Assembly: GCA_001464695.1 (NCBI GenBank)
Contig: LNDQ01000098.1
Location: forward strand, 76,771-140,770
Source of the DNA: Betaproteobacteria bacterium Ga0077523
GTDB taxonomy: Bacteria > Pseudomonadota > Gammaproteobacteria > Burkholderiales > Ga0077523
Direction of reading: 5' to 3'
Length of the DNA stretch: 64,000 bases
A program made the position numbers and the translations under genes. The notes under the pieces were generated by a model. It was not told the origin of the DNA. It did not search any database and saw nothing but the letters and a program-made list of their open reading frames with translations. Shown here piece after piece: positions 1 to 64,000 of the stretch (position 1 is the stretch's first letter; every line of letters starts with the position of its first letter).

Positions 1-2102
1 CCGTTCGCGTGGCCGTAGCGATCCACGCTGACCGCAATCGGCGTGAGGTTCTCGGCGAAGGTGATACCCTCTTCGAGTGCTTTTTCCACTTCCTCGTGGT
101 TGAGCGTGTACGAGGGACTGTCTATGAGGCGCTTGCGGTAGGCGATGGTCACTCCGCCCCAGGACTGCAGGAGCTCGGCAATGCGCGGTTCGCGTTGTTC
201 GCGGGCCGCCGCTGCGCGTTCCGCCCGAATCGCCTTCGCATGGGCAATGAACTCCTCGGCGATGGCGGTCTCTTCCTCGTTCCACGCCTTGCGCACGGTG
301 CCCACACCGCGCTCCGCCGCCAACGTCTCGTACCGGGCGAGAAACTTCTCGACCTGCAACGGGTAGTAGGCGGCCGATTCGGTCGCGGTGTCGATGGCAG
401 TCAAGCCGCCGCCGATGACGACCACCGGCAGCCGCAGCTGCATATTCGCGATCGAATCGGTCTTGGCTGCACCGGTGAGCTGCAGCGCCATCAGGAAGTC
501 GGAGGCGGTGCGTACCCCCCGTGCGAGGCCGTTGGGCAGGTCGAGCACGGTGGGGCGCCCGGCACCGGCACAGAGCGCGACGTGATCGAACCCGTGCTCG
601 AAAGCATCATCGAGGCTCAACGTGCCGCCGAAGCGCACGCCGCCGAACAATGCGAACTCGGCTCGCCGCTCGAGCAGCAGCCGGATCACCTTGAGGAAGT
701 TCTTGTCCCAGCGCACTGTGATGCCGTACTCGGCCACGCCGCCGAAGCCGGCCATCACCCGGTCGTCCAGCGATTCGTACAGCGACGCGACGTCGCGCAC
801 CGGCGCGAACGCCACGCGCCGGCCCGTCAGGGTCACGCCGGACAACTGCTCGGGCAGCGGTTCGATCTTGAGGCCGTCGATGGCGGCGACGGTGTGGCCG
901 TCGTTCATCAGGTGGTGCGCGAGCGTGAAGCCGGCGGGCCCCATGCCCACCACCAGGACTTTGCGGCCCGAGGCGGCGCGCGCGCGCGGGCGGCGGAAAT
1001 CCAGCGGATTCCAGCGCGTGAGCAGTGAATAGATCTCGAAGCCCCACGGCAGGTCGAGGACGTCCTTCAGCGTGCGCGTCTCGGCTTGCGGGATGTTGAC
1101 CGGTTCCTGCTTCTGGTAGATGCAGGACTTCATGCAGTCGTTGCAGATGCGGTGACCGGTGGCCGCCACCATCGGATTGTCGACGACGATGGTGGCGAGC
1201 GCTCCGATCGGCACACCTTCGCTCTTCAGCTTCTGGAACTCGGAGATGCGCTCCTCCAGCGGACAGCCGGCCAGTGGCACCCCGAACACGGTCTTCTTGA
1301 AACCGAGCGTGGGATCCTTCTCGGGCAGGCCGTGGGAGCACGAATCCTTGCCTTGCTCGTGGCACCAGATGCAGTAGTTGGTCTCACCGAGCGCGCCGGT
1401 GAGATCGGTACCGGTATCGGTCAACGCAAAGCCTTCACGACGGCGCAGGTGGTGCAGCCGATGCCGTGTGACACCGTCGCGCGTATCCGTGTCGAGCGGC
1501 ACGAGCCGCTGGAAATCCAGCTTCTTCGGCGACTTGAACAGCACACCGGTGGCGTGGCGTCGCTGGCCGGACGGCGTGTGTGCCGACCAGGCGGCGTAGC
1601 GCAGCGCGAGGTCCAGGGGCGCCGCGTTCGCCACCTCGTCTTCAGCCCAAGCGAGCACGCGCCGCGCGAACGCCAGTTCGGAGAACGGTTCGCCCATCAC
1701 CGCGGCGAGTTCGCGTTCGAGGGCGGTGCCATCCAGGGCGGCGGCCGCGTCGGCCTTGATCTTGTTCATCGCCTTGCGCTGAACGAACAGGCGCTTCACG
1801 GCGTAGAGCGGCGCGAGGGCGTGGTGGCGCTCCGCCAGCGCGCGGACTTGCGCGCCGATGCCGAACAGCTCCCCCAGGAAGTCTTCCACGTGGGGGGCCA
1901 ACTCGAGCAGCAGGGTGCTTTCCTGTTTTGCATCGAGCGCCGACGGATCCAGCCGCGCTTCGGCTACGCGGAATGCGAGGGCGGGATCGAAGCGGGCGAG
2001 GGACTCGATGAACGTTCGATCGAGGCGTTCGAGCGCCTGGGCGTCGTAGAGGTCGGGGAAGCGAAAACCGAAGGCGAGCTGCAGGGAATCCGGGGTGCTC
2101 AT
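1..2102 (-). CDS. FAD/NAD(P)-dependent oxidoreductase, glutamate-synthase-small-subunit-like, with an N-terminal Cys-cluster region (3' end runs off the window)
   Basis: Absent from the ORF track because no stop lies inside the window. Hand translation of the minus strand from ATG at 2102 gives MSTPDSLQLAFGFRFPDLYDAQALERL... Further in are the Cys motifs NYCIWCHEQGKDSCSHG and HRICNDCMKSCIYQ and the Rossmann motif KVLVVGMGPAGFTLAHHLMNDGHTV. The frame stays open to position 1. Confidence 0.7.
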   Translation of the reverse strand, partial: MSTPDSLQLAFGFRFPDLYDAQALERLDRTFIESLARFDPALAFRVAEARLDPSALDAKQESTLLLELAPHVEDFLGELFGIGAQVRALAERHHALAPLYAVKRLFVQRKAMNKIKADAAAALDGTALERELAAVMGEPFSELAFARRVLAWAEDEVANAAPLDLALRYAAWSAHTPSGQRRHATGVLFKSPKKLDFQRLVPLDTDTRDGVTRHRLHHLRRREGFALTDTGTDLTGALGETNYCIWCHEQGKDSCSHGLPEKDPTLGFKKTVFGVPLAGCPLEERISEFQKLKSEGVPIGALATIVVDNPMVAATGHRICNDCMKSCIYQKQEPVNIPQAETRTLKDVLDLPWGFEIYSLLTRWNPLDFRRPRARAASGRKVLVVGMGPAGFTLAHHLMNDGHTVAAIDGLKIEPLPEQLSGVTLTGRRVAFAPVRDVASLYESLDDRVMAGFGGVAEYGITVRWDKNFLKVIRLLLERRAEFALFGGVRFGGTLSLDDAFEHGFDHVALCAGAGRPTVLDLPNGLARGVRTASDFLMALQLTGAAKTDSIANMQLRLPVVVIGGGLTAIDTATESAAYYPLQVEKFLARYETLAAERGVGTVRKAWNEEETAIAEEFIAHAKAIRAERAAAAREQREPRIAELLQSWGGVTIAYRKRLIDSPSYTLNHEEVEKALEEGITFAENLTPIAVSVDRYGHAN

Positions 2103-2192
2103 GCGGGCAGTGGGGAAGGAATAAGGATCAGCCCGTAAGGCATAAGGGCTTGAGAACCCACGATTATAACCGCCGGGTCCGGCCCGGCCGCC

Positions 2193-2248
2193 TCAGTGGC
2201 GCCGGGCCGCCCGCAGCCAATGAGCCGCCCCCGCAGGGAGCGTGGGGG
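2193..2248 (+). repeat. REP-like element, family A (short copy)
   Basis: TCAGTGGCGCCGGGCCG...CAGGGAGCGTGGGGG. It shares both termini with the copy at 49420..49491 and, in reverse orientation, with 14086..14177 and 37366..37439. Confidence 0.6.
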
Positions 2249-2258
2249 AACGTTCATT

Positions 2259-3272
2259 TCAGCGCAGCGCGGCGACGAGTTCTTCGACCAAAGCCGGGCC
2301 GCGATACACGAGCCCGCTGTAGACCTGCACCAGGCTGGCTCCGGCAGCGAGCTTTTCGCGGGCATCCGCGGCGCTCAGGATGCCGCCGACCCCGATGAGC
2401 GGGATGCGACCGCCCAGGTGCGCATGCAGGCGCGCGAGAACCTGGTTGGCCTTCTCCTTGACCGGTGCGCCGGAGAGGCCGCCGGTTTCCTCCGCATGCC
2501 GAAGTCCGGCAACACCGTCGCGGGCGATCGTGGTGTTGGTGGCGATGATGCCGTCAACACGGTGGCGCACGAACGCTTCTGCCGCCGCCGCGATTGCGGC
2601 TTCCTCGAGATCGGGGGCCAGCTTGACCGCGATCGGCACGCGCCGGCCATGGATCGCAGCCAGGGCTTCGCGCTCGTTCATGAGCGCACCCAGCAGCCGG
2701 TCGAGCGCGTCGCCCTGCTGCAGTTCGCGCAGATTCTTCGTGTTCGGCGACGACACGTTCGCCGCAACGTAGCTCGCGAGCGGATACACCTTGCGCAGAC
2801 AGGCGACGTAATCGTCCGCAGCCTGCTCGATCGGCGTATCGAAGTTCTTGCCGATGTTGATGCCGAGCACGCCGCGATGGCGCGATCGCCCGACGTTGGC
2901 CACCAATGCATCGACACCGGCATTGTTGAAACCCATGCGGTTGATGACGGCGCGCGCCGCCGGCAATCGGAACAGCCGCGGGCGCGGATTGCCCGGCTGC
3001 GGACGCGGCGTGACGGTGCCGATTTCCAGGAAGCCGAAGCCGAAGCTTGCGAGCGCGTCGATGTGCGCACCGTTCTTGTCGAGCCCGGCAGCGAGTCCGA
3101 CCGGATTGGGAAAGTCGATGCCCATGACGCGCACCGGTCGACCGGTCAGCGGGGTGGCCGGGCGCGTGAGATGCAGCTTGTGAGCGAGATCGAGCGCTCG
3201 CAGCGCCGCATCGTGCGAGGTCTCGCCGTCGAGGCGAAAGAGCAGCGGCTGGAGCACTTGGTACAGCGACAC
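2259..3272 (-). CDS. pyrD: dihydroorotate dehydrogenase (quinone)
   Basis: 337 aa. Contains [43 protein letters not shown] and NVSSPNT, which are class 2 DHODH signatures. Confidence 0.95.
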
Positions 3273-3283
3273 TTCGGGCTCTG

Positions 3284-4069
3284 TCAGTGGCCCGTGAAGC
3301 GTCCGGGCCGGCGCTCGAGGAACGCTGCCAGACCTTCACGCGCATCGTCGGTGTCGAGCAGCGGCAGCATGTCCGGCAGCAGACGGGCGATCGCCTCGGT
3401 CTCGGCGGCCTTGCGCGTGAGGCGCACGGCGTCGAGTGTGGCCTTCACCCCGAGCGGTGCCTGGGCTGCGATGGTTTGGGCGATGGCGAGTGCGGCTTCG
3501 AACTGGGCGCCGGTGGGCGTGACGTGCTGGACCAACCCGATGCGCAAGGCCTCGGTGGCGTCGAAGGTGTCGCCGGTCAGCAGCCAGCGCATCGCGTTGC
3601 CCCAGCCGACTTCCTGCGCGAAACGCACCGTCGCTCCGCCGATCGGATAGATGCCGCGCTGCACCTCGATCTGCGCGAAGCGTGTCGATTCGGCGGCCAC
3701 GCGGATATCGGCGGCGAGCAGCAGCTCGATGCCGATGGTGTAGCAATAGCCCTGGATTGCCATGACCAGCGGTTTGGAACGCGTGCGCGCCGGATCGAGG
3801 CACATCGGATCGAGGCCGCCGTCCGGCAGCGGCGGCATGCGGCCTGCGCGAAAATGCGGCAGCCATTGCGGCAGTTCGATGCCGCCCGTGAAGTGATCGC
3901 CGTGTGCATGCAGCAGGCCGCAGCGCAGCTCGGGATCGCGTTCGAGCGTGCCGAGCGCACTCGAGAGCTCACCGTACAGTTCGAGATTGAACGCGTTGCG
4001 TTTGGCGGCGCGGTCGAGCCCCATGCACAGCACCGCACCGTGCCGCTCGAGCGAGAGGGCGCCGGCCAC
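3284..4069 (-). CDS. enoyl-CoA hydratase/isomerase (crotonase) family protein
   Basis: The C-terminal 260 aa of ORF 3284..4759 are crotonase-like ([58 protein letters not shown]). The upstream part of that ORF overlaps bpt in another frame. I trimmed the start to GTG at 4069, so the start is uncertain. Confidence 0.8.
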
Positions 4070-4074
4070 CAGCG

Positions 4075-4821
4075 TCAGGTCGGGGGTGCAGCGTCGCTGC
4101 GGGGCAGACGCTGCCAGCGGCTGTCGATCAGGCCTTCCATGGGCTGGAAGTTGACCTTGTAGGCCATCTTGCGGCTTTCCGAGATCCAGTAGCCAAGATA
4201 CAGGTGGGGCACGCCGATCCGCTTGCACAGCTCGATCTGCCACAGCACGTTGAAGGTGCCGAAGCTGGCACTCGACTGTTCCGGATCGAAGAAGGTGTAG
4301 ACCGACGACACGCCGTCTTCCAGCCGGTCGACGATGCTCACCATGCGCAGCAGGCCGTGCTCGCGGAACTCGACGAGGTTCGAACGCACGTTGCTCTGGA
4401 GCAGGAAGTGCCGGTACTGCTCGCGCGAGTCGTGATCCATGCCGCCGCCGAAGTGGCGCGCTGACTGGTAGCGCAGGTACAGCGCGTAGTGCTCGGGGCT
4501 GTACTTGAGATCGAGCATGCGCGACTCGAGGTGCTGGTGCCGCTGCCACGCGCGGCGCTGGGCGCGCGTCGGACGGAATTCGTCGACCAGGATGCGCACC
4601 GGCACACAGGCACGGCAGTTGTCGCAGTAGGGGCGATAGGTGAACGCGCCGCTGCGACGGAAGCCGGCTCGCACCAGTTCGCTGTAGACGTGCGTGTCGA
4701 TGGCGTGGCTCGGTGTGGCCACTTGCGAGCGGGCGAGACGATCGGCGAGGTAGCTGCACGGATACGGCGCCGTGGCGTAGAACTGCAGCACCGAGAACGG
4801 CAGATCGTTCAGCTGGGTCAT
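4075..4821 (-). CDS. bpt: arginyl/aspartate-glutamate leucyl-tRNA--protein transferase (N-end rule)
   Basis: 248 aa. Contains [28 protein letters not shown] and [13 protein letters not shown] start/stop overlap with aat. Confidence 0.9.
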
Positions 4822-5513
4822 GAGGATTGCTCGGCTTCGCGCCAGGGGCCCGGCGGGACGTCGTAGTGTACCAATTCCGTCACACGCCGCACGAACTCAC
4901 GCCGCGGGATTTCCCGGGCGCCGAGCGAGGCGAGGTGACTGGTGGCCATCTGGCAATCGATGAGTCGGTACTGGGTGCGATGCAGTTGTTGCACGAGGTG
5001 TACCAGCGCGACCTTCGAGCCGTCGCGCACGCGCGTGAACATGGACTCGCCATAGAACATGCGGCCGATCGCGACCCCGTACAATCCGCCGGCCAGCGTG
5101 CCGTCGATCCAGGTTTCCACGCTGTGGGCCCAGCCGGCTTCGTGCAAACGGCAGTACGCCTCGATCATCTCGGCGGTGATCCAGGTGCCGGCCTGGCCTT
5201 CGCGGGGTTCGGCGCACGCCTGCATCACGGCGCGAAAGGCGCTGTCGAAACGCACTTCGAAGTCGCGGTTGCGCAGCGTCTTGTCGAGCGAGCGCGAGAC
5301 CTTGAGTTCGGCGGGAACCAGCACCATGCGCGGGTCCGGGCTCCACCAGAGGATCGGCTCGCCCTCGGCGTACCAGGGGAATATGCCGTGACGATAGGCG
5401 TCGAGCAGGCGCTCGAGTCCGAGGTCGCCACCGGCGGCCAGCAGGCCGTTGGGGCGCTTGAGCGCGTCGGTGACCGGTGGAAACGGGTCGGCCGCCTCGA
5501 GCCAGGGGATCAA
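4818..5513 (-). CDS. aat: leucyl/phenylalanyl-tRNA--protein transferase
   Basis: 231 aa. Contains [49 protein letters not shown] and IDCQ. Confidence 0.95.
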
Positions 5514-5538
5514 CGAGGTCGGCGCAGCGAAGTGGGCC

Positions 5539-6069
5539 CTATTCGTTCTTGCCGATCAGGCCGCAGGCGAGGCGGGCGCCCGAGCCGCCGGAAGGATCGG
5601 TCTTGAGGTCGTCCGCCTTGGCATGGACGATCACAGAGCGGCCGACGATACTCGCGGCGTCGGTCCCGAGGGTGATGCCGGCCGCTTCGACCGTGAACTC
5701 CGCAACGCCGCTCGCATCGGCGATGATGTTCCCGAGGTCGCCGCCGTGCCGCACATCGCCCGCGGGGCCGCCATGCTTCATCGTCCCGGGGTTGAAGTGA
5801 CCGCCGGCGCTCGAACCGTCGGGGGCGGTGCAATTGCCCTTGTCGTGGATGTGAAACCCATGGGGGCCGGGCGTCAGGCCGGTGATGCGGCCTGTGACCA
5901 TGACGCGATCGCCCTTCTGGGAAAACTTGACCGTGCCGCGCACCGAACTGTCCTTGGTCGGCAGCACCGTCGCCGACGCGCTCGGCGTCTTGGTCATCAT
6001 GTCCTGCATGCGGGCACAGCCCGTTGCCGCCAACGCTGCCGCCGCGGCCACCATGAAGACCCGGTTCAT
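5539..6069 (-). CDS. sodC: periplasmic Cu/Zn superoxide dismutase (lipoprotein)
   Basis: [23 protein letters not shown] and [14 protein letters not shown] trimmed the start to [18 protein letters not shown] (lipobox), preceded by a GGAG Shine-Dalgarno sequence. Confidence 0.92.
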
Positions 6070-6174
6070 GTCGCTTCTCCCCACGTACGCATTTGATCGC
6101 GGGGGTTGTAGCACCGCGTCTTCGGCCCTGTCAAATCGCTCGCCACGCGACGGTGGCGGCGCGCATAATGGTGC

Positions 6175-7374
6175 GTGCATGAGTTCGAGTCCTCCATGGT
6201 GAACGAATCGGCCCCACCCATCGATCCGCGGGCTCTCGAGGCAGCCTTTTCACTCTTCAACGAGGCGTCCGCCCAGCTCGCGTCGACGTACCAGGATCTG
6301 CAAGGACGTGTCACCGGTCTTGCGAACGAACTCGCGGTCGCGAACGGCGAACTGAAGCGCCAGTATCTCGAGAAAGAGGCCTTGTCGCAGCGTCTCGAGT
6401 TGCTGCTCGATGCGCTGCCGGGTGCGGTGGTCGTGCTGGATGCGCAAGGGCGAGTGGTAAAGGCCAACCCCGCAGCGTGCAGCTGGCTGGGCGATGACCT
6501 GGCCGACAGTCGATGGCAGGACGCGGCCGCGCGCCGCCTCATACCCACGGACAGCCCGCGTGAATGGGAGATCGCCGCACCGCACGGGATGCGCCGCGTG
6601 ACGCTGTCGGAGAGTCCGCTCGACGCCGCCGGCGGGCGCATCCTGCTGCTGAACGACATCACCGAAGCCGCGCGGCTGCAGCGCGAGCTCGAGCAGCACA
6701 AGAAACTCTCGGCCATGGGCGAGATGGCCGCCGGGCTCGCGCATCAGCTGCGCACGCCGCTCGCGACCGCGCTGCTGTATGCGGCCAATCTCGCGAAGGA
6801 CGGCCTGAAAGACGCCGATCGCCAGCGTTTTTCCGAGCGCATCCGGGAACGGCTGCACTACCTCGAGCGCATGATCCAGGAGATGTTGATGTTCGTGCGT
6901 GGCGAGGTCGTCGGCGAGGAGGTGTTCGCGCTCGAGACGGTGCTGCAGGAACTGGTACAGATCATCGAGCCGCAGATGACGGCCCGTGGGGTGAGTTTCG
7001 CGAGCACGGCCGCTGCGCCCGGCCTGCGCGTGCGCGGCGGCCGCAAGGCGCTCTCCGGTGCGCTGCTCAACCTGATGGAAAATGCCCTGCAGGCGTGCGA
7101 GCGCGGCGGTACCGTGCAGCTCGAGGTGGAGGGGCGTGGCGGCCAGATCACGCTCCGCGTGAGCGACGATGGTTGCGGCATCGCGCCCGAAGTGCAGGAG
7201 CGCCTGTTCGAACCCTTCTTCACCACGCGCCAGGAAGGCACGGGACTCGGACTCGCCATCGTACGCAGCGTGATCGAGGCGCACGGCGGCGACGTGCGAG
7301 TCGAGTCGACGCCGGGCGCCGGCAGCACGTTCACGGTGCGCCTGCCGGCCCACGCCGAATCGGTGGCCGCGTGA
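6175..7374 (+). CDS. fleS: flagellar two-component sensor histidine kinase (FleS/FlrB type)
   Basis: PAS-like N-terminus, H-box EMAAGLAHQLRTPL and an HATPase region (NLMENALQA, DDGCGI, GTGLGLAIV). Lies immediately upstream of, and overlaps, fleR. The start could instead be ATG at 6196. Confidence 0.85.
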   Translation: MHEFESSMVNESAPPIDPRALEAAFSLFNEASAQLASTYQDLQGRVTGLANELAVANGELKRQYLEKEALSQRLELLLDALPGAVVVLDAQGRVVKANPAACSWLGDDLADSRWQDAAARRLIPTDSPREWEIAAPHGMRRVTLSESPLDAAGGRILLLNDITEAARLQRELEQHKKLSAMGEMAAGLAHQLRTPLATALLYAANLAKDGLKDADRQRFSERIRERLHYLERMIQEMLMFVRGEVVGEEVFALETVLQELVQIIEPQMTARGVSFASTAAAPGLRVRGGRKALSGALLNLMENALQACERGGTVQLEVEGRGGQITLRVSDDGCGIAPEVQERLFEPFFTTRQEGTGLGLAIVRSVIEAHGGDVRVESTPGAGSTFTVRLPAHAESVAA

Positions 7375-8750
7375 CGGCCGCCCCCAAGCCGCTGCCGATC
7401 CTCATCGCCGAGGATGATCGCGCGCTGCGCGAGGCGCTCACCGACACGCTCGAACTCGCCGGCTACGAAGTGATCGCGACCGCCGACGGCGAGGCGGCGC
7501 TCACGGCGCTGGAGCGCGCGCGGGTCGGCATGATCGTGAGCGACGTGCAGATGAAACCGATGGACGGGCACGGGTTGCTCGCCGCCGTGAAGGTGCGCCA
7601 GCCGCACATCCCGGTGCTCCTGATGACCGCCTACGGCGTGATCGATCAGGCGGTCGAAGCCATGCGTGCCGGTGCGTGCAACTACATCACGAAGCCGTTC
7701 GAGCCCGAGGCGCTGGTCGCGCAAGTGGTGCGGCACATGTTGCCGGCCGCCTGGGGCGAATCGGACGCGGTGGTCGCCGAGGATGCCGCCACACGCGATA
7801 CCCTCGAACTGGCGGGCCGCGTGGCCGGCACCGATGCGACGGTGCTGATCACCGGGGAGAGCGGTACCGGCAAGGAAGTCCTGGCGCGCACCATCCATCG
7901 CCTGTCGCCGCGCGCCGACAAGCCGTTCGTCGCGATCAATTGCGCAGCCATTCCGGAGAACCTGCTCGAATCCACGCTGTTCGGCTACGAGAAAGGTGCT
8001 TTCACCGGGGCGCTCAACGCGACCCCGGGCAAGTTCGAGCAAGCCGACGGCGGCACGCTGCTGCTGGACGAGATTTCCGAGATGCCGCTCATGCTGCAGG
8101 CGAAGCTGCTCCGCGTGTTGCAGGAGCGCGAAGTGGAGCGCGTCGGCGCGCGCAAGCCGATCGCCATCGACATCCGCGTGCTCGCGACCTCGAACCGCGA
8201 CATGCTGGCGGAGGTGCGGGCGGGGCGTTTTCGCGAGGACCTCTACTACCGGCTCAACGTGTTTCCGCTGCACAACCCGCCCTTGCGCGAGCGGCGTGCG
8301 GACATCCTGCCGCTGGCACGCCGCATCCTGGCGCGAGGTGTTTCGCGCGGGGCGCGCCCGCGCCACACGCTTTCCGCTGCCGCTGAGGCCGCGTTGACCG
8401 CCTATGGGTGGCCCGGTAACATCCGCGAACTGGAAAACGTCATGCAGCGCGCGATGATACTGGCGCCGGGTGACGTGATCGATGCGAGCCATCTCGCGTT
8501 GCCGAAGGAAGCAGCCGTGCCGTCGGACCGGGAAGCAGCGGGGTCGGCGGACAGCGCGGCGATACCGGCGGACATGCGCAGCCTGGAACGCAAACACATC
8601 CTCGACATGCTGTCGGCCGCGAAGGGGGTGCGCAAGGTGGCGGCGGAACGGCTGGGAATGAGCGAACGGACCTTGCGCTACAAGTTGCAGCAGTACCGCG
8701 GCGAAGGATATGCCGTGCCGGGTAGCGGGCAGGACGATTCGGCCCCATGA
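7371..8750 (+). CDS. fleR: sigma-54-dependent flagellar response regulator (FleR/FlrC type)
   Basis: Receiver domain (ILIAEDD, SDVQMKPMDG), AAA+ domain with GESGTGKE and GAFTGA, and a C-terminal Fis-type HTH. GTG at 7371 overlaps the fleS TGA. ORF-track 6564..8750 is a 5' over-extension. Confidence 0.92.
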   Translation: MTAAPKPLPILIAEDDRALREALTDTLELAGYEVIATADGEAALTALERARVGMIVSDVQMKPMDGHGLLAAVKVRQPHIPVLLMTAYGVIDQAVEAMRAGACNYITKPFEPEALVAQVVRHMLPAAWGESDAVVAEDAATRDTLELAGRVAGTDATVLITGESGTGKEVLARTIHRLSPRADKPFVAINCAAIPENLLESTLFGYEKGAFTGALNATPGKFEQADGGTLLLDEISEMPLMLQAKLLRVLQEREVERVGARKPIAIDIRVLATSNRDMLAEVRAGRFREDLYYRLNVFPLHNPPLRERRADILPLARRILARGVSRGARPRHTLSAAAEAALTAYGWPGNIRELENVMQRAMILAPGDVIDASHLALPKEAAVPSDREAAGSADSAAIPADMRSLERKHILDMLSAAKGVRKVAAERLGMSERTLRYKLQQYRGEGYAVPGSGQDDSAP

Positions 8751-8753
8751 TCT

Positions 8754-8769
8754 CGGCACGGGGCTTGCT
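8754..8769 (+). promoter_or_regulatory. sigma-54 (-24/-12) promoter for the fliE operon
   Basis: cGGCACGgggcTTGCt has GG and GC at the canonical 11-nt register and sits 60 nt upstream of the fliE ATG, directly after fleR. Confidence 0.7.
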
Positions 8770-8829
8770 GATCGACACGACGATGGCGTTGCACGCCAGG
8801 AACACACGCACGCCAGCCACCACCATCGC

Positions 8830-9144
8830 ATGAACACCCAGGGCATCGATCAACTGCTGAGGGAACTCAGCCAGACCGCGGCGAAAGCTGGCGGGCAGGA
8901 ACCGGCAGATGCTGCCGGTGCGGCAAATTTTGCCGACCTGCTCAAGGCCTCGCTCGACCAGGTCAACGCGGCGCAGCAGCAGGCCACGAGCATGCAGCAG
9001 GCCTTCGACGCGAACGATCCCAACGTGAACCTGCAGGAAGTCATGGTCTCGCTCCAGAAGGCGAACCTGTCGTTCCAGACGATGGTGCAAGTGCGCAACC
9101 GCCTCGTCACCGCGTATCAGGAAATCATGAACATGCAAGTCTGA
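8830..9144 (+). CDS. fliE: flagellar hook-basal body complex protein FliE
   Basis: MNTQGIDQLL...FADLLKASLDQVNAAQQQA...NLQEVMVSLQKANLSFQTMVQVRNRLVTAYQEIMNMQV. Trimmed from ORF 8710..9144. Confidence 0.93.
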   Translation: MNTQGIDQLLRELSQTAAKAGGQEPADAAGAANFADLLKASLDQVNAAQQQATSMQQAFDANDPNVNLQEVMVSLQKANLSFQTMVQVRNRLVTAYQEIMNMQV

Positions 9145-9164
9145 CCTGACGGGCAGACGCGCTG

Positions 9165-10835
9165 ATGGCACAGGCTTCCGCTAGCAGTCTTCCCGCGCTG
9201 GCCCGCGGCTTCCTCCAACTCAGCAACGCCCGCAAGATCGGACTCGGCGTCGGTGTCGCGACCGTCGCCGCCATCCTCTGGGTCCTGTACCTCTACAGCA
9301 GCGCGCCCGAGTACCGCGTGCTGTTCGCGAACGTCTCCGACAAGGACGGCGGCGCGGTCATCGCGGCCCTGTCGCAGATGAACGTGCCATATCGCATGGC
9401 CGACGGCGGCGGCGCGATCCTGGTGCCGGCGGGCGCGGTCTACGAGACCCGGTTGAAGCTCGCCTCCCAGGGGCTGCCGCGCGGCGGCGGCGTGGGTTTC
9501 GAACTGCTCGAGACCCAGAAATTCGGCGTGAGCCAGTTCGTGGAACAGGTGAACTACCAGCGGGCGGTCGAGGGTGAACTCGCGCGTACCATCCAGTCGC
9601 TCGCCGTGGTCCAGTCTGCCCGGGTGCACCTTGCCATCCCGAAGCCCACCGTGTTCGTGCGCGAGAACCAGAAGCCGAGCGCGTCGGTGCTGGTCACGCT
9701 GTATCCCGGCCGCACGCTCGATGCGGCCCAGGTCACGGGCATGGTGAACCTGATCTCGAGCAGCGTGCCGGAGCTGTCGTCGCGCAACGTGACGGTGGTC
9801 GACCAGGCCGGCAACCTGCTCTCCGGCCCGACGGGCGACACCGCCGGCCGCACTGCGCTCGACGCATCGCAGCTCAAGTATCTGCATCAGGTGGAAGCGG
9901 CCATCGCGGCGCGCATCGAAGGCATCCTGCGGCCCATCACCGGCGCGGAGAACGTGCGCGCGCAAGTGGCGGCGAACCTCGATTTTTCCGAGACCGAGCA
10001 GACTTCGGAGAGCTTCAAACCGAATTCCAATCCGCGCGATCAATCGATCCGCAGCCAGCAGTCGAACGAATCCAACTCGACCACGCCGCAGGCGGCGCAA
10101 GGTGTGCCCGGGGCGCTGTCGAACCAGCCGCCGGGAGCGGCGTCGGCGCCGCTGGTGACGCCGCAGCCCGGGCAGCCGCCGGGAAATCAGCCGCCGCCGC
10201 CGGCCACCAGTTCGCAGAAGGAGCAGACCGTCAATTTCGAGGTGGACAAGACCATCCGCCACACCAAGGGTGAGGTCGGTTCGATTCGGCGCCTGTCGGT
10301 GGCGGTGGTGGTCAACTACCGGCGCGTCGGCGACGGCTCGAAGGCCAAGCTCGAACCCCTGGCCGAGCAGGAGATCACGCAGATCACCGACCTCGCGCGC
10401 GAGGCGATGGGCTTTTCCAAGGACCGCGGCGACACGCTGAACGTCGTCAACGCCCCGTTCCGCGTCACGGAAGCGGAGGCGGCGGCTGCGTCGTTGCCGT
10501 TCTGGAAGGATGCCGGGCTGATCGCCATGGCGATCAGCATCGCCAAGTGGATCGCGTTCATCGTGATCGCCCTGATCGCCCTGATGATGACGCGCACGGC
10601 CATGCGCGACCTGATCCGCCTCGGTGCGATGCCGCAGCCGGCGGCGGTCGGTGCCGGCGGGCCGGGTATGGCCATGCCGGTCGGTGGATACGAAGGCCAG
10701 GCAGCACCGGGCGCCGCTGGCGGACCGGCACAGGCCGGCTACGAAGGGGACCTGCGCGCGGTGCGCGACATGGCGAAGCAGGATCCGGCGATCGTCGCCC
10801 AGGTGGTGAAGGGCTGGGTCGGGCGCGATGAGTGA
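9165..10835 (+). CDS. fliF: flagellar M-ring protein FliF
   Basis: 556 aa. Contains GGAILVPAGAVYETRLKLASQGLP, QVNYQRAVEGELARTI and SASVLV. Confidence 0.95.
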   Translation: MAQASASSLPALARGFLQLSNARKIGLGVGVATVAAILWVLYLYSSAPEYRVLFANVSDKDGGAVIAALSQMNVPYRMADGGGAILVPAGAVYETRLKLASQGLPRGGGVGFELLETQKFGVSQFVEQVNYQRAVEGELARTIQSLAVVQSARVHLAIPKPTVFVRENQKPSASVLVTLYPGRTLDAAQVTGMVNLISSSVPELSSRNVTVVDQAGNLLSGPTGDTAGRTALDASQLKYLHQVEAAIAARIEGILRPITGAENVRAQVAANLDFSETEQTSESFKPNSNPRDQSIRSQQSNESNSTTPQAAQGVPGALSNQPPGAASAPLVTPQPGQPPGNQPPPPATSSQKEQTVNFEVDKTIRHTKGEVGSIRRLSVAVVVNYRRVGDGSKAKLEPLAEQEITQITDLAREAMGFSKDRGDTLNVVNAPFRVTEAEAAAASLPFWKDAGLIAMAISIAKWIAFIVIALIALMMTRTAMRDLIRLGAMPQPAAVGAGGPGMAMPVGGYEGQAAPGAAGGPAQAGYEGDLRAVRDMAKQDPAIVAQVVKGWVGRDE

Positions 10836-11826
10836 GGCCGGCGTCAACCGCAGCGCGATCCTCCTGATGTCCATCGGCGAAGAGGAGGCGGTGGAGGTCT
10901 TCAAGTACCTCGGGCCGAAAGAGGTGCAGAAGCTCGGTCTTGCCATGTCGAAGCTCTCGAACGTCACGCGTGAGGAGGTAGCCGGCGTGCTGCGCGAGTT
11001 TCGCGAGGAGGCGCGGCAACAGACCGCCATCGGCACCGACTCCGACGCCTATATCCGGTCGGTACTCACCAAGGCGCTGGGCAACGACAAGGCCGGCGTG
11101 CTGATCGATCGCATCCTGCAGGGCGCGGACAACACCGGCATCGAGAGCCTGAAGTGGATGGATTCCTCGGCGGTCGCGGAGCTCATCAAGAACGAACATC
11201 CGCAGATCATCGCGACCATCCTGGTGCACCTCGACCCGGACCAGGCGAGCGAAGTGCTCGCGACCTTCGCCGAGCGGTTGCGCAACGATGTGCTGCTGCG
11301 CATCGCGACTCTCGAGGGCGTGCAGCCCGCGGCACTGCGCGACCTCAACGACGTGCTGACCCAGTTGCTGACCGGCAGCGACAAGCTGAAGAAGAGCGCG
11401 ATGGGCGGGGTCACGGCGGCCGCCGAGATCCTCAATTTCATGGGCGGCCAGTACGAGGCGTCGGTCACCTCGTACATCCGGGAAGTGGATCCGGACCTCG
11501 CGCAGAAGATCCAGGACAAGATGTTCGTGTTCGAGAACCTGCTCGACCTGGACGACCGAGGCATCCAGCTGCTGCTGCGCGAAGTGCAGTCCGAGACACT
11601 GATCGTGGCGTTGAAGGGCACCTCCGATCCGCTGCGCGAGAAGATCTTCAAGAACATGTCCACGCGGGCCGCGGAAATGCTGCGCGAGGATCTCGAGGCG
11701 AAGGGCCCGGTGCGCCTGTCCGAAGTGGAAGGCGAGCAGAAGGAGATCCTGAAGATCGTCCGTCGTCTCGCGGACGAAGGCCAGATCGTGCTGGGTGGCA
11801 AGGGCGAGGAAGGCCTTGTCGAGTAG
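10828..11826 (+). CDS. fliG: flagellar motor switch protein FliG
   Basis: 332 aa. Contains SAILLMSIGEEEAVEVFKYL, EHPQIIATILVHL and MFVFENL. Confidence 0.96.
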   Translation: MSEAGVNRSAILLMSIGEEEAVEVFKYLGPKEVQKLGLAMSKLSNVTREEVAGVLREFREEARQQTAIGTDSDAYIRSVLTKALGNDKAGVLIDRILQGADNTGIESLKWMDSSAVAELIKNEHPQIIATILVHLDPDQASEVLATFAERLRNDVLLRIATLEGVQPAALRDLNDVLTQLLTGSDKLKKSAMGGVTAAAEILNFMGGQYEASVTSYIREVDPDLAQKIQDKMFVFENLLDLDDRGIQLLLREVQSETLIVALKGTSDPLREKIFKNMSTRAAEMLREDLEAKGPVRLSEVEGEQKEILKIVRRLADEGQIVLGGKGEEGLVE

Positions 11827-12460
11827 CAAGATCATTCCGAAGGCGAGCGCGGGTGCCGCCAAGGCGTGGCAGCCCGGCAGCGTGGATCGCCGTGCCGGCG
11901 GCGGCACGGCGCCCCCCGAGCTGACGCCGCAGCAGAAATTCCAGGCGGAGCTCGAGCGGTTGCGCGGGGAGGCACGAGCGGAAGGGCGGCGCGAGGGCCT
12001 TGAGCAGGGTTTCGCGGCCGCCAAGGTCGAGGTGGAGGAGTTGCGTCTGTTGCTCACGAACCTGCGCGAGCTGATGCTCGATTTCGAGCAGGGTGTGGCT
12101 TCCGATGTGCTGTCGCTTGCGCTCGAGGTGGCCAAGCAGATGGTGCGGCAGTCGATCCGCGTCAAGCCGGAGCTCGTGTTCGCCATCATCAAGGAGGCGG
12201 CGATGAGCTTTCCGGAGATCGCGGACGATCCGCGCCTCATCCTGCATCCGCTCGACGCCGAACTGGTGCGCAAGGCGATCGCGCCCACGCTCACCGCCGA
12301 CGAACTGCCGTGGAAGCTCACGGAGGATCCGCAGATGGAACGCGGCGGGTGCCGCTTCCAGACTGGTTCGTCGGAGATCGATGCCACGCTCGAGAACCGC
12401 TGGCGGCGGATCGTCGCCGCGCTCGGCCGCGACGATGCGTGGCTCGATCTGAACATCTGA
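11795..12460 (+). CDS. fliH: flagellar assembly protein FliH
   Basis: Lies between fliG and fliI, with a coiled-coil N-terminus and a FliH-like C-terminus (GGCRFQTGSSEIDATLENRW). The start is uncertain; TTG at 11816 behind AGGAAGG is an alternative. Confidence 0.85.
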   Translation: MARARKALSSSKIIPKASAGAAKAWQPGSVDRRAGGGTAPPELTPQQKFQAELERLRGEARAEGRREGLEQGFAAAKVEVEELRLLLTNLRELMLDFEQGVASDVLSLALEVAKQMVRQSIRVKPELVFAIIKEAAMSFPEIADDPRLILHPLDAELVRKAIAPTLTADELPWKLTEDPQMERGGCRFQTGSSEIDATLENRWRRIVAALGRDDAWLDLNI

Positions 12461-12519
12461 GGACGGTGGTGTGACCTGTCGCCTCCCTGCCGGATCGCGC
12501 GAGACAGGGCCGGAAGCTG

Positions 12520-12608
12520 CCCCCATCCCAACCTTCCCCCAGCGTAGCTGGGGGAAGGGGTGCAAGGCTCCCTCCCCCGGCTGTGCCGGGGGAGGGTTGG
12601 GGTGGGGG
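12520..12608. repeat. REP-like nested-hairpin element (three-way junction) between fliH and fliI
   Basis: The outer stem CCCCCATCCCAACC/GGTTGGGGTGGGGG encloses two hairpins, CCTTCCCCCAGC-GTA-GCTGGGGGAAGG and CCCTCCCCCGGC-TGT-GCCGGGGGAGGG. Confidence 0.8.
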
Positions 12609-12661
12609 CATGGACCCGATGTGGCCACGGTGTTTCAAAGTGGCCTCGGGGCAACCGCACC

Positions 12662-14065
12662 ATGAGCCGCCTGCGGCGCTGGCAGAAGTATTTCGAGGAC
12701 TGCCACAGTGCCGTGGGGATGGTGCCGCCGTGGTCGGTGAGCGGGCGCCTGACGCGGGTCGCGGGGCTGGTGATGGAAGCCGTCGGCCTCAAGCTGCCGG
12801 TGGGCAACAGCTGCTACGTGATTGCGCCGACCGGCCAGCGCGTCGATGCCGAAGTGGTCGGGTTTTCCGGTGAGAACGTCTTCCTGATGCCGGCGACCGA
12901 CGTGTACGGTCTCGAGCCCGGGGCGATCGTCGTGCCGGTGGAGTCGCACGTGGTACGCAGTCCCAAGTTGGGTGTGGACTTCATCCCCCGGCGCCGCGCC
13001 GAGGATCGGGCTCGTCAGGTGGCGGTCGGGTGGGGTTTGCTCGGACGGGTGCTCGATGCCACCGGCCGTCCGCTCGACAACCGTGGTGTGGTGGTGACGG
13101 AGCGCCAGGTCCCGCTGTACAGCCGGCCGCTCAATCCGCTGGAACGCACCCCCATCCATCAGGTGCTGGACGTGGGTGTGCGCGCCATCAACGGGCTGCT
13201 CACCGTCGGCCGTGGCCAGCGCCTCGGGTTGTTCGCGGGCAGCGGCGTGGGAAAAAGCGTGCTGCTCGGCATGATGGCCCGCTACACCGAGGCCGACGTG
13301 GTGGTGGTGGGGCTGATCGGCGAACGCGGCCGCGAAGTGAAGGAGTTCATCGAGAACATCCTCGGCACCGAGGGATTGGCGCGCTCGGTGGTGGTCGCGG
13401 CACCGGCGGACAGTCCACCGCTGTTGCGGCTGCATGGTGCCGCCTACGCCACCGCCATCGCCGAGTTCTTCCGCGACCAGGGCAAGCAGGTGCTGCTCAT
13501 CATGGATTCGCTCACGCGTTTTGCCATGGCCCAGCGCGAGATCGCGCTCGCGATCGGCGAGCCGCCTGCCACCAAGGGCTACACGCCGTCGGTGTTCGCG
13601 AAACTCCCGCAACTCGTGGAGCGCGCCGGCAACGGCGACGAGGGGCAGGGCTCGATCACGGCGTTCTACACCGTGCTGGCGGAGGGCGACGACCAGCAGG
13701 ACCCGATCGCGGACGCCGCCCGTGCGATTCTCGACGGTCACATCGTGCTGACGCGCGATCTCGCGGACCAGGGTCACTATCCCGCCGTCGATATCGAAGC
13801 CTCGATCAGCCGTGCGATGACCGAGATCGTGCCGCTCGAGGACATGGCGCGCGTGCGGCGATTCAGGCAACTCTACTCGGCCTATCGCCGCAGTCGCGAC
13901 CTGATCAACGTGGGGGCGTACGTGAGCGGCGCCGATCCCGTGGTGGACGAGGCGCTCAGATTGCGCGAGCCGTTCCTGCAGTATCTGCGGCAGGATGTCG
14001 ACGAGCGCGACGACTACGCGAGCAGCCGCGCGCGCCTCAACGCGTTGCTCGCTGCGGGGGGCTAG
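12662..14065 (+). CDS. fliI: flagellum-specific ATP synthase FliI
   Basis: Walker [19 protein letters not shown] and the T3SS ATPase fold. I trimmed the start to MSRLRRWQ at 12662, because the longer ORF start lies inside the REP element. Confidence 0.95.
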
Positions 14066-14085
14066 AATGAAACGACCCCCACGCT

Positions 14086-14177
14086 CTCTTCGTTCGCTGG
14101 TCCACGGTCGGGCCTGCGTGTCCGGGCTCAGCCCCTCGGGGGCGCGTCAGTACCTTGGGGCGGACCGGCGGCACCCA
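14086..14177 (-). repeat. REP-like element, family A (long copy), between fliI and fliJ
   Basis: The reverse complement aligns with 49420..49491: GCCGCCGGTCCGCCCCAAGGTACTGACGCGCCCCCGAGGGG versus GGCGCCGGGCCGTCCCAAGCCGCTGACGCGCCCCCTCGGGGGG. Both end in GAGCGTGGGGG. Confidence 0.65.
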
Positions 14178-14250
14178 CCGCGCGGCTTTCCGGGAGAGGG
14201 CGCGTGCGCCCCGGCCGCTGGCCCATCGCGGCAACCAACATCGCACTGAC

Positions 14251-14706
14251 ATGCCCCGCCGCTTTCCCCTCGAAACCGTACGCCAGCTGGCACAGCGGCG
14301 TACCGAAGACGCAGCGGCCGAGTTGCAGGGCCACGCGACGCGGTTGCGCATCGCTCAGGACAAGTTGAGGCAACTGCAGGGCTATCGGGATGAATACCGC
14401 TCAGCCAAGGCGGGCGCCATGGTGCAGGGTGTTGCGATGGCCCGTTTGCGCGAGTTCGAGGCTTTTCTGGCGCGCATCGAGGAAGCGATCGCGGCCCAAA
14501 CCCTCGAAGTGCAGCGGGCGGAGGTGGTATGGGAGGCCGCGCGGGTGCACTGGGCCGAACAGCACAAGCGCGAAAAGGCGATGGATACCTTGGCCGAGCG
14601 CCACACCGCTCAGGAACTGCAGCGCGAGATCCGCCAGGACCGCAAGACACAGGACGAATTTTCGGCCCGAGTGAAGCCCGGACCCATGAAGATCCGCCTG
14701 AAATAG
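14251..14706 (+). CDS. fliJ: flagellar export chaperone FliJ
   Basis: 151 aa coiled-coil protein, MPRRFPLETVRQLAQRRTEDAAAELQ..., in the position after fliI. Trimmed from ORF 14155..14706. Confidence 0.85.
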   Translation: MPRRFPLETVRQLAQRRTEDAAAELQGHATRLRIAQDKLRQLQGYRDEYRSAKAGAMVQGVAMARLREFEAFLARIEEAIAAQTLEVQRAEVVWEAARVHWAEQHKREKAMDTLAERHTAQELQREIRQDRKTQDEFSARVKPGPMKIRLK

Positions 14707-14707
14707 G

Positions 14708-14723
14708 TGGCACGGCGATTGCC
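14708..14723 (+). promoter_or_regulatory. sigma-54 (-24/-12) promoter for fliK
   Basis: TGGCACGgcgaTTGCc is a near-perfect match to TGGCACG-N4-TTGC. It begins 2 nt after the fliJ stop and lies 40 nt upstream of the fliK ATG. Confidence 0.75.
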
Positions 14724-14761
14724 ATTCAAGCCGTTGTCAGAGTCGAAACAGAGGTTTGGCC

Positions 14762-15865
14762 ATGTCTCAAGGGTCAGTTTTGCCGCCCGCGTCGGCCCCG
14801 GCGGCGGATGTTGCCGCCGCTGCCGGACGCGACCAGTCCCTGGCCGCCGATGCGGCCGGGACGAGCTTCGGCGAGGTCCTGCAGGCCCAGATGGAAAAAG
14901 GGCTCCCGCCGGCAGATACCAAGGCTGTGGAAATGCTGAGCGCCGAGCCGACGGGTGAGCTGGATCCCGGGGTGCTGGTTGCAGTGCAGCCACCCATCGA
15001 TGCTGCGCTCATGGCTGCCGCGGTCGCGACGCCCATCGCGTTGCCGACGACTCAGGTGCCGGCACCGATCTCGAATGACGGCCCGGAGCCAGTCTCCGCA
15101 CCGGAGGAGTCCCCATCATTGCCTGCGACGGCAGCCCTGCCGGCCCATGAGGCGCTCGCGCAGCGCGTCGAGCGCGCCAACGCCGATCCCAGGATCGCGC
15201 TGCCGGCGCCCGGCGCTCCCGCGGCAATCGAGCGGCGTGCCGATACCCCGCACGCGACGGCCCCTGAGCTCGAGGCGCAGGCGCCGCTACCGGCGGCCGA
15301 AGTGCGACCGCGCGACGCAGGTGCGGACGTCAGACCCATGGCGGTGGTGCAGCCGGTCATGGCGGAAACGCCGACTGCCGTGTCCTCCGGCATGGAGGTC
15401 CGGCGCGAATCGACGGCAACCCCGATCAAGGTGGAGGTCGCCCAGCCGGTGACGGCACCGGGCTGGCGCGATGCCTTCGCCGAACGGGTGACCTGGGTCG
15501 CCAACGCCCGCCAGCCCATCGCGGAACTGCAGATCAACCCGCCCCAGCTAGGACCGGTGGAGATTCGCGTGAGCATGAATGCCGACCAGGCCAACCTGTC
15601 GTTCTTCTCGCCCCACGCAGCGGTACGCGAAGCCATCCAGGCATCGTTGCCGCGACTGACCGATGCCTTTGCGGCCTCCGGCCTCACTCTGGGCAACGTC
15701 CTGGTCGGCGCCGAGTCGCAATCCGGTCAGCAGCCGGGCGAACGCGAGGCCGCCAGCCGCTTCGCCGGGACTTCGCGAGAGGCGTTCAATGAGTCTGAAA
15801 CGGTGGCCGCAGTGACCTGGGTAAGGCCCGGCGGCGGCCTCGGTCGCGTCGATCTGTTTGCCTGA
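14762..15865 (+). CDS. fliK: flagellar hook-length control protein FliK
   Basis: Pro/Ala-rich N-terminus and a conserved FliK C-terminal domain (WRDAFAERVTWVANARQPIAELQINPPQLGPVEIRVSM...ANLSFFSPHAAVREAI). ATG at 14762 is preceded by GAGG. Confidence 0.88.
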   Translation: MSQGSVLPPASAPAADVAAAAGRDQSLAADAAGTSFGEVLQAQMEKGLPPADTKAVEMLSAEPTGELDPGVLVAVQPPIDAALMAAAVATPIALPTTQVPAPISNDGPEPVSAPEESPSLPATAALPAHEALAQRVERANADPRIALPAPGAPAAIERRADTPHATAPELEAQAPLPAAEVRPRDAGADVRPMAVVQPVMAETPTAVSSGMEVRRESTATPIKVEVAQPVTAPGWRDAFAERVTWVANARQPIAELQINPPQLGPVEIRVSMNADQANLSFFSPHAAVREAIQASLPRLTDAFAASGLTLGNVLVGAESQSGQQPGEREAASRFAGTSREAFNESETVAAVTWVRPGGGLGRVDLFA

Positions 15866-15894
15866 ATAATGTGACACGCCCGACGGGTCTCCGA

Positions 15895-16000
15895 CCCCTC
15901 CCCCCACGGGGCCAGCCCTCTTGTGGGCTGAGGCCGGACACAGGCAGTCTCTGCGGACTGTCTGTGCCTGACGAAGGCCATCGGTCTCCGGCCGATGGCA
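15895..16000. repeat. cluster of REP-like hairpin elements downstream of fliK
   Basis: CCCCTCCCCCACGGGGCCAGCCCTCTTGTGGGCTGAGGCCGG resembles 37385..37422. It is followed by the hairpins CACAGGCAGTC/GACTGTCTGTG and GGCCATCGG/CCGATGGC. Confidence 0.45.
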
Positions 16001-16034
16001 GGCCCGCCGTGGGCTGAACCCAACGCCATTCTGG

Positions 16035-16080
16035 AACAAGGCGACAGCCCGGCAGCGCAAGCTGCCGGGCTCTTGTTTTT
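16035..16080 (+). terminator. rho-independent terminator ending the fliK transcription unit
   Basis: AGCCCGGCAGC-GCAA-GCTGCCGGGCT stem-loop followed by CTTGTTTTT. Confidence 0.8.
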
Positions 16081-16299
16081 CCGGCGCCGGACGAAAAGAA
16101 GCCAACTCACGGTTTATCTTGCAAAATCCCGGACCGTGGGTTACAAAGCACCGCAACTTACACGTCGAGCTTCTTGTTTTTTAATCGAAATGGGGTATTC
16201 CACCCGGATTTCGCTCAACAAGAGTTTCGATGATTCAGCGAGTTGCCGGAACTCCCGGGGCTCATCAGTCCGGCTGAAGCCGGTTTTGCACAGGTATCC

Positions 16300-16941
16300 A
16301 TGGCCAAACAACCCGAACCGAGTGCGGCACCAGCGCCGGAAGGCGCACCAGCCAAGAAGAAGAAACCGATCCTGATCATTGCCATCGCCGCGATCGTGGT
16401 GTTGGCGGGCGGCGGCGCCGCCGCCTGGTTCCTGTTGGGCGGCAAGCACGACAAGAACGCGGAGCACGCCGAGGAGGCCGAAGCGGAAGCTGCAAAGCCG
16501 CCGGTCTACGTGACCCTCGAGCCGTTCACGGTGAATCTGACCAGTGAAGCCACCGACCGCTACCTGCAGGTCGGGATCGACCTCAAGGTGTCGGCAGCCG
16601 ACATCACGGAGAAGGTGAAACTGCACCTGCCGGAGATCCGCAACGGCATCCTGCTCCTGCTCACCAGCAAGAAGGTGGACGATCTTGCTTCGATCGACGG
16701 CAAGAACACGTTGCGCGAGGAGATCCGCGACATCGTCAACAAGTCCATCGGCTACTACAAGGCGCCGGCGGCGCCCAAGCCCACCATCGAGAAGACCGAC
16801 GAGCAGGGTGGCGAGAAGCCGGCTGGCGAAGGCGAGGCCGGCGACAAGCCGGCGGAGGAGGCGGCCGGCGAAAAGCCCGTGGCCAAGGCGCCCAGGAATG
16901 GTGTCATCGACGTGTTGCTGACCTCGTTCGTCATCCAGTAG
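16300..16941 (+). CDS. fliL: flagellar basal body-associated protein FliL
   Basis: MAKQPEP..., TM segment ILIIAIAAIVVLAGGGAAAWFLL, YVTLEPFTVNL, RYLQVGIDL, and ending FVIQ. Trimmed from ORF 16243..16941. Confidence 0.9.
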   Translation: MAKQPEPSAAPAPEGAPAKKKKPILIIAIAAIVVLAGGGAAAWFLLGGKHDKNAEHAEEAEAEAAKPPVYVTLEPFTVNLTSEATDRYLQVGIDLKVSAADITEKVKLHLPEIRNGILLLLTSKKVDDLASIDGKNTLREEIRDIVNKSIGYYKAPAAPKPTIEKTDEQGGEKPAGEGEAGDKPAEEAAGEKPVAKAPRNGVIDVLLTSFVIQ

Positions 16942-16943
16942 GC

Positions 16944-17936
16944 ATGGCGGAGGACATCCTTTCCCAGGAGGAAGTCGACGCGCTGTTACGCGGCGTGACC
17001 GGGGAGTCGGACGAACCAGCGCAGGCCGACGACAAAGGGGGGGTGCGGCCCTACGACATCGGACGCCAGGAGCGGATCGTGCGCGGGCGCATGCCCACGC
17101 TCGAACTCATCAACGAGCGCTTCGCGCGCCTGTTGCGCATCGGGTTGTTCAACTTCATGCGCAAGAACGCCGAGATCTCCATCGGTCCGGTGCGCGTGCT
17201 GAAGTACAGCGATTTCATCCGCAACCTGGTGGTGCCCACCAATCTCAACCTGGTGCACGTGAAGCCGCTGCGCGGCACGGCGCTGGTGATCATGGAACCC
17301 ACCCTGGTGTTCCAGGTGGTGGACCATCTGTTCGGCGGCAGCGGCCAGATTCACACGCGGGTGGAGGGGCGCGATTTCACGCCGACCGAACAACGCGTGA
17401 TCCATCGCATGCTCGGTGTCGTGTTCGAGGAGTACCGCAAGGCCTGGGAGCCCGTTTACGCGCTCGCTTTCGAGTATGTCCGCTCCGAGATGAACACGCA
17501 GTTCGCGAACATCGCCACTCCCACGGAAGTGGTGGTGGCCACGAGCTTCAACATCGATCTGGGCGCGGGCGGGGGCGAGCTTCACGTCTGCATGCCCTAT
17601 GCTATGCTCGAACCGATCCGCGACGTGATCTACAGCAGCTTCCAGGCTGATCGCACCGAGGCGGACACCCGCTGGGTCAAGATGCTCACCGAACAGATTC
17701 AGGGCGCGGAGGTAGATGTGGTCGCAACACTGGCCCGCACCGATGTGACGCTGCGGCAGATCATGGATCTGCAGGTGGGCGACGTGGTCTCCCTCGACCT
17801 GCCCGATACCATCGTCGCCGATGTCGACGGTGTCCCGTTCGTCGAATGCAACTACGGCACGGTGCGCGGTCAGTACGCGCTGAAGGTGCGCCGTGTACTC
17901 ACCGGCAATGCCGGCGGGGGCGAGCATGGCGGATGA
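16944..17936 (+). CDS. fliM: flagellar motor switch protein FliM
   Basis: 330 aa. Contains LSQEEVDALL, RMPTLELINERFAR and GTALVIMEPTLVFQVVDHLFGG. Confidence 0.96.
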   Translation: MAEDILSQEEVDALLRGVTGESDEPAQADDKGGVRPYDIGRQERIVRGRMPTLELINERFARLLRIGLFNFMRKNAEISIGPVRVLKYSDFIRNLVVPTNLNLVHVKPLRGTALVIMEPTLVFQVVDHLFGGSGQIHTRVEGRDFTPTEQRVIHRMLGVVFEEYRKAWEPVYALAFEYVRSEMNTQFANIATPTEVVVATSFNIDLGAGGGELHVCMPYAMLEPIRDVIYSSFQADRTEADTRWVKMLTEQIQGAEVDVVATLARTDVTLRQIMDLQVGDVVSLDLPDTIVADVDGVPFVECNYGTVRGQYALKVRRVLTGNAGGGEHGG

Positions 17937-18336
17937 CGCCAACGAGGGCATTTCCGCCGACGACTGGGCGGCCGCCCTGGCGGAGCAGGCACCCGCAGGT
18001 GGCGCGGGCGGTGCTGTTCAGCCGGCCAAGGTCTTCCAGGAACTGAAGGCCGACGCGCTCGGCGGCGGTGCGCCGGGGCGCCTCGACATGATCCTCGACA
18101 TCCCGGTCCACATGGCGGTGGAACTGGGTCGTACCAAGATCGCGATCCGCGATCTGCTGCAGCTCGCCCAGGGTTCCGTCGTGGAGTTGGATGCCCTCGC
18201 CGGGGAGCCCATGGACATCCTGGTCAACGGCTGCCTCATCGCCCAGGGCGAGGTGGTGGTGGTGAACGAGAAGTTCGGCATTCGCGTCACCGACATCATC
18301 ACGCCCGAGGAGCGGCTGCGCGGCATCAACAAATGA
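17926..18336 (+). CDS. fliN: flagellar motor switch protein FliN
   Basis: [53 protein letters not shown] at 17926 overlaps the end of fliM. Confidence 0.93.
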
Positions 18337-18773
18337 GCGGCACGCCGACCGGCGCGCGCGCCGGAGTCGCGTGCTCGTTCACGGTTGCCTCGGCAGTGTT
18401 CGCAGCGGACCAGAGCCAAGTGTTACCGGCATCGTCGACTTTCGGCACGCTGGCCCAGGTGGTGTTCGGCCTGGCGGTGGTGATGGGCGCCATTGCGCTG
18501 ACGGCATGGCTCGCCCGTCGCTACATGCCCGCGGTGCGTGGCGTCGGCGGACTGGTGAAGGTCGTGGGCGGCGTCATGGTGGGGCCGAAGGAGCGCGTGG
18601 TGGTGGTGGAAGTCGGCGACACCTGGCTCGTCCTCGGGGTGACGGCACAGCAGGTAAACACACTGCACTCGCTGCCGCGGCCGGCCGGCACTGTCGCGGC
18701 TGCGTCGACCCGCTCCTCGGAGTCCGAGTTCTCGTCATGGCTCGGCCGCGCACTGAACAAGCCGCGCCCATGA
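18333..18773 (+). CDS. fliO: flagellar biosynthesis protein FliO
   Basis: Single-TM protein ([24 protein letters not shown]) with [19 protein letters not shown]. Lies between fliN and fliP. Confidence 0.85.
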
Positions 18774-19516
18774 GGGCGCTCGTGCGCGTCGGGCTGTTCC
18801 TGCTGGTCGCTGCGGCGTCCGGGCCGGCGCTCGCGCAGGCGGGATTGCCTGCCTTCACGGCGTCGCCCGGTCCGGGCGGCACGCAGAACTATTCGCTGTC
18901 GCTGCAGGCGCTGATCTTCCTCACGGCGCTCACGTTCCTGCCGGCGGCGCTGCTGATGATGACGAGCTTCACGCGCATCGTCATCGTGCTCTCCCTGCTG
19001 CGGCAGGCGATGGGCACGATCCAGACGCCACCCAACCAGGTGATCGTGGGCCTGTCGCTGTTCCTCACCTTCTTCGTGATGGCGCCGGTGTTCGACCGGA
19101 TCTACACCGACGCCTACAAGCCGCTGTCGGAGGAGCGCATCAAGTTGGACGAGGCGCTCAGCCGGGCGGCGGTGCCGCTCAAGGCGTTCATGCTGAAGCA
19201 GACGCGCGAATCGGACCTCGCCCTGTTCGTGAAGCTATCCGAGTCGCCGCCGCCGAAGGGGCCGGAGGAGGTGACCATGAAGGTGCTGGTGCCGGCCTAT
19301 GTGATCTCGGAGTTGAAGACTGCCTTCCAGATCGGCTTCGTCGTGTTCATCCCGTTTCTCATCATCGACATGGTGGTGGCGAGCGTCCTGATGTCCATGG
19401 GCATGATGATGCTGTCCCCGGTCATCATCTCGCTGCCGTTCAAGCTCATGCTGTTCGTGCTGGTGGACGGGTGGAACCTCCTGATCGGTTCCCTCGTGCG
19501 CAGTTTCTACGTCTGA
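18770..19516 (+). CDS. fliP: flagellar type III export apparatus protein FliP
   Basis: [53 protein letters not shown] at 18770 overlaps the fliO TGA. ORF 18371..19516 is over-extended. Confidence 0.95.
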
Positions 19517-19532
19517 AAGAAAGGGTCGCGCC

Positions 19533-19802
19533 ATGTCTCCCGAGGCCGTCATCAGCCTGATCCAGCAGGCGCTCCAGACGCTGGTGCTGGTGTCGGCACC
19601 GCCGCTGCTCACCGCGCTGCTGGTGGGCTTGCTGGTGAGCGTTTTCCAGGCCGCCACACAGATCAACGAAATGACCCTGTCGTTCATTCCGAAGCTGCTC
19701 GCGGTGTTCGTGTCCCTGGTGCTGGCCGGCTCCTGGATGCTTTCCACCATGGTGGACTTCACGCAGCGGCTGTACGGCGCTATCCCACAACTCGCCAGCT
19801 GA
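19533..19802 (+). CDS. fliQ: flagellar export apparatus protein FliQ
   Basis: 89 aa, two TM segments, with AATQINEMTLSFIPKL. Confidence 0.95.
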   Translation: MSPEAVISLIQQALQTLVLVSAPPLLTALLVGLLVSVFQAATQINEMTLSFIPKLLAVFVSLVLAGSWMLSTMVDFTQRLYGAIPQLAS

Positions 19803-19818
19803 AGTCCGGCTCGGCGCG

Positions 19819-20610
19819 ATGATCACCCTTACGGTCGCGCAATTGCAGGGTCTGCTTGCCGCCTACGGCTGGCCGTTCGTGCGCATCATCGCGTTCATCG
19901 CGACCGAACCGGTGCTGGGCAATCGCACCGTCCCGCTGACAGTGAAGATCGGGTTGGCTGTGCTGATCACCGTGGTTATCGCGCCTGTGCTGCCGGCGCC
20001 GCCCGATGTTGCGCCGGCCTCCGCCGCAGGGCTGCTGGTGCTGGCACAGCAGGTATTGATCGGGGCGGCAATGGGGTTCGCATCGCGCATCGTGATCGCT
20101 GCCGCCGAGATGGCCGGTCAGCTTGCCGGCCTGCAGATGGGCCTGGGCTACGCGCTGTTCTTCGATCCGGAAAGTGCCGGGCAGGCGCCGCTGGTGGCGG
20201 AGTTCTATGGCCTGATCGCGATCCTCACGCTGCTCGCGACCAACGGCCACTACTTGATCCTGACCGCGCTGGTGGAGAGCTTCCGCGTGCTGCCTCCGGC
20301 GGTAGAGCCCATGTCGGCGCGTGGTTTCTTCACTCTCGTCGCCTGGGGCGGCCAGATCTTCGAGATCGGATTGATGATGTCGTTGCCGGTCATCGGTGCC
20401 TTGCTGGTCGCCAACATCGGGATCGGCATCCTGGTGCGCGCTGCACCACAGCTCAACATCTTCGCGATCGGCTTTCCGATTACCCTGGGTGTCGGCTTCC
20501 TGATGCTGTACTTGTCCTTGCCCTTGCTGGTGCCGATGGTGGATGCGCTCGCCCACAGCGGCATCGCCGTCATGATGCGTGTTATCGAGCAGTTGCGGCC
20601 CGGGCGGTGA
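19819..20610 (+). CDS. fliR: flagellar export apparatus protein FliR
   Basis: 263 aa polytopic protein. Contains [17 protein letters not shown] and [10 protein letters not shown]. Confidence 0.93.
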
Positions 20611-21131
20611 TCGCTGTGCACGGTGGTGGCATGCCGTCCCCATGGGTGGTGCGCTGGGCGAACGAACTCGCGGCCGGCGCGCCAGTCCTGGACGTGGCAA
20701 GTGGGGCGGGGCGGCATGCAAGGTTCCTGGCGGATCGGCCCTGTGCCGTGACGGCGGTCGATCGGGACGCGACACTCATCGGCGAGCTCGCCGGGGTGGC
20801 GGGTGTTGCGACGCTCGTCGCCGATCTCGAGGCCGAGCCGTGGCCTCTGCCCGGCCGGCGCTTTGCCGGCGTTGTCGTGACGAACTATCTCCATCGGCCG
20901 CTGCTCCCTGCGCTCGTCGACGCGGTCGAACCGGGCGGCGTCCTGATCTACGAGACGTTTGCGGCGGGCAACGAACGCTTCGGGCGGCCTTCGAATCCCG
21001 ATTTCCTGCTGCAACCCGGGGAACTGCTGGAGCTCGTGCACGGTCGCATGCGCGTACTCGCCTACGAGGACGTGTTCGACCCGGTGCCGCAGCCCAGGAT
21101 GGTCCAGCGCATCTGCGCGCGCAAGCTTTAG
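20607..21131 (+). CDS. class I SAM-dependent methyltransferase
   Basis: [16 protein letters not shown] (motif I) and [12 protein letters not shown] at 20607 overlaps the fliR TGA; ATG at 20631 is an alternative start. Confidence 0.75.
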
Positions 21132-21178
21132 ATGAGAGAGCCATCGGGTACAATGCCGGCTTTTCGGAGGAGCTCCAC

Positions 21179-22072
21179 ATGCTGACCGGCAGCCTCGTCG
21201 CCATCGCGACTCCCATGCAGCCGGATGGCAGTCTCGATCTCGACCGGTTTCGCCGGCTGATCGACTGGCACATCCACAACGGCACCAACGGCATCGTCGC
21301 GGTCGGAACCACGGGCGAATCGCCCACCGTCGATTTCGACGAACATTGCCTGTTGATCCGCACCGCCGTGGAGCACGGCCGCGGTCGCGTGCCGATCATC
21401 GCAGGTACGGGCGCCAACGCCACCCGTGAAGCGATCGAGCTGCAGAAGTTCGCCAAGTCCGCGGGTGCGGACATGGCGCTGTCGGTCGTGCCCTACTACA
21501 ACAAGCCGAGCCAGGAAGGCCTGTACCGTCACTTCAAGGCGATCGCCGAGTCGACCGACCTGCCGACCATCCTGTACAACGTGCCCGGCCGTACCGTGGC
21601 CGATCTCCAGAACGACACAGTGTTGCGGCTCGCGGGGGTCAAGAACATCGTCGCGATCAAGGATGCCACCGGCAACCTGGAACGCGGCGCCGATCTGCTG
21701 AAGCGCCTGCCGCGCGATTTCGCGGTCTACAGCGGTGACGACGGCACCGGACTCGCCCTCATGCTGATGGGCGGGCATGGCGTCATTTCGGTTACCGCCA
21801 ATGTGGCACCAAAGGCGATGCGCGAGCTGTGCGATGCCGCGCTGTCGGGCAATCTCGTCCAGGCGCGGGCCATCAACGATGCACTGCTCGGGCTGCACAA
21901 GCATCTGTTCGTCGAAGCCAATCCGATTCCGGTCAAGTGGGTGCTCGAACAGATGGGTCTGATCGGCGCGGGCATGCGACTGCCGCTCACGCCGCTGGCG
22001 GAACAGCATCACGCGCTGTTGCGCTCGGCGATGCGTCAGGCCGGCATCGAACGCGAAGCGCAGGCAGCGTGA
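21179..22072 (+). CDS. dapA: 4-hydroxy-tetrahydrodipicolinate synthase
   Basis: [40 protein letters not shown] and LYNVPGRT. Trimmed from ORF 20579..22072. Confidence 0.96.
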
Positions 22073-22107
22073 GGGCAGGGCGGGACGCACCGGCATCGAG
22101 CCGGCCG

Positions 22108-23265
22108 ATGCTGACGATGCAGGTCATGGTCCGCCGCGCGGGTTGCACGTTGATCGTGGCGAGCCTGCTGGGCTTGAGCGCGTGCAGCGGGATGCTCGAA
22201 GGCAAGAAGATCGACTACAAGTCTTCGGCCAAGACCAAGCCGCTCGAGATTCCACCGGACCTCACGGCACCGACTGCCAATTCCCGCTTCCAGGTGCCGG
22301 ACTCCGGTGGGGCGGCAACGGCGACGTATTCTGACTACGAACAGCAGCGGGCCGGCGGCAAGCCGGTGCCATCGAGCACGTCGGCAGTCCTGCCGACCTT
22401 CGAGAAGGCCAGGTTCGAACGTTCGGGCTCGCAGCGCTGGCTCGTGGTCCCTTCGAGTCCGGAACAGCTCTGGCCCGTGGTGAAGGAGTTCTGGCAGGAG
22501 AACGGTTTCATCATCACCATCGAACGACCGACCGTCGGCGTCATGGAAACCGACTGGGCTGAGAACCGGGCGAAGATCCCCACTGGCGGATTGACCGGGC
22601 TCATCAACAAGGCCCTGGATTTCGCAACGTCCAGTCCCGAACGCGACCGGTTTCGCACGCGGCTCGAGCGCAATGCGGACGGCACGGGCACCGAAATCTA
22701 CGTAAGCCACAAGGGCGTGACGCAGGTCATCCAGTCCGACCGGGCGCAATCGAGTACGCCGATCTGGACGCAGCGGCCGTCCGATCCCGACCTCGAGGCC
22801 GAATTCCTGAGCCGGCTCGCGGTGCGCCTCGGCGTTGGCGACAAGAAACAGGCCACGCAGATGGTGAAGGCGCTCGACAAGGAACCGCCGCAAGCGAATG
22901 TCGTCAAGACCGGTAACGTGACCGCGCTGTCACTCAACGATGGTTTCGATCGGGCGTGGCGCCGCGTCGGCCTCGCCCTCGATCGCATCGGCTTCATGGT
23001 GGAGGACCGCAACCGCGCCGACGGGACCTACTTCGTGCGCTACCAGGATCCGGATGCACCAGCTGCCAAGAAAAGCGCGTTGTCGAAGCTCGCCTTCTGG
23101 CGCAGCGACGACGCCGGCAAGGGGCCGGAACAGTATCGCGTGATGCTGGCGAGTGCTGCCGCGACCGGTCCGACCGAGGTCAAGGTACTCAACAAGGACG
23201 GGGCGCCGGACAGCGGCAATACGGCCAAGCGCATCCTCAACCTGCTGGCCGAACAGTTGCAGTAG
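22108..23265 (+). CDS. bamC: outer membrane protein assembly factor BamC (NlpB) lipoprotein
   Basis: Lipobox LLGLSAC, WLVVPSSPEQLWPVVKEFWQENGF, and the position after dapA. The start may be ATG at 22108, 22117 or 22126. Confidence 0.85.
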   Translation: MLTMQVMVRRAGCTLIVASLLGLSACSGMLEGKKIDYKSSAKTKPLEIPPDLTAPTANSRFQVPDSGGAATATYSDYEQQRAGGKPVPSSTSAVLPTFEKARFERSGSQRWLVVPSSPEQLWPVVKEFWQENGFIITIERPTVGVMETDWAENRAKIPTGGLTGLINKALDFATSSPERDRFRTRLERNADGTGTEIYVSHKGVTQVIQSDRAQSSTPIWTQRPSDPDLEAEFLSRLAVRLGVGDKKQATQMVKALDKEPPQANVVKTGNVTALSLNDGFDRAWRRVGLALDRIGFMVEDRNRADGTYFVRYQDPDAPAAKKSALSKLAFWRSDDAGKGPEQYRVMLASAAATGPTEVKVLNKDGAPDSGNTAKRILNLLAEQLQ

Positions 23266-23272
23266 TTCGAGG

Positions 23273-24037
23273 GTGCGTTTCGCGTATCTCGGCAGCGGCA
23301 GTCAGGGCAACGGGCTGGTGGTCGAGGCGGGTGAGAGCCGTGTGCTGCTCGACTGCGGCTTCACCCTCGGGGAGACGGTCAAACGCCTCGCGCGGCTGGG
23401 CCTGATGCCGGAAGACCTGGATGCGATCGTCGTCACGCACGAGCACGACGATCACATCGGTGGTGTCGCGCGCTTCGCCCGCAAGCACGAAGTGCCGGTG
23501 TGGATGACCCATGGAACCTTGCGTGGGCTTGAAGCGCAGTTCGACCCGGTAACGGTGCATCTCATCGAGGGGTACCAGTCCTTTGCCGTCGGCGACATCC
23601 AGGCCGTCCCGTATCCGGTGCCGCACGATGCCGGTGAGCCGGCCCAGTTCGTTTTCTCCGACGGTGCACGCCGGCTGGGGGTGCTGACCGACACGGGTTG
23701 CTCCACACCGCACATCGAGGAACTCCTGTCGGGTTGCGATGCCCTGGCGCTCGAGTGCAACCACGACCTCGAGCTGCTGCGCAACAGCGGCTATCCGCCG
23801 TCCCTGAAGCAGCGCATTGCCGGACGGTTCGGACACCTGGACAACGGCTCCGCGGCACAATTGCTGGCGAGCCTCGATCGCTCCCGGTTGCAGCATCTGG
23901 TCGCGGTACATCTGTCGCAGCAGAACAACAGTCCGGAGCTCGCGCGCGCAGCGTTGAGCGCGGTGGAGGCGTGTGACGTCTCGTGGATCGCCGTCGCCGA
24001 CCAGTCCGACGGACTGGACTGGCGGGACATCCGCTAA
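23273..24037 (+). CDS. MBL-fold metallo-hydrolase
   Basis: HEHDDHIGG motif with an LGSGSQGN N-terminus. GTG start at 23273, trimmed from ORF 23153..24037. Confidence 0.85.
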   Translation: MRFAYLGSGSQGNGLVVEAGESRVLLDCGFTLGETVKRLARLGLMPEDLDAIVVTHEHDDHIGGVARFARKHEVPVWMTHGTLRGLEAQFDPVTVHLIEGYQSFAVGDIQAVPYPVPHDAGEPAQFVFSDGARRLGVLTDTGCSTPHIEELLSGCDALALECNHDLELLRNSGYPPSLKQRIAGRFGHLDNGSAAQLLASLDRSRLQHLVAVHLSQQNNSPELARAALSAVEACDVSWIAVADQSDGLDWRDIR

Positions 24038-24078
24038 CCAGCTGCTAGCGGGTAGTGCCGGAGGCCTGACGGGCAAAC

Positions 24079-24104
24079 AAAAGCCGGCTTTCGAGGCCGG
24101 CTTT
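24079..24104. terminator. bidirectional hairpin terminator between convergent genes
   Basis: AAAGCCGGC-TTTCGAG-GCCGGCTTT. A T-tract (TTTTGTTT) follows on the minus strand. Confidence 0.65.
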
Positions 24105-24133
24105 CCCTGGTGCAACCCGGGGCTGCAGCAGAA

Positions 24134-24340
24134 TTACTTCTTCTCTTCGGGCTTCTTCTCTTCCGCGGCAGGAGCGGCCTCGGCGGGCTTGGCGGCGTCG
24201 GCCGGGGCCGGCGTGGCGGGAGCGGGTTCGGCCGGCTTGGTTTCAGCGGCGGGCGCCGGAGCAGGCGCGGGTTCTTCCTTCTTGCCGCAGGCGGTCATGG
24301 CAAGGGCGAGGAGGGCGGCAACGAGAAGCGAGCGGTTCAT
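24134..24340 (-). CDS. small Ala/Pro/Glu/Lys-rich lipoprotein
   Basis: MNRSLLVAALLALAMTAC lipobox followed by a low-complexity PAPAPA/EEKK tail, 68 aa in total. Trimmed from ORF 24134..24583. Confidence 0.6.
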   Translation of the reverse strand: MNRSLLVAALLALAMTACGKKEEPAPAPAPAAETKPAEPAPATPAPADAAKPAEAAPAAEEKKPEEKK

Positions 24341-24500
24341 GGTGTTCCTTGTGGATGGCGGTTGATCGGGATCCGGCGGTTGTTGCGCGCCGTCACGAAA
24401 GGCTGTGGACGCCGTGTGCAACGACCGACACCGCGAATTGTAACGGAATCCTACAATTCGAATCCAGGGGTGAAACTCTTTTTTTTCAACACGCTGGGCC

Positions 24501-25004
24501 CTAAAGCCCGAGGGTCGTCGCCGGTACGGCCGGATCCGACGCGGCCCAGAGCTCTTCGAAACGGTCGTGCAGGGTACGGGCACCCAGCGGATCGTCGATC
24601 GCCAGGATTCCCTGGGCGCCGTCGTAGTGGAAGCGGTGGGCGTAGTGCCGGTCGTCGACCAGTACGAAGGGGTCGTACACGTTCTTCGCCTGGTCCTGGG
24701 TTTCGTGAATGGTGATGATGTGGCTGAACTGCCGCAGCAAGTTGAGCAGCCGAGGGCACGCCCGATACAGGGGATGCGGATCGTGCAACACGATCCGCAT
24801 CTGGTTGCGGCGACTTTCCAGGCAGAAATGCCGCACCAGGTTGACGCGGTCCTCGGAGTTCCATTCGTGGCCGAGGGTCTTGCCGAACACGACCACCTGA
24901 CGGCGCGCCAGCGGCAGGACGCGGTCGATGGCGGCGTCCAGCGCGGTGCGATCGTCCAGCTTCTCGAATTTCGGTTCCGGGGCGAGATCGGTTGCGGCGT
25001 TCAT
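24501..25004 (-). CDS. conserved hypothetical protein (167 aa), translationally coupled to the upstream JmjC hydroxylase gene
   Basis: MNAATDLAPEPKFEKLDDRT... has protein-like, non-repetitive composition. Its ATG overlaps the TGA of the upstream gene (ATGA at 25001..25004). I recognise no family. Confidence 0.6.
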   Translation of the reverse strand: MNAATDLAPEPKFEKLDDRTALDAAIDRVLPLARRQVVVFGKTLGHEWNSEDRVNLVRHFCLESRRNQMRIVLHDPHPLYRACPRLLNLLRQFSHIITIHETQDQAKNVYDPFVLVDDRHYAHRFHYDGAQGILAIDDPLGARTLHDRFEELWAASDPAVPATTLGL

Positions 25005-26140
25005 GGTCGTTCTCCGGGTGGGGCGGCAGCGACGTGCACGAAGCCAGTCGCATGCCATTCGCGCAGGATCCCGACCACCGGGGGCGGCAACCGGGACGGC
25101 GACAGACGGCGCCGATCGGCGAGCAAGCGCAGGGCATCCGGCACCCCGCGCGGGAAACGAGTGCATTCGCCGTTCAGGTATACGGCACCTTTGCCGTACA
25201 GCATGAGACTTTTCAGGTCGAGTTCGATGCCGTGCCGGGCGACGGCGGCGTCGAACGAGCGGGCAGACAGCCGCGTGGAGGGCGGGTCGAACACGACTTG
25301 GGCCTTGGGCTCGCTCAAGTAGCGGCCGAGGAAATCCTCGACGTCGGAGCGGCGGAACCGCAACCGCGCGAGATTGGCCTCGGTGGCACGGATGAGATCG
25401 TCGCCGATGCGTCCGGGCGAAGCGGTAGGGCGAAGGTGCGGATCGGCGTAGCGGCCGTCGATGTCGAGCCGATCGGCGAAATCCTCGAGAAACCGCCCGG
25501 TGAGCTCGCGCAGGGCCGGCGCACGGAATCCGATCGAATACGTGGTGCACGCGTCCACTGCGATGCCGTGGTGGGCGCAGCGCGGCGGCAGGTAGAGCAT
25601 GTCGCCGGGATCGAGCACCCATTCGTCCTCCACGCGAAAGCGCCTGAGGATCTTGAGTGGCGCTCCCGGCACCAGGTCGAGGTCGCGCTGGCGGCTCACC
25701 TGCCAGCGGCGGCGTCCGAAGCCCTGCAACAGGAACACGTCATAGGAGTCGAAATGCGGGCCGACGCCGCCACCGGGCGCGGCGTAGCTCACCATGAGGT
25801 CGTCCAGGCGAGCATGCGGGATGAAGTCGAAACAGCCGAGCAATCCTGCGCCCGCGGCGACGTGCAGGTTGACACCCTGTACCAACAGAGTCCAGTTCCG
25901 GGCCGGCAGCGACGCAAAGTCACGGCGGTGAAACGGGCCCTGCTGCATGCTCCAGCGGCGCCCATCGCGCAGGACCAGCCGCGATTCGACGTCGTCGCGG
26001 CAGGCAAGCCGGATCAAGTCGTCGCGGCCGAGAAAACCCTGGAATCCCGGCACTGCCGCCCGGGCGAGCAACGCATGCTTCTGCCAGTGCCGGGACAGAA
26101 ATGCGCGCGGCGTGAGGCCCGCGAGTAGACTCGAACGCAT
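25001..26140 (-). CDS. cupin/JmjC-domain protein, ribosomal oxygenase (RoxA/YcfD)-like
   Basis: FLSRHWQK, NWTLLVQGV, GGGVGPHFDSYDVFLLQGFGRRRW and YLPPRCAHHG (2-His-1-carboxylate pattern). I trimmed the start to MRSSLLAGL. Confidence 0.8.
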   Translation of the reverse strand: MRSSLLAGLTPRAFLSRHWQKHALLARAAVPGFQGFLGRDDLIRLACRDDVESRLVLRDGRRWSMQQGPFHRRDFASLPARNWTLLVQGVNLHVAAGAGLLGCFDFIPHARLDDLMVSYAAPGGGVGPHFDSYDVFLLQGFGRRRWQVSRQRDLDLVPGAPLKILRRFRVEDEWVLDPGDMLYLPPRCAHHGIAVDACTTYSIGFRAPALRELTGRFLEDFADRLDIDGRYADPHLRPTASPGRIGDDLIRATEANLARLRFRRSDVEDFLGRYLSEPKAQVVFDPPSTRLSARSFDAAVARHGIELDLKSLMLYGKGAVYLNGECTRFPRGVPDALRLLADRRRLSPSRLPPPVVGILREWHATGFVHVAAAPPGERP

Positions 26141-26246
26141 CGCCGGATTATATCGGTGGCGAGGCCGAAATCGGCGGGGCCGGCGTGCGAGTTGCGTGCA
26201 AACGAATTCAGTTATCATCCGCCGCAGCTTCGATCGGGAGTGGTGG

Positions 26247-26717
26247 ATGCTGAACGTGGGTGACGAAGCGCCGGGTTTCGATCTGCCCGATGCCGAGATG
26301 GAGATGGTGAGCCTCGCGTCGTTTCGCGGCCGACACCATGTGATCGTCTATTTCTATCCCAAGGACGACACACCCGGCTGCACCATGGAGGCGATCGAGT
26401 TCAGCGAACTCGACGACGAGTTTCAGCGCCACGGTGCGGTGGTCGTAGGCATCAGCATGGACGATTGCCTGTCCCATGGCTCGTTCCGCGACAAGCACGG
26501 GCTTGCGGTGCAACTGCTCGCCGACACCGAAGCGGAAGCCTGCGAGCGCTACGGCGTGCTCTACGAAAAACAGCTCGACGATGGCCGCAAGAAGCGCTGC
26601 ATCCAGCGCTCCACCTTCATCGTCGACAAGAAGGGGCGGCTTGCCCGCGTGATGTACGGTGTCAACGCGCGCGGCCATGCCGCCGAAGTCCTGCATATGA
26701 TCAAGGAACTCGAATGA
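26247..26717 (+). CDS. bcp: thiol peroxidase / peroxiredoxin Bcp
   Basis: VIVYFYPKDDTPGCTMEA and RSTFIVDKKG. Trimmed from ORF 25947..26717. Confidence 0.92.
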   Translation: MLNVGDEAPGFDLPDAEMEMVSLASFRGRHHVIVYFYPKDDTPGCTMEAIEFSELDDEFQRHGAVVVGISMDDCLSHGSFRDKHGLAVQLLADTEAEACERYGVLYEKQLDDGRKKRCIQRSTFIVDKKGRLARVMYGVNARGHAAEVLHMIKELE

Positions 26718-27199
26718 CCCAGGAAGTGGCCAAGAACACGGTGGTATCCCTCAGCTACGAACTGCTCGACACGGAAGGCAAGGTGATCGAGAAGACCGAC
26801 CAGCCCATCAGCTATCTGCACGGCGGCTACGACGGGATCTTTCCTCGCGTCGAGGAGGCACTGCACGGCCGCAAGGCCGGCGATAGCTGCTCGATCAAGC
26901 TCGAGCCGGACGATGCGTTCGGCGAGTACGACGCGGAACTGATTCGCACCGAACCACGCAACCTGTTCCCGAAGAACGTGAAAGTCGGGATGCAGTTCGA
27001 AGGTGCCGCGGAGGGCTCGAAGAACGTGATGATCTACACCGTCACCGACATCGCCGAGGACAAGATCGTCGTGGACGCCAATCACCCGCTGGCTGGCAAG
27101 ACCGTCCAGTTCAGCTGCACCATCACCGACGTGCGCGCCGCCACGCAAGAAGAGCTGCATCACGGCCATGTGCACGGGCCGGGCGGCCACCACCACTGA
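26714..27199 (+). CDS. slyD: FKBP-type peptidyl-prolyl isomerase SlyD with a His-rich tail
   Basis: VVSLSYEL, YLHGGYDGIFPRVEEAL, DANHPLAGKT, and the tail HHGHVHGPGGHHH. The ATG overlaps the bcp TGA. Confidence 0.9.
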   Translation: MTQEVAKNTVVSLSYELLDTEGKVIEKTDQPISYLHGGYDGIFPRVEEALHGRKAGDSCSIKLEPDDAFGEYDAELIRTEPRNLFPKNVKVGMQFEGAAEGSKNVMIYTVTDIAEDKIVVDANHPLAGKTVQFSCTITDVRAATQEELHHGHVHGPGGHHH

Positions 27200-27224
27200 G
27201 CGCCGTGGCGACGTTGGACGAGAC

Positions 27225-27254
27225 GGGCTGACTGCGGTCAGCCCGCTTTCTTTC
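27225..27254 (+). terminator. hairpin terminator after slyD (overlaps the 3' end of the convergent permease gene)
   Basis: GGGCTGAC-TGCG-GTCAGCCC followed by GCTTTCTTTCC. Confidence 0.6.
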
Positions 27255-28053
27255 CGGTGAGCACCCGGATCACGGAGTCGAACGCGGCCTCGCCGGAGAA
27301 CCGCACGCACGCGAGGGTCACGGCCGCGATGGTGAAACCGACCAGCACGGTAACGTCAAGTCCCAACGAGAATTCCGGTGCGAAGCGCCCTTCGACGCCC
27401 GTAAGCAGCGCATGTTTGAGCAGGTCCACGCCGTAGGTGTACGGGTTGAGTGTCGCGACGATCCTGAGCCACTGTGGCAGCTGGGTGATCGGGTAGAGCG
27501 ATCCGCTCAGGAAGAACACCGGGAAGATCACGAAGTTCATCAGGGCGGCGAAGTTGTCGAGCGTCTTCGTGAAGGCTGCGGCGAGCATGCCGATGCCCGC
27601 GCAGGCGGCAGGCACCAACAGGAGGCCAAGCACCAGCAACGGGATGTCGATCGCGGCGAAGCGCAGGTAGCCGAGGAGCGCCAGCAACACCAGCAGCATG
27701 AGGGCCTGCAGCAGAGCTGACACGACGGCACTCAGGGTCTTGACGATAACGATCCAGTAGTGCGCGAACGGGGCGATCACCAGCATGCGCATTACGCCGG
27801 ATTCCTTGTCGTAGACCATGGTGAGCGCCGAGAGCATGGCGCCGAACAGCATGGTCATGCCGAGCACCCCGGGTGCCAGGAACTGCTGGTAGGAGAGTCC
27901 TCCCGCGCTGCCCAGCACTGCCCCGAAGCCTGAACCGATCACGAGCAGCCAGATCATGGGGCGCACCATGGAGGCGATGAGACGCGTCCGCTGGCGGCCC
28001 AGTTTCAACACTTCGCGCTGCAAGACGGCAAGGATGGGCCGCATCATGCTCAT
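27238..28053 (-). CDS. ABC-2 type transporter permease
   Basis: 271 aa with six predicted TM segments and the ABC-2 N-terminus MSMMRPILAVLQREVLKLGRQRTRL. The ATG overlaps the ATPase TGA (ATGA). Confidence 0.85.
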   Translation of the reverse strand: MSMMRPILAVLQREVLKLGRQRTRLIASMVRPMIWLLVIGSGFGAVLGSAGGLSYQQFLAPGVLGMTMLFGAMLSALTMVYDKESGVMRMLVIAPFAHYWIVIVKTLSAVVSALLQALMLLVLLALLGYLRFAAIDIPLLVLGLLLVPAACAGIGMLAAAFTKTLDNFAALMNFVIFPVFFLSGSLYPITQLPQWLRIVATLNPYTYGVDLLKHALLTGVEGRFAPEFSLGLDVTVLVGFTIAAVTLACVRFSGEAAFDSVIRVLTGKKAG

Positions 28054-28985
28054 GGGCGCGGTCCTGGAAGATCGGCGCCGGCGTGGACCCACAGGAACAC
28101 GTCGTTCAGGTTGGGCCGGCGCACGCGCATCGCCGTGGCGAGGTCACCCAGTTCTTCCTGCAACCGTGCGAGCGGCGCAGTGTCTTCGTGGGGGTGGAGA
28201 AAGAGGGCCGTGTTGCCTTCCTTCAATCCTCTGCCGAGGGTCGGTTGAGCCTGCGCCAGCAGCGCCTCCACGTCGGCGCTCTCGAACTCGACCACGTGAC
28301 GACCGAGGTTCTCCACCAGGGCGCGCGGGGCACCTTGCGTCACCAGGCGGCCCTTGCGGATGAAGGCCACGCGCTCGCAGGCGTCGGCCTCCTCCAGGTA
28401 GTGCGTGGTCAGCAGCACCGTCATGCGGTTGCGCTGGCGCAGGCCTTCGATGAAACGCCAGATGCGGCGCCGGACCGGAATGTCGAGGCCGATGGTGGGT
28501 TCGTCGAGGAACAGTACGCGTGGTTCGTGGATGACGCCACGGATGATGTCGAGAGCGCGGCGCTGCCCGCCCGAGAGCGAACCGGTCGGTGCATGGAACT
28601 TGTCGGCAATGCCGAAGAGTTCCAGCAATGCCTTTGCCCGCCGCTCGATCTCCCCACCCGTCAGGCCATAGAGCCGGCCCGCGAAGCGCAGGTTCTCCGC
28701 GACCGATAGCGTGCGATCGAGAGCCGACTCCTGGAAGACGAGTCCGATCCGGCCGCGAACGCCGACCGCATCCGCACGGACGTCGAACCCCGCCACGCGA
28801 GCCGACCCCGCGGAGGGGCGCACGAGCGTGGCCAACATGTGGATCGTGGTGGTCTTGCCCGAACCGTTCGGTCCGAGCAGGCCGAAGAACTCGCCTTCGG
28901 CGATCTCGAGATCGAGTCCGTCCACCGCAACGACCTCGCCGTAGCGGCGTTGCAGCCCCTGCGCCTCAATGGCGCAGGCCGTCAT
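28050..28985 (-). CDS. ABC transporter ATP-binding protein (ABC-2/DrrA-like subfamily)
   Basis: Walker A GPNGSGKTT, signature LSGGQRR and Walker B LFLDEPT. I trimmed the start to MTACAIEAQGL at 28985; that ATG overlaps the pqqE TGA. Confidence 0.9.
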   Translation of the reverse strand: MTACAIEAQGLQRRYGEVVAVDGLDLEIAEGEFFGLLGPNGSGKTTTIHMLATLVRPSAGSARVAGFDVRADAVGVRGRIGLVFQESALDRTLSVAENLRFAGRLYGLTGGEIERRAKALLELFGIADKFHAPTGSLSGGQRRALDIIRGVIHEPRVLFLDEPTIGLDIPVRRRIWRFIEGLRQRNRMTVLLTTHYLEEADACERVAFIRKGRLVTQGAPRALVENLGRHVVEFESADVEALLAQAQPTLGRGLKEGNTALFLHPHEDTAPLARLQEELGDLATAMRVRRPNLNDVFLWVHAGADLPGPRP

Positions 28986-30145
28986 GTCACGGGCGTGGTG
29001 TCGGCCTTCTGCGCGGACAGCAGGCGCGAATTGCGATCGTCGCGGAACACGATGGGCTTCACGTTCGGCGGCAGGGTCGGTCGATCGGCCTTCTCCACGG
29101 CCTCGGTGATGAGGTGGTGGAACGGAGAGAGATCGCAGACCGGGTCCGCATTGCGTGCGTCCCCCGTCAGCATGTACGCCTGGCAACGGCAGCCGCCGAA
29201 GTCCTTCTCTTTCTCGGGGCAGGTGCGACACGGTTCCTGCATCCAGGCGTCGCCGCGATAGGCGTTGAAACCGGGCGAGTCGTACCAGATCCACTTGAGG
29301 TCGTGCTCGCGCACATTCGGGAAGGTGAGGCCTGGCAGCATGCGTGCTTCGTGGCAGGGCAGGACCACGCCGTCCGAGGTCACGGTGACGAACAGCGATC
29401 CCCAGCCGTTCATGCAGGCCTTCGGCCGATTGGAATGGTAGTCGGGGACGACGAAGTAGACCTTCATCTTGTCACCCACCCGTTCGCGGAACTTGTTCGT
29501 GACCTCTTCGGCGCGCTGCAGCTGATCGCGGCTCGGCAGCAACTGGTCGCGGTTCTCGAAGGCCCAGGCGTAGTACTGCGTGTTGGCGAGCTCGACGTAC
29601 TCGGCGCCGAGCTGCTCCGCCATCTCCAGGATCTGCTGCGTGTGGTCGATGTTGTGACGGTGCAGCACACAGTTGAACACCATCGGGTAGTCGTACTGCT
29701 GGATCAACTCCGCGACCCGCTTCTTGAGCTCGAAGGTCTTGGTGCTGGAGAGCCAGTCGTTCATCTCTCGCGTGGAATCCTGGAACGAGAGCTGGATGTG
29801 ATCGAGACCGCCTTCCTTGAAGGCGGCGATGCGCTTTTCCGTGAGCCCCACACCGGAGGTGATCAGGTTGGTGTAGTAGCCGAGCTTGCGCGCCTCGGCG
29901 ATGAGGACCTCGAGATCGTCGCGCATGAGCGGCTCGCCCCCGGAGAAGCCGAGCTGGGTACAGCCCAACTCGCGGCCTTCGCGCAGGACCTTGAGCCATT
30001 CATCGGTGTTCAGCTCCGGGCCATAGCTCGTGTAGTCGGTCGGGTTGTAGCAGAACACGCAGTGCAACGGGCACTTGTACGTGATCTCCGCGAGCAGCCA
30101 CAGGGGGTTACCGGGGCGCTTTGGGTCTGATCCAGCCGTTTCCAT
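28982..30145 (-). CDS. pqqE: PQQ biosynthesis radical SAM peptide cyclase PqqE
   Basis: WLLAEITYKCPLHCVFCYNP (CX3CX2C) and a SPASM Cys-rich C-terminus (CRTCPEKEKDFGGCRCQAY). Confidence 0.96.
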   Translation of the reverse strand: METAGSDPKRPGNPLWLLAEITYKCPLHCVFCYNPTDYTSYGPELNTDEWLKVLREGRELGCTQLGFSGGEPLMRDDLEVLIAEARKLGYYTNLITSGVGLTEKRIAAFKEGGLDHIQLSFQDSTREMNDWLSSTKTFELKKRVAELIQQYDYPMVFNCVLHRHNIDHTQQILEMAEQLGAEYVELANTQYYAWAFENRDQLLPSRDQLQRAEEVTNKFRERVGDKMKVYFVVPDYHSNRPKACMNGWGSLFVTVTSDGVVLPCHEARMLPGLTFPNVREHDLKWIWYDSPGFNAYRGDAWMQEPCRTCPEKEKDFGGCRCQAYMLTGDARNADPVCDLSPFHHLITEAVEKADRPTLPPNVKPIVFRDDRNSRLLSAQKADTTPVT

Positions 30146-30407
30146 GAGCTACCTCCAGAAAGTCGACGACGTCGGCCCGCAGGTCGACGCCGGGAAACTG
30201 TTGCTCGAGTTCGGTGATGATGCCGTTCAGGCTGCGCGTGCCGTCCACGCGCTTCATGATCTCTCCGGAACTGCCCGGCAGTTTCACCATGCCTTCGGGG
30301 TAGAGGATCACGTGGCAGTCCTGCGCCGGTTCCCATTGGAACCGGTAGTACTTGGCGATCTCGATGGGGGCATCGTGATCGAAGGCGATTCTTTGCGGCT
30401 GGCCCAT
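30108..30407 (-). CDS. pqqD: PQQ biosynthesis peptide chaperone PqqD
   Basis: 99 aa, YYRFQWEPAQDCHVILYPEGMVKLPGSSGEIM. It overlaps the pqqE start, and its ATG overlaps the pqqC TGA. Confidence 0.93.
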   Translation of the reverse strand: MGQPQRIAFDHDAPIEIAKYYRFQWEPAQDCHVILYPEGMVKLPGSSGEIMKRVDGTRSLNGIITELEQQFPGVDLRADVVDFLEVAHGNGWIRPKAPR

Positions 30408-31126
30408 CAGAGGAGCGTCCGGTCGCCGATGCCATAGTTGATGGCCATCGCGTCGCACATGGTCCACAGCACGTCCAGTTTGAACTGCAGGATGTCGAGC
30501 GCACGCTCCTGCTGCTCGCGCGTCTTGAAGTACTGCAGCGTGACGCGCAGCCCATGCTCGACGTCGCGCCGTGCTTCGGACAGGCGCTTGCGAAAGTACG
30601 CGTAGCCGGCCTGGTCGATCCAGGGATAGTGCTGGGGCCAGTTGGCGAGCCGCTCCTTGTGGATCTCGGGGGCGAACAGTTCGGTGAGGGAAGAGCACAC
30701 CGCTTCCTGCCAGGGGCGTGTGCGGCCGAAGTTGATGTATGCGTCGATCGCGAAGCGCACGCCGGGCAGCACGTGCTTGAGCGACGTGACTTCAGCGCGG
30801 TCGAGGCCCACGGCATCGGCGAGTGTCAGCCACGCCTCGATGCCGCCCTCGTCACCCTGGGTGCCGTCGTGGTCGATGATGCGCTGGATCCACAGGCGGC
30901 GATGCTCGCGGTCCGGCATGTTGGACATGATGCCGGCATCCTTGATCGGGATCGCGATCTGATAGTAGAAGCGGTTGCAGACCCAACCCTGGATCTGCTC
31001 CTTGGTGAGCTTGCCGCTGTTCATCGCCACGTGATACGGGTGGTAGATGTGATAACGGCTGCCCTTGGCGCGCAACTGCGCCTCGAATTCTTCCTTGGTC
31101 CACGGCAGGTTCTCGGCGGCTCCCAT
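30407..31126 (-). CDS. pqqC: pyrroloquinoline-quinone synthase PqqC
   Basis: [32 protein letters not shown] and RIIDHDG. The start is MGAAENL at 31126, behind GGGGGAGAG. Confidence 0.95.
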
Positions 31127-31136
31127 GGCTCTCCCC

Positions 31137-32051
31137 CTACAAGGTGATGTCCATCCCGTCGAACGCAACCTCGATCCGGTGGCGGGTGAGTTCTGCCCGC
31201 TCGGCCGAGTCCTCGTTCAGGATCGGATTGGTGTTGTTGATGTGGATGAGGATCTTGCGGCTCGCGCGCAGCGGATCGAGCACGTCGATCATGCCACCGG
31301 ACCCCGATTGCGGCAGGTGTCCTATGTCGCGTGCTTTCTTCTTCGAGATGCCGAGCCGCACCATCTCGTCGTCGGTCCAGAACGTGCCGTCCACCATCAC
31401 GCAGTCGGCCTGTTCCAGGAACGGTTTCAGGTGCGGCTCGATTTCGCCCAACCCGGGTGCATAGAACACGTTCTTGCCGGTACGAGTGTCGGTGATGCGC
31501 ATCCCGACGTTGTCGCCCTCGTGCGGGTTGTCGCGATGTGGCGAGTAGGGCGGCGCCTTGCTCTTGAGCGGCACCGCGGTGAACGACAGGTGCTCGCCGC
31601 CGGGCACTTCGAAGCGGTTGCCCGATGCGGTGGGCAGCTGGTGCCAGTTCACGCCGCAGTAGTGCCCGAGGATGTTGAACAGCGGATTGCCGGTGGTCAT
31701 GTCCTCGCGGACCATGTCGGTGCAGAACAGTTCGAGCGGCTTGCCTTCGCGCAGCATCAGAAGGCCGGTGGTGTGATCGATCTGGCCGTCCATCAGCACC
31801 ACGGCGCGGATGCCGGTGTCGCGCAGGCCGCGTGCCGGTTGCAGTGCAGGAAAACCGCGGATCTGCTGCAGGATGTCAGGGGAGGCATTGAACAGCACCC
31901 AGTCGACGTCATTGCCGCTCACCGCGATCGACGATTGCGTGCGCGCCTGCGCCCGGACGGTGCCCTTGCGCAGGCCGTCGCAGTTCGGGCAATTGCAATT
32001 CCACTGCGGAAAGCCGCCGCCTGCGGCTGCTCCGAGAACTCGGATTCTCAT
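31137..32051 (-). CDS. pqqB: PQQ biosynthesis protein PqqB (MBL fold)
   Basis: [24 protein letters not shown]... Confidence 0.95.
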
Positions 32052-32103
32052 TCTGGCGTCTCACTTGGCGCTGCTGGGTCCCGGATGGTGAACCCGGGTA
32101 CTG

Positions 32104-32135
32104 AAAAACGAAAGCCCCGTAGACCGGGGCTTTCG
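32104..32135 (-). terminator. hairpin plus T-tract (attenuator/terminator) between pqqA and pqqB
   Basis: On the minus strand: CGAAAGCCCCG-GTCTA-CGGGGCTTTCG followed by TTTTT. Confidence 0.75.
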
Positions 32136-32152
32136 TCGGCCTGCCGCGGAAC

Positions 32153-32224
32153 TTAGCGGTTGGCGATGTACATCGTGACTTCGAAGCCGAAACGCATTTC
32201 GGTGTACTCAGGCTTGTTCCACAT
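32153..32224 (-). CDS. pqqA: PQQ precursor peptide PqqA (copy 1)
   Basis: Not in the ORF track. Hand translation gives [23 protein letters not shown], which contains the E-x3-Y cross-link motif. GGAGG Shine-Dalgarno sequence lies 5 nt upstream. Confidence 0.93.
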
Positions 32225-32432
32225 GCTGACCTCCAGATGATAGAGTTTAGAGTCTTGCGGCACGGATGCCGCCACGGTGAGCGATACCGCGACTCGCACT
32301 TCAGGTCCAGCAGGCGGCGATGGCTCGAATGATCGAGTTGCACCGTCTCCTTCCGGCCACAGTCCCGGTATCTCGGGGAGGTAGTGTCAGGGAAGGCCCA
32401 CGGGTATCCCACACAAAAATCAGCAATGTGGC

Positions 32433-32449
32433 CTCATGAATATCATGAG
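32433..32449. promoter_or_regulatory. perfect 7-3-7 palindrome CTCATGA-ATA-TCATGAG (candidate operator)
   Basis: Lies in the pqqA/tonB divergent region, 24 nt upstream of the tonB ATG. The same arms recur at 37441..37457. Confidence 0.5.
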
Positions 32450-32473
32450 TTTGGACGGTAGGGCTTTGACGGG

Positions 32474-33952
32474 ATGAATGCGCCTGCCTACGCTCGTCCC
32501 ATGGATCGAACCATTTCTGCGACCGCTCGACCCTGGCGCCCCGAAGCCGCACCCGAGTGGTACGGCGACCGGCTGTTCCTGGCAGCGCTTGCGATCTCGA
32601 TCGTCTTCCACACGCTCAACGTGATCGTGCTGCCGAAGCTGTTGAAGTCGGTCAAGTTCGTCGAGAAGCCGCCGCTCGTGGTCGAACTCATCGAGCCGAA
32701 GAAACCGGAGCCGCCGCCGCCGAAGAAGGTTGAACCGCCGCCGAAACCCAAGCCCGTGGCCGCGGTCAAGGTGCCCGAGCCGGTCGCGCGGGTCGAGCCG
32801 AAGCTCGAGGCCCGGCCCGAGTTGAAGCCGCTCCCGATTCCGGAGACCCGGCCGCAAGTGCAGCCGCAGCCGCGTGCGGAAGTGCGCCCGCAGGTGCCGC
32901 AGCAGGTCCGCCCCGAATTGCGGACGGAACCGCGCCTCGAGCCGCAGGCCGCGATCACGCCGGAGCCGATGCCGGACGTGAAGCCGCAGGTGCGCCCGGA
33001 AGTGCGTCCCGAGGTGAAGCCTGAAGTGCGTCCCGACCTCAAGCCGACTGCGCGTCCGGAAGCGCGTGTCGAACCGCGGCTGGAGGCGCGTACGCCGGTG
33101 GCACCTACCCCCGTGCCGGACGTGAAACCGACACCGCGCCCCGAGCCGCGTCAGGAGGTCCGGCCGGAAGTGCGTCCGGACGTGAGGCCTGATCCGCGCC
33201 CGCAATTGCAGACCGCGCCGACGTTGACCGCGCGCACCGAATCGCCCGTGGAAGTGCAGGTGCCGACCGCACCGCCACCGCGTCCTGAAGCGCCGACGGC
33301 ACGCGTAGAGCCGCGGCCCGAAGTGTCCGCCAGCAAGCCCGCACCCGTGGTTGCTGCACCGGCGGCGCCCACGGCGTCGGTCGCGCCGCCGGTCCCCACC
33401 GCCGCGCCCTCGGTGACGCCGCAGCAGACTGCGCCGACGGCGCGGGTGGAACCGCGGCCCGAGGTTCAGGCAGCCAAGCCAGCGCCGGTGGTTGCGGCGC
33501 CCGCGGTGGCTGCCGCGGTGGTGGCTCCACCTCCCCCGACCGCGGCGCCCGCAGTGACTGCCACACCTACGGCACCTGCACCTGCGGCGCCCACGGCCGC
33601 AAGCCAGGGCCCCGCCAAGCCTACGCCTGCTGGGGCTCCGACAACCGCTGCGATCGATACCTCTGCCTTGAAGAACTACGCGCTTCAGATCTCAATGGAG
33701 ATTCGCAAAGACCAATTCTATCCGCGGCGCGCCCGCACCATCGGCTGGCAGGGCACGACAGAGGTGCTGATCCGCATGAGCGCGGATGCCAAGGTGAAAG
33801 AGGTCACCATAGCGAAGTCCAGCGGTTACGACGTGCTCGACCAAGAGGCGCTGGAGAAGGTGCGGCGAGCGAAACACCTGCCGCCAGCGCCCGAGAATTT
33901 CAAGGACCGCGAGTTCACGGTCCTGGTGCCGATCGTCTTCAAGCTCGAATGA
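32474..33952 (+). CDS. tonB: TonB family energy transducer with a very long Pro-rich spacer
   Basis: N-terminal TM segment with the S-x3-H motif (AISIVFH), about 340 aa of (R/K/E)P repeats, and a C-terminal TonB domain (YPRRARTIGWQGTTEVLIRM...SSGYDVLDQEALEKVRRAKHLPPAP). Confidence 0.88.
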   Translation: MNAPAYARPMDRTISATARPWRPEAAPEWYGDRLFLAALAISIVFHTLNVIVLPKLLKSVKFVEKPPLVVELIEPKKPEPPPPKKVEPPPKPKPVAAVKVPEPVARVEPKLEARPELKPLPIPETRPQVQPQPRAEVRPQVPQQVRPELRTEPRLEPQAAITPEPMPDVKPQVRPEVRPEVKPEVRPDLKPTARPEARVEPRLEARTPVAPTPVPDVKPTPRPEPRQEVRPEVRPDVRPDPRPQLQTAPTLTARTESPVEVQVPTAPPPRPEAPTARVEPRPEVSASKPAPVVAAPAAPTASVAPPVPTAAPSVTPQQTAPTARVEPRPEVQAAKPAPVVAAPAVAAAVVAPPPPTAAPAVTATPTAPAPAAPTAASQGPAKPTPAGAPTTAAIDTSALKNYALQISMEIRKDQFYPRRARTIGWQGTTEVLIRMSADAKVKEVTIAKSSGYDVLDQEALEKVRRAKHLPPAPENFKDREFTVLVPIVFKLE

Positions 33953-33983
33953 CTACGCGCCCGCCGGCAGGCGTCGACGCGGC

Positions 33984-34931
33984 GTGAGCACGCTCTATCC
34001 CCCACTCGAGCCCCATCGCTCGGGGCATCTCGACGTGACCGGAGGCCATCGCATCTGGTTCGAGGTGAGCGGCAATCCGTCCGGGCGGCCGGTGCTGTTC
34101 CTGCATGGCGGTCCGGGCAGTTCGACCAAGCCCGACCATCGCCGCTATTTCGACCCCGCGCACTATCGCATCGTGCTGTTCGACCAACGCGGTTGCGGGC
34201 GGAGCCTGCCGGCGGGCGGCATCGACGACAACACCACGGCGCATCTCATCGACGACATCGAGCGCCTGAGGATCGAGCTGGGCGTCGAGCGCTGGCTGCT
34301 GTTCGGCGGTTCGTGGGGCAGCACGCTGGCACTCGCCTATGCGCAGACGCATCCGAAGCGAGTGGATCGCCTGATCCTGCGTGGCATCTTCCTCGCATCG
34401 CACGCTGAACTCGACTGGTATTTCGTCGGGCTGCGGCAGTTCATTCCCGAGGCGTGGGGCGAGTTGTGGAGCGTCGCCCCCGGACTGTCATGGCCGCAAC
34501 TGGTGCGCTGGTACTACTCGAATCTTTACGGATCGCAAGCGAGCGCGGTCGCGGCCCGCTGGAGTGCGTTCGAGACGGCGGTCATGTCGATCGGCGAGAG
34601 CCAGCCGCTCGCACCCCCGGCAAGTGCCGGCGACGGCGTGCTCGCCCGTGCCCGCGTCCAGGTGCACTATCTCGCGCACGACTGTTTTCTGCGCCCCGGA
34701 CAACTGCTCGACGACATGCCGCGTATCGCGCATCTTCCCGCCAGGTTGCTGCACGGCCGACAGGATTTCGTCTGCCCGCCGTCCACCGCCTACGATCTCG
34801 CCCGCCGCTGGCCGCAGGCGCGGCTCACCTACGTGGAGCAGGCGAAGCACGCCTCGTCCCATCCGGCGCTGGAGCGGGAGCTGATCGCGGCTGCCGATGC
34901 CGCGCGCGATATCGAACGCGTTCCGGGGTGA
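33984..34931 (+). CDS. pip: prolyl aminopeptidase (proline iminopeptidase, S33 alpha/beta hydrolase)
   Basis: LFLHGGPGSS, VLFDQRGCGRS and GGSWGSTLALAYA (nucleophile elbow). Confidence 0.9.
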   Translation: MSTLYPPLEPHRSGHLDVTGGHRIWFEVSGNPSGRPVLFLHGGPGSSTKPDHRRYFDPAHYRIVLFDQRGCGRSLPAGGIDDNTTAHLIDDIERLRIELGVERWLLFGGSWGSTLALAYAQTHPKRVDRLILRGIFLASHAELDWYFVGLRQFIPEAWGELWSVAPGLSWPQLVRWYYSNLYGSQASAVAARWSAFETAVMSIGESQPLAPPASAGDGVLARARVQVHYLAHDCFLRPGQLLDDMPRIAHLPARLLHGRQDFVCPPSTAYDLARRWPQARLTYVEQAKHASSHPALERELIAAADAARDIERVPG

Positions 34932-36718
34932 GCGGCGTGAGCCTGCGCTTTCGCATCAATCTGCTCATCACGGTGCTCACGGCGCTCTTCACCGCTGCGT
35001 TGATCCACGTCATGGTCCAGGATGCGCGCCGTTCGATCCGCGAGGAGATGGAGGGTGCGAATCGCGCCACGTTGCAACTGCTGTCCACCGTCATCCGGGA
35101 TGCTCAGTTGAGTGCCAAGGCCGGGCAGGGAAGCGCGTCGCTACTGCTGTTCCTGCGGGACCTGGGGCGCGTGCGGGCTCACGATATCCGCCTGTACGAC
35201 TACGACGATCAGTTGCTGTACACGTCGCCGCCGTCGGCCTACAAGCCTGGCCGTGCCGCGCCCGCGTGGTTCATCAAGCTGGTGCAGCCGGAGATGCCGC
35301 TCATCAACCTGCCGGTCGCGGGCGGCAACGTGACCGTCACGGTCGACGCATCGCGGTCGATCCTCGACGCGTGGGACGATATCAACAACCTCATGCTGCT
35401 GATCCTGGGGTTCGTGGTGGCGGCGAACCTGCTGGTCTTCTTCTTCACGGGGCGTGCGTTGAAGCCGGTCAGCACCGTGCTCGAAGGTCTGAAGCGCATG
35501 GAACGTGGCGAGTTCGATGCGCGCATGCCACGGTTCGCGCTGCCTGAATTCGACGCCATCAGTCATACGTTCAATGGCATGGCTGATGCGCTCGCCGAAT
35601 CCCACGCCGAGAACCGTCGCCTCGCGTTGATCGCGGAACAATCGGGTGACGCAATCCTGATCCAGGATCTCGAAGGCCTCGTCTCGTACTGGAACCCGGC
35701 GGCAGAGCGACTGTTCGGCTGGACAGCGGGGGAGATCCTGGGCCGATCCGCGACGCTGATCGCGCCGCCGGATCGCCTCGACGAGTTCCGGGCCCACACG
35801 GAAACCATCCGCGCACGCGGCGTGGTCGATCACGTGGAGACGCAGCGGCTCGCCCGCGACGGGCGGTTGATCGAAGTCGCGCTGAGCGCGGCACCTCTGG
35901 TGGATCCGGCGAGCAGCACCGTGATCGGCGAGATCTGCTCGCTGCGCGACATCACCGAGGTCAAGCGCGCGCGCGAAGCGGAGGCCGAACTTGCCCAGAA
36001 TCGCCGTCTGACACAGGTGATCCAGAGCCGCCTCGAGGAGGAACGCCATGGCATCGCGCGCGAACTGCACGATGAACTCGGCCAGTGCCTCACGGCGATC
36101 AAGACCATCGGTGCGGTGATCGCCAACCGTACCGAAGGCACGCAACCGGAGATACACGAGAACGCCGAGACCATCGTTTCGGTCACCGAGCGCATGTACG
36201 ATTCGGTCCACGGCATCATCCGCCAGTTGCGGCCGAGCGCGCTGGACCATCTCGGCCTGCGCGAGACACTTGAGGAGGCGGTGGCGAACTGGCGCCGGTT
36301 GAACCCCACCATCCAATGCAGGCTCGATCTGGACGGCGCGCTCGACGCGCTCGGCGAGCGCGTCAACATCACCGTCTATCGCATCGTGCAGGAATGCCTC
36401 ACCAACATCGCGAAGCATGCAGGCGCTAGCGAGGCGTCGGTCAGCGTGAGCCACACGGGCGCGGAGCAGGATGAAAGCCTCGAGATCGTGGCGCGCGACA
36501 ACGGCAAAGGCCTCGTGGCGCGCGATCCGCGGGAAGCCGTGCGCTTCGGGCTGATGGGCATGCGCGAACGCACGGAGGCGCTCGGCGGATCGTTCGTCAT
36601 CGAGAGCGAGGTGGGCAAGGGGGTCACGGTGCGCGTGTCGATTCCGCTGGCCGGTGGTGTCGCCCGCAACGGGCTGAACCACGGAGCGGTGCGGGACGCC
36701 CGGGGCTCGCCGGCATGA
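34928..36718 (+). CDS. NarX/UhpB-type sensor histidine kinase (TM-HAMP-PAS-HisKA_3-HATPase)
   Basis: The H-box RELHDELGQCLTAIK, a PAS segment (AILIQDLEGLVSYWNPAAERLFGW) and an HATPase C-terminus. GTG at 34928 overlaps the pip TGA. ORF 34454..36718 is over-extended. Confidence 0.88.
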   Translation: MSGVSLRFRINLLITVLTALFTAALIHVMVQDARRSIREEMEGANRATLQLLSTVIRDAQLSAKAGQGSASLLLFLRDLGRVRAHDIRLYDYDDQLLYTSPPSAYKPGRAAPAWFIKLVQPEMPLINLPVAGGNVTVTVDASRSILDAWDDINNLMLLILGFVVAANLLVFFFTGRALKPVSTVLEGLKRMERGEFDARMPRFALPEFDAISHTFNGMADALAESHAENRRLALIAEQSGDAILIQDLEGLVSYWNPAAERLFGWTAGEILGRSATLIAPPDRLDEFRAHTETIRARGVVDHVETQRLARDGRLIEVALSAAPLVDPASSTVIGEICSLRDITEVKRAREAEAELAQNRRLTQVIQSRLEEERHGIARELHDELGQCLTAIKTIGAVIANRTEGTQPEIHENAETIVSVTERMYDSVHGIIRQLRPSALDHLGLRETLEEAVANWRRLNPTIQCRLDLDGALDALGERVNITVYRIVQECLTNIAKHAGASEASVSVSHTGAEQDESLEIVARDNGKGLVARDPREAVRFGLMGMRERTEALGGSFVIESEVGKGVTVRVSIPLAGGVARNGLNHGAVRDARGSPA

Positions 36719-37356
36719 GCGGCACGATCAAGGTCATGCTGGCCGACGACCACGCGGTGGTGCGCATGGGCTTCCGGCTCCTGCTGGAGGGCTCGCCCGA
36801 CATCCGTGTCGTGGCCGAAGCGGAAAGCGGCGAGGATGCGGTGCGGCGGTTCGCCGAAGTGAAACCGGACGTGGTCGTGCTCGACCTGTCGATGCCCGGC
36901 ATCGGTGGCCTCGAAGCGCTCTCCCGCATCCTGGCGCGCGAACCGACCGCCAAGGTGCTGGTGCTGACCGCCCACGAAGACGCCATGCACGCGAGGCGGG
37001 TCTTGAAAGCCGGGGCGCTGGGATACCTGTCCAAGCGGAGCGCCGCGGAAGAACTGATCCAGGCGATCCGTCAGGTGTGGGCCGGCCGGACCTTCCTGGA
37101 GCCGGCGATCGCCCAGCAACTCGCCGTGCAGCAGCTCACCGGGGAGCGCAACCCCGTGGACATGCTCTCCGAGAAGGAATTCAAGGTGTTCCTGGCGCTG
37201 GCCCGCGGCCAGAGCGTTGCCGACATTGCCGAGGTCATGTCGCTGAGCCCGCGGACCATCGGAACACATCTTTACAATATCAAACAAAAGCTTGGCGCTT
37301 CCAACTCGGCCGAGCTGGCGATTGTTGCAATGCGGCACGGATTGCTGGAGCCCTGA
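36715..37356 (+). CDS. NarL/FixJ-family response regulator
   Basis: Receiver domain (VMLADDH, VVVLDLSMPG) and LuxR HTH (LSEKEFKVFLALARGQSVADIAEVMSLSPRTIGTHLYNIKQKLG). The ATG overlaps the kinase TGA. Confidence 0.93.
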   Translation: MSGTIKVMLADDHAVVRMGFRLLLEGSPDIRVVAEAESGEDAVRRFAEVKPDVVVLDLSMPGIGGLEALSRILAREPTAKVLVLTAHEDAMHARRVLKAGALGYLSKRSAAEELIQAIRQVWAGRTFLEPAIAQQLAVQQLTGERNPVDMLSEKEFKVFLALARGQSVADIAEVMSLSPRTIGTHLYNIKQKLGASNSAELAIVAMRHGLLEP

Positions 37357-37365
37357 GGTGACATC

Positions 37366-37439
37366 CCCCCGATGGGCCTTCGGCCCTTCCCCCAAGGGGC
37401 GGCCCTCTTGGGGCGGCCCGGCGAGGGCCCGGCGCCACA
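37366..37439 (-). repeat. REP-like element, family A variant
   Basis: The reverse complement starts TGTGGCGCCGGGCC...GGCCGCCCCAAG. It carries nested G/C hairpins (CCCCAAGGGG, GGCCCTCTTGGGGC). Confidence 0.55.
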
Positions 37440-37440
37440 T

Positions 37441-37457
37441 CTCATGAAAATCATGAG
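37441..37457. promoter_or_regulatory. perfect 7-3-7 palindrome CTCATGA-AAA-TCATGAG (candidate operator, or a weak terminator stem)
   Basis: Arms identical to 32433..32449. Lies 131 nt upstream of the second pqqA. Confidence 0.5.
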
Positions 37458-37588
37458 GGGCTTTTACGGGTTTTGCGATGGTTCCTGTTCCTGGGGTGTG
37501 GAGAATAGTCATCAAGCCGTGACTGCGGCTTCCAGTGCACCACCCGAAGAACTGTCCCCAGACGAACCGACCCCTGAAGGAGCTGACC

Positions 37589-37660
37589 ATGTGGAACAAG
37601 CCTGAGTACACCGAAATGCGTTTCGGCTTCGAAGTCACGATGTACATCGCCAACCGCTAA
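37589..37660 (+). CDS. pqqA: PQQ precursor peptide PqqA (copy 2, orphan)
   Basis: Not in the ORF track. It matches copy 1 at 72/72 nt ([23 protein letters not shown]) and has its own GAAGGAG Shine-Dalgarno sequence. The flanks are unrelated to those of copy 1. Confidence 0.9.
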
Positions 37661-37752
37661 TCGCGGCTGGTAGTGCTGCCGCTGCCTCGTCCAGGAGTCA
37701 TGCCTCCGGCACGGCGCGACACAAGAACAAATCGGTGTAGAGGAAGACCCGC

Positions 37753-39933
37753 ATGTTTCACCGCCCCCGGCGCTACGCCGCCCGCGCGTTCACGCGCCCG
37801 CTTGCCGCATCGCTGATCGCATGCACTCTTCCCGTGATCGGATCGGCTCAGGAAACCGCCGACGCGGGGCGCGCGTCGCCGGTGGTGATCACCGGCACCA
37901 GGACGGAGCAGAAGGCGTTCGACCTGCCCATGTCCATCGATCTCGTCGACAAGCAGCGCATCTCCGACGGCCAGCTCGGTGTCAACGCGTCGGAGGCACT
38001 GGTGACGGTGCCTGGCGTCGTGGCCAACAACCGGCAGAACTACGCCCAGGATCTCCAGATATCCATCCGCGGATTCGGGTCTCGATCCACCTTCGGGGTG
38101 CGTGGCATCCGACTCTACGCGGACGGTATTCCGCTCACCATGCCCGACGGGCAGGGTCAGGCGGCAAACATCGATCTCGCGACCGCGAAGAGCATCGAGG
38201 TGTTGCGGGGCCCGTTCTCATCTCTTTACGGCAACTCCTCGGGCGGTGTAATCAGCGTCTTCACCGAGGATGGGCCGCCGGACTTCACCGTGAGCCCGTA
38301 CGGCATGTACGGGTCGTTCGAGACATGGAAGGCGGGCACGAAGGTCGGCGGCACCTCGGGCAATGTGAACTACGTGTTCAACGTCTCGCGTTTCGAAACC
38401 AGCGGCTACCGCGACTGGAGCGCAGCCCAGCGCGACATGATGAACGGCAAGATCACGGTCACGCCGGACGACATCCAGAAGTTCACGCTGGTGGTGAACT
38501 ACCTGAACCAGCCCGATACCCAGGATCCGCTCGGCCTCACGGCGGCGCAGGTGGCGCAGAACCCGCGCCAGGCGGGTTCGGTCACCGCCACCCAGACCGC
38601 GGCGGACTACAAGGTGCGCAAGTCCATCGACAACGCCCAGGTCGGGGGCGTGTACGAGCGCAAGCTGTCCGAGGACGACATGATCCGGGGCCTGGTCTAT
38701 CTCGGTGATCGGCAGGTGACGCAATATCTCGGCGTGACGCCGGGCGCGCAGGCTCCGGCGAGCAGCGGTGGCGGGGTCATCGACCTCGACCGGACCTTCT
38801 GGGGTGTCGATCTGCGCTGGGTACACCGGACCAGCCTCGGTGCCAGGCCGCTGTCGTTCACCTTGGGTACGAACTACGATCGGCAGACCGAGCGGCGGCA
38901 GGGCTACAACAACTTCATCGGCCCGACGCTGGGGGTGCTCGGCGCCTTGCGGCGCGACGAGGACAACACGGTCTACAACTTCGATCAGTACGCCCAGGCC
39001 GAATGGCTGGTCTCCGATCGCTGGATACTGTCGGGCGGTGTGCGCTACAGCAACGTCACCTTCCGCAGTACCGACTACTTCATCATCCCCGGCACCAACC
39101 CGAACGACAGCGGCAGTCGCGACTTCGACCAACTGAGTCCGGTCGCGGCGGCACTGTACAAGCTGACGCCCACGGTGCACGCGTACGCGAGCTTCGGCAG
39201 GGGATTCGAGACGCCGACGTTCGCCGAGCTTGCCTACCAGACCACGACGGCGTCTGGCGCTGGCCTCAACAGCACGATTCAGGCGAACCGCACGCGCAAC
39301 TACGAGATGGGACTGAAGGCGCTCGTGGGACGGGATACGCGCCTCAACGCCGCCATCTTCCGCATCAATGCCGACAACGAGATCACCGTGCAACAGAACG
39401 TGGGTGGACGGTCGGTTTTCCAGAACGCCGGCCCCACGACGCGAACCGGCTTCGAACTGGCGGCGGACGCCCGTTTCAAGGGCGGCTTCTTCGCCTACGG
39501 CGCAGCGACCTACATCGATGCGACTTTCGACTCCTCGTTCACCACCTGCCCGCCCGCGCCGCCGTGCGCCGCGGCGAACGTTCCGGTGGCGGCAGGCAAC
39601 GCGATTCCCGGCATCCCCGGCTACACGCTGTATGGCGAATCGGGCTGGCGGGCGAGCTGGATGGAAACGGCAATCGAAGCGCGACGGTCCGATCGCGTAT
39701 TCGTGAACGACACCAACAGCGAGTTCGCTCAGGCCTATAACGTCTACAACTGGCGCATCAGCTTCCGCCAGGAAGTCGGCAAGGTCCGCTTCACCGAGTT
39801 CTTCCGCATCGACAACTTGCTCGACACCGCATACGTGGGCTCGGTCATCGTCAACGGCGCGAACGGCCGTTTCTACGAACCCTCGCCGGGACGTGCCTTC
39901 TACGTCGGGGCGAGCGCCGCGATCACGTTCTGA
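37753..39933 (+). CDS. TonB-dependent receptor, YncD/PqqU-like (candidate PQQ importer)
   Basis: 726 aa with a signal peptide. Plug motifs NRQNYAQDLQISIRGFGSRSTFGVRGIRLYADGIPLTMPDGQGQ and C-terminus [33 protein letters not shown]. From memory these resemble E. coli YncD; this has not been checked by alignment. Confidence 0.85.
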   Translation: MFHRPRRYAARAFTRPLAASLIACTLPVIGSAQETADAGRASPVVITGTRTEQKAFDLPMSIDLVDKQRISDGQLGVNASEALVTVPGVVANNRQNYAQDLQISIRGFGSRSTFGVRGIRLYADGIPLTMPDGQGQAANIDLATAKSIEVLRGPFSSLYGNSSGGVISVFTEDGPPDFTVSPYGMYGSFETWKAGTKVGGTSGNVNYVFNVSRFETSGYRDWSAAQRDMMNGKITVTPDDIQKFTLVVNYLNQPDTQDPLGLTAAQVAQNPRQAGSVTATQTAADYKVRKSIDNAQVGGVYERKLSEDDMIRGLVYLGDRQVTQYLGVTPGAQAPASSGGGVIDLDRTFWGVDLRWVHRTSLGARPLSFTLGTNYDRQTERRQGYNNFIGPTLGVLGALRRDEDNTVYNFDQYAQAEWLVSDRWILSGGVRYSNVTFRSTDYFIIPGTNPNDSGSRDFDQLSPVAAALYKLTPTVHAYASFGRGFETPTFAELAYQTTTASGAGLNSTIQANRTRNYEMGLKALVGRDTRLNAAIFRINADNEITVQQNVGGRSVFQNAGPTTRTGFELAADARFKGGFFAYGAATYIDATFDSSFTTCPPAPPCAAANVPVAAGNAIPGIPGYTLYGESGWRASWMETAIEARRSDRVFVNDTNSEFAQAYNVYNWRISFRQEVGKVRFTEFFRIDNLLDTAYVGSVIVNGANGRFYEPSPGRAFYVGASAAITF

Positions 39934-40993
39934 AGCGAGGCGTGTTCCCCGCCTCGGCGGGGAACACGATGACGTGCGCAGTGTCGAGCCGGATACCGAT
40001 GGGTGTGCCGGTCGGATGGTCATGATGGCTCGGCACCAGTGCTGTCACGGTCGCGCCGCTGGCGAGTTGCAGCGAATAGAGGATCTCGGCACCGCGGAAG
40101 GCCTTCGACATCACCACGGCCTTGCACGGGGCCGCATCATCGTGCACCACGTCGTCGGGACGCAGCAGCACGTCCAGGGGTTGCCCGTCAGCAGCAGACC
40201 GCGGCAGGTGTACTTCGCCCGTCAGCAGTCCCAGTTCCGTTTCGATGCCAGCGTGGGTACGTCGGCCCGGCACGAACGCGCCCTCGCCGATGAAGTCGGC
40301 TACGAAACGGGTGGCGGGTCGATGGTACAGATCGTAGGGGGCGGCCCATTGCTCGATACGACCCTCGTGTACGACGCCGATGATGTCGGCGAAAGCGAAT
40401 GCTTCGTGCTGGTCGTGTGTCACTAGTATCGCGGTCGTGCCTTCGCGCAGCAGGATCTGCCGCACTTCGCCGGCCAGGCGTTCTCTCAGATCGACGTCGA
40501 GGCTCGAAAACGGCTCATCGAGCAGCACCAGGCGCGGGCGCGGTGCGAGCGCGCGCGCGAGGGCCACGCGCTGTTGCTGGCCGCCGGAAAGTTGGTGCGG
40601 ATAGCGTTGACCGAGTCCGGCGAGGCCGGTGAGTTCGAGCAGCTCGGCAACGCGTGAAGCGCGCGCGACCTTCGCAAGGCCGAACCCGATATTGGCTGCC
40701 ACGTCGAGATGGGGAAACAGGGCGAAGTCCTGGAACACCATGCCCATGTGCCGGTGCTCGGGCGCGACGACGCCGTCACGCGACGAGATCACCACGCCTT
40801 CGAGCGCGATGCTCCCCGCTTCGGGGTTTTCGAAACCGGCGATCAGGCGCAGCAGCGTGGTCTTGCCGCAGCCGGAGGGGCCGAGCAGGCAGGCGATGCC
40901 GCCGGCGTGGAGATCGAAGCTCGCTTCCCGCACCACGGGCCGGGCGCCGTAGCGATGGGTAAGGCCGGCGAGTTGCAGGAGAGGCGGGGACAC
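39923..40993 (-). CDS. fbpC: Fe(3+)/polyamine-type ABC importer ATP-binding protein
   Basis: [31 protein letters not shown] and a TOBE-like C-terminus. GTG start. Confidence 0.85.
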
Positions 40994-41030
40994 GGGCCGG
41001 GATTATAGGTGGTGCGTAGAATCGCAGCCC

Positions 41031-42689
41031 ATGTCCGCAATCGCCATGAGCACCCGGATGCCGTCGACGTCGTCGCGAACCGTCGTCGTTGCCACGACCC
41101 TTCTGGGGTTGTTGATTGCGTTGCCGTTGATCGGGTTGTCGGCGAGCCTCTTCGCGCCCGGTGCGGGCGCTTCGTGGTCGCATCTTGCCGAGACCGGGCT
41201 GCCCGGCTATGCGCGCTCGAGCGCCGTGCTGGCGCTGTTCGTGGCGATGGGCGCTGCGATCGTGGGTGCCGGCACGGCGTGGCTCACGGCGGCGTATCGC
41301 TTTCCCGGCTCTCGCTTGTGGTCGTGGGCGCTCGTCCTGCCGCTGGCGGTACCGTCCTATGTGATCGCCTACGCCTACACCGACCTGCTGCAGTTCGCCG
41401 GGCCGGTACAGAGCTGGATTCGCGCGACCTGGGATCTGCGTGCGCGCGAGTACTGGTTTCCGGATATTCGTTCCCTCGGCGGTGCTGCCGTCGTGTTCAC
41501 GCTGGTGCTGGCGCCGTACGTGTACCTGCCGGTGCGCGCCGCCTTCGCGGAAATGCCGGCCAGCCTGGGTGAGGCGGCGCGGCTCGCGGGGGTGCGGCCG
41601 CTGCTCGCGTTCCTCAAGGTGGAGTTACCGCTGGCATGGCCAGCGCTCGCGGCTGGTCTCGCCCTCGTCGTCATGGAAACACTCGCCGATTTCGGGGCCG
41701 TCTCCTATTTTGCCGTCGACACCTTCACCGTAGGCATCTACAAGGCCTGGCTGGGACTCGGCGATCGCACGGCTGCGGCACAATTGGCTTTGGTGCTGCT
41801 CGGGTTCGTGGTGGTGCTGGTGGTGATCGAGCGAGTCGTGCGCGGTGCGCGGCGGTTCTCCGTGCGGGGCACCACGGCACCTCGGCGCGTGCGCCCGTTG
41901 CGCGGCTGGCACGCCTGGGCTGCCACCATGGTCTGTGCACTGCCGGTTGCGCTCGGGTTTGTCTTGCCGGTCGTAGTGCTGGCGCAGCTTGCCTGGCGCG
42001 ATGTCGAAGCGCACGCCTGGTCGCGCTTCGCCGCCATGGTGGGGGCAAGCTTGCAGGTGTCGATCGCGGCGGCGGTGATCACCGTTGGCGTCGCGCTTGC
42101 CTTGACCTATGCGGTGCGCCTTACGCGCAGCCCTTGGTTGAACGGCATCAGCGGCTTCGCGGCATTCGGATATGCGGTGCCCGGTGCCGTGCTGGCCATC
42201 GGCATCCTCATTCCGCTCGCCAGGTTCGACAACGTTCTCGCCACCGCGCTCGAGTTGCATTTCGGCGTCAATCCCGGATTGCTGCTGACCGGCAGTGTTG
42301 CCGCGCTGCTCTACGCCTACGTGGTGCGATTTCTCGCCGTCGGCCTCAACAATGTGCAAAGCGGCTTCGCGCGTATCACGCCGCACATGGACGAAGCCGC
42401 GCGCAGCCTCGGTTGCGGCCCCTGGTCGCTGCTGCGGCGCGTGCATGTCCCGCTGCTTGCGAGAAGTCTCGCTGTCGCAGCATTGCTCGTCTTCGTCGAT
42501 GCGCTCAAGGAACTGCCGGCCACTCTCGCGCTGCGGCCCTTCAACTTCGACACGCTGGCGACCCAGGCCTACAACTTCGCCAAGGACGAGCGCCTCGGCG
42601 AAGCGGCGCTGCCCAGTCTCGTCATCGTGGCCGTGGCGCTGCTGCCGGTGCTCTTGACCACGCGCGCCCTCGCGTCGCGCCGGACCTGA
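41031..42689 (+). CDS. fbpB: iron(III) ABC transporter permease (duplicated MetI-like domains)
   Basis: 552 aa, about 12 TM segments, two EAA-type loops (EAARLAGV, EAARSLGC). Confidence 0.85.
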   Translation: MSAIAMSTRMPSTSSRTVVVATTLLGLLIALPLIGLSASLFAPGAGASWSHLAETGLPGYARSSAVLALFVAMGAAIVGAGTAWLTAAYRFPGSRLWSWALVLPLAVPSYVIAYAYTDLLQFAGPVQSWIRATWDLRAREYWFPDIRSLGGAAVVFTLVLAPYVYLPVRAAFAEMPASLGEAARLAGVRPLLAFLKVELPLAWPALAAGLALVVMETLADFGAVSYFAVDTFTVGIYKAWLGLGDRTAAAQLALVLLGFVVVLVVIERVVRGARRFSVRGTTAPRRVRPLRGWHAWAATMVCALPVALGFVLPVVVLAQLAWRDVEAHAWSRFAAMVGASLQVSIAAAVITVGVALALTYAVRLTRSPWLNGISGFAAFGYAVPGAVLAIGILIPLARFDNVLATALELHFGVNPGLLLTGSVAALLYAYVVRFLAVGLNNVQSGFARITPHMDEAARSLGCGPWSLLRRVHVPLLARSLAVAALLVFVDALKELPATLALRPFNFDTLATQAYNFAKDERLGEAALPSLVIVAVALLPVLLTTRALASRRT

Positions 42690-42692
42690 CCA

Positions 42693-43709
42693 TCACCGCC
42701 ATCCGGCGCGATCGGCGAGCTTCTGCGCAGCCGGCGTGCGGGTCGCGATCTCCGCGATGGGCAGCGCATCGGCCTTGAACTTGCCGAGCGACTCCAGCTC
42801 CGGATTCTTCGCGACGGCGGTCTTCACCACGGGCCATTCGTTGTTGCCGTTGGCGAAATAGGCCTGCGCTTCGTCGCTCGCAAGGTACTCGAGGAACGTC
42901 AACGCGGCTTCCTTGTTCGGTGCGTTCTTGAGCACGCCGCCGCCGGAGACGTTCATGTGCGTACCCCAGCTCGCCTGGTTCGGCCACACCAGCGTGACCT
43001 TCTCCGCGATCGCGCGGTCCTCCGGTTTCTTCGAGCGCATGAGGCGCACGAAATAGTAGGAGTTGGTGAGCGCGATGCCGCATTCGCCCGAGGCCACACC
43101 CTTGATCTGATCGGTGTCGCCGCCGCGCGGCGGCCGCGCCATGTTGCCGACCACGGCCCGGGCCCATTCCTCCGCTTTCTGTTCACCGTCGTGGGCGATG
43201 ACCGAAGCGATGAGCGAGAGCATGTACGGATGGCTGCCGGGCCGAGTGCAGACCTTGCCCTTGTTGACGGGCAGGGCGAGATCCTCGTAGCGCTGCACGT
43301 CGGCAGCGTTCACGGCCGCCTTGTCGTAAACGATGACCCTGGCGCGGCTGGAAAACGCAAACCACGTGTCGTTCGCGCTGCGCAAGTCTTTCGGAATGCG
43401 GCTCCCGAGCACTGCGGATTTCACCGGCGCGAACAGTCCCGACTGATCGGCCGCGTAGAGGCGCGAGGCGTCCACGATGAGTAGGACGTCCGCAGGACTG
43501 TTCGCGCCCTCGTTGCGAACCCGTTCGAGCAACGCTTCGTCACCCGCTTCGATGCGATTCACCTTGATGCCGGTCGCCTTGGTGAAGTTTGCGTACAGCG
43601 CTTCGTCGGTGTCGTAGTGGCGTGCGGTGTAGAGATTGAGGACCTTGTCGTCCTGGGCGCAGGCGGTGCCGGCGATGATGGCGAGAGGGAAGAGAAGAGC
43701 GCGAAGCAT
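42693..43709 (-). CDS. fbpA: Fe(3+) ABC transporter substrate-binding protein
   Basis: Signal peptide MLRALLFPLAIIAGTACA, then LNLYTARHYDTDEALY and NSYYF. Trimmed from ORF 42693..43757. Confidence 0.85.
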   Translation of the reverse strand: MLRALLFPLAIIAGTACAQDDKVLNLYTARHYDTDEALYANFTKATGIKVNRIEAGDEALLERVRNEGANSPADVLLIVDASRLYAADQSGLFAPVKSAVLGSRIPKDLRSANDTWFAFSSRARVIVYDKAAVNAADVQRYEDLALPVNKGKVCTRPGSHPYMLSLIASVIAHDGEQKAEEWARAVVGNMARPPRGGDTDQIKGVASGECGIALTNSYYFVRLMRSKKPEDRAIAEKVTLVWPNQASWGTHMNVSGGGVLKNAPNKEAALTFLEYLASDEAQAYFANGNNEWPVVKTAVAKNPELESLGKFKADALPIAEIATRTPAAQKLADRAGWR

Positions 43710-43734
43710 GGTGATCCTTGAACGAGAAAAAGGG

Positions 43735-45663
43735 TCAGGCGGACCGGGCGGACGCACGCGATGTGTGGACGTAGGTGCCGATGATGACTGCGAGGAGCAC
43801 GAACTGCAGCACCAACCCCTGAATGTTGGGGTAGATGCCGAGCACCGGCAGGCTCGGGAACGCGACCGGATCGCTCGGCAGCTTGCCCGCGGCCTGCAGC
43901 GCGGCGACGCCCTGGCCGGCGAAGACGACGGCCATCAGGGCGAGCAGGACTGAACTCGCGCCGAAGAACACGCCAAGCGGCAACTTCGCACTGAAGCGCA
44001 CGATGATGAGCGCCAGTGCGACGAGCACCGCGCACCCGGTGGCGAAGCCTGCCAGCACTGCTGTGGCACCGCCCTGTGCGATCAGCGCCTGGTAGAACAG
44101 AACCGTCTCGAACACCTCGCGGTAGACCGCCAGAAAGGAGATCGCGGCGAGCCCCCACAACGTGCCGCGACCCAGTGCGCCGGAAACCTGCGACTTGATG
44201 AAGGCACTCCAGCGCTGACCGGCGCTCTTCGAATGCAACCAGAAGCCCACGTACAACAGCATCGCGGCGGCGATCAGGGCGGTGATGCCCTCGGTGACTT
44301 CGCGCTGCGCACCGCTCACTTCGATCAGCACGGTCGCGATCCACCAGGTGAGTGCGCCGAGCGCCAGGGCGCCGACCCATCCGCCGTGCAGCCATTTGAG
44401 TCCTTCGCTGCGGCCCGTGCGACGCAGGAACGCGGCCATGCCCGCGAGTACGAGAATCGCCTCGAGCCCTTCGCGCACGATGATGATGAAAGCCGAGGCG
44501 AACTGCGCCTGGGGCGATACCTCGCTGCTGGCCAGGCGTTCCTTGGCGTCGTGGAGCAGGCGTTGCAGTTCGGTGTGGCGCGCTTGCACCGTCGCAGGTG
44601 GTGCATTTGCCTTCACCTCATTGCGATAGTCGAGCATCGCGGCTTCGATGCGTGGACGCAGCGCCCGGTCGACGCTGTCCAGCTTTGCTTCGGCGAGTTC
44701 GAAGCCCTCGAGATAGGCGCTCACCGCTAGGTCGTAGGCGTGCTTGGCATCACCGGCCTGATATGCCGACAGGCTCTGCGACAACGCCTTCAAGCTGAAA
44801 TCGAGGGGCGAATTGCCGGTGGGCTCCGATGCGGCGGGATTCGATCGCAGGTAGGCGAGCACGGCCGCCGCGTCGCCGCCCCCCCGTGCCGTGGCTTCCT
44901 GGGGTGTCGTGAGCACCACCTCGGAGGTGGACTTGAACCAGTCGCGGCCCTTGCCGCCAGCCCACAGGGCGGCGCCCGCGTTGCGCTGCGGATCATCCGA
45001 TACGAAGCCGCTCACGTGGAAGGCGAGGGCCCAGCGCTGCGCGTCGTCGAGGTCGGTGAAGGCCGCCATGCTCGTCCCTTCGACCCCGAGACTGATGGTG
45101 CCGTACAGGCCATGCACGTTGCGCCGCGCCTGGCGCGAGGCATCGCGGAAGTTCGTCGGTCTGGGATCCAGTGTCACAGCCGCTGGCCCGTCGCCGCGGC
45201 CGGTTTCGCCGTGGCAGGAAGCGCAGCGTGATTGATACAGCGTTGTGGCCTCTGACAACGGAGCCACCTTGCGCGGGGCGACCTGCAAGCCATACGTCTC
45301 GATCAGCGCGAGCTTGAGCGCACTGGCGACCGCCGCGACCCGCGCACCATCGGCGCGGGCCTTGATTGCATCCGAGAGGGCCTGGGCCTGTTCGATCAGC
45401 GTCGCGCGGCTCGGGTGATCCGGAAGCTTCGCGATCAGGGACTGCGCGTTGGCCGAAAACTCCACCTGCTCGGCGTACTCGGTTTCATCGACGACTTTCC
45501 CGCCGACCACGAACTGCGGGTATTCGACCGTGACGTAGTCCAGCAGATGCAGCACGGCCTGGCCGTCGTCCGCTGCGACGGCCGGCCCTGGGCCGGTCAG
45601 CGTCATCAGGGAGGCAAATGCTGCCACCGCGCAGCGGTACAGAACGGATACGGGAATCTGCAT
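43735..45663 (-). CDS. cytochrome c / FTR1-family iron permease fusion
   Basis: Signal peptide, CASCHG haem c motif, then a polytopic C-terminus with the REGLE motif (IIIVREGLEAILVLAG). Confidence 0.85.
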   Translation of the reverse strand: MQIPVSVLYRCAVAAFASLMTLTGPGPAVAADDGQAVLHLLDYVTVEYPQFVVGGKVVDETEYAEQVEFSANAQSLIAKLPDHPSRATLIEQAQALSDAIKARADGARVAAVASALKLALIETYGLQVAPRKVAPLSEATTLYQSRCASCHGETGRGDGPAAVTLDPRPTNFRDASRQARRNVHGLYGTISLGVEGTSMAAFTDLDDAQRWALAFHVSGFVSDDPQRNAGAALWAGGKGRDWFKSTSEVVLTTPQEATARGGGDAAAVLAYLRSNPAASEPTGNSPLDFSLKALSQSLSAYQAGDAKHAYDLAVSAYLEGFELAEAKLDSVDRALRPRIEAAMLDYRNEVKANAPPATVQARHTELQRLLHDAKERLASSEVSPQAQFASAFIIIVREGLEAILVLAGMAAFLRRTGRSEGLKWLHGGWVGALALGALTWWIATVLIEVSGAQREVTEGITALIAAAMLLYVGFWLHSKSAGQRWSAFIKSQVSGALGRGTLWGLAAISFLAVYREVFETVLFYQALIAQGGATAVLAGFATGCAVLVALALIIVRFSAKLPLGVFFGASSVLLALMAVVFAGQGVAALQAAGKLPSDPVAFPSLPVLGIYPNIQGLVLQFVLLAVIIGTYVHTSRASARSA

Positions 45664-45810
45664 CGGGGGGAGATGTCGGGGCAGAAGGGCGCGATTGTAG
45701 CTGCACGTGAGTCGGAGACCAACGGTGAGCTCAAAAGGTTCATGCGTAATTTCAGGGACCTACAGCACCTGTTGAGATTCCCCTGCGGGATAGTGCGCTC
45801 GACTTGACTA

Positions 45811-45829
45811 TATAATGCGAATCATTATC
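45811..45829. promoter_or_regulatory. Fur box overlapping a sigma-70 promoter (TTGACT-N16-TATCAT) for the DUF2325 gene
   Basis: TATAATGCGAATCATTATC matches GATAATGATAATCATTATC at 16 of 19 positions. Confidence 0.75.
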
Positions 45830-45905
45830 ATTACGAAATGCAATGTGATGCGAAGCCAGTGCAAGCCAGCCATCGCGACGACTGCAGGACTTCACGGAGA
45901 TCGAG

Positions 45906-46238
45906 ATGAACGCAATGCTTGTGGGCGCAGATCGGCTCGGGAATATTCCGGAGCGCTTGGCAACCTTCGGTATCACCATCACGCGCCACGTTTCCGGGCG
46001 CAACGCGACCCATCAACGGCGGTTGCCCACGCTGCCAAAGGATATCGACCTGCTGATCCTCTTCACCGATTTCCTCGGACACAACGTGATGAAGAGCTTC
46101 CGCAGCCAGGCGCAGGCCGACGGGGTGCAGGTGGTGGCATGCCGGCGCTCTGCCAGCTGCCTCACCGAGGAACTCGAGCGCTGCTTGACGCCGGCAGAGG
46201 CGTGCGAGGCTTGTCCCCGGCGGTCCGCATCCAACTGA
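45906..46238 (+). CDS. DUF2325-like small protein with a Cys-rich tail
   Basis: 110 aa. MLVGADRLGNIP...DLLILFTDFLGHNVMKSFR...VVACRRSASCL matches my recollection of DUF2325. The tail is C-x7-C-x6-C-x2-C. Confidence 0.7.
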   Translation: MNAMLVGADRLGNIPERLATFGITITRHVSGRNATHQRRLPTLPKDIDLLILFTDFLGHNVMKSFRSQAQADGVQVVACRRSASCLTEELERCLTPAEACEACPRRSASN

Positions 46239-46300
46239 AGTAAGGCGTTGGCCCGGGCGACGCCGCGCGACGGCGACACCCCCCGGGCTCGAGTACCGCT

Positions 46301-48460
46301 TCAGAAGTCGTAGCGGATGCCCGTCTGGATGAGTCGAGGCATGCCGGGCAGGATGCCGCGCGTGCGGTCGACGATGTAAACGTCGTCGGCGATGTTCTTC
46401 ACGGCCAGGAAGATGGTCGTGCTGTAGCGCTTGATGCGATAGTTGATCGCCGCATTGAACACCGTGTAGCTGTCGATGACTCCATACTGGCCGGATCGTT
46501 GCTGGTCGGAACTGAGCAGGCTCGATCCCGAGGCGTTGTCGATGTTCGCGAAGTCCGAATACTGTTCGCCCACATAGACTGCTTCCACGTTCACGTCGAA
46601 GCCCGATGCTGTCATGTAGCCCAGACTTGCCGTTGCCTGTTGTTTCGGTGCGTAGGGAAGGCGATTGCCCGCGGAAGAGCCGAGAATTGCTGCGCCATTG
46701 GAGACTTGGGTGAATGCCGTCGTCTGCTCGGCGACCGGCAGCCAGGTGAGCGCGATGTTGCTGTAGATGCCAATGGCAGCACCGACGCGCCCAGCTAGCT
46801 CGAGTCCCTGGAACAGAGCTTCGCCCTGCGACAGAGGCGTTGTCCCGCCCGCGATGCTGCCGACCGCGATCAGCCTTTCGAAGTCGTTGCGGAAAGCCGT
46901 CGCCTGGAGATTGAGCCCCTGCAGCGGTGTGGTGCGCACGCCGAGTTCATAGTTCCAGCTCTTCTCTGCGCCGACATTGGTGTAGGTCGCCTCGGGTCCG
47001 GTGCCGGTGGTGATCTGGTCTTCCACGCGCGGGGGGGCGAAGCCTCGGTGTACGCCGGCGAACAGCGTGGTCTGTTCGAGCAATTGGTAGGTACCGCCGA
47101 GACTTGGAATCACTTGCGAAAGGTTGTCGGTGCCGCTATTCCCGCCCGCCCGCCGGTCGGTGCGCTTGTTTTCGATGTACTCGTAGCGCACCCCGGGTGC
47201 GATGGACAGCGCACCGAAGATGAACTTGTTCATGACGAACGCGGAGTACGCCGAAGTCTCGCGCAGGTTGTCCTCGGCGACCGTGCCGGAACGGCCGGTC
47301 GGGCTGGTCGCATTGATCTGCAGTCGCTCCTGGTTCTCGAAATGCGCCCGCACGCCGACGTCCAGTTCGTTCGCGATGCCGAAGCCGTTCCAGTTCACGT
47401 GCAAACGGGGCTCGACGCCGAAACTGTAGTAGTCGCGCAGACGGCCCTGGACCGAGTTGCACGAATCCGCATTGACCGCCACGCCGTTCAGTCGGTTCTG
47501 GGTAAAGGTCCCGCCGCACTGGCCGTCAAGCGTATTGCTCGACTGCCGCCACCAGTCGCGCGAGAACGTGCTGCCGTAGAAGTTGGTGAGCAGCGCCACG
47601 TCCTTGTTGAACGTGTACTCGTGGGTCGCGGACAACCCGAAGCGGCGGCTGTCGAAGAAGTCGTTCTTGAACGGGTTGTAGCGGGCGCCGAAGTTGCGGT
47701 ACTCGGCCTCGGTGGCACCCGAATAGGTGACCTGCGATTCCTCGGTGAAGTAGTTGGCGCGCAGCGTGAGCGCCTGGCTGTCGCCGATGCTCAAGACTTT
47801 CTTCGCGTTGAGGTCGTTGATCTGGGTGTAGTTGTTCTCGCGCGCCCCTGCCGACTGCTTGTAGATGTAGTCGAGCATGAACCCGGCACCGCCCAGACGC
47901 ACCCGACCGCTCAGGTAGTCGTTGTTGCCGCCGGAGAGGCCGATCAGACCGCTGAACTCCTGCGTGGGAGTCGGCGTGATGTAGTTGATCACGCCGCCGA
48001 TGGTCTGCGGGCCGTAGAGGATCTGCCCGGCACCCTTCAGGACTTCGATGCGCTCGAAGCGCTCGATCGGCGGATGGTAGTAGCTCGCGTTGTCGCCATA
48101 GGGTGCGTACGCCAGCGGCAAGCCGTCTTCGAGCAGCGTCACCTTGGTGGAGCGGGTCGGGTTGAGGCCGCGGATCCCGATGTTCGGTCGCATGCCCAGG
48201 CCTTCCTCGTCGCGCACGTTGATGCCCGGAATCTTGCGCAGGGCTTCGTTTGTCGTGAACACGCGCGAGGACTCCAGCGTCTCCTTGTCGAGCACGTACC
48301 CTGACCCCGGGATGCGTTCGAGGTTTTCCTTGTTGCCGATGATGTCGACGCGTGGCGTCGCGAGGGGTTGGTCCTGATCAGCGGCGGCGGCGGGCATTGC
48401 GATGGCCGCCGCGCAGACGGCGGCGAGCGGGAAGAGGCGCTGGCGGGTAGCGCGTGACAT
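46301..48460 (-). CDS. TonB-dependent siderophore-type receptor
   Basis: Signal peptide MSRATRQRLFPLAAVCAAAIAMPAAA, plug domain (EALRKIPGINVRDEEGLGMRPNIGIRG), terminal ...GIRYDF. I trimmed the start to 48460, behind GGAGAC. Confidence 0.9.
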   Translation of the reverse strand: MSRATRQRLFPLAAVCAAAIAMPAAAADQDQPLATPRVDIIGNKENLERIPGSGYVLDKETLESSRVFTTNEALRKIPGINVRDEEGLGMRPNIGIRGLNPTRSTKVTLLEDGLPLAYAPYGDNASYYHPPIERFERIEVLKGAGQILYGPQTIGGVINYITPTPTQEFSGLIGLSGGNNDYLSGRVRLGGAGFMLDYIYKQSAGARENNYTQINDLNAKKVLSIGDSQALTLRANYFTEESQVTYSGATEAEYRNFGARYNPFKNDFFDSRRFGLSATHEYTFNKDVALLTNFYGSTFSRDWWRQSSNTLDGQCGGTFTQNRLNGVAVNADSCNSVQGRLRDYYSFGVEPRLHVNWNGFGIANELDVGVRAHFENQERLQINATSPTGRSGTVAEDNLRETSAYSAFVMNKFIFGALSIAPGVRYEYIENKRTDRRAGGNSGTDNLSQVIPSLGGTYQLLEQTTLFAGVHRGFAPPRVEDQITTGTGPEATYTNVGAEKSWNYELGVRTTPLQGLNLQATAFRNDFERLIAVGSIAGGTTPLSQGEALFQGLELAGRVGAAIGIYSNIALTWLPVAEQTTAFTQVSNGAAILGSSAGNRLPYAPKQQATASLGYMTASGFDVNVEAVYVGEQYSDFANIDNASGSSLLSSDQQRSGQYGVIDSYTVFNAAINYRIKRYSTTIFLAVKNIADDVYIVDRTRGILPGMPRLIQTGIRYDF

Positions 48461-48601
48461 GGTGCTGGTCTCCGGGAATGTTGTTGTCGTCGTTTCGCGC
48501 GTCCGGCCCTGCACGATGTCAGCGTCGCCGCGCGCAACTCGATGCCTCCCGCATGAGGCGAGGCGCTGCCTGGCTCAATGGCCAAGTCAGTTGGGCGACG
48601 A

Positions 48602-48620
48602 TATAACACGAATCATTCGT
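48602..48620. promoter_or_regulatory. candidate Fur box in the TonB-dependent receptor promoter
   Basis: TATAACACGAATCATTCGT matches the Fur consensus at 11 of 19 positions, including the AATCATT core. It overlaps a minus-strand TTGTTG-N17-TATATC promoter. Confidence 0.5.
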
Positions 48621-48827
48621 ATCAACAATATCGCTACCGAGACCCGAAAAGCCGGCCAGGAGGTCTTTGCCGAGGTCGACGGTGTCCGTCGACAACTTCG
48701 TCTCTGATTTTCTATCTTTTTGAAATTAAACAATGTTTGTTCGGAGCGCGGGTACTCGTGCGCGCCGCGCAACCGCCCCGTGGGCTCTTGGCGTGCCACC
48801 GCTACGCGACAAAGGATTCACGTTGAA

Positions 48828-48846
48828 CGATTGACAATCATTCTCA
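48828..48846. promoter_or_regulatory. Fur box overlapping the bfd promoter (-35 TTGACA)
   Basis: ACGATTGACAATCATTCTC matches the Fur consensus at 13 of 19 positions. TTGACA lies at 48832..48837 and the bfd ATG is 42 nt downstream. Confidence 0.65.
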
Positions 48847-48887
48847 TTCCAGCTTAATGTTCCGTCCACGGAGGAACGACAAGAACC

Positions 48888-49082
48888 ATGTACGTCTGCA
48901 TGTGCCATGGCATCACCGACCGACAGATCCGCGAAGCGGTCTGCGACGGCGTTGGGTCCATGCGCGAGTTGTGCGCGGAGCTCGGTGTGGCTTCCAGCTG
49001 CGGGCGCTGCGCGCAATACGCCAAGCAGCTTCTCGACGAGACATTGACCGACACACAGGTCCCGCAGCTCACTGCTGCGTGA
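48888..49082 (+). CDS. bfd: bacterioferritin-associated ferredoxin (2Fe-2S)
   Basis: MYVCMCHGITDRQIREAV...SSCGRCAQYAKQLL (C-x-C...C-x2-C). Confidence 0.93.
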   Translation: MYVCMCHGITDRQIREAVCDGVGSMRELCAELGVASSCGRCAQYAKQLLDETLTDTQVPQLTAA

Positions 49083-49319
49083 GTTGAGATGTTCCTGGGC
49101 GTGATCAGGCAGCGCCCAGCGTAGCTGAGGCGCACAGCCTTTCGCCGCATCTTGGGCGTTAGGTGAGATGTTCCTGGGCGTGATCAGGCAGCGCCCAGCG
49201 TAGCTGGGGCGCACAGCCTTTCGCCGCATCTTGGGCGTTAGGTGAGATGTTCCTGGGCGTGATCAGGCAGCGCTCAGCGTAGCTGAGGCGCACAGCCTTT
49301 CGCCGCATCGGCGGCGTTA
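49083..49319. repeat. three tandem 79-bp direct repeats, each carrying a GC-rich hairpin
   Basis: Units at 49083..49161, 49162..49240 and 49241..49319, about 95% identical, with a partial fourth start (GGTGA). Each contains GCGC(C/T)CAGC-GTA-GCTG(A/G)GGCGC. Confidence 0.95.
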
Positions 49320-49419
49320 GGTGACTCGTTTCCGTTCCCATTCTCGTTTCCGGTCATCGGAAACTCCGTCCGTTCGCCACGGGCTGGTCGCCTATACTCG
49401 ACCTCGTCACTGATTCATG

Positions 49420-49491
49420 TCAGTGGCGCCGGGCCGTCCCAAGCCGCTGACGCGCCCCCTCGGGGGGCAGCAACCACAGGGAGCGTGGGGG
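49420..49491 (+). repeat. REP-like element, family A
   Basis: TCAGTGGCGCCGGGCCGTCCCAAGCCGCTGACGCGCCCCCTCGGGGGGCAGCAACCACAGGGAGCGTGGGGG. Confidence 0.65.
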
Positions 49492-49519
49492 CCCTTCCAT
49501 CAGAGTCGAGGAGCGGTCC

Positions 49520-50002
49520 ATGAAAGGCGACAAGAAGGTCATCGGGCACCTGAACCATGTGCTGATGAACGAGCTCACCGCGATCAACCAGTACTTCCTG
49601 CATTCGCGGATGTTCAAGAACTGGGGCTTCGACAAGCTCGGCGACTACGAGTATCACGAGTCCATCGACGAGATGAAGCATGCGGACAAGCTGGTCTCGC
49701 GCATCCTCTTTCTCGAAGGACTGCCTAACCTGCAGGATCTCGGGAAGCTGCTGATCGGCGAGCACATCGAGGAGTGTCTCCAGTGCGACCTCAAGCTCGA
49801 GTTGAAGGGCCATCCGGATCTCAAGGCGGCCATCGCGCATTGCGAATCGGTGGGTGACTACATCTCGCGCGAACTGTTCGAGGACATTCTCGAGTCCGAG
49901 GAAGAGCACATCGACTTTCTCGAGACCCAGCTCGAACTGATCAAGAAGGTCGGGATCCAGAACTACATGCAGAGCCAGATGGGCGAGCACGGCGCTTCGT
50001 AG
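49520..50002 (+). CDS. bfr: bacterioferritin
   Basis: [31 protein letters not shown], haem-ligand Met, and [12 protein letters not shown]. Confidence 0.96.
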
Positions 50003-50025
50003 GTCCGCCTCGCGCTTCGCAGACG

Positions 50026-50053
50026 AGAGCCGCCGTGAGGCGGCTCTTTTCTT
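50026..50053 (+). terminator. rho-independent terminator after bfr
   Basis: AGAGCCGCC-GTGA-GGCGGCTCT followed by TTTTCTT. Confidence 0.8.
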
Positions 50054-50111
50054 GGGCTCGTGGTGAGCTCCGTTACCATGGGGACTTCGCGTCGCTGAGG
50101 TCACCATCTTC

Positions 50112-51086
50112 ATGCGTGGATTCGCCCGGAGCCGGGCCCTGCAGTTCGTCCTGAGCGTGGCCTCGCTATGTGCGGTGGCGGCGTGCACGGCTCCCGCACC
50201 CAAGCCCGAGGATACTGTTGCGCAGGCGCCGGTGGGGCAGGCGACGCCAACGCCCGAGATCTTCATTCCGCCACCCAAGATCGCCCTGGTTCTCGGAGGC
50301 GGTGCCGCACGCGGCTTTGCGCACGTCGGCGTCATTAAGATGCTCGAAGCGCAAGGCATCAAGGCCGACCTGGTGGTAGGTACCAGCGCGGGCAGCGTCG
50401 TCGGCGCCTTGTACGCCGCAGGCTACGACGGCTTCGAGTTGCAGCGCCTCGCCCTTGAGCTGGACGAAAAATCGGTGAGCGACTGGATCCTGCCCAACCG
50501 CGGGTTCCTGCGCGGCGAGGCGCTGCAGAACTACGTCAACAATGCGGTCAAGAACCGACCGCTGGAACAGCTCGAGAAGCCGATCGGCGTGATCGCGACC
50601 GATCTCAAGTCCGGCGAACAAATGGTGTTTCGCCGCGGCAACACCGGCATGGCGGTGCGTGCTTCGAGCAGCGTGCCCGGTGTCTTCCAGCCCGTGACCA
50701 TCGGTGGTCGCGAGTTCGTCGACGGTGGACTCACCAGCCCGGTCCCGGTGCGTGCCGCACGCGACATGGGGGCGGAGATCGTGGTCGCGGTGGACATCTC
50801 GAAGGATCCGAACATCGCCACGTTGAGCGGTACGCTCGAAGTGCTGCTGCAGACCTTCACCATCATGAGCCGGTCCATCGCTGCCCAGGAGCTGCTCGGC
50901 GCGGATGTCGTCATCTCACCGGATACCCACGAGATGCGCAGCGCGAGCTTCGATGCGCGTCACGTCTCGATCATCGAAGGCGAAAAGGCCGCGCTCGCGG
51001 CGATGCCGAAACTGAAGCAGAAGATCGCAGAACGCGAAGAGCGTTTGCGCAAGGCAGCGCTGGCCGCGCAACAGCCAGCGAAATGA
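50112..51086 (+). CDS. patatin-like phospholipase (lipoprotein)
   Basis: Lipobox AVAAC, GGGAARGFAHVGV (oxyanion hole), GTSAGS (nucleophile) and DGG (catalytic Asp). Confidence 0.9.
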   Translation: MRGFARSRALQFVLSVASLCAVAACTAPAPKPEDTVAQAPVGQATPTPEIFIPPPKIALVLGGGAARGFAHVGVIKMLEAQGIKADLVVGTSAGSVVGALYAAGYDGFELQRLALELDEKSVSDWILPNRGFLRGEALQNYVNNAVKNRPLEQLEKPIGVIATDLKSGEQMVFRRGNTGMAVRASSSVPGVFQPVTIGGREFVDGGLTSPVPVRAARDMGAEIVVAVDISKDPNIATLSGTLEVLLQTFTIMSRSIAAQELLGADVVISPDTHEMRSASFDARHVSIIEGEKAALAAMPKLKQKIAEREERLRKAALAAQQPAK

Positions 51087-51096
51087 CACGGCCGCT

Positions 51097-52245
51097 TCAG
51101 CGGTGTGCTTCGAGCCTCGGGGCGAGGCTCTTCTTGCGTTTGTCGAGCCACCAGCCGGTCTGCACCGGCCACGACGCGTATTCGTTGTCGACACCCAGCG
51201 CCTCTTCCGCGTGCAGCGTCCAGTGCGGATTGCGCAGCGCTTCGCGGCCGATGGCGATGAGATCCGCTTCGCCCTGGCGCAGGATGTCCTCCGCCTGTTG
51301 CGGCTCGAGGATCAGGCCGACGGTCATGGTGGGAAGGCCGGACTCGCGACGGATCGCGGCAGCGTAGGGCACCTGGAATCCCGGATAGCGCTTGACGCGC
51401 GCCGCGGTCGCCGACCCTAGCAGGCCTCCGGACGAGCAGTCCATCACGTCCACGCCCAGGGGCCCGAGTTGTCGTGCGAGAGCGATGGAGTCCTCGACCG
51501 TCCAGCCGCCGTCCACGCCGTCCACCGACGAGACACGGAAGAACAGCGGTTTGTCCGCCGGCCATACCGAACGCACGTCGGACACTATTTCCAGCGCCAG
51601 CCGGATCCGATTGTCGAAGCTTCCGCCGTAGCGGTCGGTGCGCTGGTTGGAAAGTGGTGACAGGAACTCGTGCAGCAGGTAGCCGTGGGCGCCGTGCACC
51701 TCGAGCACCTCGAAGCCGGCGTCGATGGAGCGTTGCGTGGCCGCTTTCCAGCTCGCGCGCAGACGCCCTATCTCGTCGAGGGTGAGCGCCTGCGGCATGA
51801 GCCAGCCCGCGTCCATGGGGATCGCGCTGGGCGCTATGACAGGCCATACATCCTCGCCGCGCGCACGGTCGGTGTCGTCCAGGGGGCCGTTGCCGTGCCA
51901 CGGCCGTTGCATCGAGGCCTTGCGTCCGGCGTGGGCCAGCTGGATCGCCGGTACCGCGCCGTGGGCCTTGAGGAAGGTGGCGATGCGCTTCAGTGGCTCC
52001 ACGTGTGCGTCGGACCAGATGCCGAGATCACCGTGGGTGATGCGGCCATTGCACTCGACTGCCGTCGCCTCGGCGAACACCAACCCAGCGCCGCCCAGGG
52101 CGAAGCGCGCGAGGTGCGCGAAATGCCAGTCGCCAGCCATGCCGTCGACTGCCGAGTACTGGCACATCGGCGAGATGACGACGCGATTCTTGAGGCGAAC
52201 ACCACGAATGTCGTACGGCGAGAAGAGCAGGGGACCTTGGGGCAT
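51097..52245 (-). CDS. NADH:flavin oxidoreductase (Old Yellow Enzyme family)
   Basis: LKNRVVISPMCQY, IQLAHAGRKAS and VHGAHGYLLHEFLSPLSNQRTDRYGGS. Confidence 0.92.
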   Translation of the reverse strand: MPQGPLLFSPYDIRGVRLKNRVVISPMCQYSAVDGMAGDWHFAHLARFALGGAGLVFAEATAVECNGRITHGDLGIWSDAHVEPLKRIATFLKAHGAVPAIQLAHAGRKASMQRPWHGNGPLDDTDRARGEDVWPVIAPSAIPMDAGWLMPQALTLDEIGRLRASWKAATQRSIDAGFEVLEVHGAHGYLLHEFLSPLSNQRTDRYGGSFDNRIRLALEIVSDVRSVWPADKPLFFRVSSVDGVDGGWTVEDSIALARQLGPLGVDVMDCSSGGLLGSATAARVKRYPGFQVPYAAAIRRESGLPTMTVGLILEPQQAEDILRQGEADLIAIGREALRNPHWTLHAEEALGVDNEYASWPVQTGWWLDKRKKSLAPRLEAHR

Positions 52246-52253
52246 CGGAGGGT

Positions 52254-52703
52254 TCAGGTGTGGGGATGAGCGTGGACGTGATACTGGTAGTGGCCCGATT
52301 CGACTTCCACCGGGACCACGTTGACTCGGCCATGGCGTACGCCGGGCTGCGCGATGAGGGAATCGGCGAAGCTGCGCACGTCGTTGATGCGCCCGCGCAG
52401 CATCACGGTCTCTAGGCAGCTCTGGTGGTCCAGATGCACATGCATCGAGGAGAGCACCAGGTCGTGGTGGTCATGCTGCATCGCCGTAAGACGCTCCGCA
52501 AGGTCGCGCGAATGGTGGTCGTAGACATACGACAAAGCCGCCACGCACCAGTGACCCTCGGGCTCTGCCAGTCGATCGGACTCCAGCGCGGCGCGGACCA
52601 GGTCGCGCACTGCTTCAGATCGGTTCTCGTAGCGCCGGCGCTGCATCCAGGCGTCGAAATCGTTGGCGAGGGCGTCGCTCAGGGAAATGGTGATTCGCTG
52701 CAT
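52254..52703 (-). CDS. nikR: nickel-responsive transcriptional regulator NikR
   Basis: RHH N-terminus MQRITISLSDALANDFDAWMQRRRYENRSEAVRDLVR and a His/Cys metal-binding C-domain (HDHH, HVHLDHQSC). Trimmed from ORF 52254..52787. Confidence 0.9.
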   Translation of the reverse strand: MQRITISLSDALANDFDAWMQRRRYENRSEAVRDLVRAALESDRLAEPEGHWCVAALSYVYDHHSRDLAERLTAMQHDHHDLVLSSMHVHLDHQSCLETVMLRGRINDVRSFADSLIAQPGVRHGRVNVVPVEVESGHYQYHVHAHPHT

Positions 52704-52915
52704 GGCGTTGCGGATCGCGGATTCGGGAGCGCGAATGGTAGCCGAATCGCCGATTCGACCCGAAATCGTTGACGCAGCCGCGAGCACAAGACTATCTTAC
52801 TAACCTGTAACACTTCATACGCATCGTGGCGGTCGGGGTTGGCTTCAATCCCCCAGGCCGAAGCCGGCGGCAGGGTGCCAGCGGTGCGGCCAAACAAGAA
52901 AACAGGGAGATCCAC

Positions 52916-55033
52916 ATGTTCGGGCCCCATCCGCGGGGGCGGGGGAGCGTGCTTGCGCTGACCGCCGCATTGATCGGCCACTCTCAACTGGTGCGATCGC
53001 ACGACGTCGACATCCCGGCGAACCCGGTCAACATCAAGGGCCACTACGACACCGCCGTCGGCACCACCGATGCTTCGAGCGCCGGTTCGGTAACGTCGCG
53101 CCGCCTGGAAACGCGGCCGGTGCTGCGTGCCGGAGAATTGCTCGAGTTCGTGCCCGGTGTGATCGTCACGCAGCACAGCGGTGACGGCAAGGCGAACCAG
53201 TACTACCTGCGTGGATTCAATCTCGATCACGGCACCGACTTCCTCGTGCAGGTGGACGGCATGCCGGTCAACATGCCGACCCACGCCCACGGGCAGGGTT
53301 ACACCGACCTGTCCTTCCTGATTCCCGAACTGGTCAACCGGATCGATTACCGCAAAGGGCCGTATTTCGCGCAGACCGGCGACTTCTCCTCGGTCGGGTC
53401 GGCGTCGCTTCGGTACGCCGACGAACTGGAGAAGAACACGGCCACGTTGAGCTTCGGGAGCTTCAACTACAAGCGGGCCTTGCTGACCGGCGGCCCGGAA
53501 CTGGCGGGCGGGCGCCTCGTTTACGGCCTCGAGTTTCAGGGGACCGATGGACCCTGGGACGTCCCGGAGAACTATCGCAAGCTGAACGGCGTGCTGCGGT
53601 TCGTGAACGGCAGCCAGGCCGACGGCTTCAACGTCACCGTGATGGCCTACGATGGCAAGTGGGATGCCACCGACCAGATACCGGGGCGGGCTGTCGACCG
53701 CGGCGAGATCGGCCGCTTCGGGTCGCTCGATCCGACCACCGGCGGCACGTCGTCGCGCTACTCGCTCTCGGCGGCACGCTATGCGGACTTCGCCGGTGGC
53801 CGCTGGGAAGTGGACGCGTACGCCATCCGCTACGGGCTCAACCTGTTCTCCAACTTCACCTACTTCCTGGATCGCGACCAGGGCGACCAGTTCGAACAGG
53901 CGGACCGGCGCACCATCCTGGGCTTCCATCCGCGCGTGACGTTCATCGGCAAGCTCGGCGCCTTCGACACGATGAACCGCATCGGACTGCAGGGACGCTT
54001 CGACGACATCGACCAGGTGGCGCTGTTCGATACCGTGGCGCGCGAGCGTGTCGGTACCACGCGCGACGACAAGGTTCGTCAAGGCAGCCTCGGCTTCTAC
54101 GCCGAGAACTCCACGCAGTGGCTGCCCTGGTTCCGGACGGTGGCGGGCATTCGCGCGGATATGTACAAGTTCAACGTGAACAGCAGCCTGCCGGAGAACT
54201 CCGGCAACAACAACGACAGCATCGTGAGCCCGAAGCTGAACCTCATCTTCGGTCCGTGGGCCGATACCGAGTTCTTCGTGAACTACGGGCAGGGCTTCCA
54301 CAGCAACGACGCGCGCGGCACCACAATCCGGATCGATCCGAAAACCGGACTGCCGGCGGATCGCGTGACGCCGCTCGTCAAGACCCACGGCTCTGAAGTG
54401 GGCGTACGGACCCAGTTCATCCATGGGTTGCAGAGCTCGTTGTCGGTTTGGCAGATCGATCTCGATTCGGAGCTCCTCTTCGTGGGCGACGCCGGCAGCA
54501 CCGAGGCGAGCCGCCCCAGCCATCGTGAGGGCGTGGAATGGAGCAATCACTACGTGGCCGCATCCGGCTGGCTGATTGACCTGCAACTCGCCTGGTCCAA
54601 GTCGCGCTTCAGGGATGACGCGCCGGAGGGCAACTACATCCCGGGATCGATCCAGACCGTGGGCGCGCTGGGGGTCACCTACGATCCCGGCGGCAAGTGG
54701 TTCGCGTCGCTGCAGACGCGCTACTTCGGGCCCAGGCCGCTGATCGAAGACAACACGGTCACCTCGTACTCCACCAACCTTACCAACGCCCGGGTCGGCT
54801 ACCGCATCGACAAGACCTGGCAGGTGCGGCTCGATCTGCTGAACATCTTCGGCCGCAAGCAAAGCGACGTCGACTACTACTACCCCTCATGCACTCGCAG
54901 CGAACTCGGCGGTGGCGCCTACGCCAGCCCGGACTGCTCGGGTCCGGCCGGCACTCGTACCGGCATCAACGACATCCACTACCACCCGGTCGAGCCGTTC
55001 GCGGCCCGCGTCTCCGTCAGCGCGCAGTTCTAG
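52916..55033 (+). CDS. TonB-dependent receptor (divergent from nikR; candidate Ni/Co uptake)
   Basis: Plug domain (EFVPGVIVTQHSGDGKANQYYLRGFNLDHGTD), beta-barrel, terminal ...VSAQF. I trimmed the start to MFGPH at 52916, behind GGGAGA. Confidence 0.88.
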   Translation: MFGPHPRGRGSVLALTAALIGHSQLVRSHDVDIPANPVNIKGHYDTAVGTTDASSAGSVTSRRLETRPVLRAGELLEFVPGVIVTQHSGDGKANQYYLRGFNLDHGTDFLVQVDGMPVNMPTHAHGQGYTDLSFLIPELVNRIDYRKGPYFAQTGDFSSVGSASLRYADELEKNTATLSFGSFNYKRALLTGGPELAGGRLVYGLEFQGTDGPWDVPENYRKLNGVLRFVNGSQADGFNVTVMAYDGKWDATDQIPGRAVDRGEIGRFGSLDPTTGGTSSRYSLSAARYADFAGGRWEVDAYAIRYGLNLFSNFTYFLDRDQGDQFEQADRRTILGFHPRVTFIGKLGAFDTMNRIGLQGRFDDIDQVALFDTVARERVGTTRDDKVRQGSLGFYAENSTQWLPWFRTVAGIRADMYKFNVNSSLPENSGNNNDSIVSPKLNLIFGPWADTEFFVNYGQGFHSNDARGTTIRIDPKTGLPADRVTPLVKTHGSEVGVRTQFIHGLQSSLSVWQIDLDSELLFVGDAGSTEASRPSHREGVEWSNHYVAASGWLIDLQLAWSKSRFRDDAPEGNYIPGSIQTVGALGVTYDPGGKWFASLQTRYFGPRPLIEDNTVTSYSTNLTNARVGYRIDKTWQVRLDLLNIFGRKQSDVDYYYPSCTRSELGGGAYASPDCSGPAGTRTGINDIHYHPVEPFAARVSVSAQF

Positions 55034-56180
55034 GGCGGGCGTCCAACGCGCGCTGCATGCGGTCGAGAGCCTCCGCCAGCAACGGGCGTCGCGTACCGAA
55101 GTTCAAGCGTACCCAACCAGGTGTGCCGAAGTCGGCCCCGTTGTAGAGACCGACGCCGGAATCCTCGAAGAACGCGGCGGGGTTTTCAACGCCGAGCTCG
55201 CAGCAGTTGATCCAGGCGAGATAGGTCGCTTCGACCGGTGTCATCGACACCCCCGGCATGGCTGCCACGCGATCGGCCACCAGATCCCGATTGCCGCGCA
55301 GATAGTCGACCAGCGCCCGGCGCCACGGCTCGCCGTCACGATACGCGGCGAGTGTGGCCCACAGGCCGATCCCGAGCGGGCGATGCACCAGTCCAGCCAT
55401 CACCTTGCGCATGCGTGCCCGCAGTTCGGGATTGGGCACGATGGCGAACGCACAGCCCAGTGCCGGTAGATTGAACGTCTTCGAAGCTGCCATGAGCGTG
55501 ATGGTGCGCTCGGCGATTTCCGGCGCTATCGCCGCGAAGGGCACGTGTGGCTTGTCGGCATCGAGCACCAGCCCGCAGTGGATCTCGTCCGAGCACACCG
55601 TCAGGTTGCGCTCGCGAGCGACCGCGGCGAGCGCTTCGAGCTCCTGGCGGGTCCAGACGCGGCCCACCGGATTGTGCGGGTTGCACATCAGCAGCAACCG
55701 GCTGCGCGGCGTGACGGCGCGCCGCAATGTCTCGGCGTCGAAGCGCCAGTGGCTGTCTTCCTGCACCAAAGGGACTCGCACGCAGTGGCGTTCGGCATGC
55801 ACGGGTGCCGAGAGGAACGGCGGGTAGATCGGCACACCGGTCAGCACGTCATCGCCGGTCTCGCCGATGGCGCGGCATACGACGTTGAGCCCGGAAACGA
55901 GCCCGGGCAGCCAGACGTACCAGTCCGGGTGCGTCTGCCAGCCGTAGCTCGACGCAAGGCGTGCCGCGATCGCCTCGATCAGTTCCGGCCCCGGCTCGAC
56001 ATAGCCGAAAACCGCGTGATCGACACGTGCTTGCAGCGCGTCGGTGATGGCGGCCGGGCAGCGGAAATCCATGTCCGCCACCCACATGGGTATCACGTCG
56101 CGCCCGGCGTACCGGTCCCACTTGAGGCTCCACTGGCCGGTGCGGTCCAGCGGTGCATCGAAATCAAAGGTCACGGCCAC
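55017..56180 (-). CDS. MalY/PatB-type PLP-dependent cystathionine beta-lyase / aminotransferase
   Basis: WSLKWDRY, IPMWVADMDF, NPHNPVGRVW and SKTFNL (PLP-binding Lys). Confidence 0.88.
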   Translation of the reverse strand: MAVTFDFDAPLDRTGQWSLKWDRYAGRDVIPMWVADMDFRCPAAITDALQARVDHAVFGYVEPGPELIEAIAARLASSYGWQTHPDWYVWLPGLVSGLNVVCRAIGETGDDVLTGVPIYPPFLSAPVHAERHCVRVPLVQEDSHWRFDAETLRRAVTPRSRLLLMCNPHNPVGRVWTRQELEALAAVARERNLTVCSDEIHCGLVLDADKPHVPFAAIAPEIAERTITLMAASKTFNLPALGCAFAIVPNPELRARMRKVMAGLVHRPLGIGLWATLAAYRDGEPWRRALVDYLRGNRDLVADRVAAMPGVSMTPVEATYLAWINCCELGVENPAAFFEDSGVGLYNGADFGTPGWVRLNFGTRRPLLAEALDRMQRALDARPRTAR

Positions 56181-56221
56181 TCCAGCTGAAAGATCGCCAA
56201 TGTATCGATCGGCCGAGAAGT

Positions 56222-56244
56222 TGCCTAGGGACGCGCCCTAGGCA
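56222..56244. promoter_or_regulatory. perfect 9-5-9 inverted repeat upstream of rcnA (candidate operator)
   Basis: TGCCTAGGG-ACGCG-CCCTAGGCA, 62 nt upstream of the rcnA ATG. Confidence 0.4.
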
Positions 56245-56306
56245 GTGTCCCCGGGCTAAGGCAGAATCCGCGCGATCCGCAGTACACGGGGGAGGAATCG
56301 GACGCC

Positions 56307-57185
56307 ATGTCCGACGCGCTGTTCTATCTGTTCACCAGCTTCTGGCTCGGTGCGGTGCACGCCGCAACGCCCGGCCATGGCAAGACCATCGCTGCAGCGT
56401 ACATCGTGGGCGTGCGCGGCCGGCCGATCGATGCGGTGATCCTCGGCATCTTCGTCACGCTGTCGCACATCAGCGGCATCGTGATCGTCGGCGTGCTGGC
56501 CTCCCTCGGCTTGCCCGGCCTGATGCCGCAACAGGTGGAGGCGTACCTGGCGGTCGCGACCGGTCTGCTGATCATCGTGATCGGCCTTTGGACGCTCTGG
56601 ACACAACGGGATCTGGTAGCACAGTTGCGCGCCCAACCCGCAGCGCCGGCTGCCGGTGCATTGCGCTATGCCACGGTCGGCACCCCGCAGCCCATGCTGG
56701 CCCGTACCGCCGGGCATCATCACCACCACGATCATTCGCACGATCCCGGTGACGGTCACCACCATCACCACGACCACGATCATCAGCATGAGGGGGGCGG
56801 CTTTCACAGTCACGGCTGGGGTTTCAAGCACACCCACGATATCGGGATGGTGACGCGTGCCGGCCGGCCGAGCCTGTGGATGCTGATCGGCCTCGGCATC
56901 GCGGGTGGCCTGCTGCCCGATCCGGCCGCGCTCGCGATCCTGCTGAATGCGCTGGCGCAGGGCAAGGTGATGCTCGGGCTGGGCACCGTCGTGGTGTTCA
57001 GCCTCGGTTTTGCACTGACGCTGGTGGGTGTCGGCGTCGTTGCCGCAATCGTCGGACGCAAGGTGCTCGACTGGCTCGCCGGCCCCTGGGCAATCCGCAT
57101 CCAGATCGGCACGTCGCTGCTGATCGTGCTGGTGGGTGTCTACCTTACGGTCAAGGCGTGGAGCACCGTTGCGACCTTCACTTGA
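56307..57185 (+). CDS. rcnA: nickel/cobalt efflux transporter, RcnA (NicO) family
   Basis: LGAVHAATPGHGKTIAAAYIVG resembles E. coli RcnA LGALHGLEPGHSKTMMAAFII. A central His-rich loop is present (GHHHHHDHSHDPGDGHHHHHDHDHQHE). Confidence 0.85.
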   Translation: MSDALFYLFTSFWLGAVHAATPGHGKTIAAAYIVGVRGRPIDAVILGIFVTLSHISGIVIVGVLASLGLPGLMPQQVEAYLAVATGLLIIVIGLWTLWTQRDLVAQLRAQPAAPAAGALRYATVGTPQPMLARTAGHHHHHDHSHDPGDGHHHHHDHDHQHEGGGFHSHGWGFKHTHDIGMVTRAGRPSLWMLIGLGIAGGLLPDPAALAILLNALAQGKVMLGLGTVVVFSLGFALTLVGVGVVAAIVGRKVLDWLAGPWAIRIQIGTSLLIVLVGVYLTVKAWSTVATFT

Positions 57186-57210
57186 GTTGAGTACCAGCGC
57201 GATCACCCCG

Positions 57211-57603
57211 ATGGGCCGCATGGGTGTCGGCGAGTTCCCGGCAGTACGTTATGCGGACGTGGTGGTAATCGCGCCCCAGGACCGTCTCGATCATGCCAAC
57301 GGCGACGCGTTCTCGGCGGCGCTCGAACCGTACCTCGCCGATTGCCGCCCTGGCGGGGTGCACCTGGTGCTCGATCTGTCGGCGCTGCGGTATGTCTCGA
57401 GCGCGGGGCTGCGCTGCTTCATGCTCGCCGCAAAGCAGGCCAAGACCCAGGGCGGGGAAGTGGTCATCGCCGGCATGCAGACCGTGGTGCGCGAGATCTT
57501 CGAGATCAGCCGATTCACTCTCCTGTTCCGCGTCTTCGCCGACGTCGGCGCCGCGCTCGACGCCTTGTCGCCGCGGGCAGCGCAGGCCTATCGGAGTCGA
57601 TAG
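57211..57603 (+). CDS. STAS-domain anti-sigma-factor antagonist (RsbV/SpoIIAA-like)
   Basis: LVLDLSALRYVSSAGLRCF with a phosphorylatable Ser context, and VREIFEISRF. Trimmed from ORF 57136..57603. Confidence 0.85.
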   Translation: MGRMGVGEFPAVRYADVVVIAPQDRLDHANGDAFSAALEPYLADCRPGGVHLVLDLSALRYVSSAGLRCFMLAAKQAKTQGGEVVIAGMQTVVREIFEISRFTLLFRVFADVGAALDALSPRAAQAYRSR

Positions 57604-57607
57604 CGCG

Positions 57608-58570
57608 GTGCGCACCCGATTCTGGGGAACGCGCGGTTCGCTGCCGGTGGCGCTCACGTCCGCTGGGGTGCGGCGCAAACTGCGAGCGGCATTGACCTAT
57701 GCGGCCGCATCCGGCATCACCGATGCGGACGCCTTGATCGCGCATCTGGATCGCGACGCCGATTTCGCCGTCACCCACACCTACGGCGGGCATTCTGCGT
57801 GCGTGGAACTGGATGCGGGATCGGGCGAGTTCATCGTCTGCGATCTCGGATCAGGCGCCCGGCCGCTGGGCAACGCTCTCATGGAGCGTGCCGAGGCTGG
57901 CCGGCCGCGGGTCGTGAACGTCTTCCTGTCGCACGTTCACTGGGATCACATCATGGGCTTCCCGTTCTTCGCGCCGGCCTACGATCCCGCCTGGACGATC
58001 CGGATTCACGGCGGCCATGCCGAGCTCGAGCAGGCCCTGCGTCTGCAACAATCCGCTCCCTGTTTCCCGGTGGACTTCGAACGGCTCGCGGCGCGCATCG
58101 AGTTTGTCCGGCTCGTGCCGGGGGCGGTGTTCGCGTCGAACGGCGTCGAGGTCGCGATCAAGCCGCAGCGCCACTCCGGCGATTCGTACGGCTATCGGTT
58201 CGTGCATGCCGGCCGCAGCATCGTGTACACGACGGACTCGGAGCATCGTCCGGAGGATGTCGAAGAGGCGGCAGGCTTTGTCGAGTTCTTCCGCGGCGCG
58301 GACCTGGTCGTGTTCGACGCCATGTATTCGTTGCTGGATGCGATCTCGGTCAAGGAGGATTGGGGGCATTCGAGCAACATCGTGGCGGTGGAGCTGTGTC
58401 AGCGCGCCGCGGTGAAGCACCTCTGCCTGTTCCACCACGAACCGGCCTATGACGACGAGCAGATCGAGCAGGTGCTGAAGGAAACCGTGCGCTTCGAGGA
58501 ACTGACGCGCGGTGATCTCGCGCCGCTCAGGATCTCCAGCGCGTCGGACGGCCTCGAGATCGATGTCTGA
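57608..58570 (+). CDS. MBL-fold metallo-hydrolase
   Basis: SHVHWDHIMGFPFF, then the later motifs HSGDSYGY and DSEH. GTG at 57608 lies 5 nt after the STAS stop. ORF 57293..58570 is over-extended. Confidence 0.8.
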   Translation: MRTRFWGTRGSLPVALTSAGVRRKLRAALTYAAASGITDADALIAHLDRDADFAVTHTYGGHSACVELDAGSGEFIVCDLGSGARPLGNALMERAEAGRPRVVNVFLSHVHWDHIMGFPFFAPAYDPAWTIRIHGGHAELEQALRLQQSAPCFPVDFERLAARIEFVRLVPGAVFASNGVEVAIKPQRHSGDSYGYRFVHAGRSIVYTTDSEHRPEDVEEAAGFVEFFRGADLVVFDAMYSLLDAISVKEDWGHSSNIVAVELCQRAAVKHLCLFHHEPAYDDEQIEQVLKETVRFEELTRGDLAPLRISSASDGLEIDV

Positions 58571-60707
58571 GGCGCGTACCTCGGTCCACGATCCCGACGA
58601 CGTCGCGCTCGCGTGGAGCGAGCGCATCGGCCTGCGAGGGCTGTCGATCCGCAGCGGCCGCGTGGTGGCGGTGGTCGCCGCTGCCGCCGTGCTCGTGTTG
58701 TCGACATTGGATCTTGCCCAGGGCTTGCGCCTTGCCACGTTCGATCTGTGGCAGCGCGTGTTCCCGCGCGAACGGGCGAGCGCACCAGCCGTCATCGTCG
58801 CCATCGACGAGGCGAGCCTTGCGACGCACGGGCAATGGCCATGGCCGCGCACATTGATGGCGGCGCTCATCGAACAGGTCGCGGCGGGCCGGCCTGCGGC
58901 GATCGGAGTCGACGTGCTGTTCGCGGAACCGGATCGCCTGTCACCGGAACAGCTCGCACCGTTGGTGGCCGGTGGCGACGCCGCGCTGGCGCGGCGGCTC
59001 GCGAGCCTGCCTACCCATGACGCGCAGCTCGCTCGCGCCGTCGGCGCTGCGCCAGTCGTGCTGGCAGTGGCCGGCATGCCGGAATCCGACACTGCGCCGG
59101 CGGCCGGTCGGACCACGCCGGTGCTCGTGCGCGGACCGGACCCCGGGACGGTGGCAGATCATGCTGCGTCGTTGCGGAGCATTCCCGCGATCGACGGTGC
59201 GGCGCGGGGACACGGGCTGATCTCCGCGGAGCCTTCGGGCCGCATCGTGCGCCGTGCCCCATTGGTTTCGCGAGTGGCAGGCACGTTGATGCCGGCCTTC
59301 TCCATCGAGTTGCTGCGGGTGGCGGCGGGCCTCCCGGCGATCGGACTCGAAACCGGCAACGGTGGCGTGAAGGCAGTGGAACTGGGCGACCTCGCCATCC
59401 GTACCGATCGCGACTCGGGCGTCTGGATCCATTTCGCACCGCGCTCCACCCAGCGGTATGTTGCTGCCAGTGATGTCCTCGCGGGCAAGGTCGCCGCGGA
59501 CGTTTTCGATCGCAAGCTGGTGATCATCGGTCTGACGGCGATCGGCTTGCTCGATTTCCATGTGATTCCCACCGGCGAGCGTGTGCCTGGTGCCGAGATC
59601 CACGCCCAGTTGCTGGAGGGCATCTTCGATCAGGACCTGCTGCTGCGGCCGAGGTGGTCATCGTGGGCCGAGGCGCTGGCGCTGGCGGGCCTCGCGGCGC
59701 TGGCGGTGGTCGGTGCCGGTCGTTGGCGACCGCGGGTCAGCGTGTACGTCGGCGTTGGTGCCAGCGTTGCGCTGGTGGTGGTCGCGGCAGCCCTGGTGCG
59801 TTTCGGCGGCATCCTGGTGGACGTGGCCTGGCCGCTGCTGGGCGGGGCCGCGGCTTTCGCTGTGGTGTTGATGGCCACACTCGCTGAAAGCGACCGGCAG
59901 CGCCGCGTATTACGGCGCGCGCTGAACGACGAACGGATCGTGACTGCGCGCAACGCCGGCGAGCAGGAGGCCGCACGCCGCGTCCAGATGGGCATGCTGC
60001 CGCCCGAGGACGGTCGGACCATCGCTGATCCGCGCGTCGCTATCGCGGCACTCGCAGAACCGGCTCGCAGCGTGGGGGGCGACCTCTACGATTACTTCAT
60101 GCTCGACGAACGCAGGCTCTTCCTCATGGTGGGAGACGTCGCGGGCAAGGGCCTGCCGGCCGCGCTCTTCATGTCCGTCGCGAAAGCGTTGATCAAGGGC
60201 GCTGCGTTGCGCGGCTCGAGTCCGCTCGATGCGATCATCGACGAGGCGCACGGCGAACTTGCGCGTGACAATCCAGGGCAACTCTTCATCACGCTGTTCG
60301 TCGGCATCCTCGATCTCGATGCCGGCAGCCTGGAGTGGTGCAACGCCGGGCACGAGCCAGCCCTCGTGCTGAATGCCGACGGTGCCAGCGCTCGCCCGTT
60401 GTACGGTGCGAGCGGTCCACCGTTGTGCGTGATCGAGAGTTATCCGTACGAGGTGAACCGCGATGCCCTGGCGCCCGCGGAACGCCTGTGCATCGTCACC
60501 GATGGCGTGACCGAAGCCCACGGGGCCGGCGACGAGTTGCTCGGCCGCGAACGACTTGCTCGATTTCTCGCGACCGTCGGACCGGGCGCGGTTGGCGTGC
60601 GCGACGCGATCCGGGCGCTGTTGCTGGAGCACGGGGGCGAACGCGAGCGTGCCGACGACGCGACCGTGCTGGTGATCGAATGGCGTGGTGCGGGATCACC
60701 CGCGTGA
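58563..60707 (+). CDS. CHASE2 sensor / PP2C (SpoIIE, RsbU-like) serine phosphatase, membrane-bound
   Basis: N-terminal TM segment, CHASE2 motifs (VIVAIDEASL, GQWPWPR, IGVDVLFAEPD), three TM segments, then PP2C (GGDLYDY, VGDVAGKGLPAALFMS, DDATVLVIE). The ATG at 58563 overlaps the end of the MBL gene by 8 nt. Confidence 0.88.
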   Translation: MSEARTSVHDPDDVALAWSERIGLRGLSIRSGRVVAVVAAAAVLVLSTLDLAQGLRLATFDLWQRVFPRERASAPAVIVAIDEASLATHGQWPWPRTLMAALIEQVAAGRPAAIGVDVLFAEPDRLSPEQLAPLVAGGDAALARRLASLPTHDAQLARAVGAAPVVLAVAGMPESDTAPAAGRTTPVLVRGPDPGTVADHAASLRSIPAIDGAARGHGLISAEPSGRIVRRAPLVSRVAGTLMPAFSIELLRVAAGLPAIGLETGNGGVKAVELGDLAIRTDRDSGVWIHFAPRSTQRYVAASDVLAGKVAADVFDRKLVIIGLTAIGLLDFHVIPTGERVPGAEIHAQLLEGIFDQDLLLRPRWSSWAEALALAGLAALAVVGAGRWRPRVSVYVGVGASVALVVVAAALVRFGGILVDVAWPLLGGAAAFAVVLMATLAESDRQRRVLRRALNDERIVTARNAGEQEAARRVQMGMLPPEDGRTIADPRVAIAALAEPARSVGGDLYDYFMLDERRLFLMVGDVAGKGLPAALFMSVAKALIKGAALRGSSPLDAIIDEAHGELARDNPGQLFITLFVGILDLDAGSLEWCNAGHEPALVLNADGASARPLYGASGPPLCVIESYPYEVNRDALAPAERLCIVTDGVTEAHGAGDELLGRERLARFLATVGPGAVGVRDAIRALLLEHGGERERADDATVLVIEWRGAGSPA

Positions 60708-60735
60708 TCCGCAGCGCGGTTGCTGCCCGGACGGC

Positions 60736-61371
60736 TCAGCGTGCCGTGATCTCGACGCGGCGGTTGCGCGGTTCGGCCTTGCCGGCCACGTTCGGGTACA
60801 GCGGTTCGCGACTTCCGCGCGCCACCAGCGTGATGAGCGTCGGCCGTACGCCGGCGCGGACCAGTTCATCGTTGACCCGTTTCGCGCGCAACTGGGAAAG
60901 CTGGTTGTTGAATCGATCGCTGCCGATGGCATCGGTGTGGCCGGTGACCGTGATCTCCGGCGCGGGACGGCGCATCAGTTCGTCGTGGACCTCGCCGATG
61001 GCGGTCTTCGACTCGGCCGTGAGCTCGTCCTTGCCTTCGATGAAGTACAGCACGTACGTCGCCGGGCGCGGGGGCAGGGCATCCAGTGCAGGGCCGAAGG
61101 TCTGGCGCAGTTCTTCGGGTGTGAGAGTCGCGGGCTCGACGGCGAAGGGGCCGCGGATGTGCGCAGCCGTCTGCTTTGCATCCAGCAGCAGGGCGTTGTT
61201 TTCCTGGTGCACGACCACCGAACCGTACGAACCGTCGGCCTTGGCCACCAGCGCGATCAGGTCATCGCGGGCCATGGTCGGTGGTGGTGGCGGGGATATC
61301 GACGAGCGCGGGGCGCAACCGCCCGCCAGTGCGACGATGATGGCGATCGCCGCCCGGACAGAACCCCGCAT
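60736..61371 (-). CDS. OmpA-family lipoprotein
   Basis: Lipobox IVALAGGC and an OmpA_C domain (ITVTGHTDAIGSDRFNNQLSQLRAKRV, NRRVEI). The start lies 1 nt after the FecR-domain gene stop. Confidence 0.85.
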   Translation of the reverse strand: MRGSVRAAIAIIVALAGGCAPRSSISPPPPPTMARDDLIALVAKADGSYGSVVVHQENNALLLDAKQTAAHIRGPFAVEPATLTPEELRQTFGPALDALPPRPATYVLYFIEGKDELTAESKTAIGEVHDELMRRPAPEITVTGHTDAIGSDRFNNQLSQLRAKRVNDELVRAGVRPTLITLVARGSREPLYPNVAGKAEPRNRRVEITAR

Positions 61372-61372
61372 A

Positions 61373-61825
61373 TCAGCGGCCCGGGTCGTCGACCTTGACC
61401 ACGAATTCCGTGCCGCGGACACCCATGATGGCGGCAGGCGTACGGATCTTCATCGACTCAGGCGACGTCTTCACCATCTTGCCGGACACCGCGGCGAGAG
61501 TGCCGCGGGCGAGGTTTGCTTCCATTGCGCCCTTGCCGCTGGCGGCATCGAACGCGTACTTGTCGAGGATCAGCACCGAGTTCGGCCCGGCCGACAGCAT
61601 CGAATTGTCAGTGAACGTGATGCCTACCGCACCATCTGCTCCGGTACTCACCACGTCCTTTTCCTGGACCAGCATGCCGACCGAGACCGGCAGCCGTTGT
61701 CCCGCGCGATCGATGGTAACGGACCCCTTCGAAGTCTTCACGCGTCCGGCGTCGGCCGCAAGGGCGAGCGGCAGCGTGAGTGCCAGGCAGATGAACACGA
61801 GGGCGCGAGAGAAGGCAGCGTGCAT
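61373..61825 (-). CDS. secreted FecR-domain protein
   Basis: Signal peptide, VKTSKGSVTIDRAG, then V..GD.V.TG...... I..F.D.S...L..NS-type beta-rich FecR pattern, then IMGVRGTEF. Confidence 0.75.
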   Translation of the reverse strand: MHAAFSRALVFICLALTLPLALAADAGRVKTSKGSVTIDRAGQRLPVSVGMLVQEKDVVSTGADGAVGITFTDNSMLSAGPNSVLILDKYAFDAASGKGAMEANLARGTLAAVSGKMVKTSPESMKIRTPAAIMGVRGTEFVVKVDDPGR

Positions 61826-61939
61826 GGGACGGTCCCGAGGTGGATGTGCCGCTACATGGAGGCAAGTTCCATTCCGTCGGACGCAAGCCGACGACGCTCG
61901 CGATTGTCCACGCTAAGACCCTGATCGGAAAGCGATCCG

Positions 61940-62359
61940 ATGCTCCTTCGCTGCACGGCGCGATGGGTCGAATTCGAGGCCGTGCGGCGTCACGTGGGCG
62001 AGTTCGCGGCACAGTCCGGCATATCCTGCGAAGATTGTCACCGGCTCCTGGTGGTCGCCGAGGAACTGTTCGTCAATTCGGTCCGCCACGGCTATGGCGA
62101 GGAATGCGACGGCCCGATCCTGGTGGAACTGACCGCCACCGAGCACGGCTTCGAACTGCGCTACGAGGACACGGCGCCCGCCTTCGATCCGCTCGCGCGA
62201 ACATCCGTCGCGGGGCTCGACGCCGGCACGGAGGCACGGCCGGTGGGTGGACTGGGGATCTTTCTCACGCTCGAGATGAGCCGCGGGGCACGCTACCGGC
62301 GCGAGGCGGAGCGCAATGTGATCGAGCTCATATTCGTGCGGAGCGACGAACAGCCCTAG
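61940..62359 (+). CDS. RsbW/SpoIIAB-like anti-sigma factor serine kinase (HATPase_c_2)
   Basis: N-box VAEELFVNSVRHGYG and G-box GGLGIFLTLEMS, 139 aa. Confidence 0.8.
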   Translation: MLLRCTARWVEFEAVRRHVGEFAAQSGISCEDCHRLLVVAEELFVNSVRHGYGEECDGPILVELTATEHGFELRYEDTAPAFDPLARTSVAGLDAGTEARPVGGLGIFLTLEMSRGARYRREAERNVIELIFVRSDEQP

Positions 62360-63330
62360 CGCGACGCTTCGTTTGCCGGGAGCATGCCGACCCACCCGGT
62401 GATGTCGGCGTACCAGACGTTGCCCGAGCGATCGACTGCCACCGAAAACGGACGAGCGTTCTCGCGCGGCAGCCGGAACATCCTGACATTGCCATCCCGC
62501 AACCGTCCGAGCGCTGCGCCGCGCAGGCTGCCGAACCAGACGGCGCCATCCGGTGCTGCGGCGAGACCCGACAGAGCCGCCCGCTCAAGTGGTACGTCGA
62601 TCTCGGTGAACTTGCCGTCCTTGAAGCGGCCGATCCGGTTCGCGCGAAACTCGAGAAACCACGCGGCGCCACTGGCGTCGATCGCAATGTCGGTTGGCGC
62701 CGCGCCGCGGGTCGGCACTTCAAACTCGGCGAGTGTCCCATCCGGAGCAATGCGCACCAGCGAGTTGCCCGCTTGCAGCGTCGCCCAGACGCTGCCATCC
62801 GCGGCGGCCGCGACCCCGAAGGGCGCGCCGCGGACCATGCTGATCTCGTGGCGCTTCAACTCGCCATCCTTCAGGCGCGTGACGCTGAAGGCCGTGCTTT
62901 CCGCGAACCATACGGCGCCGTCGGAAGCGACGGCGAGCCGGCCGAGGCGGGCGATGGGGGTACCCAACGGAAACGACCGGATCTCGCCGTTCGGCGCGAT
63001 GCGCTGGATCGCCACCGAAGGCGGGTCGGCGAGCCACGCGTTGCCCGCTGCGTCCGCACCCAGACCAATGGGCTCGGAGTTGCGCGAGCCTTTCGGCAAG
63101 CGCTCGACCTTTCCGTTGCGAACCACGCCGATGGCGTCGGAGAAATCGATCGAAAACCACACTGTGCCGTCCGGTGCCACTGCAATGGCAGTGGGCATGT
63201 CGGTGTGCACCGCCATCGGATACTCGACGAAGGCCGGCTTGTGCGGCTGCAGCGTCCACCAGGCGAGCGCGCTCACGCCGACACCGACGAAGAGGATGCT
63301 GAGGAGGGTCAACCAGCGTCGACCGCGCAT
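62356..63330 (-). CDS. membrane-anchored beta-propeller protein (virginiamycin B lyase / NHL-like repeats)
   Basis: N-terminal TM segment (WLTLLSILFVGVGVSALAWW) and about 7 repeats of the pattern ...DG.VWF....... IGR.. . Trimmed from ORF 62356..63837. Confidence 0.7.
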   Translation of the reverse strand: MRGRRWLTLLSILFVGVGVSALAWWTLQPHKPAFVEYPMAVHTDMPTAIAVAPDGTVWFSIDFSDAIGVVRNGKVERLPKGSRNSEPIGLGADAAGNAWLADPPSVAIQRIAPNGEIRSFPLGTPIARLGRLAVASDGAVWFAESTAFSVTRLKDGELKRHEISMVRGAPFGVAAAADGSVWATLQAGNSLVRIAPDGTLAEFEVPTRGAAPTDIAIDASGAAWFLEFRANRIGRFKDGKFTEIDVPLERAALSGLAAAPDGAVWFGSLRGAALGRLRDGNVRMFRLPRENARPFSVAVDRSGNVWYADITGWVGMLPANEASR

Positions 63331-63365
63331 GACGGCTGTTGCCGCGACGGGATTGGATGCAGTGT

Positions 63366-64000
63366 TCAAGGCGGCGATTCTCCGTTGCGGTGAGGCGGAC
63401 CGTTGTACGCCCGTGCCAGGCGGCGGGCGAGCACGATGCCGCCGATCAGGAGCAGGAGCAGGAAGGCGACTCCACCGGCGAGACTGACAGGGTCGATCTG
63501 CGAGAGGAGGTTGTTGCCTTCTTCGGCGCGCCGGTGGATCTCGGCGTAGGGCGTCAGCGCGAACCCGGCGTAGAGCGTGGTGGCGTCGTGGGGATCGCGG
63601 ACCAAGGGTGCCGACTCCAGGTGCGTAGGCAGCGCCCCTTCGACCAGCCCCCAACGCCGGCCGCCGTCCTGGCTGCGCACGACGCCGCGATGGGTGGTCA
63701 GTGTGACGATGCTTCCATCGGCATTCACGGACACACCGCGCACCGACGTGTTCCCATCCGGCAGCGGATCGCCGACTGCGCGCCAGGTAGCACCTCGGTC
63801 CTCGCTGAGATAAAGGCGGTCGGCGCCGAAGGCCCACCAGCGTGGTCGCGGTCCCACGTCGAGGGCCTCGAGACGCCTCTCGGGAAGCCCGGTGCGATGC
63901 TCGCGCCAGTTCGTGCCGGCGTCATCGCTCATCCACAAGCTGCCCACGAAGATGGCCAGCACCGTATCCGGACTACCTCGAACGACTGCAAGAGCGGAGG
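63366..64000 (-). CDS. BNR/Asp-box repeat protein with a C-terminal TM anchor (5' end off the window)
   Basis: Asp-boxes SDDAGTNW, SEDRGATW and SQDGGRRW, with C-terminal LAGGVAFLLLLLIGGIVLA. The frame stays open upstream of the GTG at 63962 to the window edge. Confidence 0.7.
   Translation of the reverse strand, partial: SALAVVRGSPDTVLAIFVGSLWMSDDAGTNWREHRTGLPERRLEALDVGPRPRWWAFGADRLYLSEDRGATWRAVGDPLPDGNTSVRGVSVNADGSIVTLTTHRGVVRSQDGGRRWGLVEGALPTHLESAPLVRDPHDATTLYAGFALTPYAEIHRRAEEGNNLLSQIDPVSLAGGVAFLLLLLIGGIVLARRLARAYNGPPHRNGESPP

Follow-up and report, generated by a model that had tools for sequence, protein, structure and literature searches.

A gene block for PQQ synthesis, candidate export and predicted recapture in a Burkholderiales lineage

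Genes for PQQ synthesis, an ABC transporter, a TonB protein with an outer-membrane receptor and a two-component system lie together in one 12.7-kb block of the 64-kb stretch of DNA analysed here (the window), which raises the question of whether they form a functional unit or are simply neighbours. The reading that we moderately favour is that the block constitutes a supra-operon for homeostasis of the redox cofactor PQQ in an uncultured Burkholderiales lineage, bringing together synthesis, candidate export, recapture and shared regulation. The view of PQQ as a secreted and recaptured compound has already been published (PMC12124388; bioRxiv 10.64898/2026.04.27.721047), as has the synteny of pqqU with pqq genes in four Burkholderiales genomes; three things are new: an exporter candidate linked to pqqE, the operator and its two-component system, and a cassette carrying pqqA2. 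The locus supplies testable candidates for both a PQQ exporter and a PQQ regulator.

Gene content and recurrence of the block

The block contains the following genes, and every element listed by the first-pass annotation was found at its listed position.

27238-28053, minus strand: ABC-2 type permease, 271 aa, candidate inner-membrane subunit of a PQQ exporter (Pfam ABC2_membrane, 109 bits)
28050-28985, minus strand: ABC ATPase, 311 aa, partner of the permease, with ATGA overlaps on both sides (Pfam ABC_tran)
28982-30145, minus strand: pqqE, radical SAM/SPASM (TIGR02109, 521 bits, cut-off 381)
30108-30407, minus strand: pqqD (NF002535, 115 bits, cut-off 101)
30407-31126, minus strand: pqqC (TIGR02111, 367 bits, cut-off 240)
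31137-32051, minus strand: pqqB (TIGR02108, 434 bits, cut-off 245)
32153-32224, minus strand: pqqA1, 23-aa precursor (TIGR02107, 49 bits, cut-off 20)
32474-33952, plus strand: tonB, long ORF of 492 aa with a proline-rich linker, probable start at 32501 (Pfam TonB_C, 66 bits)
33984-34931, plus strand: pip, S33 prolyl aminopeptidase, cytoplasmic, GGSWG nucleophile motif (TIGR01249, 291 bits, cut-off 260)
34928-36718, plus strand: sensor histidine kinase, 596 aa, with TM, ~120-aa periplasmic domain, TM, HAMP, PAS, HisKA_3 and HATPase (Pfam)
36715-37356, plus strand: NarL/FixJ-type response regulator (REC and GerE), candidate box-binding factor (Pfam)
37589-37660, plus strand: pqqA2, identical to pqqA1 at 72/72 nt (alignment of both copies)
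37753-39933, plus strand: pqqU-type TonB-dependent transporter, 726 aa, signal peptide and TonB box (NF041535, 628 bits)

On the minus strand the order is pqqA1, pqqB, pqqC, pqqD, pqqE, ATPase and permease; divergent from it run tonB, pip, kinase and regulator, followed by pqqA2 and the receptor. ATGA overlaps occur at the pqqE/ATPase, ATPase/permease and kinase/regulator junctions and a GTGA overlap at pip/kinase, so that the overlapping stop and start codons claimed from pip onward are indeed present. PqqA, B, C, D and E each score above their NCBIfam equivalog cut-offs, and from family membership pqqA1BCDE would make PQQ in the cytoplasm; the 64-kb window holds no quinoprotein gene. The window is 100% identical to the public contig AADWTP_10000301 except for 45 nt that are absent between positions 37676 and 37677.

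The block recurs in at least seven other Burkholderiales assemblies, with the full layout in loci L003, L004, L027, L165 and L167 (the L074 contig is truncated), and kinase-pip-tonB is divergent from pqqA-E-ABC2 in 15 further metagenome loci. Relatives share the pairing of pqqA with the receptor as well as the divergent layout as a whole, including the position of tonB opposite pqqA1.

The receptor and the adjoining iron-uptake genes

The receptor scores 628 bits against NF041535 and 161 bits against the next family, aligns over its full length to E. coli YncD/PqqU (6v81/9c4o; E 3e-157), and yields an AlphaFold model (pLDDT 79) whose best PDB match by Foldseek is the PqqU-PQQ structure 9c4o (E 2e-69, TM 0.86/0.94), the second-best being FecA (E 2e-36, 18% identity). 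Munder et al. (2025) described a PqqU signature of Y99 (or F/W), R304 and R365, with K274 and R536 semi-conserved. The corresponding residues of the receptor are F114, R320 and R382, with K290 and R553 as the semi-conserved pair; all five published PQQ contacts are retained, and they are invariant among 30 homologues of 50-95% identity. The likeness to YncD/PqqU that had been noticed from the sequence is thus upheld by alignment, structure and contact residues, and the receptor groups with PqqU, apart from other TonB-dependent receptor families. Family membership shows it to be a PqqU homologue. As such it would be an outer-membrane capture system for PQQ, drawing its energy from the TonB protein of the same locus.

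Genes for iron uptake begin directly behind the receptor, and one might suppose that its substrate is, for example, an iron chelate or PQQ complexed with a metal rather than free PQQ, the locus being a metallophore-like system; metal co-transport has been proposed by Munder et al. for PqqU variants with Glu at K274. This deserves very little credence, as the K274 position is Lys (K290) here as in E. coli, the remaining PQQ contacts are kept, and siderophore-receptor families reach at most 161 bits. Moreover, Fur boxes are confined to the iron island, with none in the PQQ locus, and of L003, L004, L027 and L042 only the last has the island beside the locus. The earlier argument from the island fails on these grounds: the island says nothing about PQQ, and nothing supports the redox-shuttle role proposed for it.

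The ABC-2 pair and the prolyl aminopeptidase

It has been postulated that PQQ leaves by an ABC exporter, though no such protein has been identified (PMC7391723). Gene context makes the ABC-2 pair a candidate, a role assigned more weakly than those of the receptor and the two-component system. The permease does not reach the subfamily cut-offs for drrB or PedC, and the ATPase, which NCBIfam matches best to drrA (279 bits, cut-off 312), also falls short of PQQ_ABC_ATP (209 bits, cut-off 302); because both proteins lie below all curated subfamily cut-offs, the substrate class is unreadable from homology. Among metagenome loci with permease homologues of at least 59% identity, the ATPase is directly upstream in 67 of 67 and pqqE precedes the pair in 54 of 55, so that the recurrence of the pqqE-ABC2 linkage is near-invariant. 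An isolate, Pelomicrobium sp. G1 (L024), has the linkage too. A convergent gene ends right behind the permease, and no substrate-binding protein gene adjoins the pair. The proposal of PQQ export is made because of the coupling to pqqE, the lack of an adjoining substrate-binding protein gene, and the nearest solved relatives of the ATPase, which are ABCA-type (exporter-type) nucleotide-binding domains; translationally coupled to pqqE, the pair most likely moves PQQ or a late intermediate from the cytoplasm to the periplasm.

It is conceivable, if somewhat unlikely, that the pair instead rids the cell of some other pathway product, for example a reactive quinone intermediate or pieces of the leader peptide, as a form of self-protection, or serves an unrelated envelope function that happens to share the operon. 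Its best families are drug- or lipid-type exporters (drrA/drrB, NodIJ, ABCA nucleotide-binding domains), locus L042 keeps the whole layout with no ABC pair after pqqE, and many PQQ producers, indeed most, are not known to have such a transporter, so that a dedicated exporter is not universally required. A pathway-specific role is nevertheless argued for by the 54/55 linkage with translational coupling, by the persistence of that linkage in loci without the divergent tonB-pip module (L148, L152, L159 and L024), and by PQQ being the sole product known to need passage across the inner membrane.

Pip, which matches the Serratia prolyl aminopeptidase 1qtr (E 7.5e-87), adjoins pqq genes in 19 metagenome loci, and no pqqF/G is linked to the present locus. 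Context again, and again more weakly, suggests a candidate PqqA-tailoring peptidase: the cytoplasmic enzyme most likely removes the conserved Pro5, which would block exopeptidase trimming of PqqA. Pip could also be merely housekeeping, since Pro5 is far from the Glu and Tyr that become PQQ.

The palindromic operator, the second pqqA and the two-component system

The non-coding elements of the block are as follows; the scan found no consensus sigma-70 promoter, and promoters were assigned from conserved blocks only.

32103-32137, minus strand: intrinsic terminator or attenuator hairpin between pqqA1 and pqqB, GAAAGCCCC-loop-GGGGCUUUCGUUUUU (fold -26 kcal/mol, z -2.9)
32383-32388, minus strand: -10-like hexamer GACACT, predicted pqqA1 promoter, 44 nt from box 1
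32411-32425, minus strand: putative degenerate second box, TGCTGATTTTTGTGT, 8 nt from box 1, from a conserved block
32433-32449, no strand: box 1, CTCATGAATATCATGAG, in the control region common to pqqA1 and tonB; also kept in the orthologous intergenic regions
32466-32494, plus strand: predicted tonB promoter, -35 TTGACG, 17-nt spacer, -10 TACGCT
37441-37457, no strand: box upstream of pqqA2, CTCATGAAAATCATGAG, the main conserved non-coding block in 6 aligned loci
37501-37506, plus strand: putative -10-like hexamer GAGAAT, 43 nt after the pqqA2 box, spaced as at pqqA1
37676/37677, plus strand: junction lacking 45 nt of the public contig, an intrinsic terminator, GAAAAAGGCTGCCTCGGCAGCCTTTTTTGTTGTCTGACTGGGGAT (fold -35 kcal/mol, z -4.0)

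The palindrome CTCATGA-N3-TCATGAG has exactly two copies in 64 kb (32433-32449 and 37441-37457), where 0.16 matches would be expected by chance even with two mismatches allowed. That the same palindrome precedes the tonB operon and the pqqA2-receptor pair is confirmed, and it is phylogenetically conserved, dominating the conserved non-coding sequence of both footprint alignments. In several lineages of betaproteobacteria the consensus, CTCATGAAAATCATGAG, precedes pqqA, pqqU and tonB; exact or one-mismatch boxes occur in 15 of 80 PqqU loci, 70-350 nt upstream of one of these genes, spanning Burkholderiales, Sulfuritalea/Rhodocyclales, Pelomicrobium and Methylophilaceae. The degenerate box belongs to a TTG(G/C)TGATTTT block conserved in 23 of 24 aligned loci.

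A (G/C)A(G/C)A(A/C)T block lies at fixed spacing before pqqA1 in 24 loci. At both pqqA promoters in the window the hexamer is 43-44 nt from its box; four other loci have CAGAAT, CATACT or GAGAAT at 43-45 nt before pqqA2, while no such hexamer was seen in L042. The predicted tonB promoter ends 6 nt before ATG 32501, and TACGCT, 6 nt and ATG are conserved in this order in related loci; both homology and the position of the promoter make this the probable start of tonB, rather than 32474, with a predicted leaderless transcript. Relative to the predicted pqqA1 start, box 1 would then be at about -65 and its degenerate copy at about -42; relative to that of tonB, box 1 would be at about -61. So placed, this region would drive pqqA1BCDE-ABC2 one way and an autoregulated tonB-pip-kinase-regulator operon the other.

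The pqqA1-pqqB hairpin is conserved, with varying loops, in 24 of 24 aligned loci, and an equivalent of the terminator directly after pqqA2 in L003, L004, L027 and L042. The reported 92 nt between the pqqA2 stop and the receptor ATG is correct for the window; the natural spacer, however, is 137 nt and holds the terminator, a strong one, because the window lacks 45 nt of the public contig. Simple co-transcription is therefore unlikely, and pqqU need not be co-expressed with pqqA2. Of the first-pass interpretation, the receptor, the linkages and the palindrome stand, the iron-island argument fails, the redox shuttle is unsupported and simple pqqA2-receptor co-transcription is unlikely. Either read-through of the terminator or a weak promoter nearby would set the pqqU level, and, given a second box-promoter-pqqA-terminator cassette before pqqU, precursor supply, synthesis and recapture would rise together.

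The two pqqA copies, as claimed, encode identical peptides from identical DNA, in flanks that do not align. The terminator behind pqqA2, and lineages in which the box directly precedes pqqU without a pqqA, might suggest a functionless relic of the promoter duplication that brought the box in front of pqqU. Such a relic is distinctly unlikely: the pqqA2 ORF is intact in 8/8 genomes, with its Glu-X3-Tyr core kept, and differs from pqqA1 in most of them by 7-12 nt yet only 0-5 amino acids; it has undergone a tandem second duplication in L074; and the copies have been homogenised by gene conversion in the present lineage and in L165. As PqqA is consumed stoichiometrically, extra copies are useful, and methylotrophs have several. 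The pattern reflects an ancient paralogue whose identity with pqqA1 stems from lineage-specific gene conversion, not fresh duplication.

As to the factor that reads the box, AgmR, a LuxR-type regulator, activates pqq genes in Pseudomonas (PMC12997753). Here the kinase, called NarX-type, belongs to that class by its HisKA_3 domain but has UhpB as its best named NCBIfam match, in the C-terminal part only; its LapD_MoxY_N match is weak (20.7 bits, cut-off 25). From synteny and footprints, kinase and NarL-type regulator would control three promoters through the operator CTCATGA-AAA-TCATGAG, and context makes them a candidate private PQQ regulator. They might instead be neighbours without common regulation, the palindrome being structural or bound by a factor encoded elsewhere, the two-component signal unrelated (alcohol, lanthanide, or oxygen through the PAS domain, for example) and pqqU constitutive from its own promoter, as its expression is reported to be in P. 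aeruginosa (bioRxiv 10.64898/2026.04.27.721047). The terminator before pqqU and the kinase's PAS and weakly MoxY-like periplasmic domains would suit this; six boxed loci have no regulator gene near the box (two of these have almost no upstream DNA), and box-positive L024, L057, L062 and L075 have none within 10 kb. We nonetheless consider it unlikely. The box and an adjacent regulator orthologue are strongly associated (Fisher p = 2e-7), and such orthologues, 63-88% identical, adjoin box and pqqU in other lineages. The 6-3-6 inverted repeat suits a GerE-type dimer, and common regulation is compatible with any kinase signal. Furthermore, Sulfuritalea, Rhodocyclales, Pelomicrobium, L046, L048 and Methylophilaceae have the box directly before pqqU and no pqqA there, and in Sulfuritalea, where the locus has no pqq genes, the order is tonB-kinase-regulator-box-pqqU.

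Gene content of the PQQ locus and the identity of its receptor

The arrangement proposed for this locus in the first-pass annotation, a pqqA-to-permease operon divergent from a tonB operon that is followed by a second pqqA and a receptor gene, is borne out by ORF listing and translation combined with Pfam and NCBIfam scans. The PQQ biosynthesis genes stand in the canonical order A-B-C-D-E, and PqqA to PqqE each score above the respective equivalog cut-off.

Genes of the PQQ locus (window coordinates, strand, assignment)
27238-28053, minus: ABC-2 permease (Pfam PF01061 ABC2_membrane, 109 bits)
28050-28985, minus: ABC ATPase (Pfam PF00005, 103 bits)
28982-30145, minus: pqqE (521 bits; NCBIfam equivalog cut-off 381)
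30108-30407, minus: pqqD (115 bits; equivalog cut-off 101)
30407-31126, minus: pqqC (367 bits; equivalog cut-off 240)
31137-32051, minus: pqqB (434 bits; equivalog cut-off 245)
32153-32224, minus: pqqA1 (PqqA, 49 bits; equivalog cut-off 20)
32474-33952, plus: tonB, longest ORF, probable start ATG 32501 (TonB_C, 66 bits)
33984-34931, plus: prolyl aminopeptidase gene, pip (TIGR01249, 291 vs 260 bits)
34928-36718, plus: HAMP-PAS-HisKA_3 kinase (Pfam)
36715-37356, plus: REC-GerE regulator (Pfam)
37589-37660, plus: pqqA2, identical to pqqA1
37753-39933, plus: TonB-dependent receptor, PqqU type (NF041535 best match)

The overlapping stop and start codons that had been described are present, as ATGA at the pqqE/ATPase, ATPase/permease and kinase/regulator junctions and as GTGA at pip/kinase, and the two pqqA genes do encode the same peptide from the same sequence (72/72 nt). 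The G+C content of the window is about 66%, flagellar genes lie upstream of the locus, and the closest relatives that carry names are metagenome-assembled genomes (MAGs) labelled Burkholderiales or Betaproteobacteria. A linked PqqF/PqqG-type M16 protease is found in some PQQ systems and is not universal; none is encoded by the genes called in the 64-kb window, which also yielded no quinoprotein gene. An Rfam scan of 27000-40200 at E values up to 1 returned zero matches, so the control regions are taken to be without a known riboswitch or sRNA.

The receptor is a PqqU-type transporter, for which PQQ binding and uptake are predicted. It aligns end to end with Escherichia coli YncD/PqqU (6v81/9c4o; HMMER E 3e-157, the next PDB sequence following at 1.7e-18), and its AlphaFold2 model (pLDDT 79, pTM 0.81) has the PqqU-PQQ cryo-EM structure 9c4o and YncD 6v81 as its best PDB matches in Foldseek (E 2e-69, TM 0.86/0.94, 42% identity), with FecA far behind (E 2e-36, 18% identity). 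Against the NCBIfam PqqU model NF041535 it scores 628 bits, the next family reaching 161 bits; this is below the equivalog cut-off of 1200 bits, which appears to be narrow, since a Sulfuritalea homologue (locus L006) also falls under it at 726 bits. The PqqU signature has been described as an aromatic residue at Y99 together with R304 and R365, K274 and R536 being semi-conserved (Munder et al. 2025; PMC12124388). The counterparts in the HMMER alignment are F114, R320 and R382, and K290 and R553, respectively, and all five are invariant across 30 aligned homologues of 50-95% identity. A glutamate at the K274 position marks a PqqU variant with suggested metal co-transport (Munder et al., PMC12124388); the receptor has lysine there, which is the E. 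coli state. Alignment, structure match and signature residues all agree with the PqqU assignment suggested in the first-pass annotation and not with another TonB-dependent receptor family, and the central reading of the locus has held against the refuting conditions set for it.

Compared with E. coli PqqU (PDB 6V81, 9C4O; Hantke & Friz 2022; Munder et al. 2025), the homology is full-length, the fold is common to both proteins, and the five PQQ-contact residues are retained, the replacement of Y99 by phenylalanine being a change accepted by Munder et al. However, E. coli does not synthesize PQQ and carries pqqU as a solitary gene, whereas the pqqU of the window belongs to a producer and has as neighbours a pqqA copy, a TonB, a two-component system and a shared operator. 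The linked TonB has a membrane anchor (AISIVFHTL; SxxxH), a proline-rich spacer and a C-terminal TonB_C domain (66 bits), as a TonB protein should. Another parallel is provided by Pseudomonas, which has pqqFABCDE(G/H) and PA2289 (PqqU) and likewise combines PQQ production with re-import by PqqU; there a NarL/LuxR-type regulator (AgmR/ErbR) activates the pqq genes, and an alpha/beta-hydrolase-fold serine peptidase of the prolyl oligopeptidase family follows pqqE. The Pseudomonas system differs in that its genes are dispersed, PqqF is present, pqqU is reported to be constitutive, the peptidase belongs to S9 and not to the S33 prolyl aminopeptidases, and no ABC pair is linked to pqqE.

Recurrence of the layout and the two pqqA cassettes

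The distribution of this layout was followed by scanning a PqqU alignment against one genome per species, which gave 80 loci that were annotated by tblastn with the window proteins and by a PqqA pattern search. The complete order, permease-ATPase-pqqEDCB-pqqA1 divergent from tonB-pip-kinase-regulator-pqqA2-receptor, was found in three of these loci (L003, L004 and L027), where the receptor is 46-53%, the Pqq enzymes are 58-80% and the regulator is about 83% identical to the window, and again in two long contigs found via the permease, L165 (ERZ26867466 ctg28270; 5.29 Mb, possibly circular to judge from the '_c' suffix of its name) and L167. A further locus, L042 (1-2334), has the gene order of the window minus the ABC pair after pqqE. 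Partial versions are also seen: pqqBCDE-ATPase-permease with the receptor after it in Pelomicrobium sp. G1 (L024; NZ_JBQACR010000006.1), the regulator divergent from pqqABCDE-receptor (L016), and tonB-kinase-regulator-receptor in Sulfuritalea and one Rhodocyclales genome (L006, L009, L010). Both linkages that the first-pass annotation had proposed to survey in relatives, pqqA with the receptor and pqqE with the ABC-2 genes, therefore recur, the former for instance in the five loci with the complete order and the latter in 54/55 loci among the matches listed.

Close linkage of this kind is nevertheless rare, since only about 9 of the 80 PqqU loci have pqq genes at a distance of 10 kb or less from the receptor. 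This is in line with the rarity of pqqU-pqq synteny reported by Munder et al. (2025, fig. S11; PMC12124388), who present it as an exception found in four Burkholderiales genomes and read the position of pqqU beside the PQQ operon as possible co-regulation. The text and legend of that paper, the figure itself aside, speak of synteny and same orientation only, with no mention of a second pqqA, an ABC pair, TonB, pip, a two-component system or an operator. To judge from the literature accessible to us, the pqqA2 cassette before pqqU and the linked TonB and Pip are new. A PqqU importer that is hard-wired into a biosynthetic locus provides genomic evidence that producers invest in the recapture of their own cofactor, and this bears on whether PQQ acts as a public good among the communities of soil, sediment and water, from which these loci have repeatedly been recovered.

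Most genomes show 7-12 differences between pqqA1 and pqqA2 over the 72 nt, whereas the pqqA1 orthologues of different genomes (L003, L004, L027, L165) share 69-71/72 nt; the two copies match completely in the window and at 71/72 nt in L165. Because the copies diverge elsewhere and match here, pqqA2 is concluded to be an old, selectively maintained paralogue that was overwritten by gene conversion in the window and L165. A separate observation is that synonymous sites of pqqA1 are nearly frozen while the neighbouring Pqq enzymes are 58-80% identical at the protein level, which suggests a constraint on the pqqA1 coding sequence at the level of RNA or translation. In a Burkholderiales MAG (L074, a truncated contig), two tandem pqqA genes that differ by two residues lie between box and PqqU gene (4255-4420).

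The window is 100% identical to the JGI metagenome contig AADWTP_10000301 (112,934 bp) over the compared intervals 828-21826 and 27798-61086, except for one 45-nt gap. The 45 nt are absent from the window at 37676|37677 and present both in the public contig and in an independent ENA contig (L001 9880-9924; L002 494-538), and they form a perfect intrinsic terminator directly after pqqA2 (-35 kcal/mol, z -4.0). The first-pass placement of pqqA2 92 nt upstream of the receptor is therefore correct for the window, where the spacer has no significant structure, but does not hold for the public contigs, which carry 45 nt more together with the terminator. Equivalent hairpins follow pqqA2 in L003, L004, L027 and L042, and a hairpin lies 3' of pqqA1 in all 24 aligned loci. 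Since hairpins follow both copies, the natural unit appears to consist of box, promoter, pqqA and terminator, placed once before pqqB and once before pqqU. A promoter-precursor-terminator unit is the usual way to raise the transcript of a stoichiometrically consumed precursor far above that of the genes behind it.

Candidate export and precursor-trimming functions

We know of no established route by which PQQ leaves the cytoplasm. The ABC pair behind pqqE combines a half-size ABC2_membrane permease with a separate ATPase, as expected of an ABC-2 (type V) exporter, and no substrate-binding protein gene adjoins it. A metagenome scan with the permease alignment, from which the best 80 loci were listed, returned homologues of 59-89% identity; among these matches the ATPase directly precedes the permease in 67/67 loci with upstream DNA, and pqqE precedes the ATPase in 54/55, L127 being the sole locus in which no pqqE was detected upstream of the pair. 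The linkage is kept in loci that lack the divergent tonB-pip module (for example L148, L152 and L159). The permease is the last gene of the operon, with a hairpin and a convergent gene beyond it, and in the relatives L165 and L167 unrelated genes follow.

With regard to known families, ABCA-type domains are the nearest relatives of the ATPase; the permease is assigned to the Pfam ABC-2 family, and among solved structures it matches a bacterial transport permease weakly. For both subunits the named families that score best are members of the same ABC-2 superfamily, namely PedA1A2BC-type (TIGR03864/TIGR03861) and DrrAB/NodIJ systems, but both subunits stay under the cut-offs of the drrA/drrB, nodI/nodJ and PedA2/PedC families, and membership of the Ped lanthanide ABC system or of DrrAB was rejected at the family level (209 vs 302, 158 vs 241, 279 vs 312 and 159 vs 223 bits). 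The Ped system, found in PQQ-dependent alcohol dehydrogenase clusters, includes a periplasmic binding protein and has been implicated in the uptake of lanthanides, whereas the pair in the window has no adjoining binding-protein gene and its operon stops at the permease. From gene linkage and domain content we infer a pathway-dedicated exporter, for which PQQ would be the most economical candidate substrate. The order in L042 implies that the pair is dispensable in at least one relative with an otherwise similar layout.

Literature phrase searches for a PQQ exporter returned nothing beyond a candidate from a transposon screen in M. extorquens (Roszczenko-Jasinska et al. 2020, PMC7391723). The hypothesis drawn there for META1p2359, an ABC exporter without a binding protein that moves PQQ to the periplasm, is the same as ours, as is the one for META1p3908, an aminopeptidase that processes a peptide precursor. 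Both were identified by phenotype and are unlinked to pqq genes, and META1p2359, compared with our pair by description only, is reported to be a fused ATPase-permease. A transporter that stands behind pqqE in 54/55 listed loci is a sharper and directly testable candidate for export than the unlinked one (PMC7391723), and this near-obligate coupling of pqqE to an ABC-2 pair is new as far as the accessible literature goes.

By homology and motif, Pip is a genuine S33 prolyl aminopeptidase (E 7.5e-87 against 1qtr; GxSxG nucleophile motif present as GGSWG) in which no signal peptide was detected. It is found beside pqq genes in at least 19 metagenome loci and is absent from the uptake-only module of Sulfuritalea, which ties it to synthesis and not to uptake. 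General aminopeptidases are blocked by an N-terminal proline, and positions 4-5 of PqqA are a conserved Lys-Pro. By analogy with the aminopeptidase idea for M. extorquens (PMC7391723), it may be speculated that Pip could clear the proline of PqqA during trimming, which would make a prolyl aminopeptidase a candidate PqqA trimmer where pqqF/G is not linked.

The shared operator, its candidate regulator and the neighbouring iron genes

The palindrome CTCATGA-N3-TCATGAG, noted earlier before both tonB and pqqA2, is indeed shared by the two control regions (32433-32449 and 37441-37457) and occurs at no other site in the 64 kb, for which 0.16 matches would be expected even at two mismatches. Its core TCATGA-N3-TCATGA, allowing one mismatch, lies 70-350 nt upstream of pqqA, receptor or tonB in 15/80 PqqU loci, in lineages that include Sulfuritalea, Rhodocyclales, Pelomicrobium and Methylophilaceae, and the box is also found upstream of pqqA in most loci of the permease scan that extend that far. 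In the cultivable Pelomicrobium sp. G1 one box stands before pqqBCDE-ATPase-permease and another before pqqU. The consensus of 55 distinct sites is aaaCTCATGAAAATCATGAG. In six aligned regulator-to-receptor spacers it is the sole strongly conserved block upstream of pqqA2, followed by a weaker TTTCAG-GGTTT-like stretch, and an alignment of 24 pqqA1-tonB spacers shows it to be conserved there together with the further elements of that region.

Control elements beside the box (window coordinates, strand or side, description)
32383-32388, pqqA1 side: -10-like hexamer, 44 nt from the box, conserved in the 24-spacer alignment
32411-32425: degenerate second box, 8 nt from the box, conserved in the 24-spacer alignment
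32466-32503 (including the ATG), plus: predicted tonB promoter, TTGACG / 17 nt / TACGCT, 6 nt before ATG 32501, conserved
37501-37506, plus, pqqA2 side: -10-like GAGAAT, 43 nt after the box

A hexamer comparable to GAGAAT is present 43-45 nt from the box in four of the five other aligned loci, L042 being the exception. As the box-to-hexamer spacing is alike on both sides, the two pqqA promoters of the window seem to be built alike, their box centres lying near -65 and -42. Transcript starts are predicted near 32376 for pqqA1 (minus strand), near 37513 for pqqA2 and at 32500-32501 for tonB. A consensus sigma-70 scan gave zero promoters in either control region, so the promoter assignments rest on this footprinting; the hairpin of pqqA1 was missed by the scans as well. 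The conserved promoter favours a tonB start 27 nt downstream of the one first taken, at ATG 32501, and suggests that the tonB mRNA is leaderless.

A GerE-type dimer would be the natural reader of a 6-3-6 inverted repeat. The HisKA_3 and HATPase domains of the kinase, paired with a REC and GerE regulator, make this a two-component system of the NarL/FixJ type, although neither protein reaches the cut-off of a named NCBIfam equivalog. The periplasmic domain of the kinase gives a single, sub-threshold match, to LapD_MoxY_N, and does not point to a particular ligand. Among the 80 loci, box and adjacent regulator orthologue occur together in 9, the box alone in 6, the regulator alone in 1 and neither in 64 (Fisher p = 2e-7). 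On this comparative evidence the palindrome is a conserved operator and the regulator its candidate binder. In Pseudomonas the pqq genes are controlled by the LuxR-type regulator AgmR (PMC12997753); a literature search for the box sequence itself found no relevant paper, and within the accessible literature a conserved operator with a two-component system across betaproteobacterial lineages appears to be new. Together they give a tangible starting point for the study of PQQ regulation in Betaproteobacteria, and could serve to predict PQQ regulons from sequence.

It is tempting to go further and to view the ABC pair as the inner-membrane PQQ exporter and the kinase, the regulator and the CTCATGA-AAA-TCATGAG box as a dedicated circuit for PQQ homeostasis in Betaproteobacteria. 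Such a circuit would sense the status of the cofactor in the periplasm and would jointly tune precursor supply, synthesis, export, TonB energisation and recapture at the outer membrane. This combined proposal is a tentative one, and we consider it rather less probable than its failure in one part or another.

A box with one or two mismatches inside the permease gene (27528-27542, at the same place in about 40 loci) was set aside as a coding artefact, arising from the codons of a conserved I-M-N-F-V-I. Two Sulfuritalea genomes have a further exact box, GAATCATGAAAATCATGACGA (L006 18843-18857; L010 10413-10427), about 100 nt upstream of the gene for a 784-aa TonB-dependent receptor that is 24% identical to the PqqU type, and the box regulon may there include a second import route.

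Downstream of the locus lies an iron island with an FbpABC-like transporter, an FTR1-cytochrome c fusion, a receptor, Bfd and bacterioferritin, and the first-pass annotation had argued from this Fur-controlled neighbour to the role of PQQ. That argument was not sustained. Of the relatives compared, L042 alone has the island beside its PQQ locus, whereas L003, L004 and L027 do not, and the island was rejected as functional context; Fur control of the PQQ locus was likewise rejected, as Fur-box-like sites occur only outside it. There are two of them: the site at 45811-45835 matches at 16/19 positions and falls between the FTR1-cytochrome c gene and DUF2325, and the one at 48827-48851 matches at 13/19 and precedes the second receptor and bfd; both have a second register that overlaps the first. 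The fusion itself (43735-45663, 642 aa), beside the FbpABC-like transporter, joins cytochrome c domains to an FTR1 iron permease. The spacer that separates the bfd-like gene from the bacterioferritin gene contains 3.1 tandem copies of a 79-nt unit (95% match; 49077-49324), and further on a nickel-related cluster (52254-57185) consists of a gene for a NikR C-terminal domain (52254-52703, minus strand), a third TonB-dependent receptor (52916-55033) and a NicO-family permease (56307-57185).

Follow-up and report, generated by a model that had tools for sequence, protein, structure and literature searches.

The stretch of DNA analysed here, which is 64 kb long and is called the window below, contains genes for an ABC ATPase and an ABC-2 permease directly behind pqqE, and raises the question of whether this pair carries PQQ out of the cytoplasm. 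The pathway of PQQ, a hydrophilic tricarboxylate cofactor, is well studied except for the exit of the cofactor from the cytoplasm, which has long been a gap, and PqqB was once credited with the transport. The synthesis of PQQ is cytoplasmic and its use periplasmic, and the PQQ enzymes of Gram-negative bacteria known so far are all periplasmic (PMC12124388). An earlier note on this DNA stated that no PQQ exporter has been established. A literature search agrees with this statement, since it yielded hypotheses only: META1p2359 (PMC7391723) and candidates from G. oxydans, which are cited in PMC12124388. Full-text searches of the literature yielded neither an established PQQ exporter nor a report of an ABC-2 pair located behind pqqE.

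Operon organization and transporter class

The genes are located on the minus strand in the order pqqA, hairpin, pqqB, pqqC, pqqD, pqqE, ABC ATPase, and ABC-2 permease, as determined by direct reading of the sequence and by family scans.

32153-32224, minus strand: pqqA copy 1, 23-residue precursor peptide with the Glu-x3-Tyr that becomes PQQ (translation; Pfam PqqA match)
32104-32135, minus strand: hairpin between pqqA and pqqB, 11-13-bp stem and 5-nt loop followed by UUUUU (fold -26.1 kcal/mol, z = -3.15)
31137-32051, minus strand: pqqB (TIGR02108, 433.8 bits, cut-off 245)
30407-31126, minus strand: pqqC (TIGR02111, 366.8 bits, cut-off 240)
30108-30407, minus strand: pqqD (TIGR03859, 100.8 bits, cut-off 46)
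28982-30145, minus strand: pqqE, radical SAM/SPASM enzyme (TIGR02109, 520.8 bits, cut-off 381)
28050-28985, minus strand: ABC ATPase, 311 aa (Pfam ABC_tran)
27238-28053, minus strand: ABC-2 permease, 271 aa (Pfam ABC2_membrane, 109 bits)
27224-27245, no strand assigned: GC-rich palindrome with a 10-bp hairpin at the permease stop (terminator scan and folding)

The locus contains a canonical pqqABCDE operon: pqqA encodes the Glu-x3-Tyr motif, PqqB, PqqC, PqqD, and PqqE score above their equivalog cut-offs, and all the genes are colinear. The start codon of the ATPase gene overlaps the stop codon of pqqE (TGA at 28982-28984 and ATG at 28983-28985, together ATGA), and the permease start overlaps the ATPase stop in the same way (stop at 28050-28052 and ATG at 28051-28053, together ATGA). 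The genes pqqD and pqqE share 38 nt, and the gap between pqqB and pqqC is 10 nt, all as previously described for this DNA. The junction of pqqC and pqqD had also been given as ATGA. The two genes do overlap, but the sequence is TGATG and the overlap is the single nucleotide 30407. In related loci (see below), an overlap of 4 or 1 nt between the ATPase and permease genes is present in 54 of 72 cases and an overlap between pqqE and the ATPase gene in approximately 32 of 72, with the start codons picked heuristically.

A pattern scan from pqqB to the permease stop returned zero terminator-like sites, in agreement with the previous statement that no terminator is detectable. Together with the overlapping junctions, this result bears out the proposal that pqqB through the permease gene form one unit, and a single coupled unit of seven genes is supported. 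The hairpin at 32104-32135 was missed by the pattern scan, seen by reading the sequence, and confirmed by folding. It is likely a partial terminator or attenuator. Because it is located outside the unit from pqqB to the permease gene, it does not contradict the statement about terminators. The palindrome at 27224-27245 is probably a two-way terminator common to the permease gene and a convergent SlyD-like gene, the end of which is at 27199. The hairpin at the permease stop and the convergent gene indicate that the permease gene is the last one of the operon.

The motifs of the ATPase are intact, including Walker A (GPNGSGKTT), the Q-loop (VFQE), the signature (LSGGQRR), Walker B with the catalytic Glu (VLFLDEPT), and the H-loop (TTHYLEE). 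The protein matches Pfam ABC_tran with 102.9 bits, as expected of the NBD of an ABC-2 or type V exporter, and the nearest solved NBDs are those of ABCA-type (type V) exporters and of Rv1218c. The permease is a separate subunit (PF01061, 109 bits) with six predicted transmembrane helices and an N-terminal interface helix. Its AF2 model (pLDDT 82, pTM 0.83) has the six-helix fold of type V transporters, and the top Foldseek matches are KpsM (TM 0.70-0.71), ABCH, ABCG2, Wzm, and TarG, with TM values of approximately 0.6-0.7 overall. The operon contains no gene for a solute-binding protein, and no such family is conserved across the 80 related loci; the search covered the operon and the neighbourhoods, and such a gene may be present elsewhere in the genome.

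The exporter function had been argued from the general nature of ABC-2 systems and from the transporters commonly carried by RiPP clusters. The latter parallel is loose, as the familiar RiPP peptide exporters are fused type IV/PCAT transporters and not ABC-2 pairs. The former argument holds for the architecture, which is of the type V exporter type and comes without a binding-protein gene, but the direction of transport is not fixed by the fold, because the ABC-2 system closest to the pair among those associated with PQQ, PedA1A2BC, is considered to import lanthanides (PMC6839425).

Sequence searches of NCBIfam, Pfam, and PDB returned generic ABC-2 relatives only, and every curated cut-off was missed. 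Membership in the DrrAB subfamily was rejected (TIGR01188, 278.7 bits versus 312.45; TIGR01247, 158.6 bits versus 223.05), as was membership in PedBC (TIGR03864, 209.1 bits versus 302.25; TIGR03861, 157.5 bits versus 241.35), the partners of which, the binding protein PedA1 and the YVTN beta-propeller PedA2, are absent from the operon and the conserved neighbourhood. The NodI model gave 215 bits against a cut-off of 521, and the match to Pfam CcmB was weak (30 bits). The current labels of the family are generic ("ABC-2 type transport system permease protein" or "ABC transporter permease"), and therefore it deserves an annotation model of its own.

Linkage to pqqE and surrounding genes

A genome scan with an alignment of the permease identified 557 relatives, the best 80 of which (46-82% identity, species genomes) were examined, and 76 of these loci were informative in that they contained enough upstream sequence. 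Among these best relatives, pqqE is located directly upstream of the pair in 71 of the 76 informative loci, in the colinear order pqqB-C-D-E-ATPase-permease. The earlier note had suggested measuring this co-occurrence and had held that unrelated neighbours in most relatives would speak against PQQ export; the neighbour is pqqE in nearly all of them. The linked carriers belong to Burkholderiales, Rhodocyclaceae, Steroidobacteraceae, Methylophaga, marine beta-proteobacteria, delta-proteobacterial MAGs, Pelomicrobium, and Entotheonella. The sequence identity of the permease correlates with that of PqqE (r = 0.82, n = 70), as expected under inheritance as one unit.

The linkage extends to more distant representatives. 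The order pqqE-ATPase-permease is present at 39% permease identity (L207), whereas at 35% (L204) and 38% (L206) the order is pqq(C)D-E-ATPase-permease-pqqB, which places the pair inside the biosynthetic operon. Two pqqA-like ORFs adjoin the pair at 40% identity (L209 and L210), and the contigs of three other distant representatives (L205, L211, and L212) are too short to show the context. A relative with 32% identity (L208) is not linked to pqq genes, and the linkage is thus specific to the ABC-2 family of this pair. The five exceptions among the 76 loci constitute one clade nested inside the family, which includes Methylohalomonas lacus. In this clade, the neighbour of the pair is a sigma-54 two-component system and the nearest 8-10 kb are free of pqq genes, which looks like one relocation event. 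Two neighbouring genes encoding approximately 480-500 residues were considered as PqqF/G peptidases; their products are a histidine kinase and a response regulator of the sigma-54 type. The linkage of this ABC-2 family to pqqE is deep and spans multiple phyla, 35-82% permease identity, and two gene orders.

The pair is nevertheless a minority accessory of pqq clusters. It is located directly downstream of pqqE in five of 58 environmental loci (approximately 9%) sampled by a PqqE motif, and PqqE identity in these five is only 44-57%. None of the 216 plasmids with pqqE in a plasmid collection contains a permease homologue at E <= 1e-20. The pair therefore cannot be the general PQQ exporter. Since approximately 90% of the sampled pqqE loci and all 216 plasmid clusters lack it, other routes for PQQ must exist, and there must be two or more ways in which bacteria export PQQ. 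The pump could also be accessory and serve another task related to PQQ.

The 13 kb surrounding the operon also contain the following genes, of which those of the histidine kinase and the response regulator form a two-component system.

32474-33952, plus strand: TonB-family protein, divergent from pqqA (TonB_C 66 bits; TIGR01352)
33984-34931, plus strand: prolyl aminopeptidase (TIGR01249, 291.3 bits, cut-off 259.75)
34928-36718, plus strand: PAS/HisKA_3 histidine kinase (family scan)
36715-37356, plus strand: LuxR-type response regulator (family scan)
37589-37660, plus strand: pqqA copy 2, coding sequence with 100% DNA identity to that of copy 1, flanks unrelated
37753-39933, plus strand: PqqU-like TonB-dependent receptor (NF041535 TonB_rec_PqqU, 628.3 bits, full length)

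These genes are compatible with a PQQ-trafficking island. The score of the receptor is below the PqqU equivalog cut-off of 1200, and the next family reaches only 161 bits, so that the protein can be called PqqU-like only. It is a candidate for outer-membrane uptake or recapture of PQQ. Homologues of the histidine kinase are present in 29 and those of the response regulator in 37 of the 80 related loci. A PQQ-dependent dehydrogenase is encoded within 10 kb of the pair in 15 of the 80, and none was found among the ten large ORFs scanned in the window. No binding-protein or accessory gene is conserved 3' of the permease gene in the 80 loci, the neighbours of which reflect clade-specific synteny only (SlyD-like, peroxiredoxin, JmjC-type, DUF7931, BamC, and DapA families).

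Proposed role and alternative functions

Based on the architecture of the transporter and its linkage to pqqE, a mechanism of PQQ export can be proposed, and on balance we consider it somewhat probable. The ATPase and permease would assemble as a homodimeric type V (ABC-2) exporter, and the pump would be produced in fixed proportion to the PQQ enzymes, with both translated from one mRNA through coupled re-initiation. Finished PQQ, synthesized in the cytoplasm by PqqA-E, would cross the inner membrane through the pump to the periplasm, where quinoprotein dehydrogenases would then take it up. We infer the direction of transport, and the identity of the substrate as PQQ and not an intermediate or by-product, from the genomic association. 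On the same basis, the pair is the best available candidate for the step of PQQ from cytoplasm to periplasm. The chances are about even that this unnamed ABC-2 family as a whole is a dedicated inner-membrane PQQ exporter in approximately one tenth of pqq clusters from several phyla, and that it forms an export-and-recapture circuit in which a TonB-family protein and a PqqU-like receptor take part. A bolder extension of this proposal would have the pump take PQQ directly from PqqC and thus act as the product-release factor which PqqC seems to require in vitro.

The linkage data fit any substrate from the PQQ pathway equally well, and the pump may serve PQQ metabolism without moving finished PQQ. 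It could export a by-product or reactive intermediate, such as peptide fragments derived from PqqA or AHQQ-type quinones, and protect the cytoplasm, or it could be a release or hand-off factor for the product bound to PqqC, which is poor at product release in vitro. In 25 of the 80 related loci, a homologue of the prolyl aminopeptidase is encoded close to the pqq cluster, which suggests peptide processing at the locus. However, most PQQ producers lack the pair and have no known toxicity problem, and the usual fate of peptide fragments is degradation in the cytoplasm. Furthermore, the export of intermediates would be wasteful, given that PqqB and PqqC carry out their steps in the cytoplasm once proteolysis has taken place. 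We regard a substrate or task of this kind as unlikely.

It has little likelihood that the pair handles metals for quinoproteins in the manner of PedA1A2BC, and transports Ln3+, Ca2+, or a metallophore instead of PQQ. PedA1A2BC is tied to PQQ-dependent dehydrogenases (PMC6839425, PMC12997753) and required for lanthanide-dependent growth of Pseudomonas putida, and the models of the PQQ alcohol dehydrogenase system are among the top named families for the pair (TIGR03864 for the ATPase, 209 bits; TIGR03861, PedC, 157.5 bits). These scores fall far short of the cut-offs (302 and 241) and do not exceed those of the generic DrrA and DrrB models, and neither PedA1 nor PedA2 is encoded in the window or the conserved neighbourhood. 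The pair is joined to the genes of PQQ biosynthesis instead of a dehydrogenase gene, and two loci have it between pqqE and pqqB.

The best curated models are the broad DrrA (278.7 bits) and DrrB (158.6 bits), and one clade has the pair apart from pqq genes, as would be expected if the pair were a generic DrrAB-like efflux pump for a drug, detergent, or lipid that owes its position to local synteny or horizontal co-transfer and has no specific role for PQQ. However, linkage over several phyla, from 35% to 82% identity and in two gene orders, is not expected of a passenger gene. The relatives at approximately 32% identity are unlinked, which shows that the linkage is specific to the family, and the GC3 of the pair (0.86) matches that of the pqq genes (0.85-0.88). 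A generic pump is thus improbable. The import of periplasmic PQQ into the cytoplasm for salvage, downstream of the PqqU-like receptor, is very improbable: the receptor and TonB-family genes are in the same island, and the receptor gene immediately follows the permease gene in three Steroidobacteraceae loci, but there is no binding-protein gene, the top structural matches are all exporters, and with all Gram-negative PQQ enzymes in the periplasm (PMC12124388) cytoplasmic import has no obvious purpose.

The specific, deep, multi-phylum linkage to pqqE defines a compact protein family, and cultured carriers such as Methylophaga thiooxydans DMS010 and Pelomicrobium sp. G1 make the question of PQQ export directly testable. 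An exporter could also be of practical use, with higher yields in the industrial fermentation of PQQ and better production in heterologous hosts.

Comparison with known systems

The pair shares with DrrAB and NodIJ, which provided the best-scoring curated models, a split ATPase and six-helix ABC2_membrane permease without a binding protein. Those systems are tied to polyketide or Nod-factor genes and transport a drug, lipid, or glycan, whereas the pair described here is tied to pqq genes and its presumed substrate is small and hydrophilic. CcmAB (haem) and NosFY (copper/sulfur) are ABC-2 systems that supply periplasmic cofactor assembly. They belong to the same transporter class and, like the proposed PQQ exporter, are inner-membrane pumps serving the maturation of periplasmic redox enzymes. 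The comparison is one of analogy and not of membership, as the similarity is remote and the partner genes and cofactors differ.

PedA1A2BC, which is part of PQQ-dependent alcohol dehydrogenase clusters, includes the partners PedA1 and PedA2, and is regarded as a system of lanthanide uptake in P. putida (PMC6839425), has an ABC-2-type ATPase and permease with clear sequence similarity to the pair and a genomic tie to PQQ biology. It differs in its location in a dehydrogenase cluster instead of a pqq biosynthetic operon, and in the direction and substrate proposed for it. The protein META1p2359 of Methylorubrum extorquens AM1 has been hypothesised to export PQQ to the periplasm (PMC7391723), and is likewise an ABC transporter without a binding protein. 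According to its description, on which the distinction is based, it is a half-transporter with the ATPase and membrane parts fused, and its gene is not located near the pqq genes. PqqU is not homologous to the pair and addresses the same trafficking problem at the opposite membrane and in the opposite direction, as a TonB-dependent importer of the outer membrane (PMC12124388).

Organization of the pqq operon and its terminal ABC-2 pair

The minus strand of the window carries, between positions 27238 and 32224, a series of elements read in the order pqqA, hairpin, pqqB, pqqC, pqqD, pqqE, ABC ATPase, and ABC-2 permease. The last two genes form the pair, which we refer to as the pump. The window belongs to a contig of 112.9 kb in JGI metagenome sample 3300002461. 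The elements that delimit the operon and the pair are:

32153-32224, minus strand, pqqA copy 1 (23 aa)
32104-32135, minus strand, hairpin after pqqA (stem of 11-13 bp, followed by five U)
28050-28985, minus strand, ABC ATPase
27238-28053, minus strand, ABC-2 permease
27224-27245, GC-rich palindrome at the permease stop
27199, end of the convergent SlyD-like gene

PqqB, PqqC, PqqD, and PqqE all exceed their NCBIfam equivalog cut-offs widely. In the ATGA at 28982-28985, the stop codon of pqqE overlaps the start codon of the ATPase gene, and the ATGA at 28050-28053 joins the ATPase gene to the permease gene in the same way. The genes pqqD and pqqE have 38 nt in common, and the gap between pqqB and pqqC is 10 nt. 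These four junctions are as described in the earlier note. The note had also placed an ATGA between pqqC and pqqD, but the sequence there reads TGATG, and these two genes overlap by 1 nt at 30407. The pump is co-translated with PqqE. A consensus scan found no terminator-like or promoter-like sites within pqqB-permease, in line with the earlier claim of a unit free of detectable terminators; the same scan overlooked the clear hairpin and U-run at 32104-32135, confirmed by folding (-26.1 kcal/mol, z = -3.15), and its negatives therefore need caution. The hairpin is located upstream of the pqqB-permease unit and resembles the pqqA-pqqB attenuator known from other PQQ producers. The palindrome at the permease stop and the convergent SlyD-like gene indicate that the operon ends at the permease.

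Linkage of the pump to PQQ biosynthesis genes

The permease alignment was scanned against the genomes of 185,579 species, each represented once, which provided 557 relatives. The best 80 of them, with 46-82% identity, were kept, and their loci were searched by tblastn with the window proteins. Among these best 80 of 557, the colinear order pqqB-C-D-E-ATPase-permease was recognized by script in 70 loci and also occurs in L048, which has a split PqqE match; four loci were too short upstream to judge, and five lacked pqq genes. The pump is linked to pqq in 71/76 informative loci of this set, an outcome that favours the earlier note in the comparison it proposed. The linkage is specific to the pump family. 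The linked loci belong to Burkholderiales and Rhodocyclaceae MAGs, Steroidobacteraceae, Methylophaga, Methylophagaceae, and marine beta-proteobacteria, and further to delta-proteobacterial MAGs, Pelomicrobium, and several Entotheonella genomes. The identity of the permease to that of the window tracks the identities of PqqE (r = 0.82) and of the ATPase (r = 0.90), as expected if the genes are inherited as one unit. With start codons chosen heuristically, the ATPase and permease genes overlap by 4 or 1 nt in 54/72 loci, and pqqE overlaps the ATPase gene in about 32/72, the remainder being mostly less than 60 nt apart. Contig CAMDGF010000010.1 (locus L044), recorded as a Klebsiella pneumoniae MAG, has pqqE-ATPase-permease with 60-63% identity to the window; this name probably results from a mistake in binning or labelling.

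Neighbour joining places the five unlinked loci, together with two short ones, in one clade that branches inside the family; this looks like one relocation event rather than a loose association. In four of these loci (L018, L033, L050, and L042 from Methylohalomonas lacus), the pair is divergent from adjacent genes for a histidine kinase and a sigma-54-type response regulator, and no pqq gene is adjacent. The pair is followed in L042 by genes for a YkuD-family transpeptidase and a MotA/ExbB-family protein.

The contexts of more distant permease relatives are:

L204, 351-4797, 35% permease identity: pqqC/D-pqqE-ATPase-permease-pqqB, with pqqA further on
L206, 137-4123, 38% permease identity: pqqC-pqqD-pqqE-ATPase-permease-pqqB
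L207, 39% permease identity: pqqE-ATPase-permease
L209 and L210, 40% permease identity: contig begins at the ATPase, with two pqqA-like ORFs and an 882-aa PQQ-repeat protein just downstream
L208, 32% permease identity: no pqq genes

The linkage thus persists to about 35% identity, and the gene order in L204 and L206 represents a second arrangement, in which the pump is inside the biosynthetic operon. L204 encodes a PqqC/D fusion and a short ATPase (225 aa) without the C-terminal domain.

The reverse association was determined in a pump-independent sample of pqqE loci from JGI metagenome contigs, selected by a degenerate DNA pattern for the PqqE motif DFGGCRCQA. All 80 loci returned encode PqqE homologues (38-79% identity), and 58 of them extend at least 500 nt past the pqqE stop. 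An ABC ATPase is located directly downstream of pqqE in 5/58, roughly 9%. Four of these (L095, L101, L126, and L135) continue with a permease of the pump's family at 37-54% identity, and in the fifth (L088) the contig ends within the ATPase; in a sixth locus (L149), the start of an ATPase is visible before the contig end. Of 72,556 plasmids, 216 carry pqqE, and none of these 216 encodes a permease homologue at E <= 1e-20. On the basis of the sampled loci and plasmids, the pump is an accessory specific to pqq clusters, carried by a minority of them, and is not universal among PQQ producers. To our knowledge, the classical model pqq operons of Klebsiella, Pseudomonas, Acinetobacter, Gluconobacter, and Methylorubrum lack it.

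A putative PQQ island

The genes beyond pqqA copy 1 are:

32474-33952, plus strand, TonB-family protein (492 aa), divergent from pqqA
33984-34931, plus strand, prolyl aminopeptidase (TIGR01249, 291 bits; cut-off 259.75)
34928-37356, plus strand, PAS/HisKA_3 histidine kinase and LuxR-type response regulator
37589-37660, plus strand, pqqA copy 2
37753-39933, plus strand, PqqU-like TonB-dependent receptor

The region 27.2-39.9 kb reads as an island for PQQ synthesis and trafficking, given this gene set and its recurrence in related loci. The receptor matches PqqU (NF041535) over its full length with 628 bits, missing the equivalog cut-off of 1200; the next family scores 161 bits. If the receptor is indeed PqqU-like, as its sequence suggests, this PQQ producer would have its own receptor for PQQ uptake or recapture beside the pqq operon. 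In three Steroidobacteraceae loci, the permease is followed directly by a PqqU-like receptor gene, in the same-strand order pqqBCDE-ATPase-permease-receptor (L036, 10941-12974; L037, 11046-13025; L041, 3263-4546; 45-49% identity to the window receptor). The TonB-family protein, in which the known-family match is limited to the C-terminal domain and a long N-terminal part is without a match, may be a dedicated TonB for the receptor.

The 72-nt coding sequences of the two pqqA copies are 100% identical and their flanks are unrelated, which suggests gene conversion or strong selection. Copy 2 is located about 90 nt upstream of the receptor gene, with no hairpin after it, and could be co-transcribed with it. 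The prolyl aminopeptidase may process PqqA where the cluster lacks pqqF/G, and the kinase and LuxR-type regulator are candidate regulators of PQQ synthesis. Among the best 80 of 557 loci, homologues of the response regulator were found in 37, of the histidine kinase in 29, and of the aminopeptidase, close to the pqq cluster, in 25. Fifteen of the loci, from five different clades, have a PQQ-dependent dehydrogenase no more than 10 kb away. On the far side of the receptor, 39923-48514 contains iron-uptake-type genes: an ABC importer (TOBE-domain ATPase, fused permease, and binding protein), an FTR1-cytochrome c fusion, and a second TonB-dependent receptor. A third such receptor is at 52826-55033.

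Transporter family and candidate function

The catalytic motifs of the ATPase are complete (GPNGSGKTT, LSGGQRR, VLFLDEPT, and the H-loop TTHY), and its closest solved structures are ABCA-type exporter NBDs, Thermotoga 4yer, and the mycobacterial efflux ATPase Rv1218c. The permease matches Pfam ABC2_membrane. Its AlphaFold2 model, built from 27 homologues (pLDDT 82, pTM 0.83), was matched by Foldseek to KpsM (TM 0.70-0.71), insect ABCH, ABCG2, ABCG5/G8, Wzm, and TarG, all of which are type V exporters, and the pump is accordingly predicted to have the type V exporter fold. The top curated-family scores (DrrA 278.7 bits, DrrB 158.6 bits, NodI 215 bits) and those of the PQQ-dependent alcohol dehydrogenase system models (TIGR03864 209 bits, TIGR03861/PedC 157.5 bits) are each under their own cut-off. 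By sequence, the pair is therefore a new, unnamed family or variant of ABC-2 exporters inside the DrrAB-like group. Public annotation calls its members merely "ABC-2 type transport system permease protein" or "ABC transporter permease". Across 1.84 billion representatives, exhaustive searching with HMMER delineated a compact family, with the window protein in one 50%-identity cluster, few clusters at 41-49% identity, and a continuum of other ABC-2 proteins below. Three representatives matching the permease over partial length at 41-49% identity (P0121, 610 aa; P0127, 669 aa; P0128, 631 aa) may be family members in which ATPase and permease are fused.

PQQ synthesis is reported to take place in the cytoplasm, with subsequent transport to the periplasm (PMC12124388); the sole citation for transporters in that paper is a G. 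oxydans omics study. For META1p2359, a fused ABC protein of M. extorquens, PQQ export was proposed without a test (PMC7391723). No description of the pair after pqqE was found in a search of full texts with few subscription-journal papers among them. We consider it somewhat probable that the pump exports PQQ from the cytoplasm to the periplasm. Two ATPase and two permease subunits would assemble into one complex, and this complex would carry PQQ, at the expense of ATP, from its site of synthesis in the cytoplasm into the periplasm; PQQ is a 330-Da tricarboxylate presumed unable to cross the bilayer. Apo-quinoproteins there would bind the delivered PQQ, and the PqqU-like receptor, together with TonB, would take back PQQ that escapes. 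The earlier note's reading of the pump as a candidate PQQ exporter withstands the comparative test set there and is strengthened by the exporter fold and the island context; PQQ is the putative substrate, and the pump is not universal.

It is unlikely that the pump instead moves a different substrate of the PQQ pathway or helps PqqC to release its product. Generic efflux is more doubtful still, since the linkage to pqq is multi-phylum and occurs in two gene orders, and a metal function like that of PedBC, whose family cut-offs are missed, is about equally improbable. PQQ import into the cytoplasm is the least credible alternative. As a PQQ exporter, the pump is a well-founded and directly testable candidate function for a long-standing gap.

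No conserved binding protein accompanies the pump in the window operon or in the neighbourhoods of related loci. PedA1A2BC, the ABC-2 system of PQQ-dependent alcohol dehydrogenase clusters, is described as a lanthanide importer (PMC6839425, PMC12997753). In contrast to that system, the pair lacks the partners PedA1, a binding protein, and PedA2, a beta-propeller, and is positioned among biosynthetic genes, which also argues against a PedBC-like metal function.

Follow-up and report, generated by a model that had tools for sequence, protein, structure and literature searches.

A second pqqA gene, identical to the operon copy, precedes a predicted PQQ importer gene at a two-copy locus conserved in Burkholderiales

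Genes of the locus and the two pqqA copies

The window, that is, the whole 64,000-nt stretch of DNA from Betaproteobacteria bacterium Ga0077523 that was analysed, contains two copies of the precursor-peptide gene pqqA in inverted orientation. One copy belongs to the pqq operon and the other lies in front of a receptor gene; a TonB gene, a peptidase gene and the genes of a two-component system are placed between them. The genes and their coordinates in the window are as follows.

28982-30145, minus strand: pqqE (Pfam Radical_SAM and SPASM)
about 30108-30407, minus strand: pqqD (NCBIfam PqqD)
30407-31168, minus strand: pqqC (Pfam TENA/PqqC)
31137-32051, minus strand: pqqB (Pfam Lactamase_B_2)
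32153..32224, minus strand: pqqA1, the operon copy, 23 aa (TIGR02107, 49.2 bits on the identical peptide)
32474..33952, plus strand: TonB-family protein with a long Pro-rich spacer (TonB_C, E 4e-18)
33984..34931, plus strand: S33 prolyl aminopeptidase, pip (TIGR01249, 291 bits, cut-off 259.75)
34928..36718, plus strand: sensor histidine kinase, HAMP-PAS-HisKA_3-HATPase (Pfam), with a weak LapD/MoxY_N-like periplasmic part
36715..37356, plus strand: NarL/FixJ-type response regulator, receiver and GerE helix-turn-helix (PF00072, E 7e-30; PF00196, E 5e-15)
37576-37582, plus strand: Shine-Dalgarno sequence of pqqA2, GAAGGAG
37589..37660, plus strand: pqqA2, the pqqU-side copy, 72/72 identical to pqqA1
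37753..39933, plus strand: pqqU, TonB-dependent PQQ importer as predicted from PDB and NCBIfam matches and signature residues

Alignment and translation of the two loci confirmed the central observation of an earlier note on this DNA, namely that the window carries two 23-codon pqqA genes in inverted orientation that are identical at all 72 nucleotides. Both had been missed by the open reading frame track, as is expected for a peptide of only 23 codons. The perfect 72-bp inverted repeats are separated by 5344 nt, and a repeat search of the window returned the pair as inverted repeat I1 (82 nt at 96%). As the note had also stated, identity is limited to the coding sequence and the flanks differ: the match reaches beyond neither the ATG on one side nor the stop codon on the other, and the 300 nt on each side of the copies show scattered matches alone. 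The Shine-Dalgarno regions that it quoted for the two copies are correct.

The PqqA peptide scored 49.2 bits against TIGR02107, above the curated threshold of 20, and both copies matched PF08042 at 38.9 bits (cut-off 21.1). The segment FGFEVTMY contains the conserved Glu-X3-Tyr pair (Glu15 and Tyr19) from which PQQ is made, and the length of the peptide falls within the range of 20-40 aa. Glu15 and Tyr19 are invariant in the 52 copies from 26 loci, and dN/dS is 0.06-0.07 in both copy classes (about 0.06 for the pqqU-side class), which together indicate that copy 2 is a coding gene and no relic. With a good Shine-Dalgarno sequence, this low dN/dS and pqqBCDE in the same locus, pqqA2 is likely to be a functional second precursor-peptide gene. 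A search of the organism's own genome (4.7 Mb, 156 contigs, 87% complete) found these two pqqA copies only.

The histidine kinase is a 596-aa gene in independent assemblies. An Rfam search of the window from 27 to 42 kb gave no match at E<=1. Beyond pqqE, genes for an ABC-2 type ATPase and permease occupy 27238-29294 on the minus strand, with weak PQQ_ABC_ATP and PedC-like matches.

The receptor gene behind copy 2

The product of the gene downstream of pqqA2 matched E. coli YncD/PqqU (PDB 6v81, E 3.4e-157) and its PQQ complex (9c4o, E 1.7e-156), the next PDB family being far weaker (E 1.7e-18). Against NCBIfam PqqU it scored 628 bits, compared with 161 for the next family and with a strict equivalog cut-off of 1200, which it does not reach. 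PqqU is defined by Y/F/W99, R304 and R365, with K274 and R536 semi-conserved (PMC12124388). In our alignment, where the E. coli chain carries these signature residues at exactly the published numbers, F114, R320, R382, K290 and R553 of the window receptor align to Y99, R304, R365, K274 and R536, respectively. The protein is a receptor with a plug and a 22-strand barrel, and it is most similar to E. coli YncD/PqqU. We conclude that the window receptor is a PqqU/YncD homologue and a predicted PQQ importer.

The earlier note had correctly placed copy 2 in front of a receptor gene and had called this copy an orphan. Because the receptor is a PqqU homologue with all published PQQ-binding signature residues, copy 2 is better described as the first gene of a pqqA-pqqU pair. 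In published surveys, pqqU and the pqq genes are generally not syntenic, four Burkholderiales genomes being the exceptions noted (PMC12124388), and pqqU is reported to be constitutively expressed in P. aeruginosa (bioRxiv 10.64898/2026.04.27.721047).

Conservation of the two-copy layout

In a PF08042 search of related genomes, almost all members of the genus, and a further family as well, proved to have two divergently oriented pqqA genes at a distance of 5-6 kb. The comparative set comprised 17 loci of the genus, five distant loci found by PqqU alignment (identity of at most 53%) and five found through the palindrome described below. The 28 loci that were oriented by pqqB include two duplicate contigs of two others and thus represent 26 independent loci.

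All 28 loci display the same gene order with small exceptions: pqqE-C-B-A, palindrome, tonB, pip, histidine kinase, response regulator, palindrome, pqqA, pqqU. The layout spans at least four families. Throughout the 26 loci, tonB always adjoins the operon copy and the regulator gene always adjoins the pqqU-side copy. Three genomes have no pqqU behind copy 2 (L003, L004 and L123), two of which (L003 and L004) also have a degenerate second palindrome, and four genomes carry two tandem pqqA copies on the pqqU side. A complete genome in one contig contributes one of the loci. The same regulator protein, with the locus in the same orientation, also occurs in three further assemblies, which come from activated-carbon and drinking-water-plant metagenomes. 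The layout recurs in the 26 related loci, which represent at least four families, and in these three assemblies; the two copies are therefore no sequencing or assembly artefact, the outcome that would have overturned the earlier observation.

A palindrome and promoter geometry common to both copies

The only sequence elements recognizably shared by the upstream regions of the two copies are a palindrome and a -10-like hexamer at nearly constant distance from it.

32433..32449, no strand: palindrome 1, CTCATGAATATCATGAG, 209 nt before the start codon of pqqA1 and 24 nt before that of tonB
37441..37457, no strand: palindrome 2, CTCATGAAAATCATGAG, 131 nt upstream of the pqqA2 ATG
32383..32388, minus strand: putative -10-like hexamer GACACT, 44 nt beyond palindrome 1 in the direction of pqqA1
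37501..37506, plus strand: putative -10-like hexamer GAGAAT, 43 nt downstream of palindrome 2

The palindrome follows the pattern CTCATGA-W3-TCATGAG (7-3-7), is perfect at both window sites and has a spacer that is always A/T. When up to two mismatches are allowed, the window has no match besides these two sites (0.16 expected by chance), and at zero or one mismatch the organism's own genome has none besides them either. Both palindromes are kept, perfect or with one or two mismatches, in the 23 loci examined, except for the pqqU-side site of L003 and L004, which has three mismatches; the intergenic sequence around them is not alignable. Within the order, 44 of 301 genomes contain the exact palindrome, as against two with a reversed control pattern. 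Twenty palindrome sites were sampled outside the genus or the locus. Sixteen of them lie 60-650 nt upstream of pqqA; the remaining four comprise one site directly before pqqU without a pqqA, one before a DUF1800-like gene and two chance matches. We found no pqqA operator or regulator of the 7-3-7 CTCATGA type described in the searchable literature.

Of the 26 operon promoters, 24 have a GA(C/G)A(A/C)T-type hexamer at +44/45; among the 24 pqqU-side promoters, 23 have one at +43 to +45. The pqqA promoters have no good -35 element, and a consensus scan found no sigma-70 promoter. The centre of the palindrome would lie about 60-65 nt upstream of the start site deduced from the hexamer, a position typical of an activator. 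Since the operator and the promoter geometry are the same at both copies, these look co-regulated. The earlier note had seen in copy 2 an independently controlled expression route; the conserved elements argue against that view, and the two copies are probably controlled together.

Palindrome 1 faces two transcription units. It ends 24 nt before the annotated tonB ATG, and a TTTGAC sequence stands 4 nt before the same ATG (window 32450-32480), so that the tonB start codon or the promoter layout may need revision. This palindrome may mainly control, or autoregulate, the operon of tonB, pip, the kinase and the regulator.

Several sites outside the two-copy layout carry the same palindrome. At L117 (G294:C4, 4021-6428) it is positioned 93 nt before pqqU without an intervening pqqA, with kinase and regulator genes upstream; evidently the operator can serve pqqU directly. 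Several stand-alone pqqA cassettes were seen in a family of 1.3-3 Mb genomes within the same order (L108, L110-L113 and L115, from G054, G108, G156 and G199). They have the palindrome about 110-140 nt upstream, and both cassettes that were inspected for it (L108 and L112) possess their own terminator. In one genome of the genus, a third perfect palindrome at L119 (G015:C25, 4069-7273) precedes, by about 120 nt, a secreted DUF1800-like open reading frame that is followed by one of 404 aa; the DUF1800/DUF1501 labels are those that we presume from the appearance of the sequences, and the DUF1800-like frame may be an extra member of the regulon. Palindrome matches rejected as chance were two in low-GC genomes, a terminator and a coding sequence, and the near-palindromes on contig C34 of the organism's own genome. 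The latter (15300-15700) are three in number, 123-132 nt apart, and fall inside the gene for a three-repeat, PsiF-like secreted protein with an FMSEC motif.

A candidate regulator

The response regulator is 76-99% identical across the loci of the module, compared with 53-92% for the kinase. Its best NCBIfam match is the UvrY/GacA family, below the cut-off of that family. Co-occurrence of regulator and palindrome was examined in twelve further genomes. The nine with an exact palindrome each encode one clear regulator orthologue (58-73% identity; next paralogue at most 49%). In two genomes with only near-palindromes upstream of pqqA (TTCATGAATTTCATGAC and CTAATGATTTTCATTAG), the orthologue is present beside pqqA. 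One genome with pqqA has neither palindrome nor regulator orthologue and displays a TGGCAC-N5-TTGC promoter instead. The presence of the regulator thus tracks that of the palindrome or near-palindrome in 12 of 12 genomes. Adjacency is not universal, because in the family of 1.3-3 Mb genomes the orthologue is encoded about 35 kb from the pqq operon. From adjacency and co-occurrence, the NarL-type regulator encoded between the copies is the most likely candidate to bind the palindromes.

The genome lacking both palindrome and orthologue is represented by L129 (G028:C32); its TGGCAC-N5-TTGC element upstream of pqqA is sigma-54-like, which suggests an alternative scheme of pqqA control.

Terminators and a 45-nt difference between assemblies

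Because the consensus terminator scan missed the obvious terminator of pqqA1, RNA folding was used in its place. Two features bear on transcription beyond the copies.

32103..32136, minus strand: hairpin with a 12-13 bp GC stem, followed by T5, between pqqA1 and pqqB (fold dG -26.1 kcal/mol, z -2.97)
37676..37677, plus strand: point at which 45 nt are missing in comparison with a metagenome contig that is otherwise identical; the missing piece is the pqqA2 terminator

The hairpin and T5 after pqqA1 represent a putative attenuator or terminator. All 25 relatives in which the operon copy was called have a hairpin behind it, and 15 of them have a run of T4-T6 as well. No terminator was detected by folding after copy 2 in the window assembly (z +0.9). 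Over 16.6 kb, a JGI metagenome contig matches the window at 100% identity, the sole difference being 45 additional nucleotides at 37676|37677 (L138, 8963-9007). The extra sequence, GAAAAAGGCTGCCTCGGCAGCCTTTTTTGTTGTCTGACTGGGGAT, consists of a hairpin and T6 and corresponds to the pqqA2 terminator. A hairpin with a T-tract follows the pqqU-side copy in nearly all relatives, and it is exactly this element that the window lacks in comparison with its four closest ones. The junction exhibits a TGC microhomology, and the absence of the 45 nt reflects either polymorphism between strains or a difference between the assemblies.

Hence the attenuator that the earlier note had described after copy 1 was recovered, whereas the contrast that it drew with copy 2 does not extend to the other assembly or to close relatives. 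Given the terminator in the near-identical contig and in relatives, the duplicated unit comprises operator, promoter, pqqA and terminator. Its position between pqqA2 and pqqU also implies that pqqU may be largely transcribed from elsewhere.

Selection and gene conversion

The operon copy of pqqA differs from the window sequence at only 0-2 of 72 nt, even in other families. In nine comparisons it showed changes at none of eight four-fold sites. In eight of the nine, four-fold change in pqqB, pip and the regulator gene amounted to 0.34-0.59 (binomial P of 0.0008-0.04 each); in the ninth, L016, the flanks were at 0.19. These comparisons indicate very strong purifying selection on the operon copy, at synonymous sites as well. 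The leader and coding sequence together fold less stably than shuffled sequence (z +1 and +2). Codons that look minor in a genome of 66% GC (CCT, CGT and three GAA) are kept in operon pqqA.

The pqqU-side copies of outgroups have changed at four-fold sites in a near-neutral manner (3/8 and 3/7). They bear a signature, C15, T36 and T42, often with A12 and A18, that is also found in several members of the genus and is absent from operon copies. At residue 3, most operon copies outside the window's clade encode Ser and most pqqU-side copies Thr. The clade, defined as the window plus the four relatives nearest to it on a tree of concatenated PqqB, Pip, HK and RR sequences, has Asn3 in both copies and has lost the pqqU-side signature, and its copies differ by 0-1 nt. 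At L014, the two copies are identical (d=0) and share a TGA stop, while the sister genome keeps 6-7 differences. Ala6 is common to both copies in L003-L006.

An old duplication without exchange should yield equal mean differences within and between genomes. The observed means are 5.96 nt within and 8.48 nt between genomes, and the observed value was reached in 0 of 20000 permutations, in a test that ignores phylogenetic non-independence. The copies are thus closer within genomes despite a duplication that predates at least four families, and they share derived states; both are characteristics of concerted evolution. Flanks within the clade have diverged by 0.19-0.57 at four-fold sites and the pqqU-side copies have not, which calls for either recurrent conversion or the same nucleotide constraint on both copies. 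Most likely, the pqqU-side copy is an old paralogue whose sequence gene conversion replaced with that of the operon copy, in the clade ancestor and independently at L014; we infer the direction of conversion from the same patterns. As the gene offers only about 19 synonymous sites, convergence on optimal codons is not fully separable from conversion. The earlier note had named gene conversion or strong selection as the cause of the identity, and the evidence points to both.

Proposed explanation and its alternatives

The explanation that we favor as a whole, and consider reasonably probable, is that of a co-regulated pqqA2-pqqU cassette whose identity with the operon copy arose from selection and conversion. 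A cassette of operator, activator-type promoter, pqqA and terminator would have been duplicated and placed before pqqU, giving a conserved locus in which one operator lies between pqqEDCBA and the divergent genes tonB, pip, kinase and regulator, and a second one precedes pqqA2 and pqqU. A single dimeric regulator would probably activate both pqqA promoters at once; the strongest candidate is the NarL-type response regulator whose gene lies between the copies. In this manner, PQQ synthesis could be coupled to production of additional precursor, which is consumed, to a dedicated TonB and to re-uptake of PQQ. In the clade ancestor, the pqqU-side copy would have been overwritten by the operon copy, after which identity may have been kept by further conversion or by equally strong selection. 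The sequence facts, their conservation and the co-occurrence of operator and regulator are direct observations; binding and activation by the regulator and co-transcription with pqqU are predicted from them.

Perfect identity is what a recent duplication or a misassembled repeat would produce, and the 45-nt indel by which the window assembly differs from another one lies right beside copy 2. Such an origin has nevertheless a close to negligible probability and is already refuted by the comparative data, because the flanks are unrelated except for operator and promoter motifs, because different families keep the two copies in this layout, as does the one-contig complete genome, and because independent assemblies from other samples reproduce it. 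The earlier note had further proposed that the inverted repeats could support inversion of the 5.4-kb segment, which would then act as a reversible regulatory switch of tonB, pip, kinase and regulator. Perfect inverted homology of 72 bp is sufficient for RecA-dependent exchange, gene conversion implies that the two copies pair, and unitigs at k=31 break 30 nt into each copy, so that orientation is unreadable in short-k graphs. We regard such a switch as highly improbable: the inverted repeats are there, but the same orientation was found in all 26 related loci and in three further assemblies of this or a near-identical strain, none of which revealed an inverted isoform. In addition, a recombinase is encoded neither by the segment, which holds only TonB, pip, kinase and regulator genes, nor by its neighbours, the pqq genes and pqqU, and both promoters lie inside the segment with the same operator, so that inversion would change little.

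Identity could also be due to purifying selection alone, both copies having independently arrived at the same codon-optimal or nucleotide-constrained sequence without conversion. Consistent with this, the operon copy stays within 0-2 nt of the window sequence even in other families where the flanks approach saturation at four-fold sites, a consensus of all copies essentially equals the window sequence, and the unstable fold of leader and coding sequence fits selection for efficient translation. We consider this account unlikely, since elsewhere the pqqU-side copies are near-neutral at four-fold sites and retain the old C15, T36 and T42 signature, since derived states are common to both copies (Asn3 in the clade, Ala6 in L003-L006, the TGA stop at L014), and since L014 has no difference where its sister genome has 6-7. 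Still less probable is that pqqA2 serves mainly as a cis-acting leader, with promoter, operator and attenuator setting the expression of pqqU and the peptide being dispensable. The lineage of L117, where the palindrome directly precedes pqqU without pqqA, would fit such a role, as would the terminator between pqqA2 and pqqU in most relatives, which resembles the pqqA-pqqB attenuator design. A dispensable peptide is, however, at odds with a dN/dS of about 0.06 and invariant cross-linking Glu and Tyr residues; moreover, pqqA2 and its own terminator persist without pqqU behind them in L003, L004 and L123, and some orphan pqqA cassettes have this operator yet no gene downstream (L108, L110-L113 and L115).

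Beyond the co-regulated pqqA2-pqqU cassette that we prefer, a larger picture can be sketched tentatively, although we think it rather doubtful. The locus may belong to a self-contained PQQ homeostasis regulon widespread in Burkholderiales, in which a periplasm-sensing kinase and its NarL-type regulator would read the status of PQQ (or of apo-quinoprotein or metal) and co-switch the precursor genes, TonB and the re-uptake receptor via the 7-3-7 operator. The operator-pqqA cassette would be a mobile module that was copied repeatedly, to orphan pqqA sites and to pqqU, and the nearly frozen pqqA nucleotide sequence might reflect a role at the RNA level in addition to coding.

Relation to known systems

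Extra and orphan pqqA genes are already known. Methylotrophs provide examples, with five copies in Methylovorus sp. MP688 and pqqA2/pqqA3 in Methylorubrum extorquens AM1; PMC11317620 and PMC9851590, citing Ge et al. 2015, describe PqqA supply as rate-limiting and the copies as differentially expressed. Like the window, these organisms have additional precursor genes outside pqqABCDE. The window copy differs in that it is fixed before a PQQ importer gene, has its operator in common with the operon copy, is nucleotide-identical to it by apparent concerted evolution, and lies inverted at 5.3 kb from it. The window receptor has strong homology to PqqU (YncD) of E. coli and P. aeruginosa, including equivalents of the signature residues; in contrast to these, it is encoded in a producer, where a pqqA and a pqq-type operator precede its gene and a TonB and a two-component system of its own accompany it. 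The design of pqqA, hairpin and pqqB known from attenuated operons recurs as a GC hairpin and T-tract after copy 1 and, in relatives and another assembly, after copy 2. At the pqqU side it is reused before a transporter gene and not before biosynthetic genes, and the copy-2 hairpin is absent from the window assembly.

NarL/FixJ-family two-component systems control quinoprotein and PQQ genes in other bacteria, for example ErbR/AgmR and EraSR in Pseudomonas and MxaYX/MoxYX in Paracoccus. The window system may be similar in kind, with a HisKA_3 kinase and a receiver-GerE regulator beside PQQ genes and a weak LapD/MoxY_N-like periplasmic domain in the kinase.

What is new here is the fixed coupling of a pqqA cassette to a PQQ importer gene, an operator common with the biosynthetic operon and linked to pqqA across the order, a candidate two-component regulator, and the documented concerted evolution of the pqqA pair. 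Regulation of PQQ synthesis, and retention or recapture of secreted PQQ by producers, are poorly understood outside Pseudomonas and Methylorubrum, and the published PqqU survey reports almost no linkage to pqq genes. The locus predicts a specific operator, a specific regulator and kinase, and co-induction of the precursor peptide, TonB and the importer. The operator-promoter-pqqA cassette and the regulator could also provide engineering handles for PQQ production strains.

The inverted tufA/tufB pair is a familiar case of concerted evolution of duplicated bacterial genes by gene conversion. Like the window pqqA genes, tufA and tufB are inverted paralogues that are identical within a genome while their flanks diverge, with a tract limited to the homologous stretch. 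The window tract differs in being only 72 nt long and in having a donor copy that is itself nearly frozen at synonymous sites. The pqqA pair offers a clean, small case of concerted evolution, with inverted copies of a 72-nt gene that remain identical, and it illustrates that synonymous-site conservation in pqqA can far exceed that of its neighbours. In the organism's own assembly (87% complete), the EF-Tu gene is cut at a contig end, and the EF-G that was found is a stand-alone paralogue.
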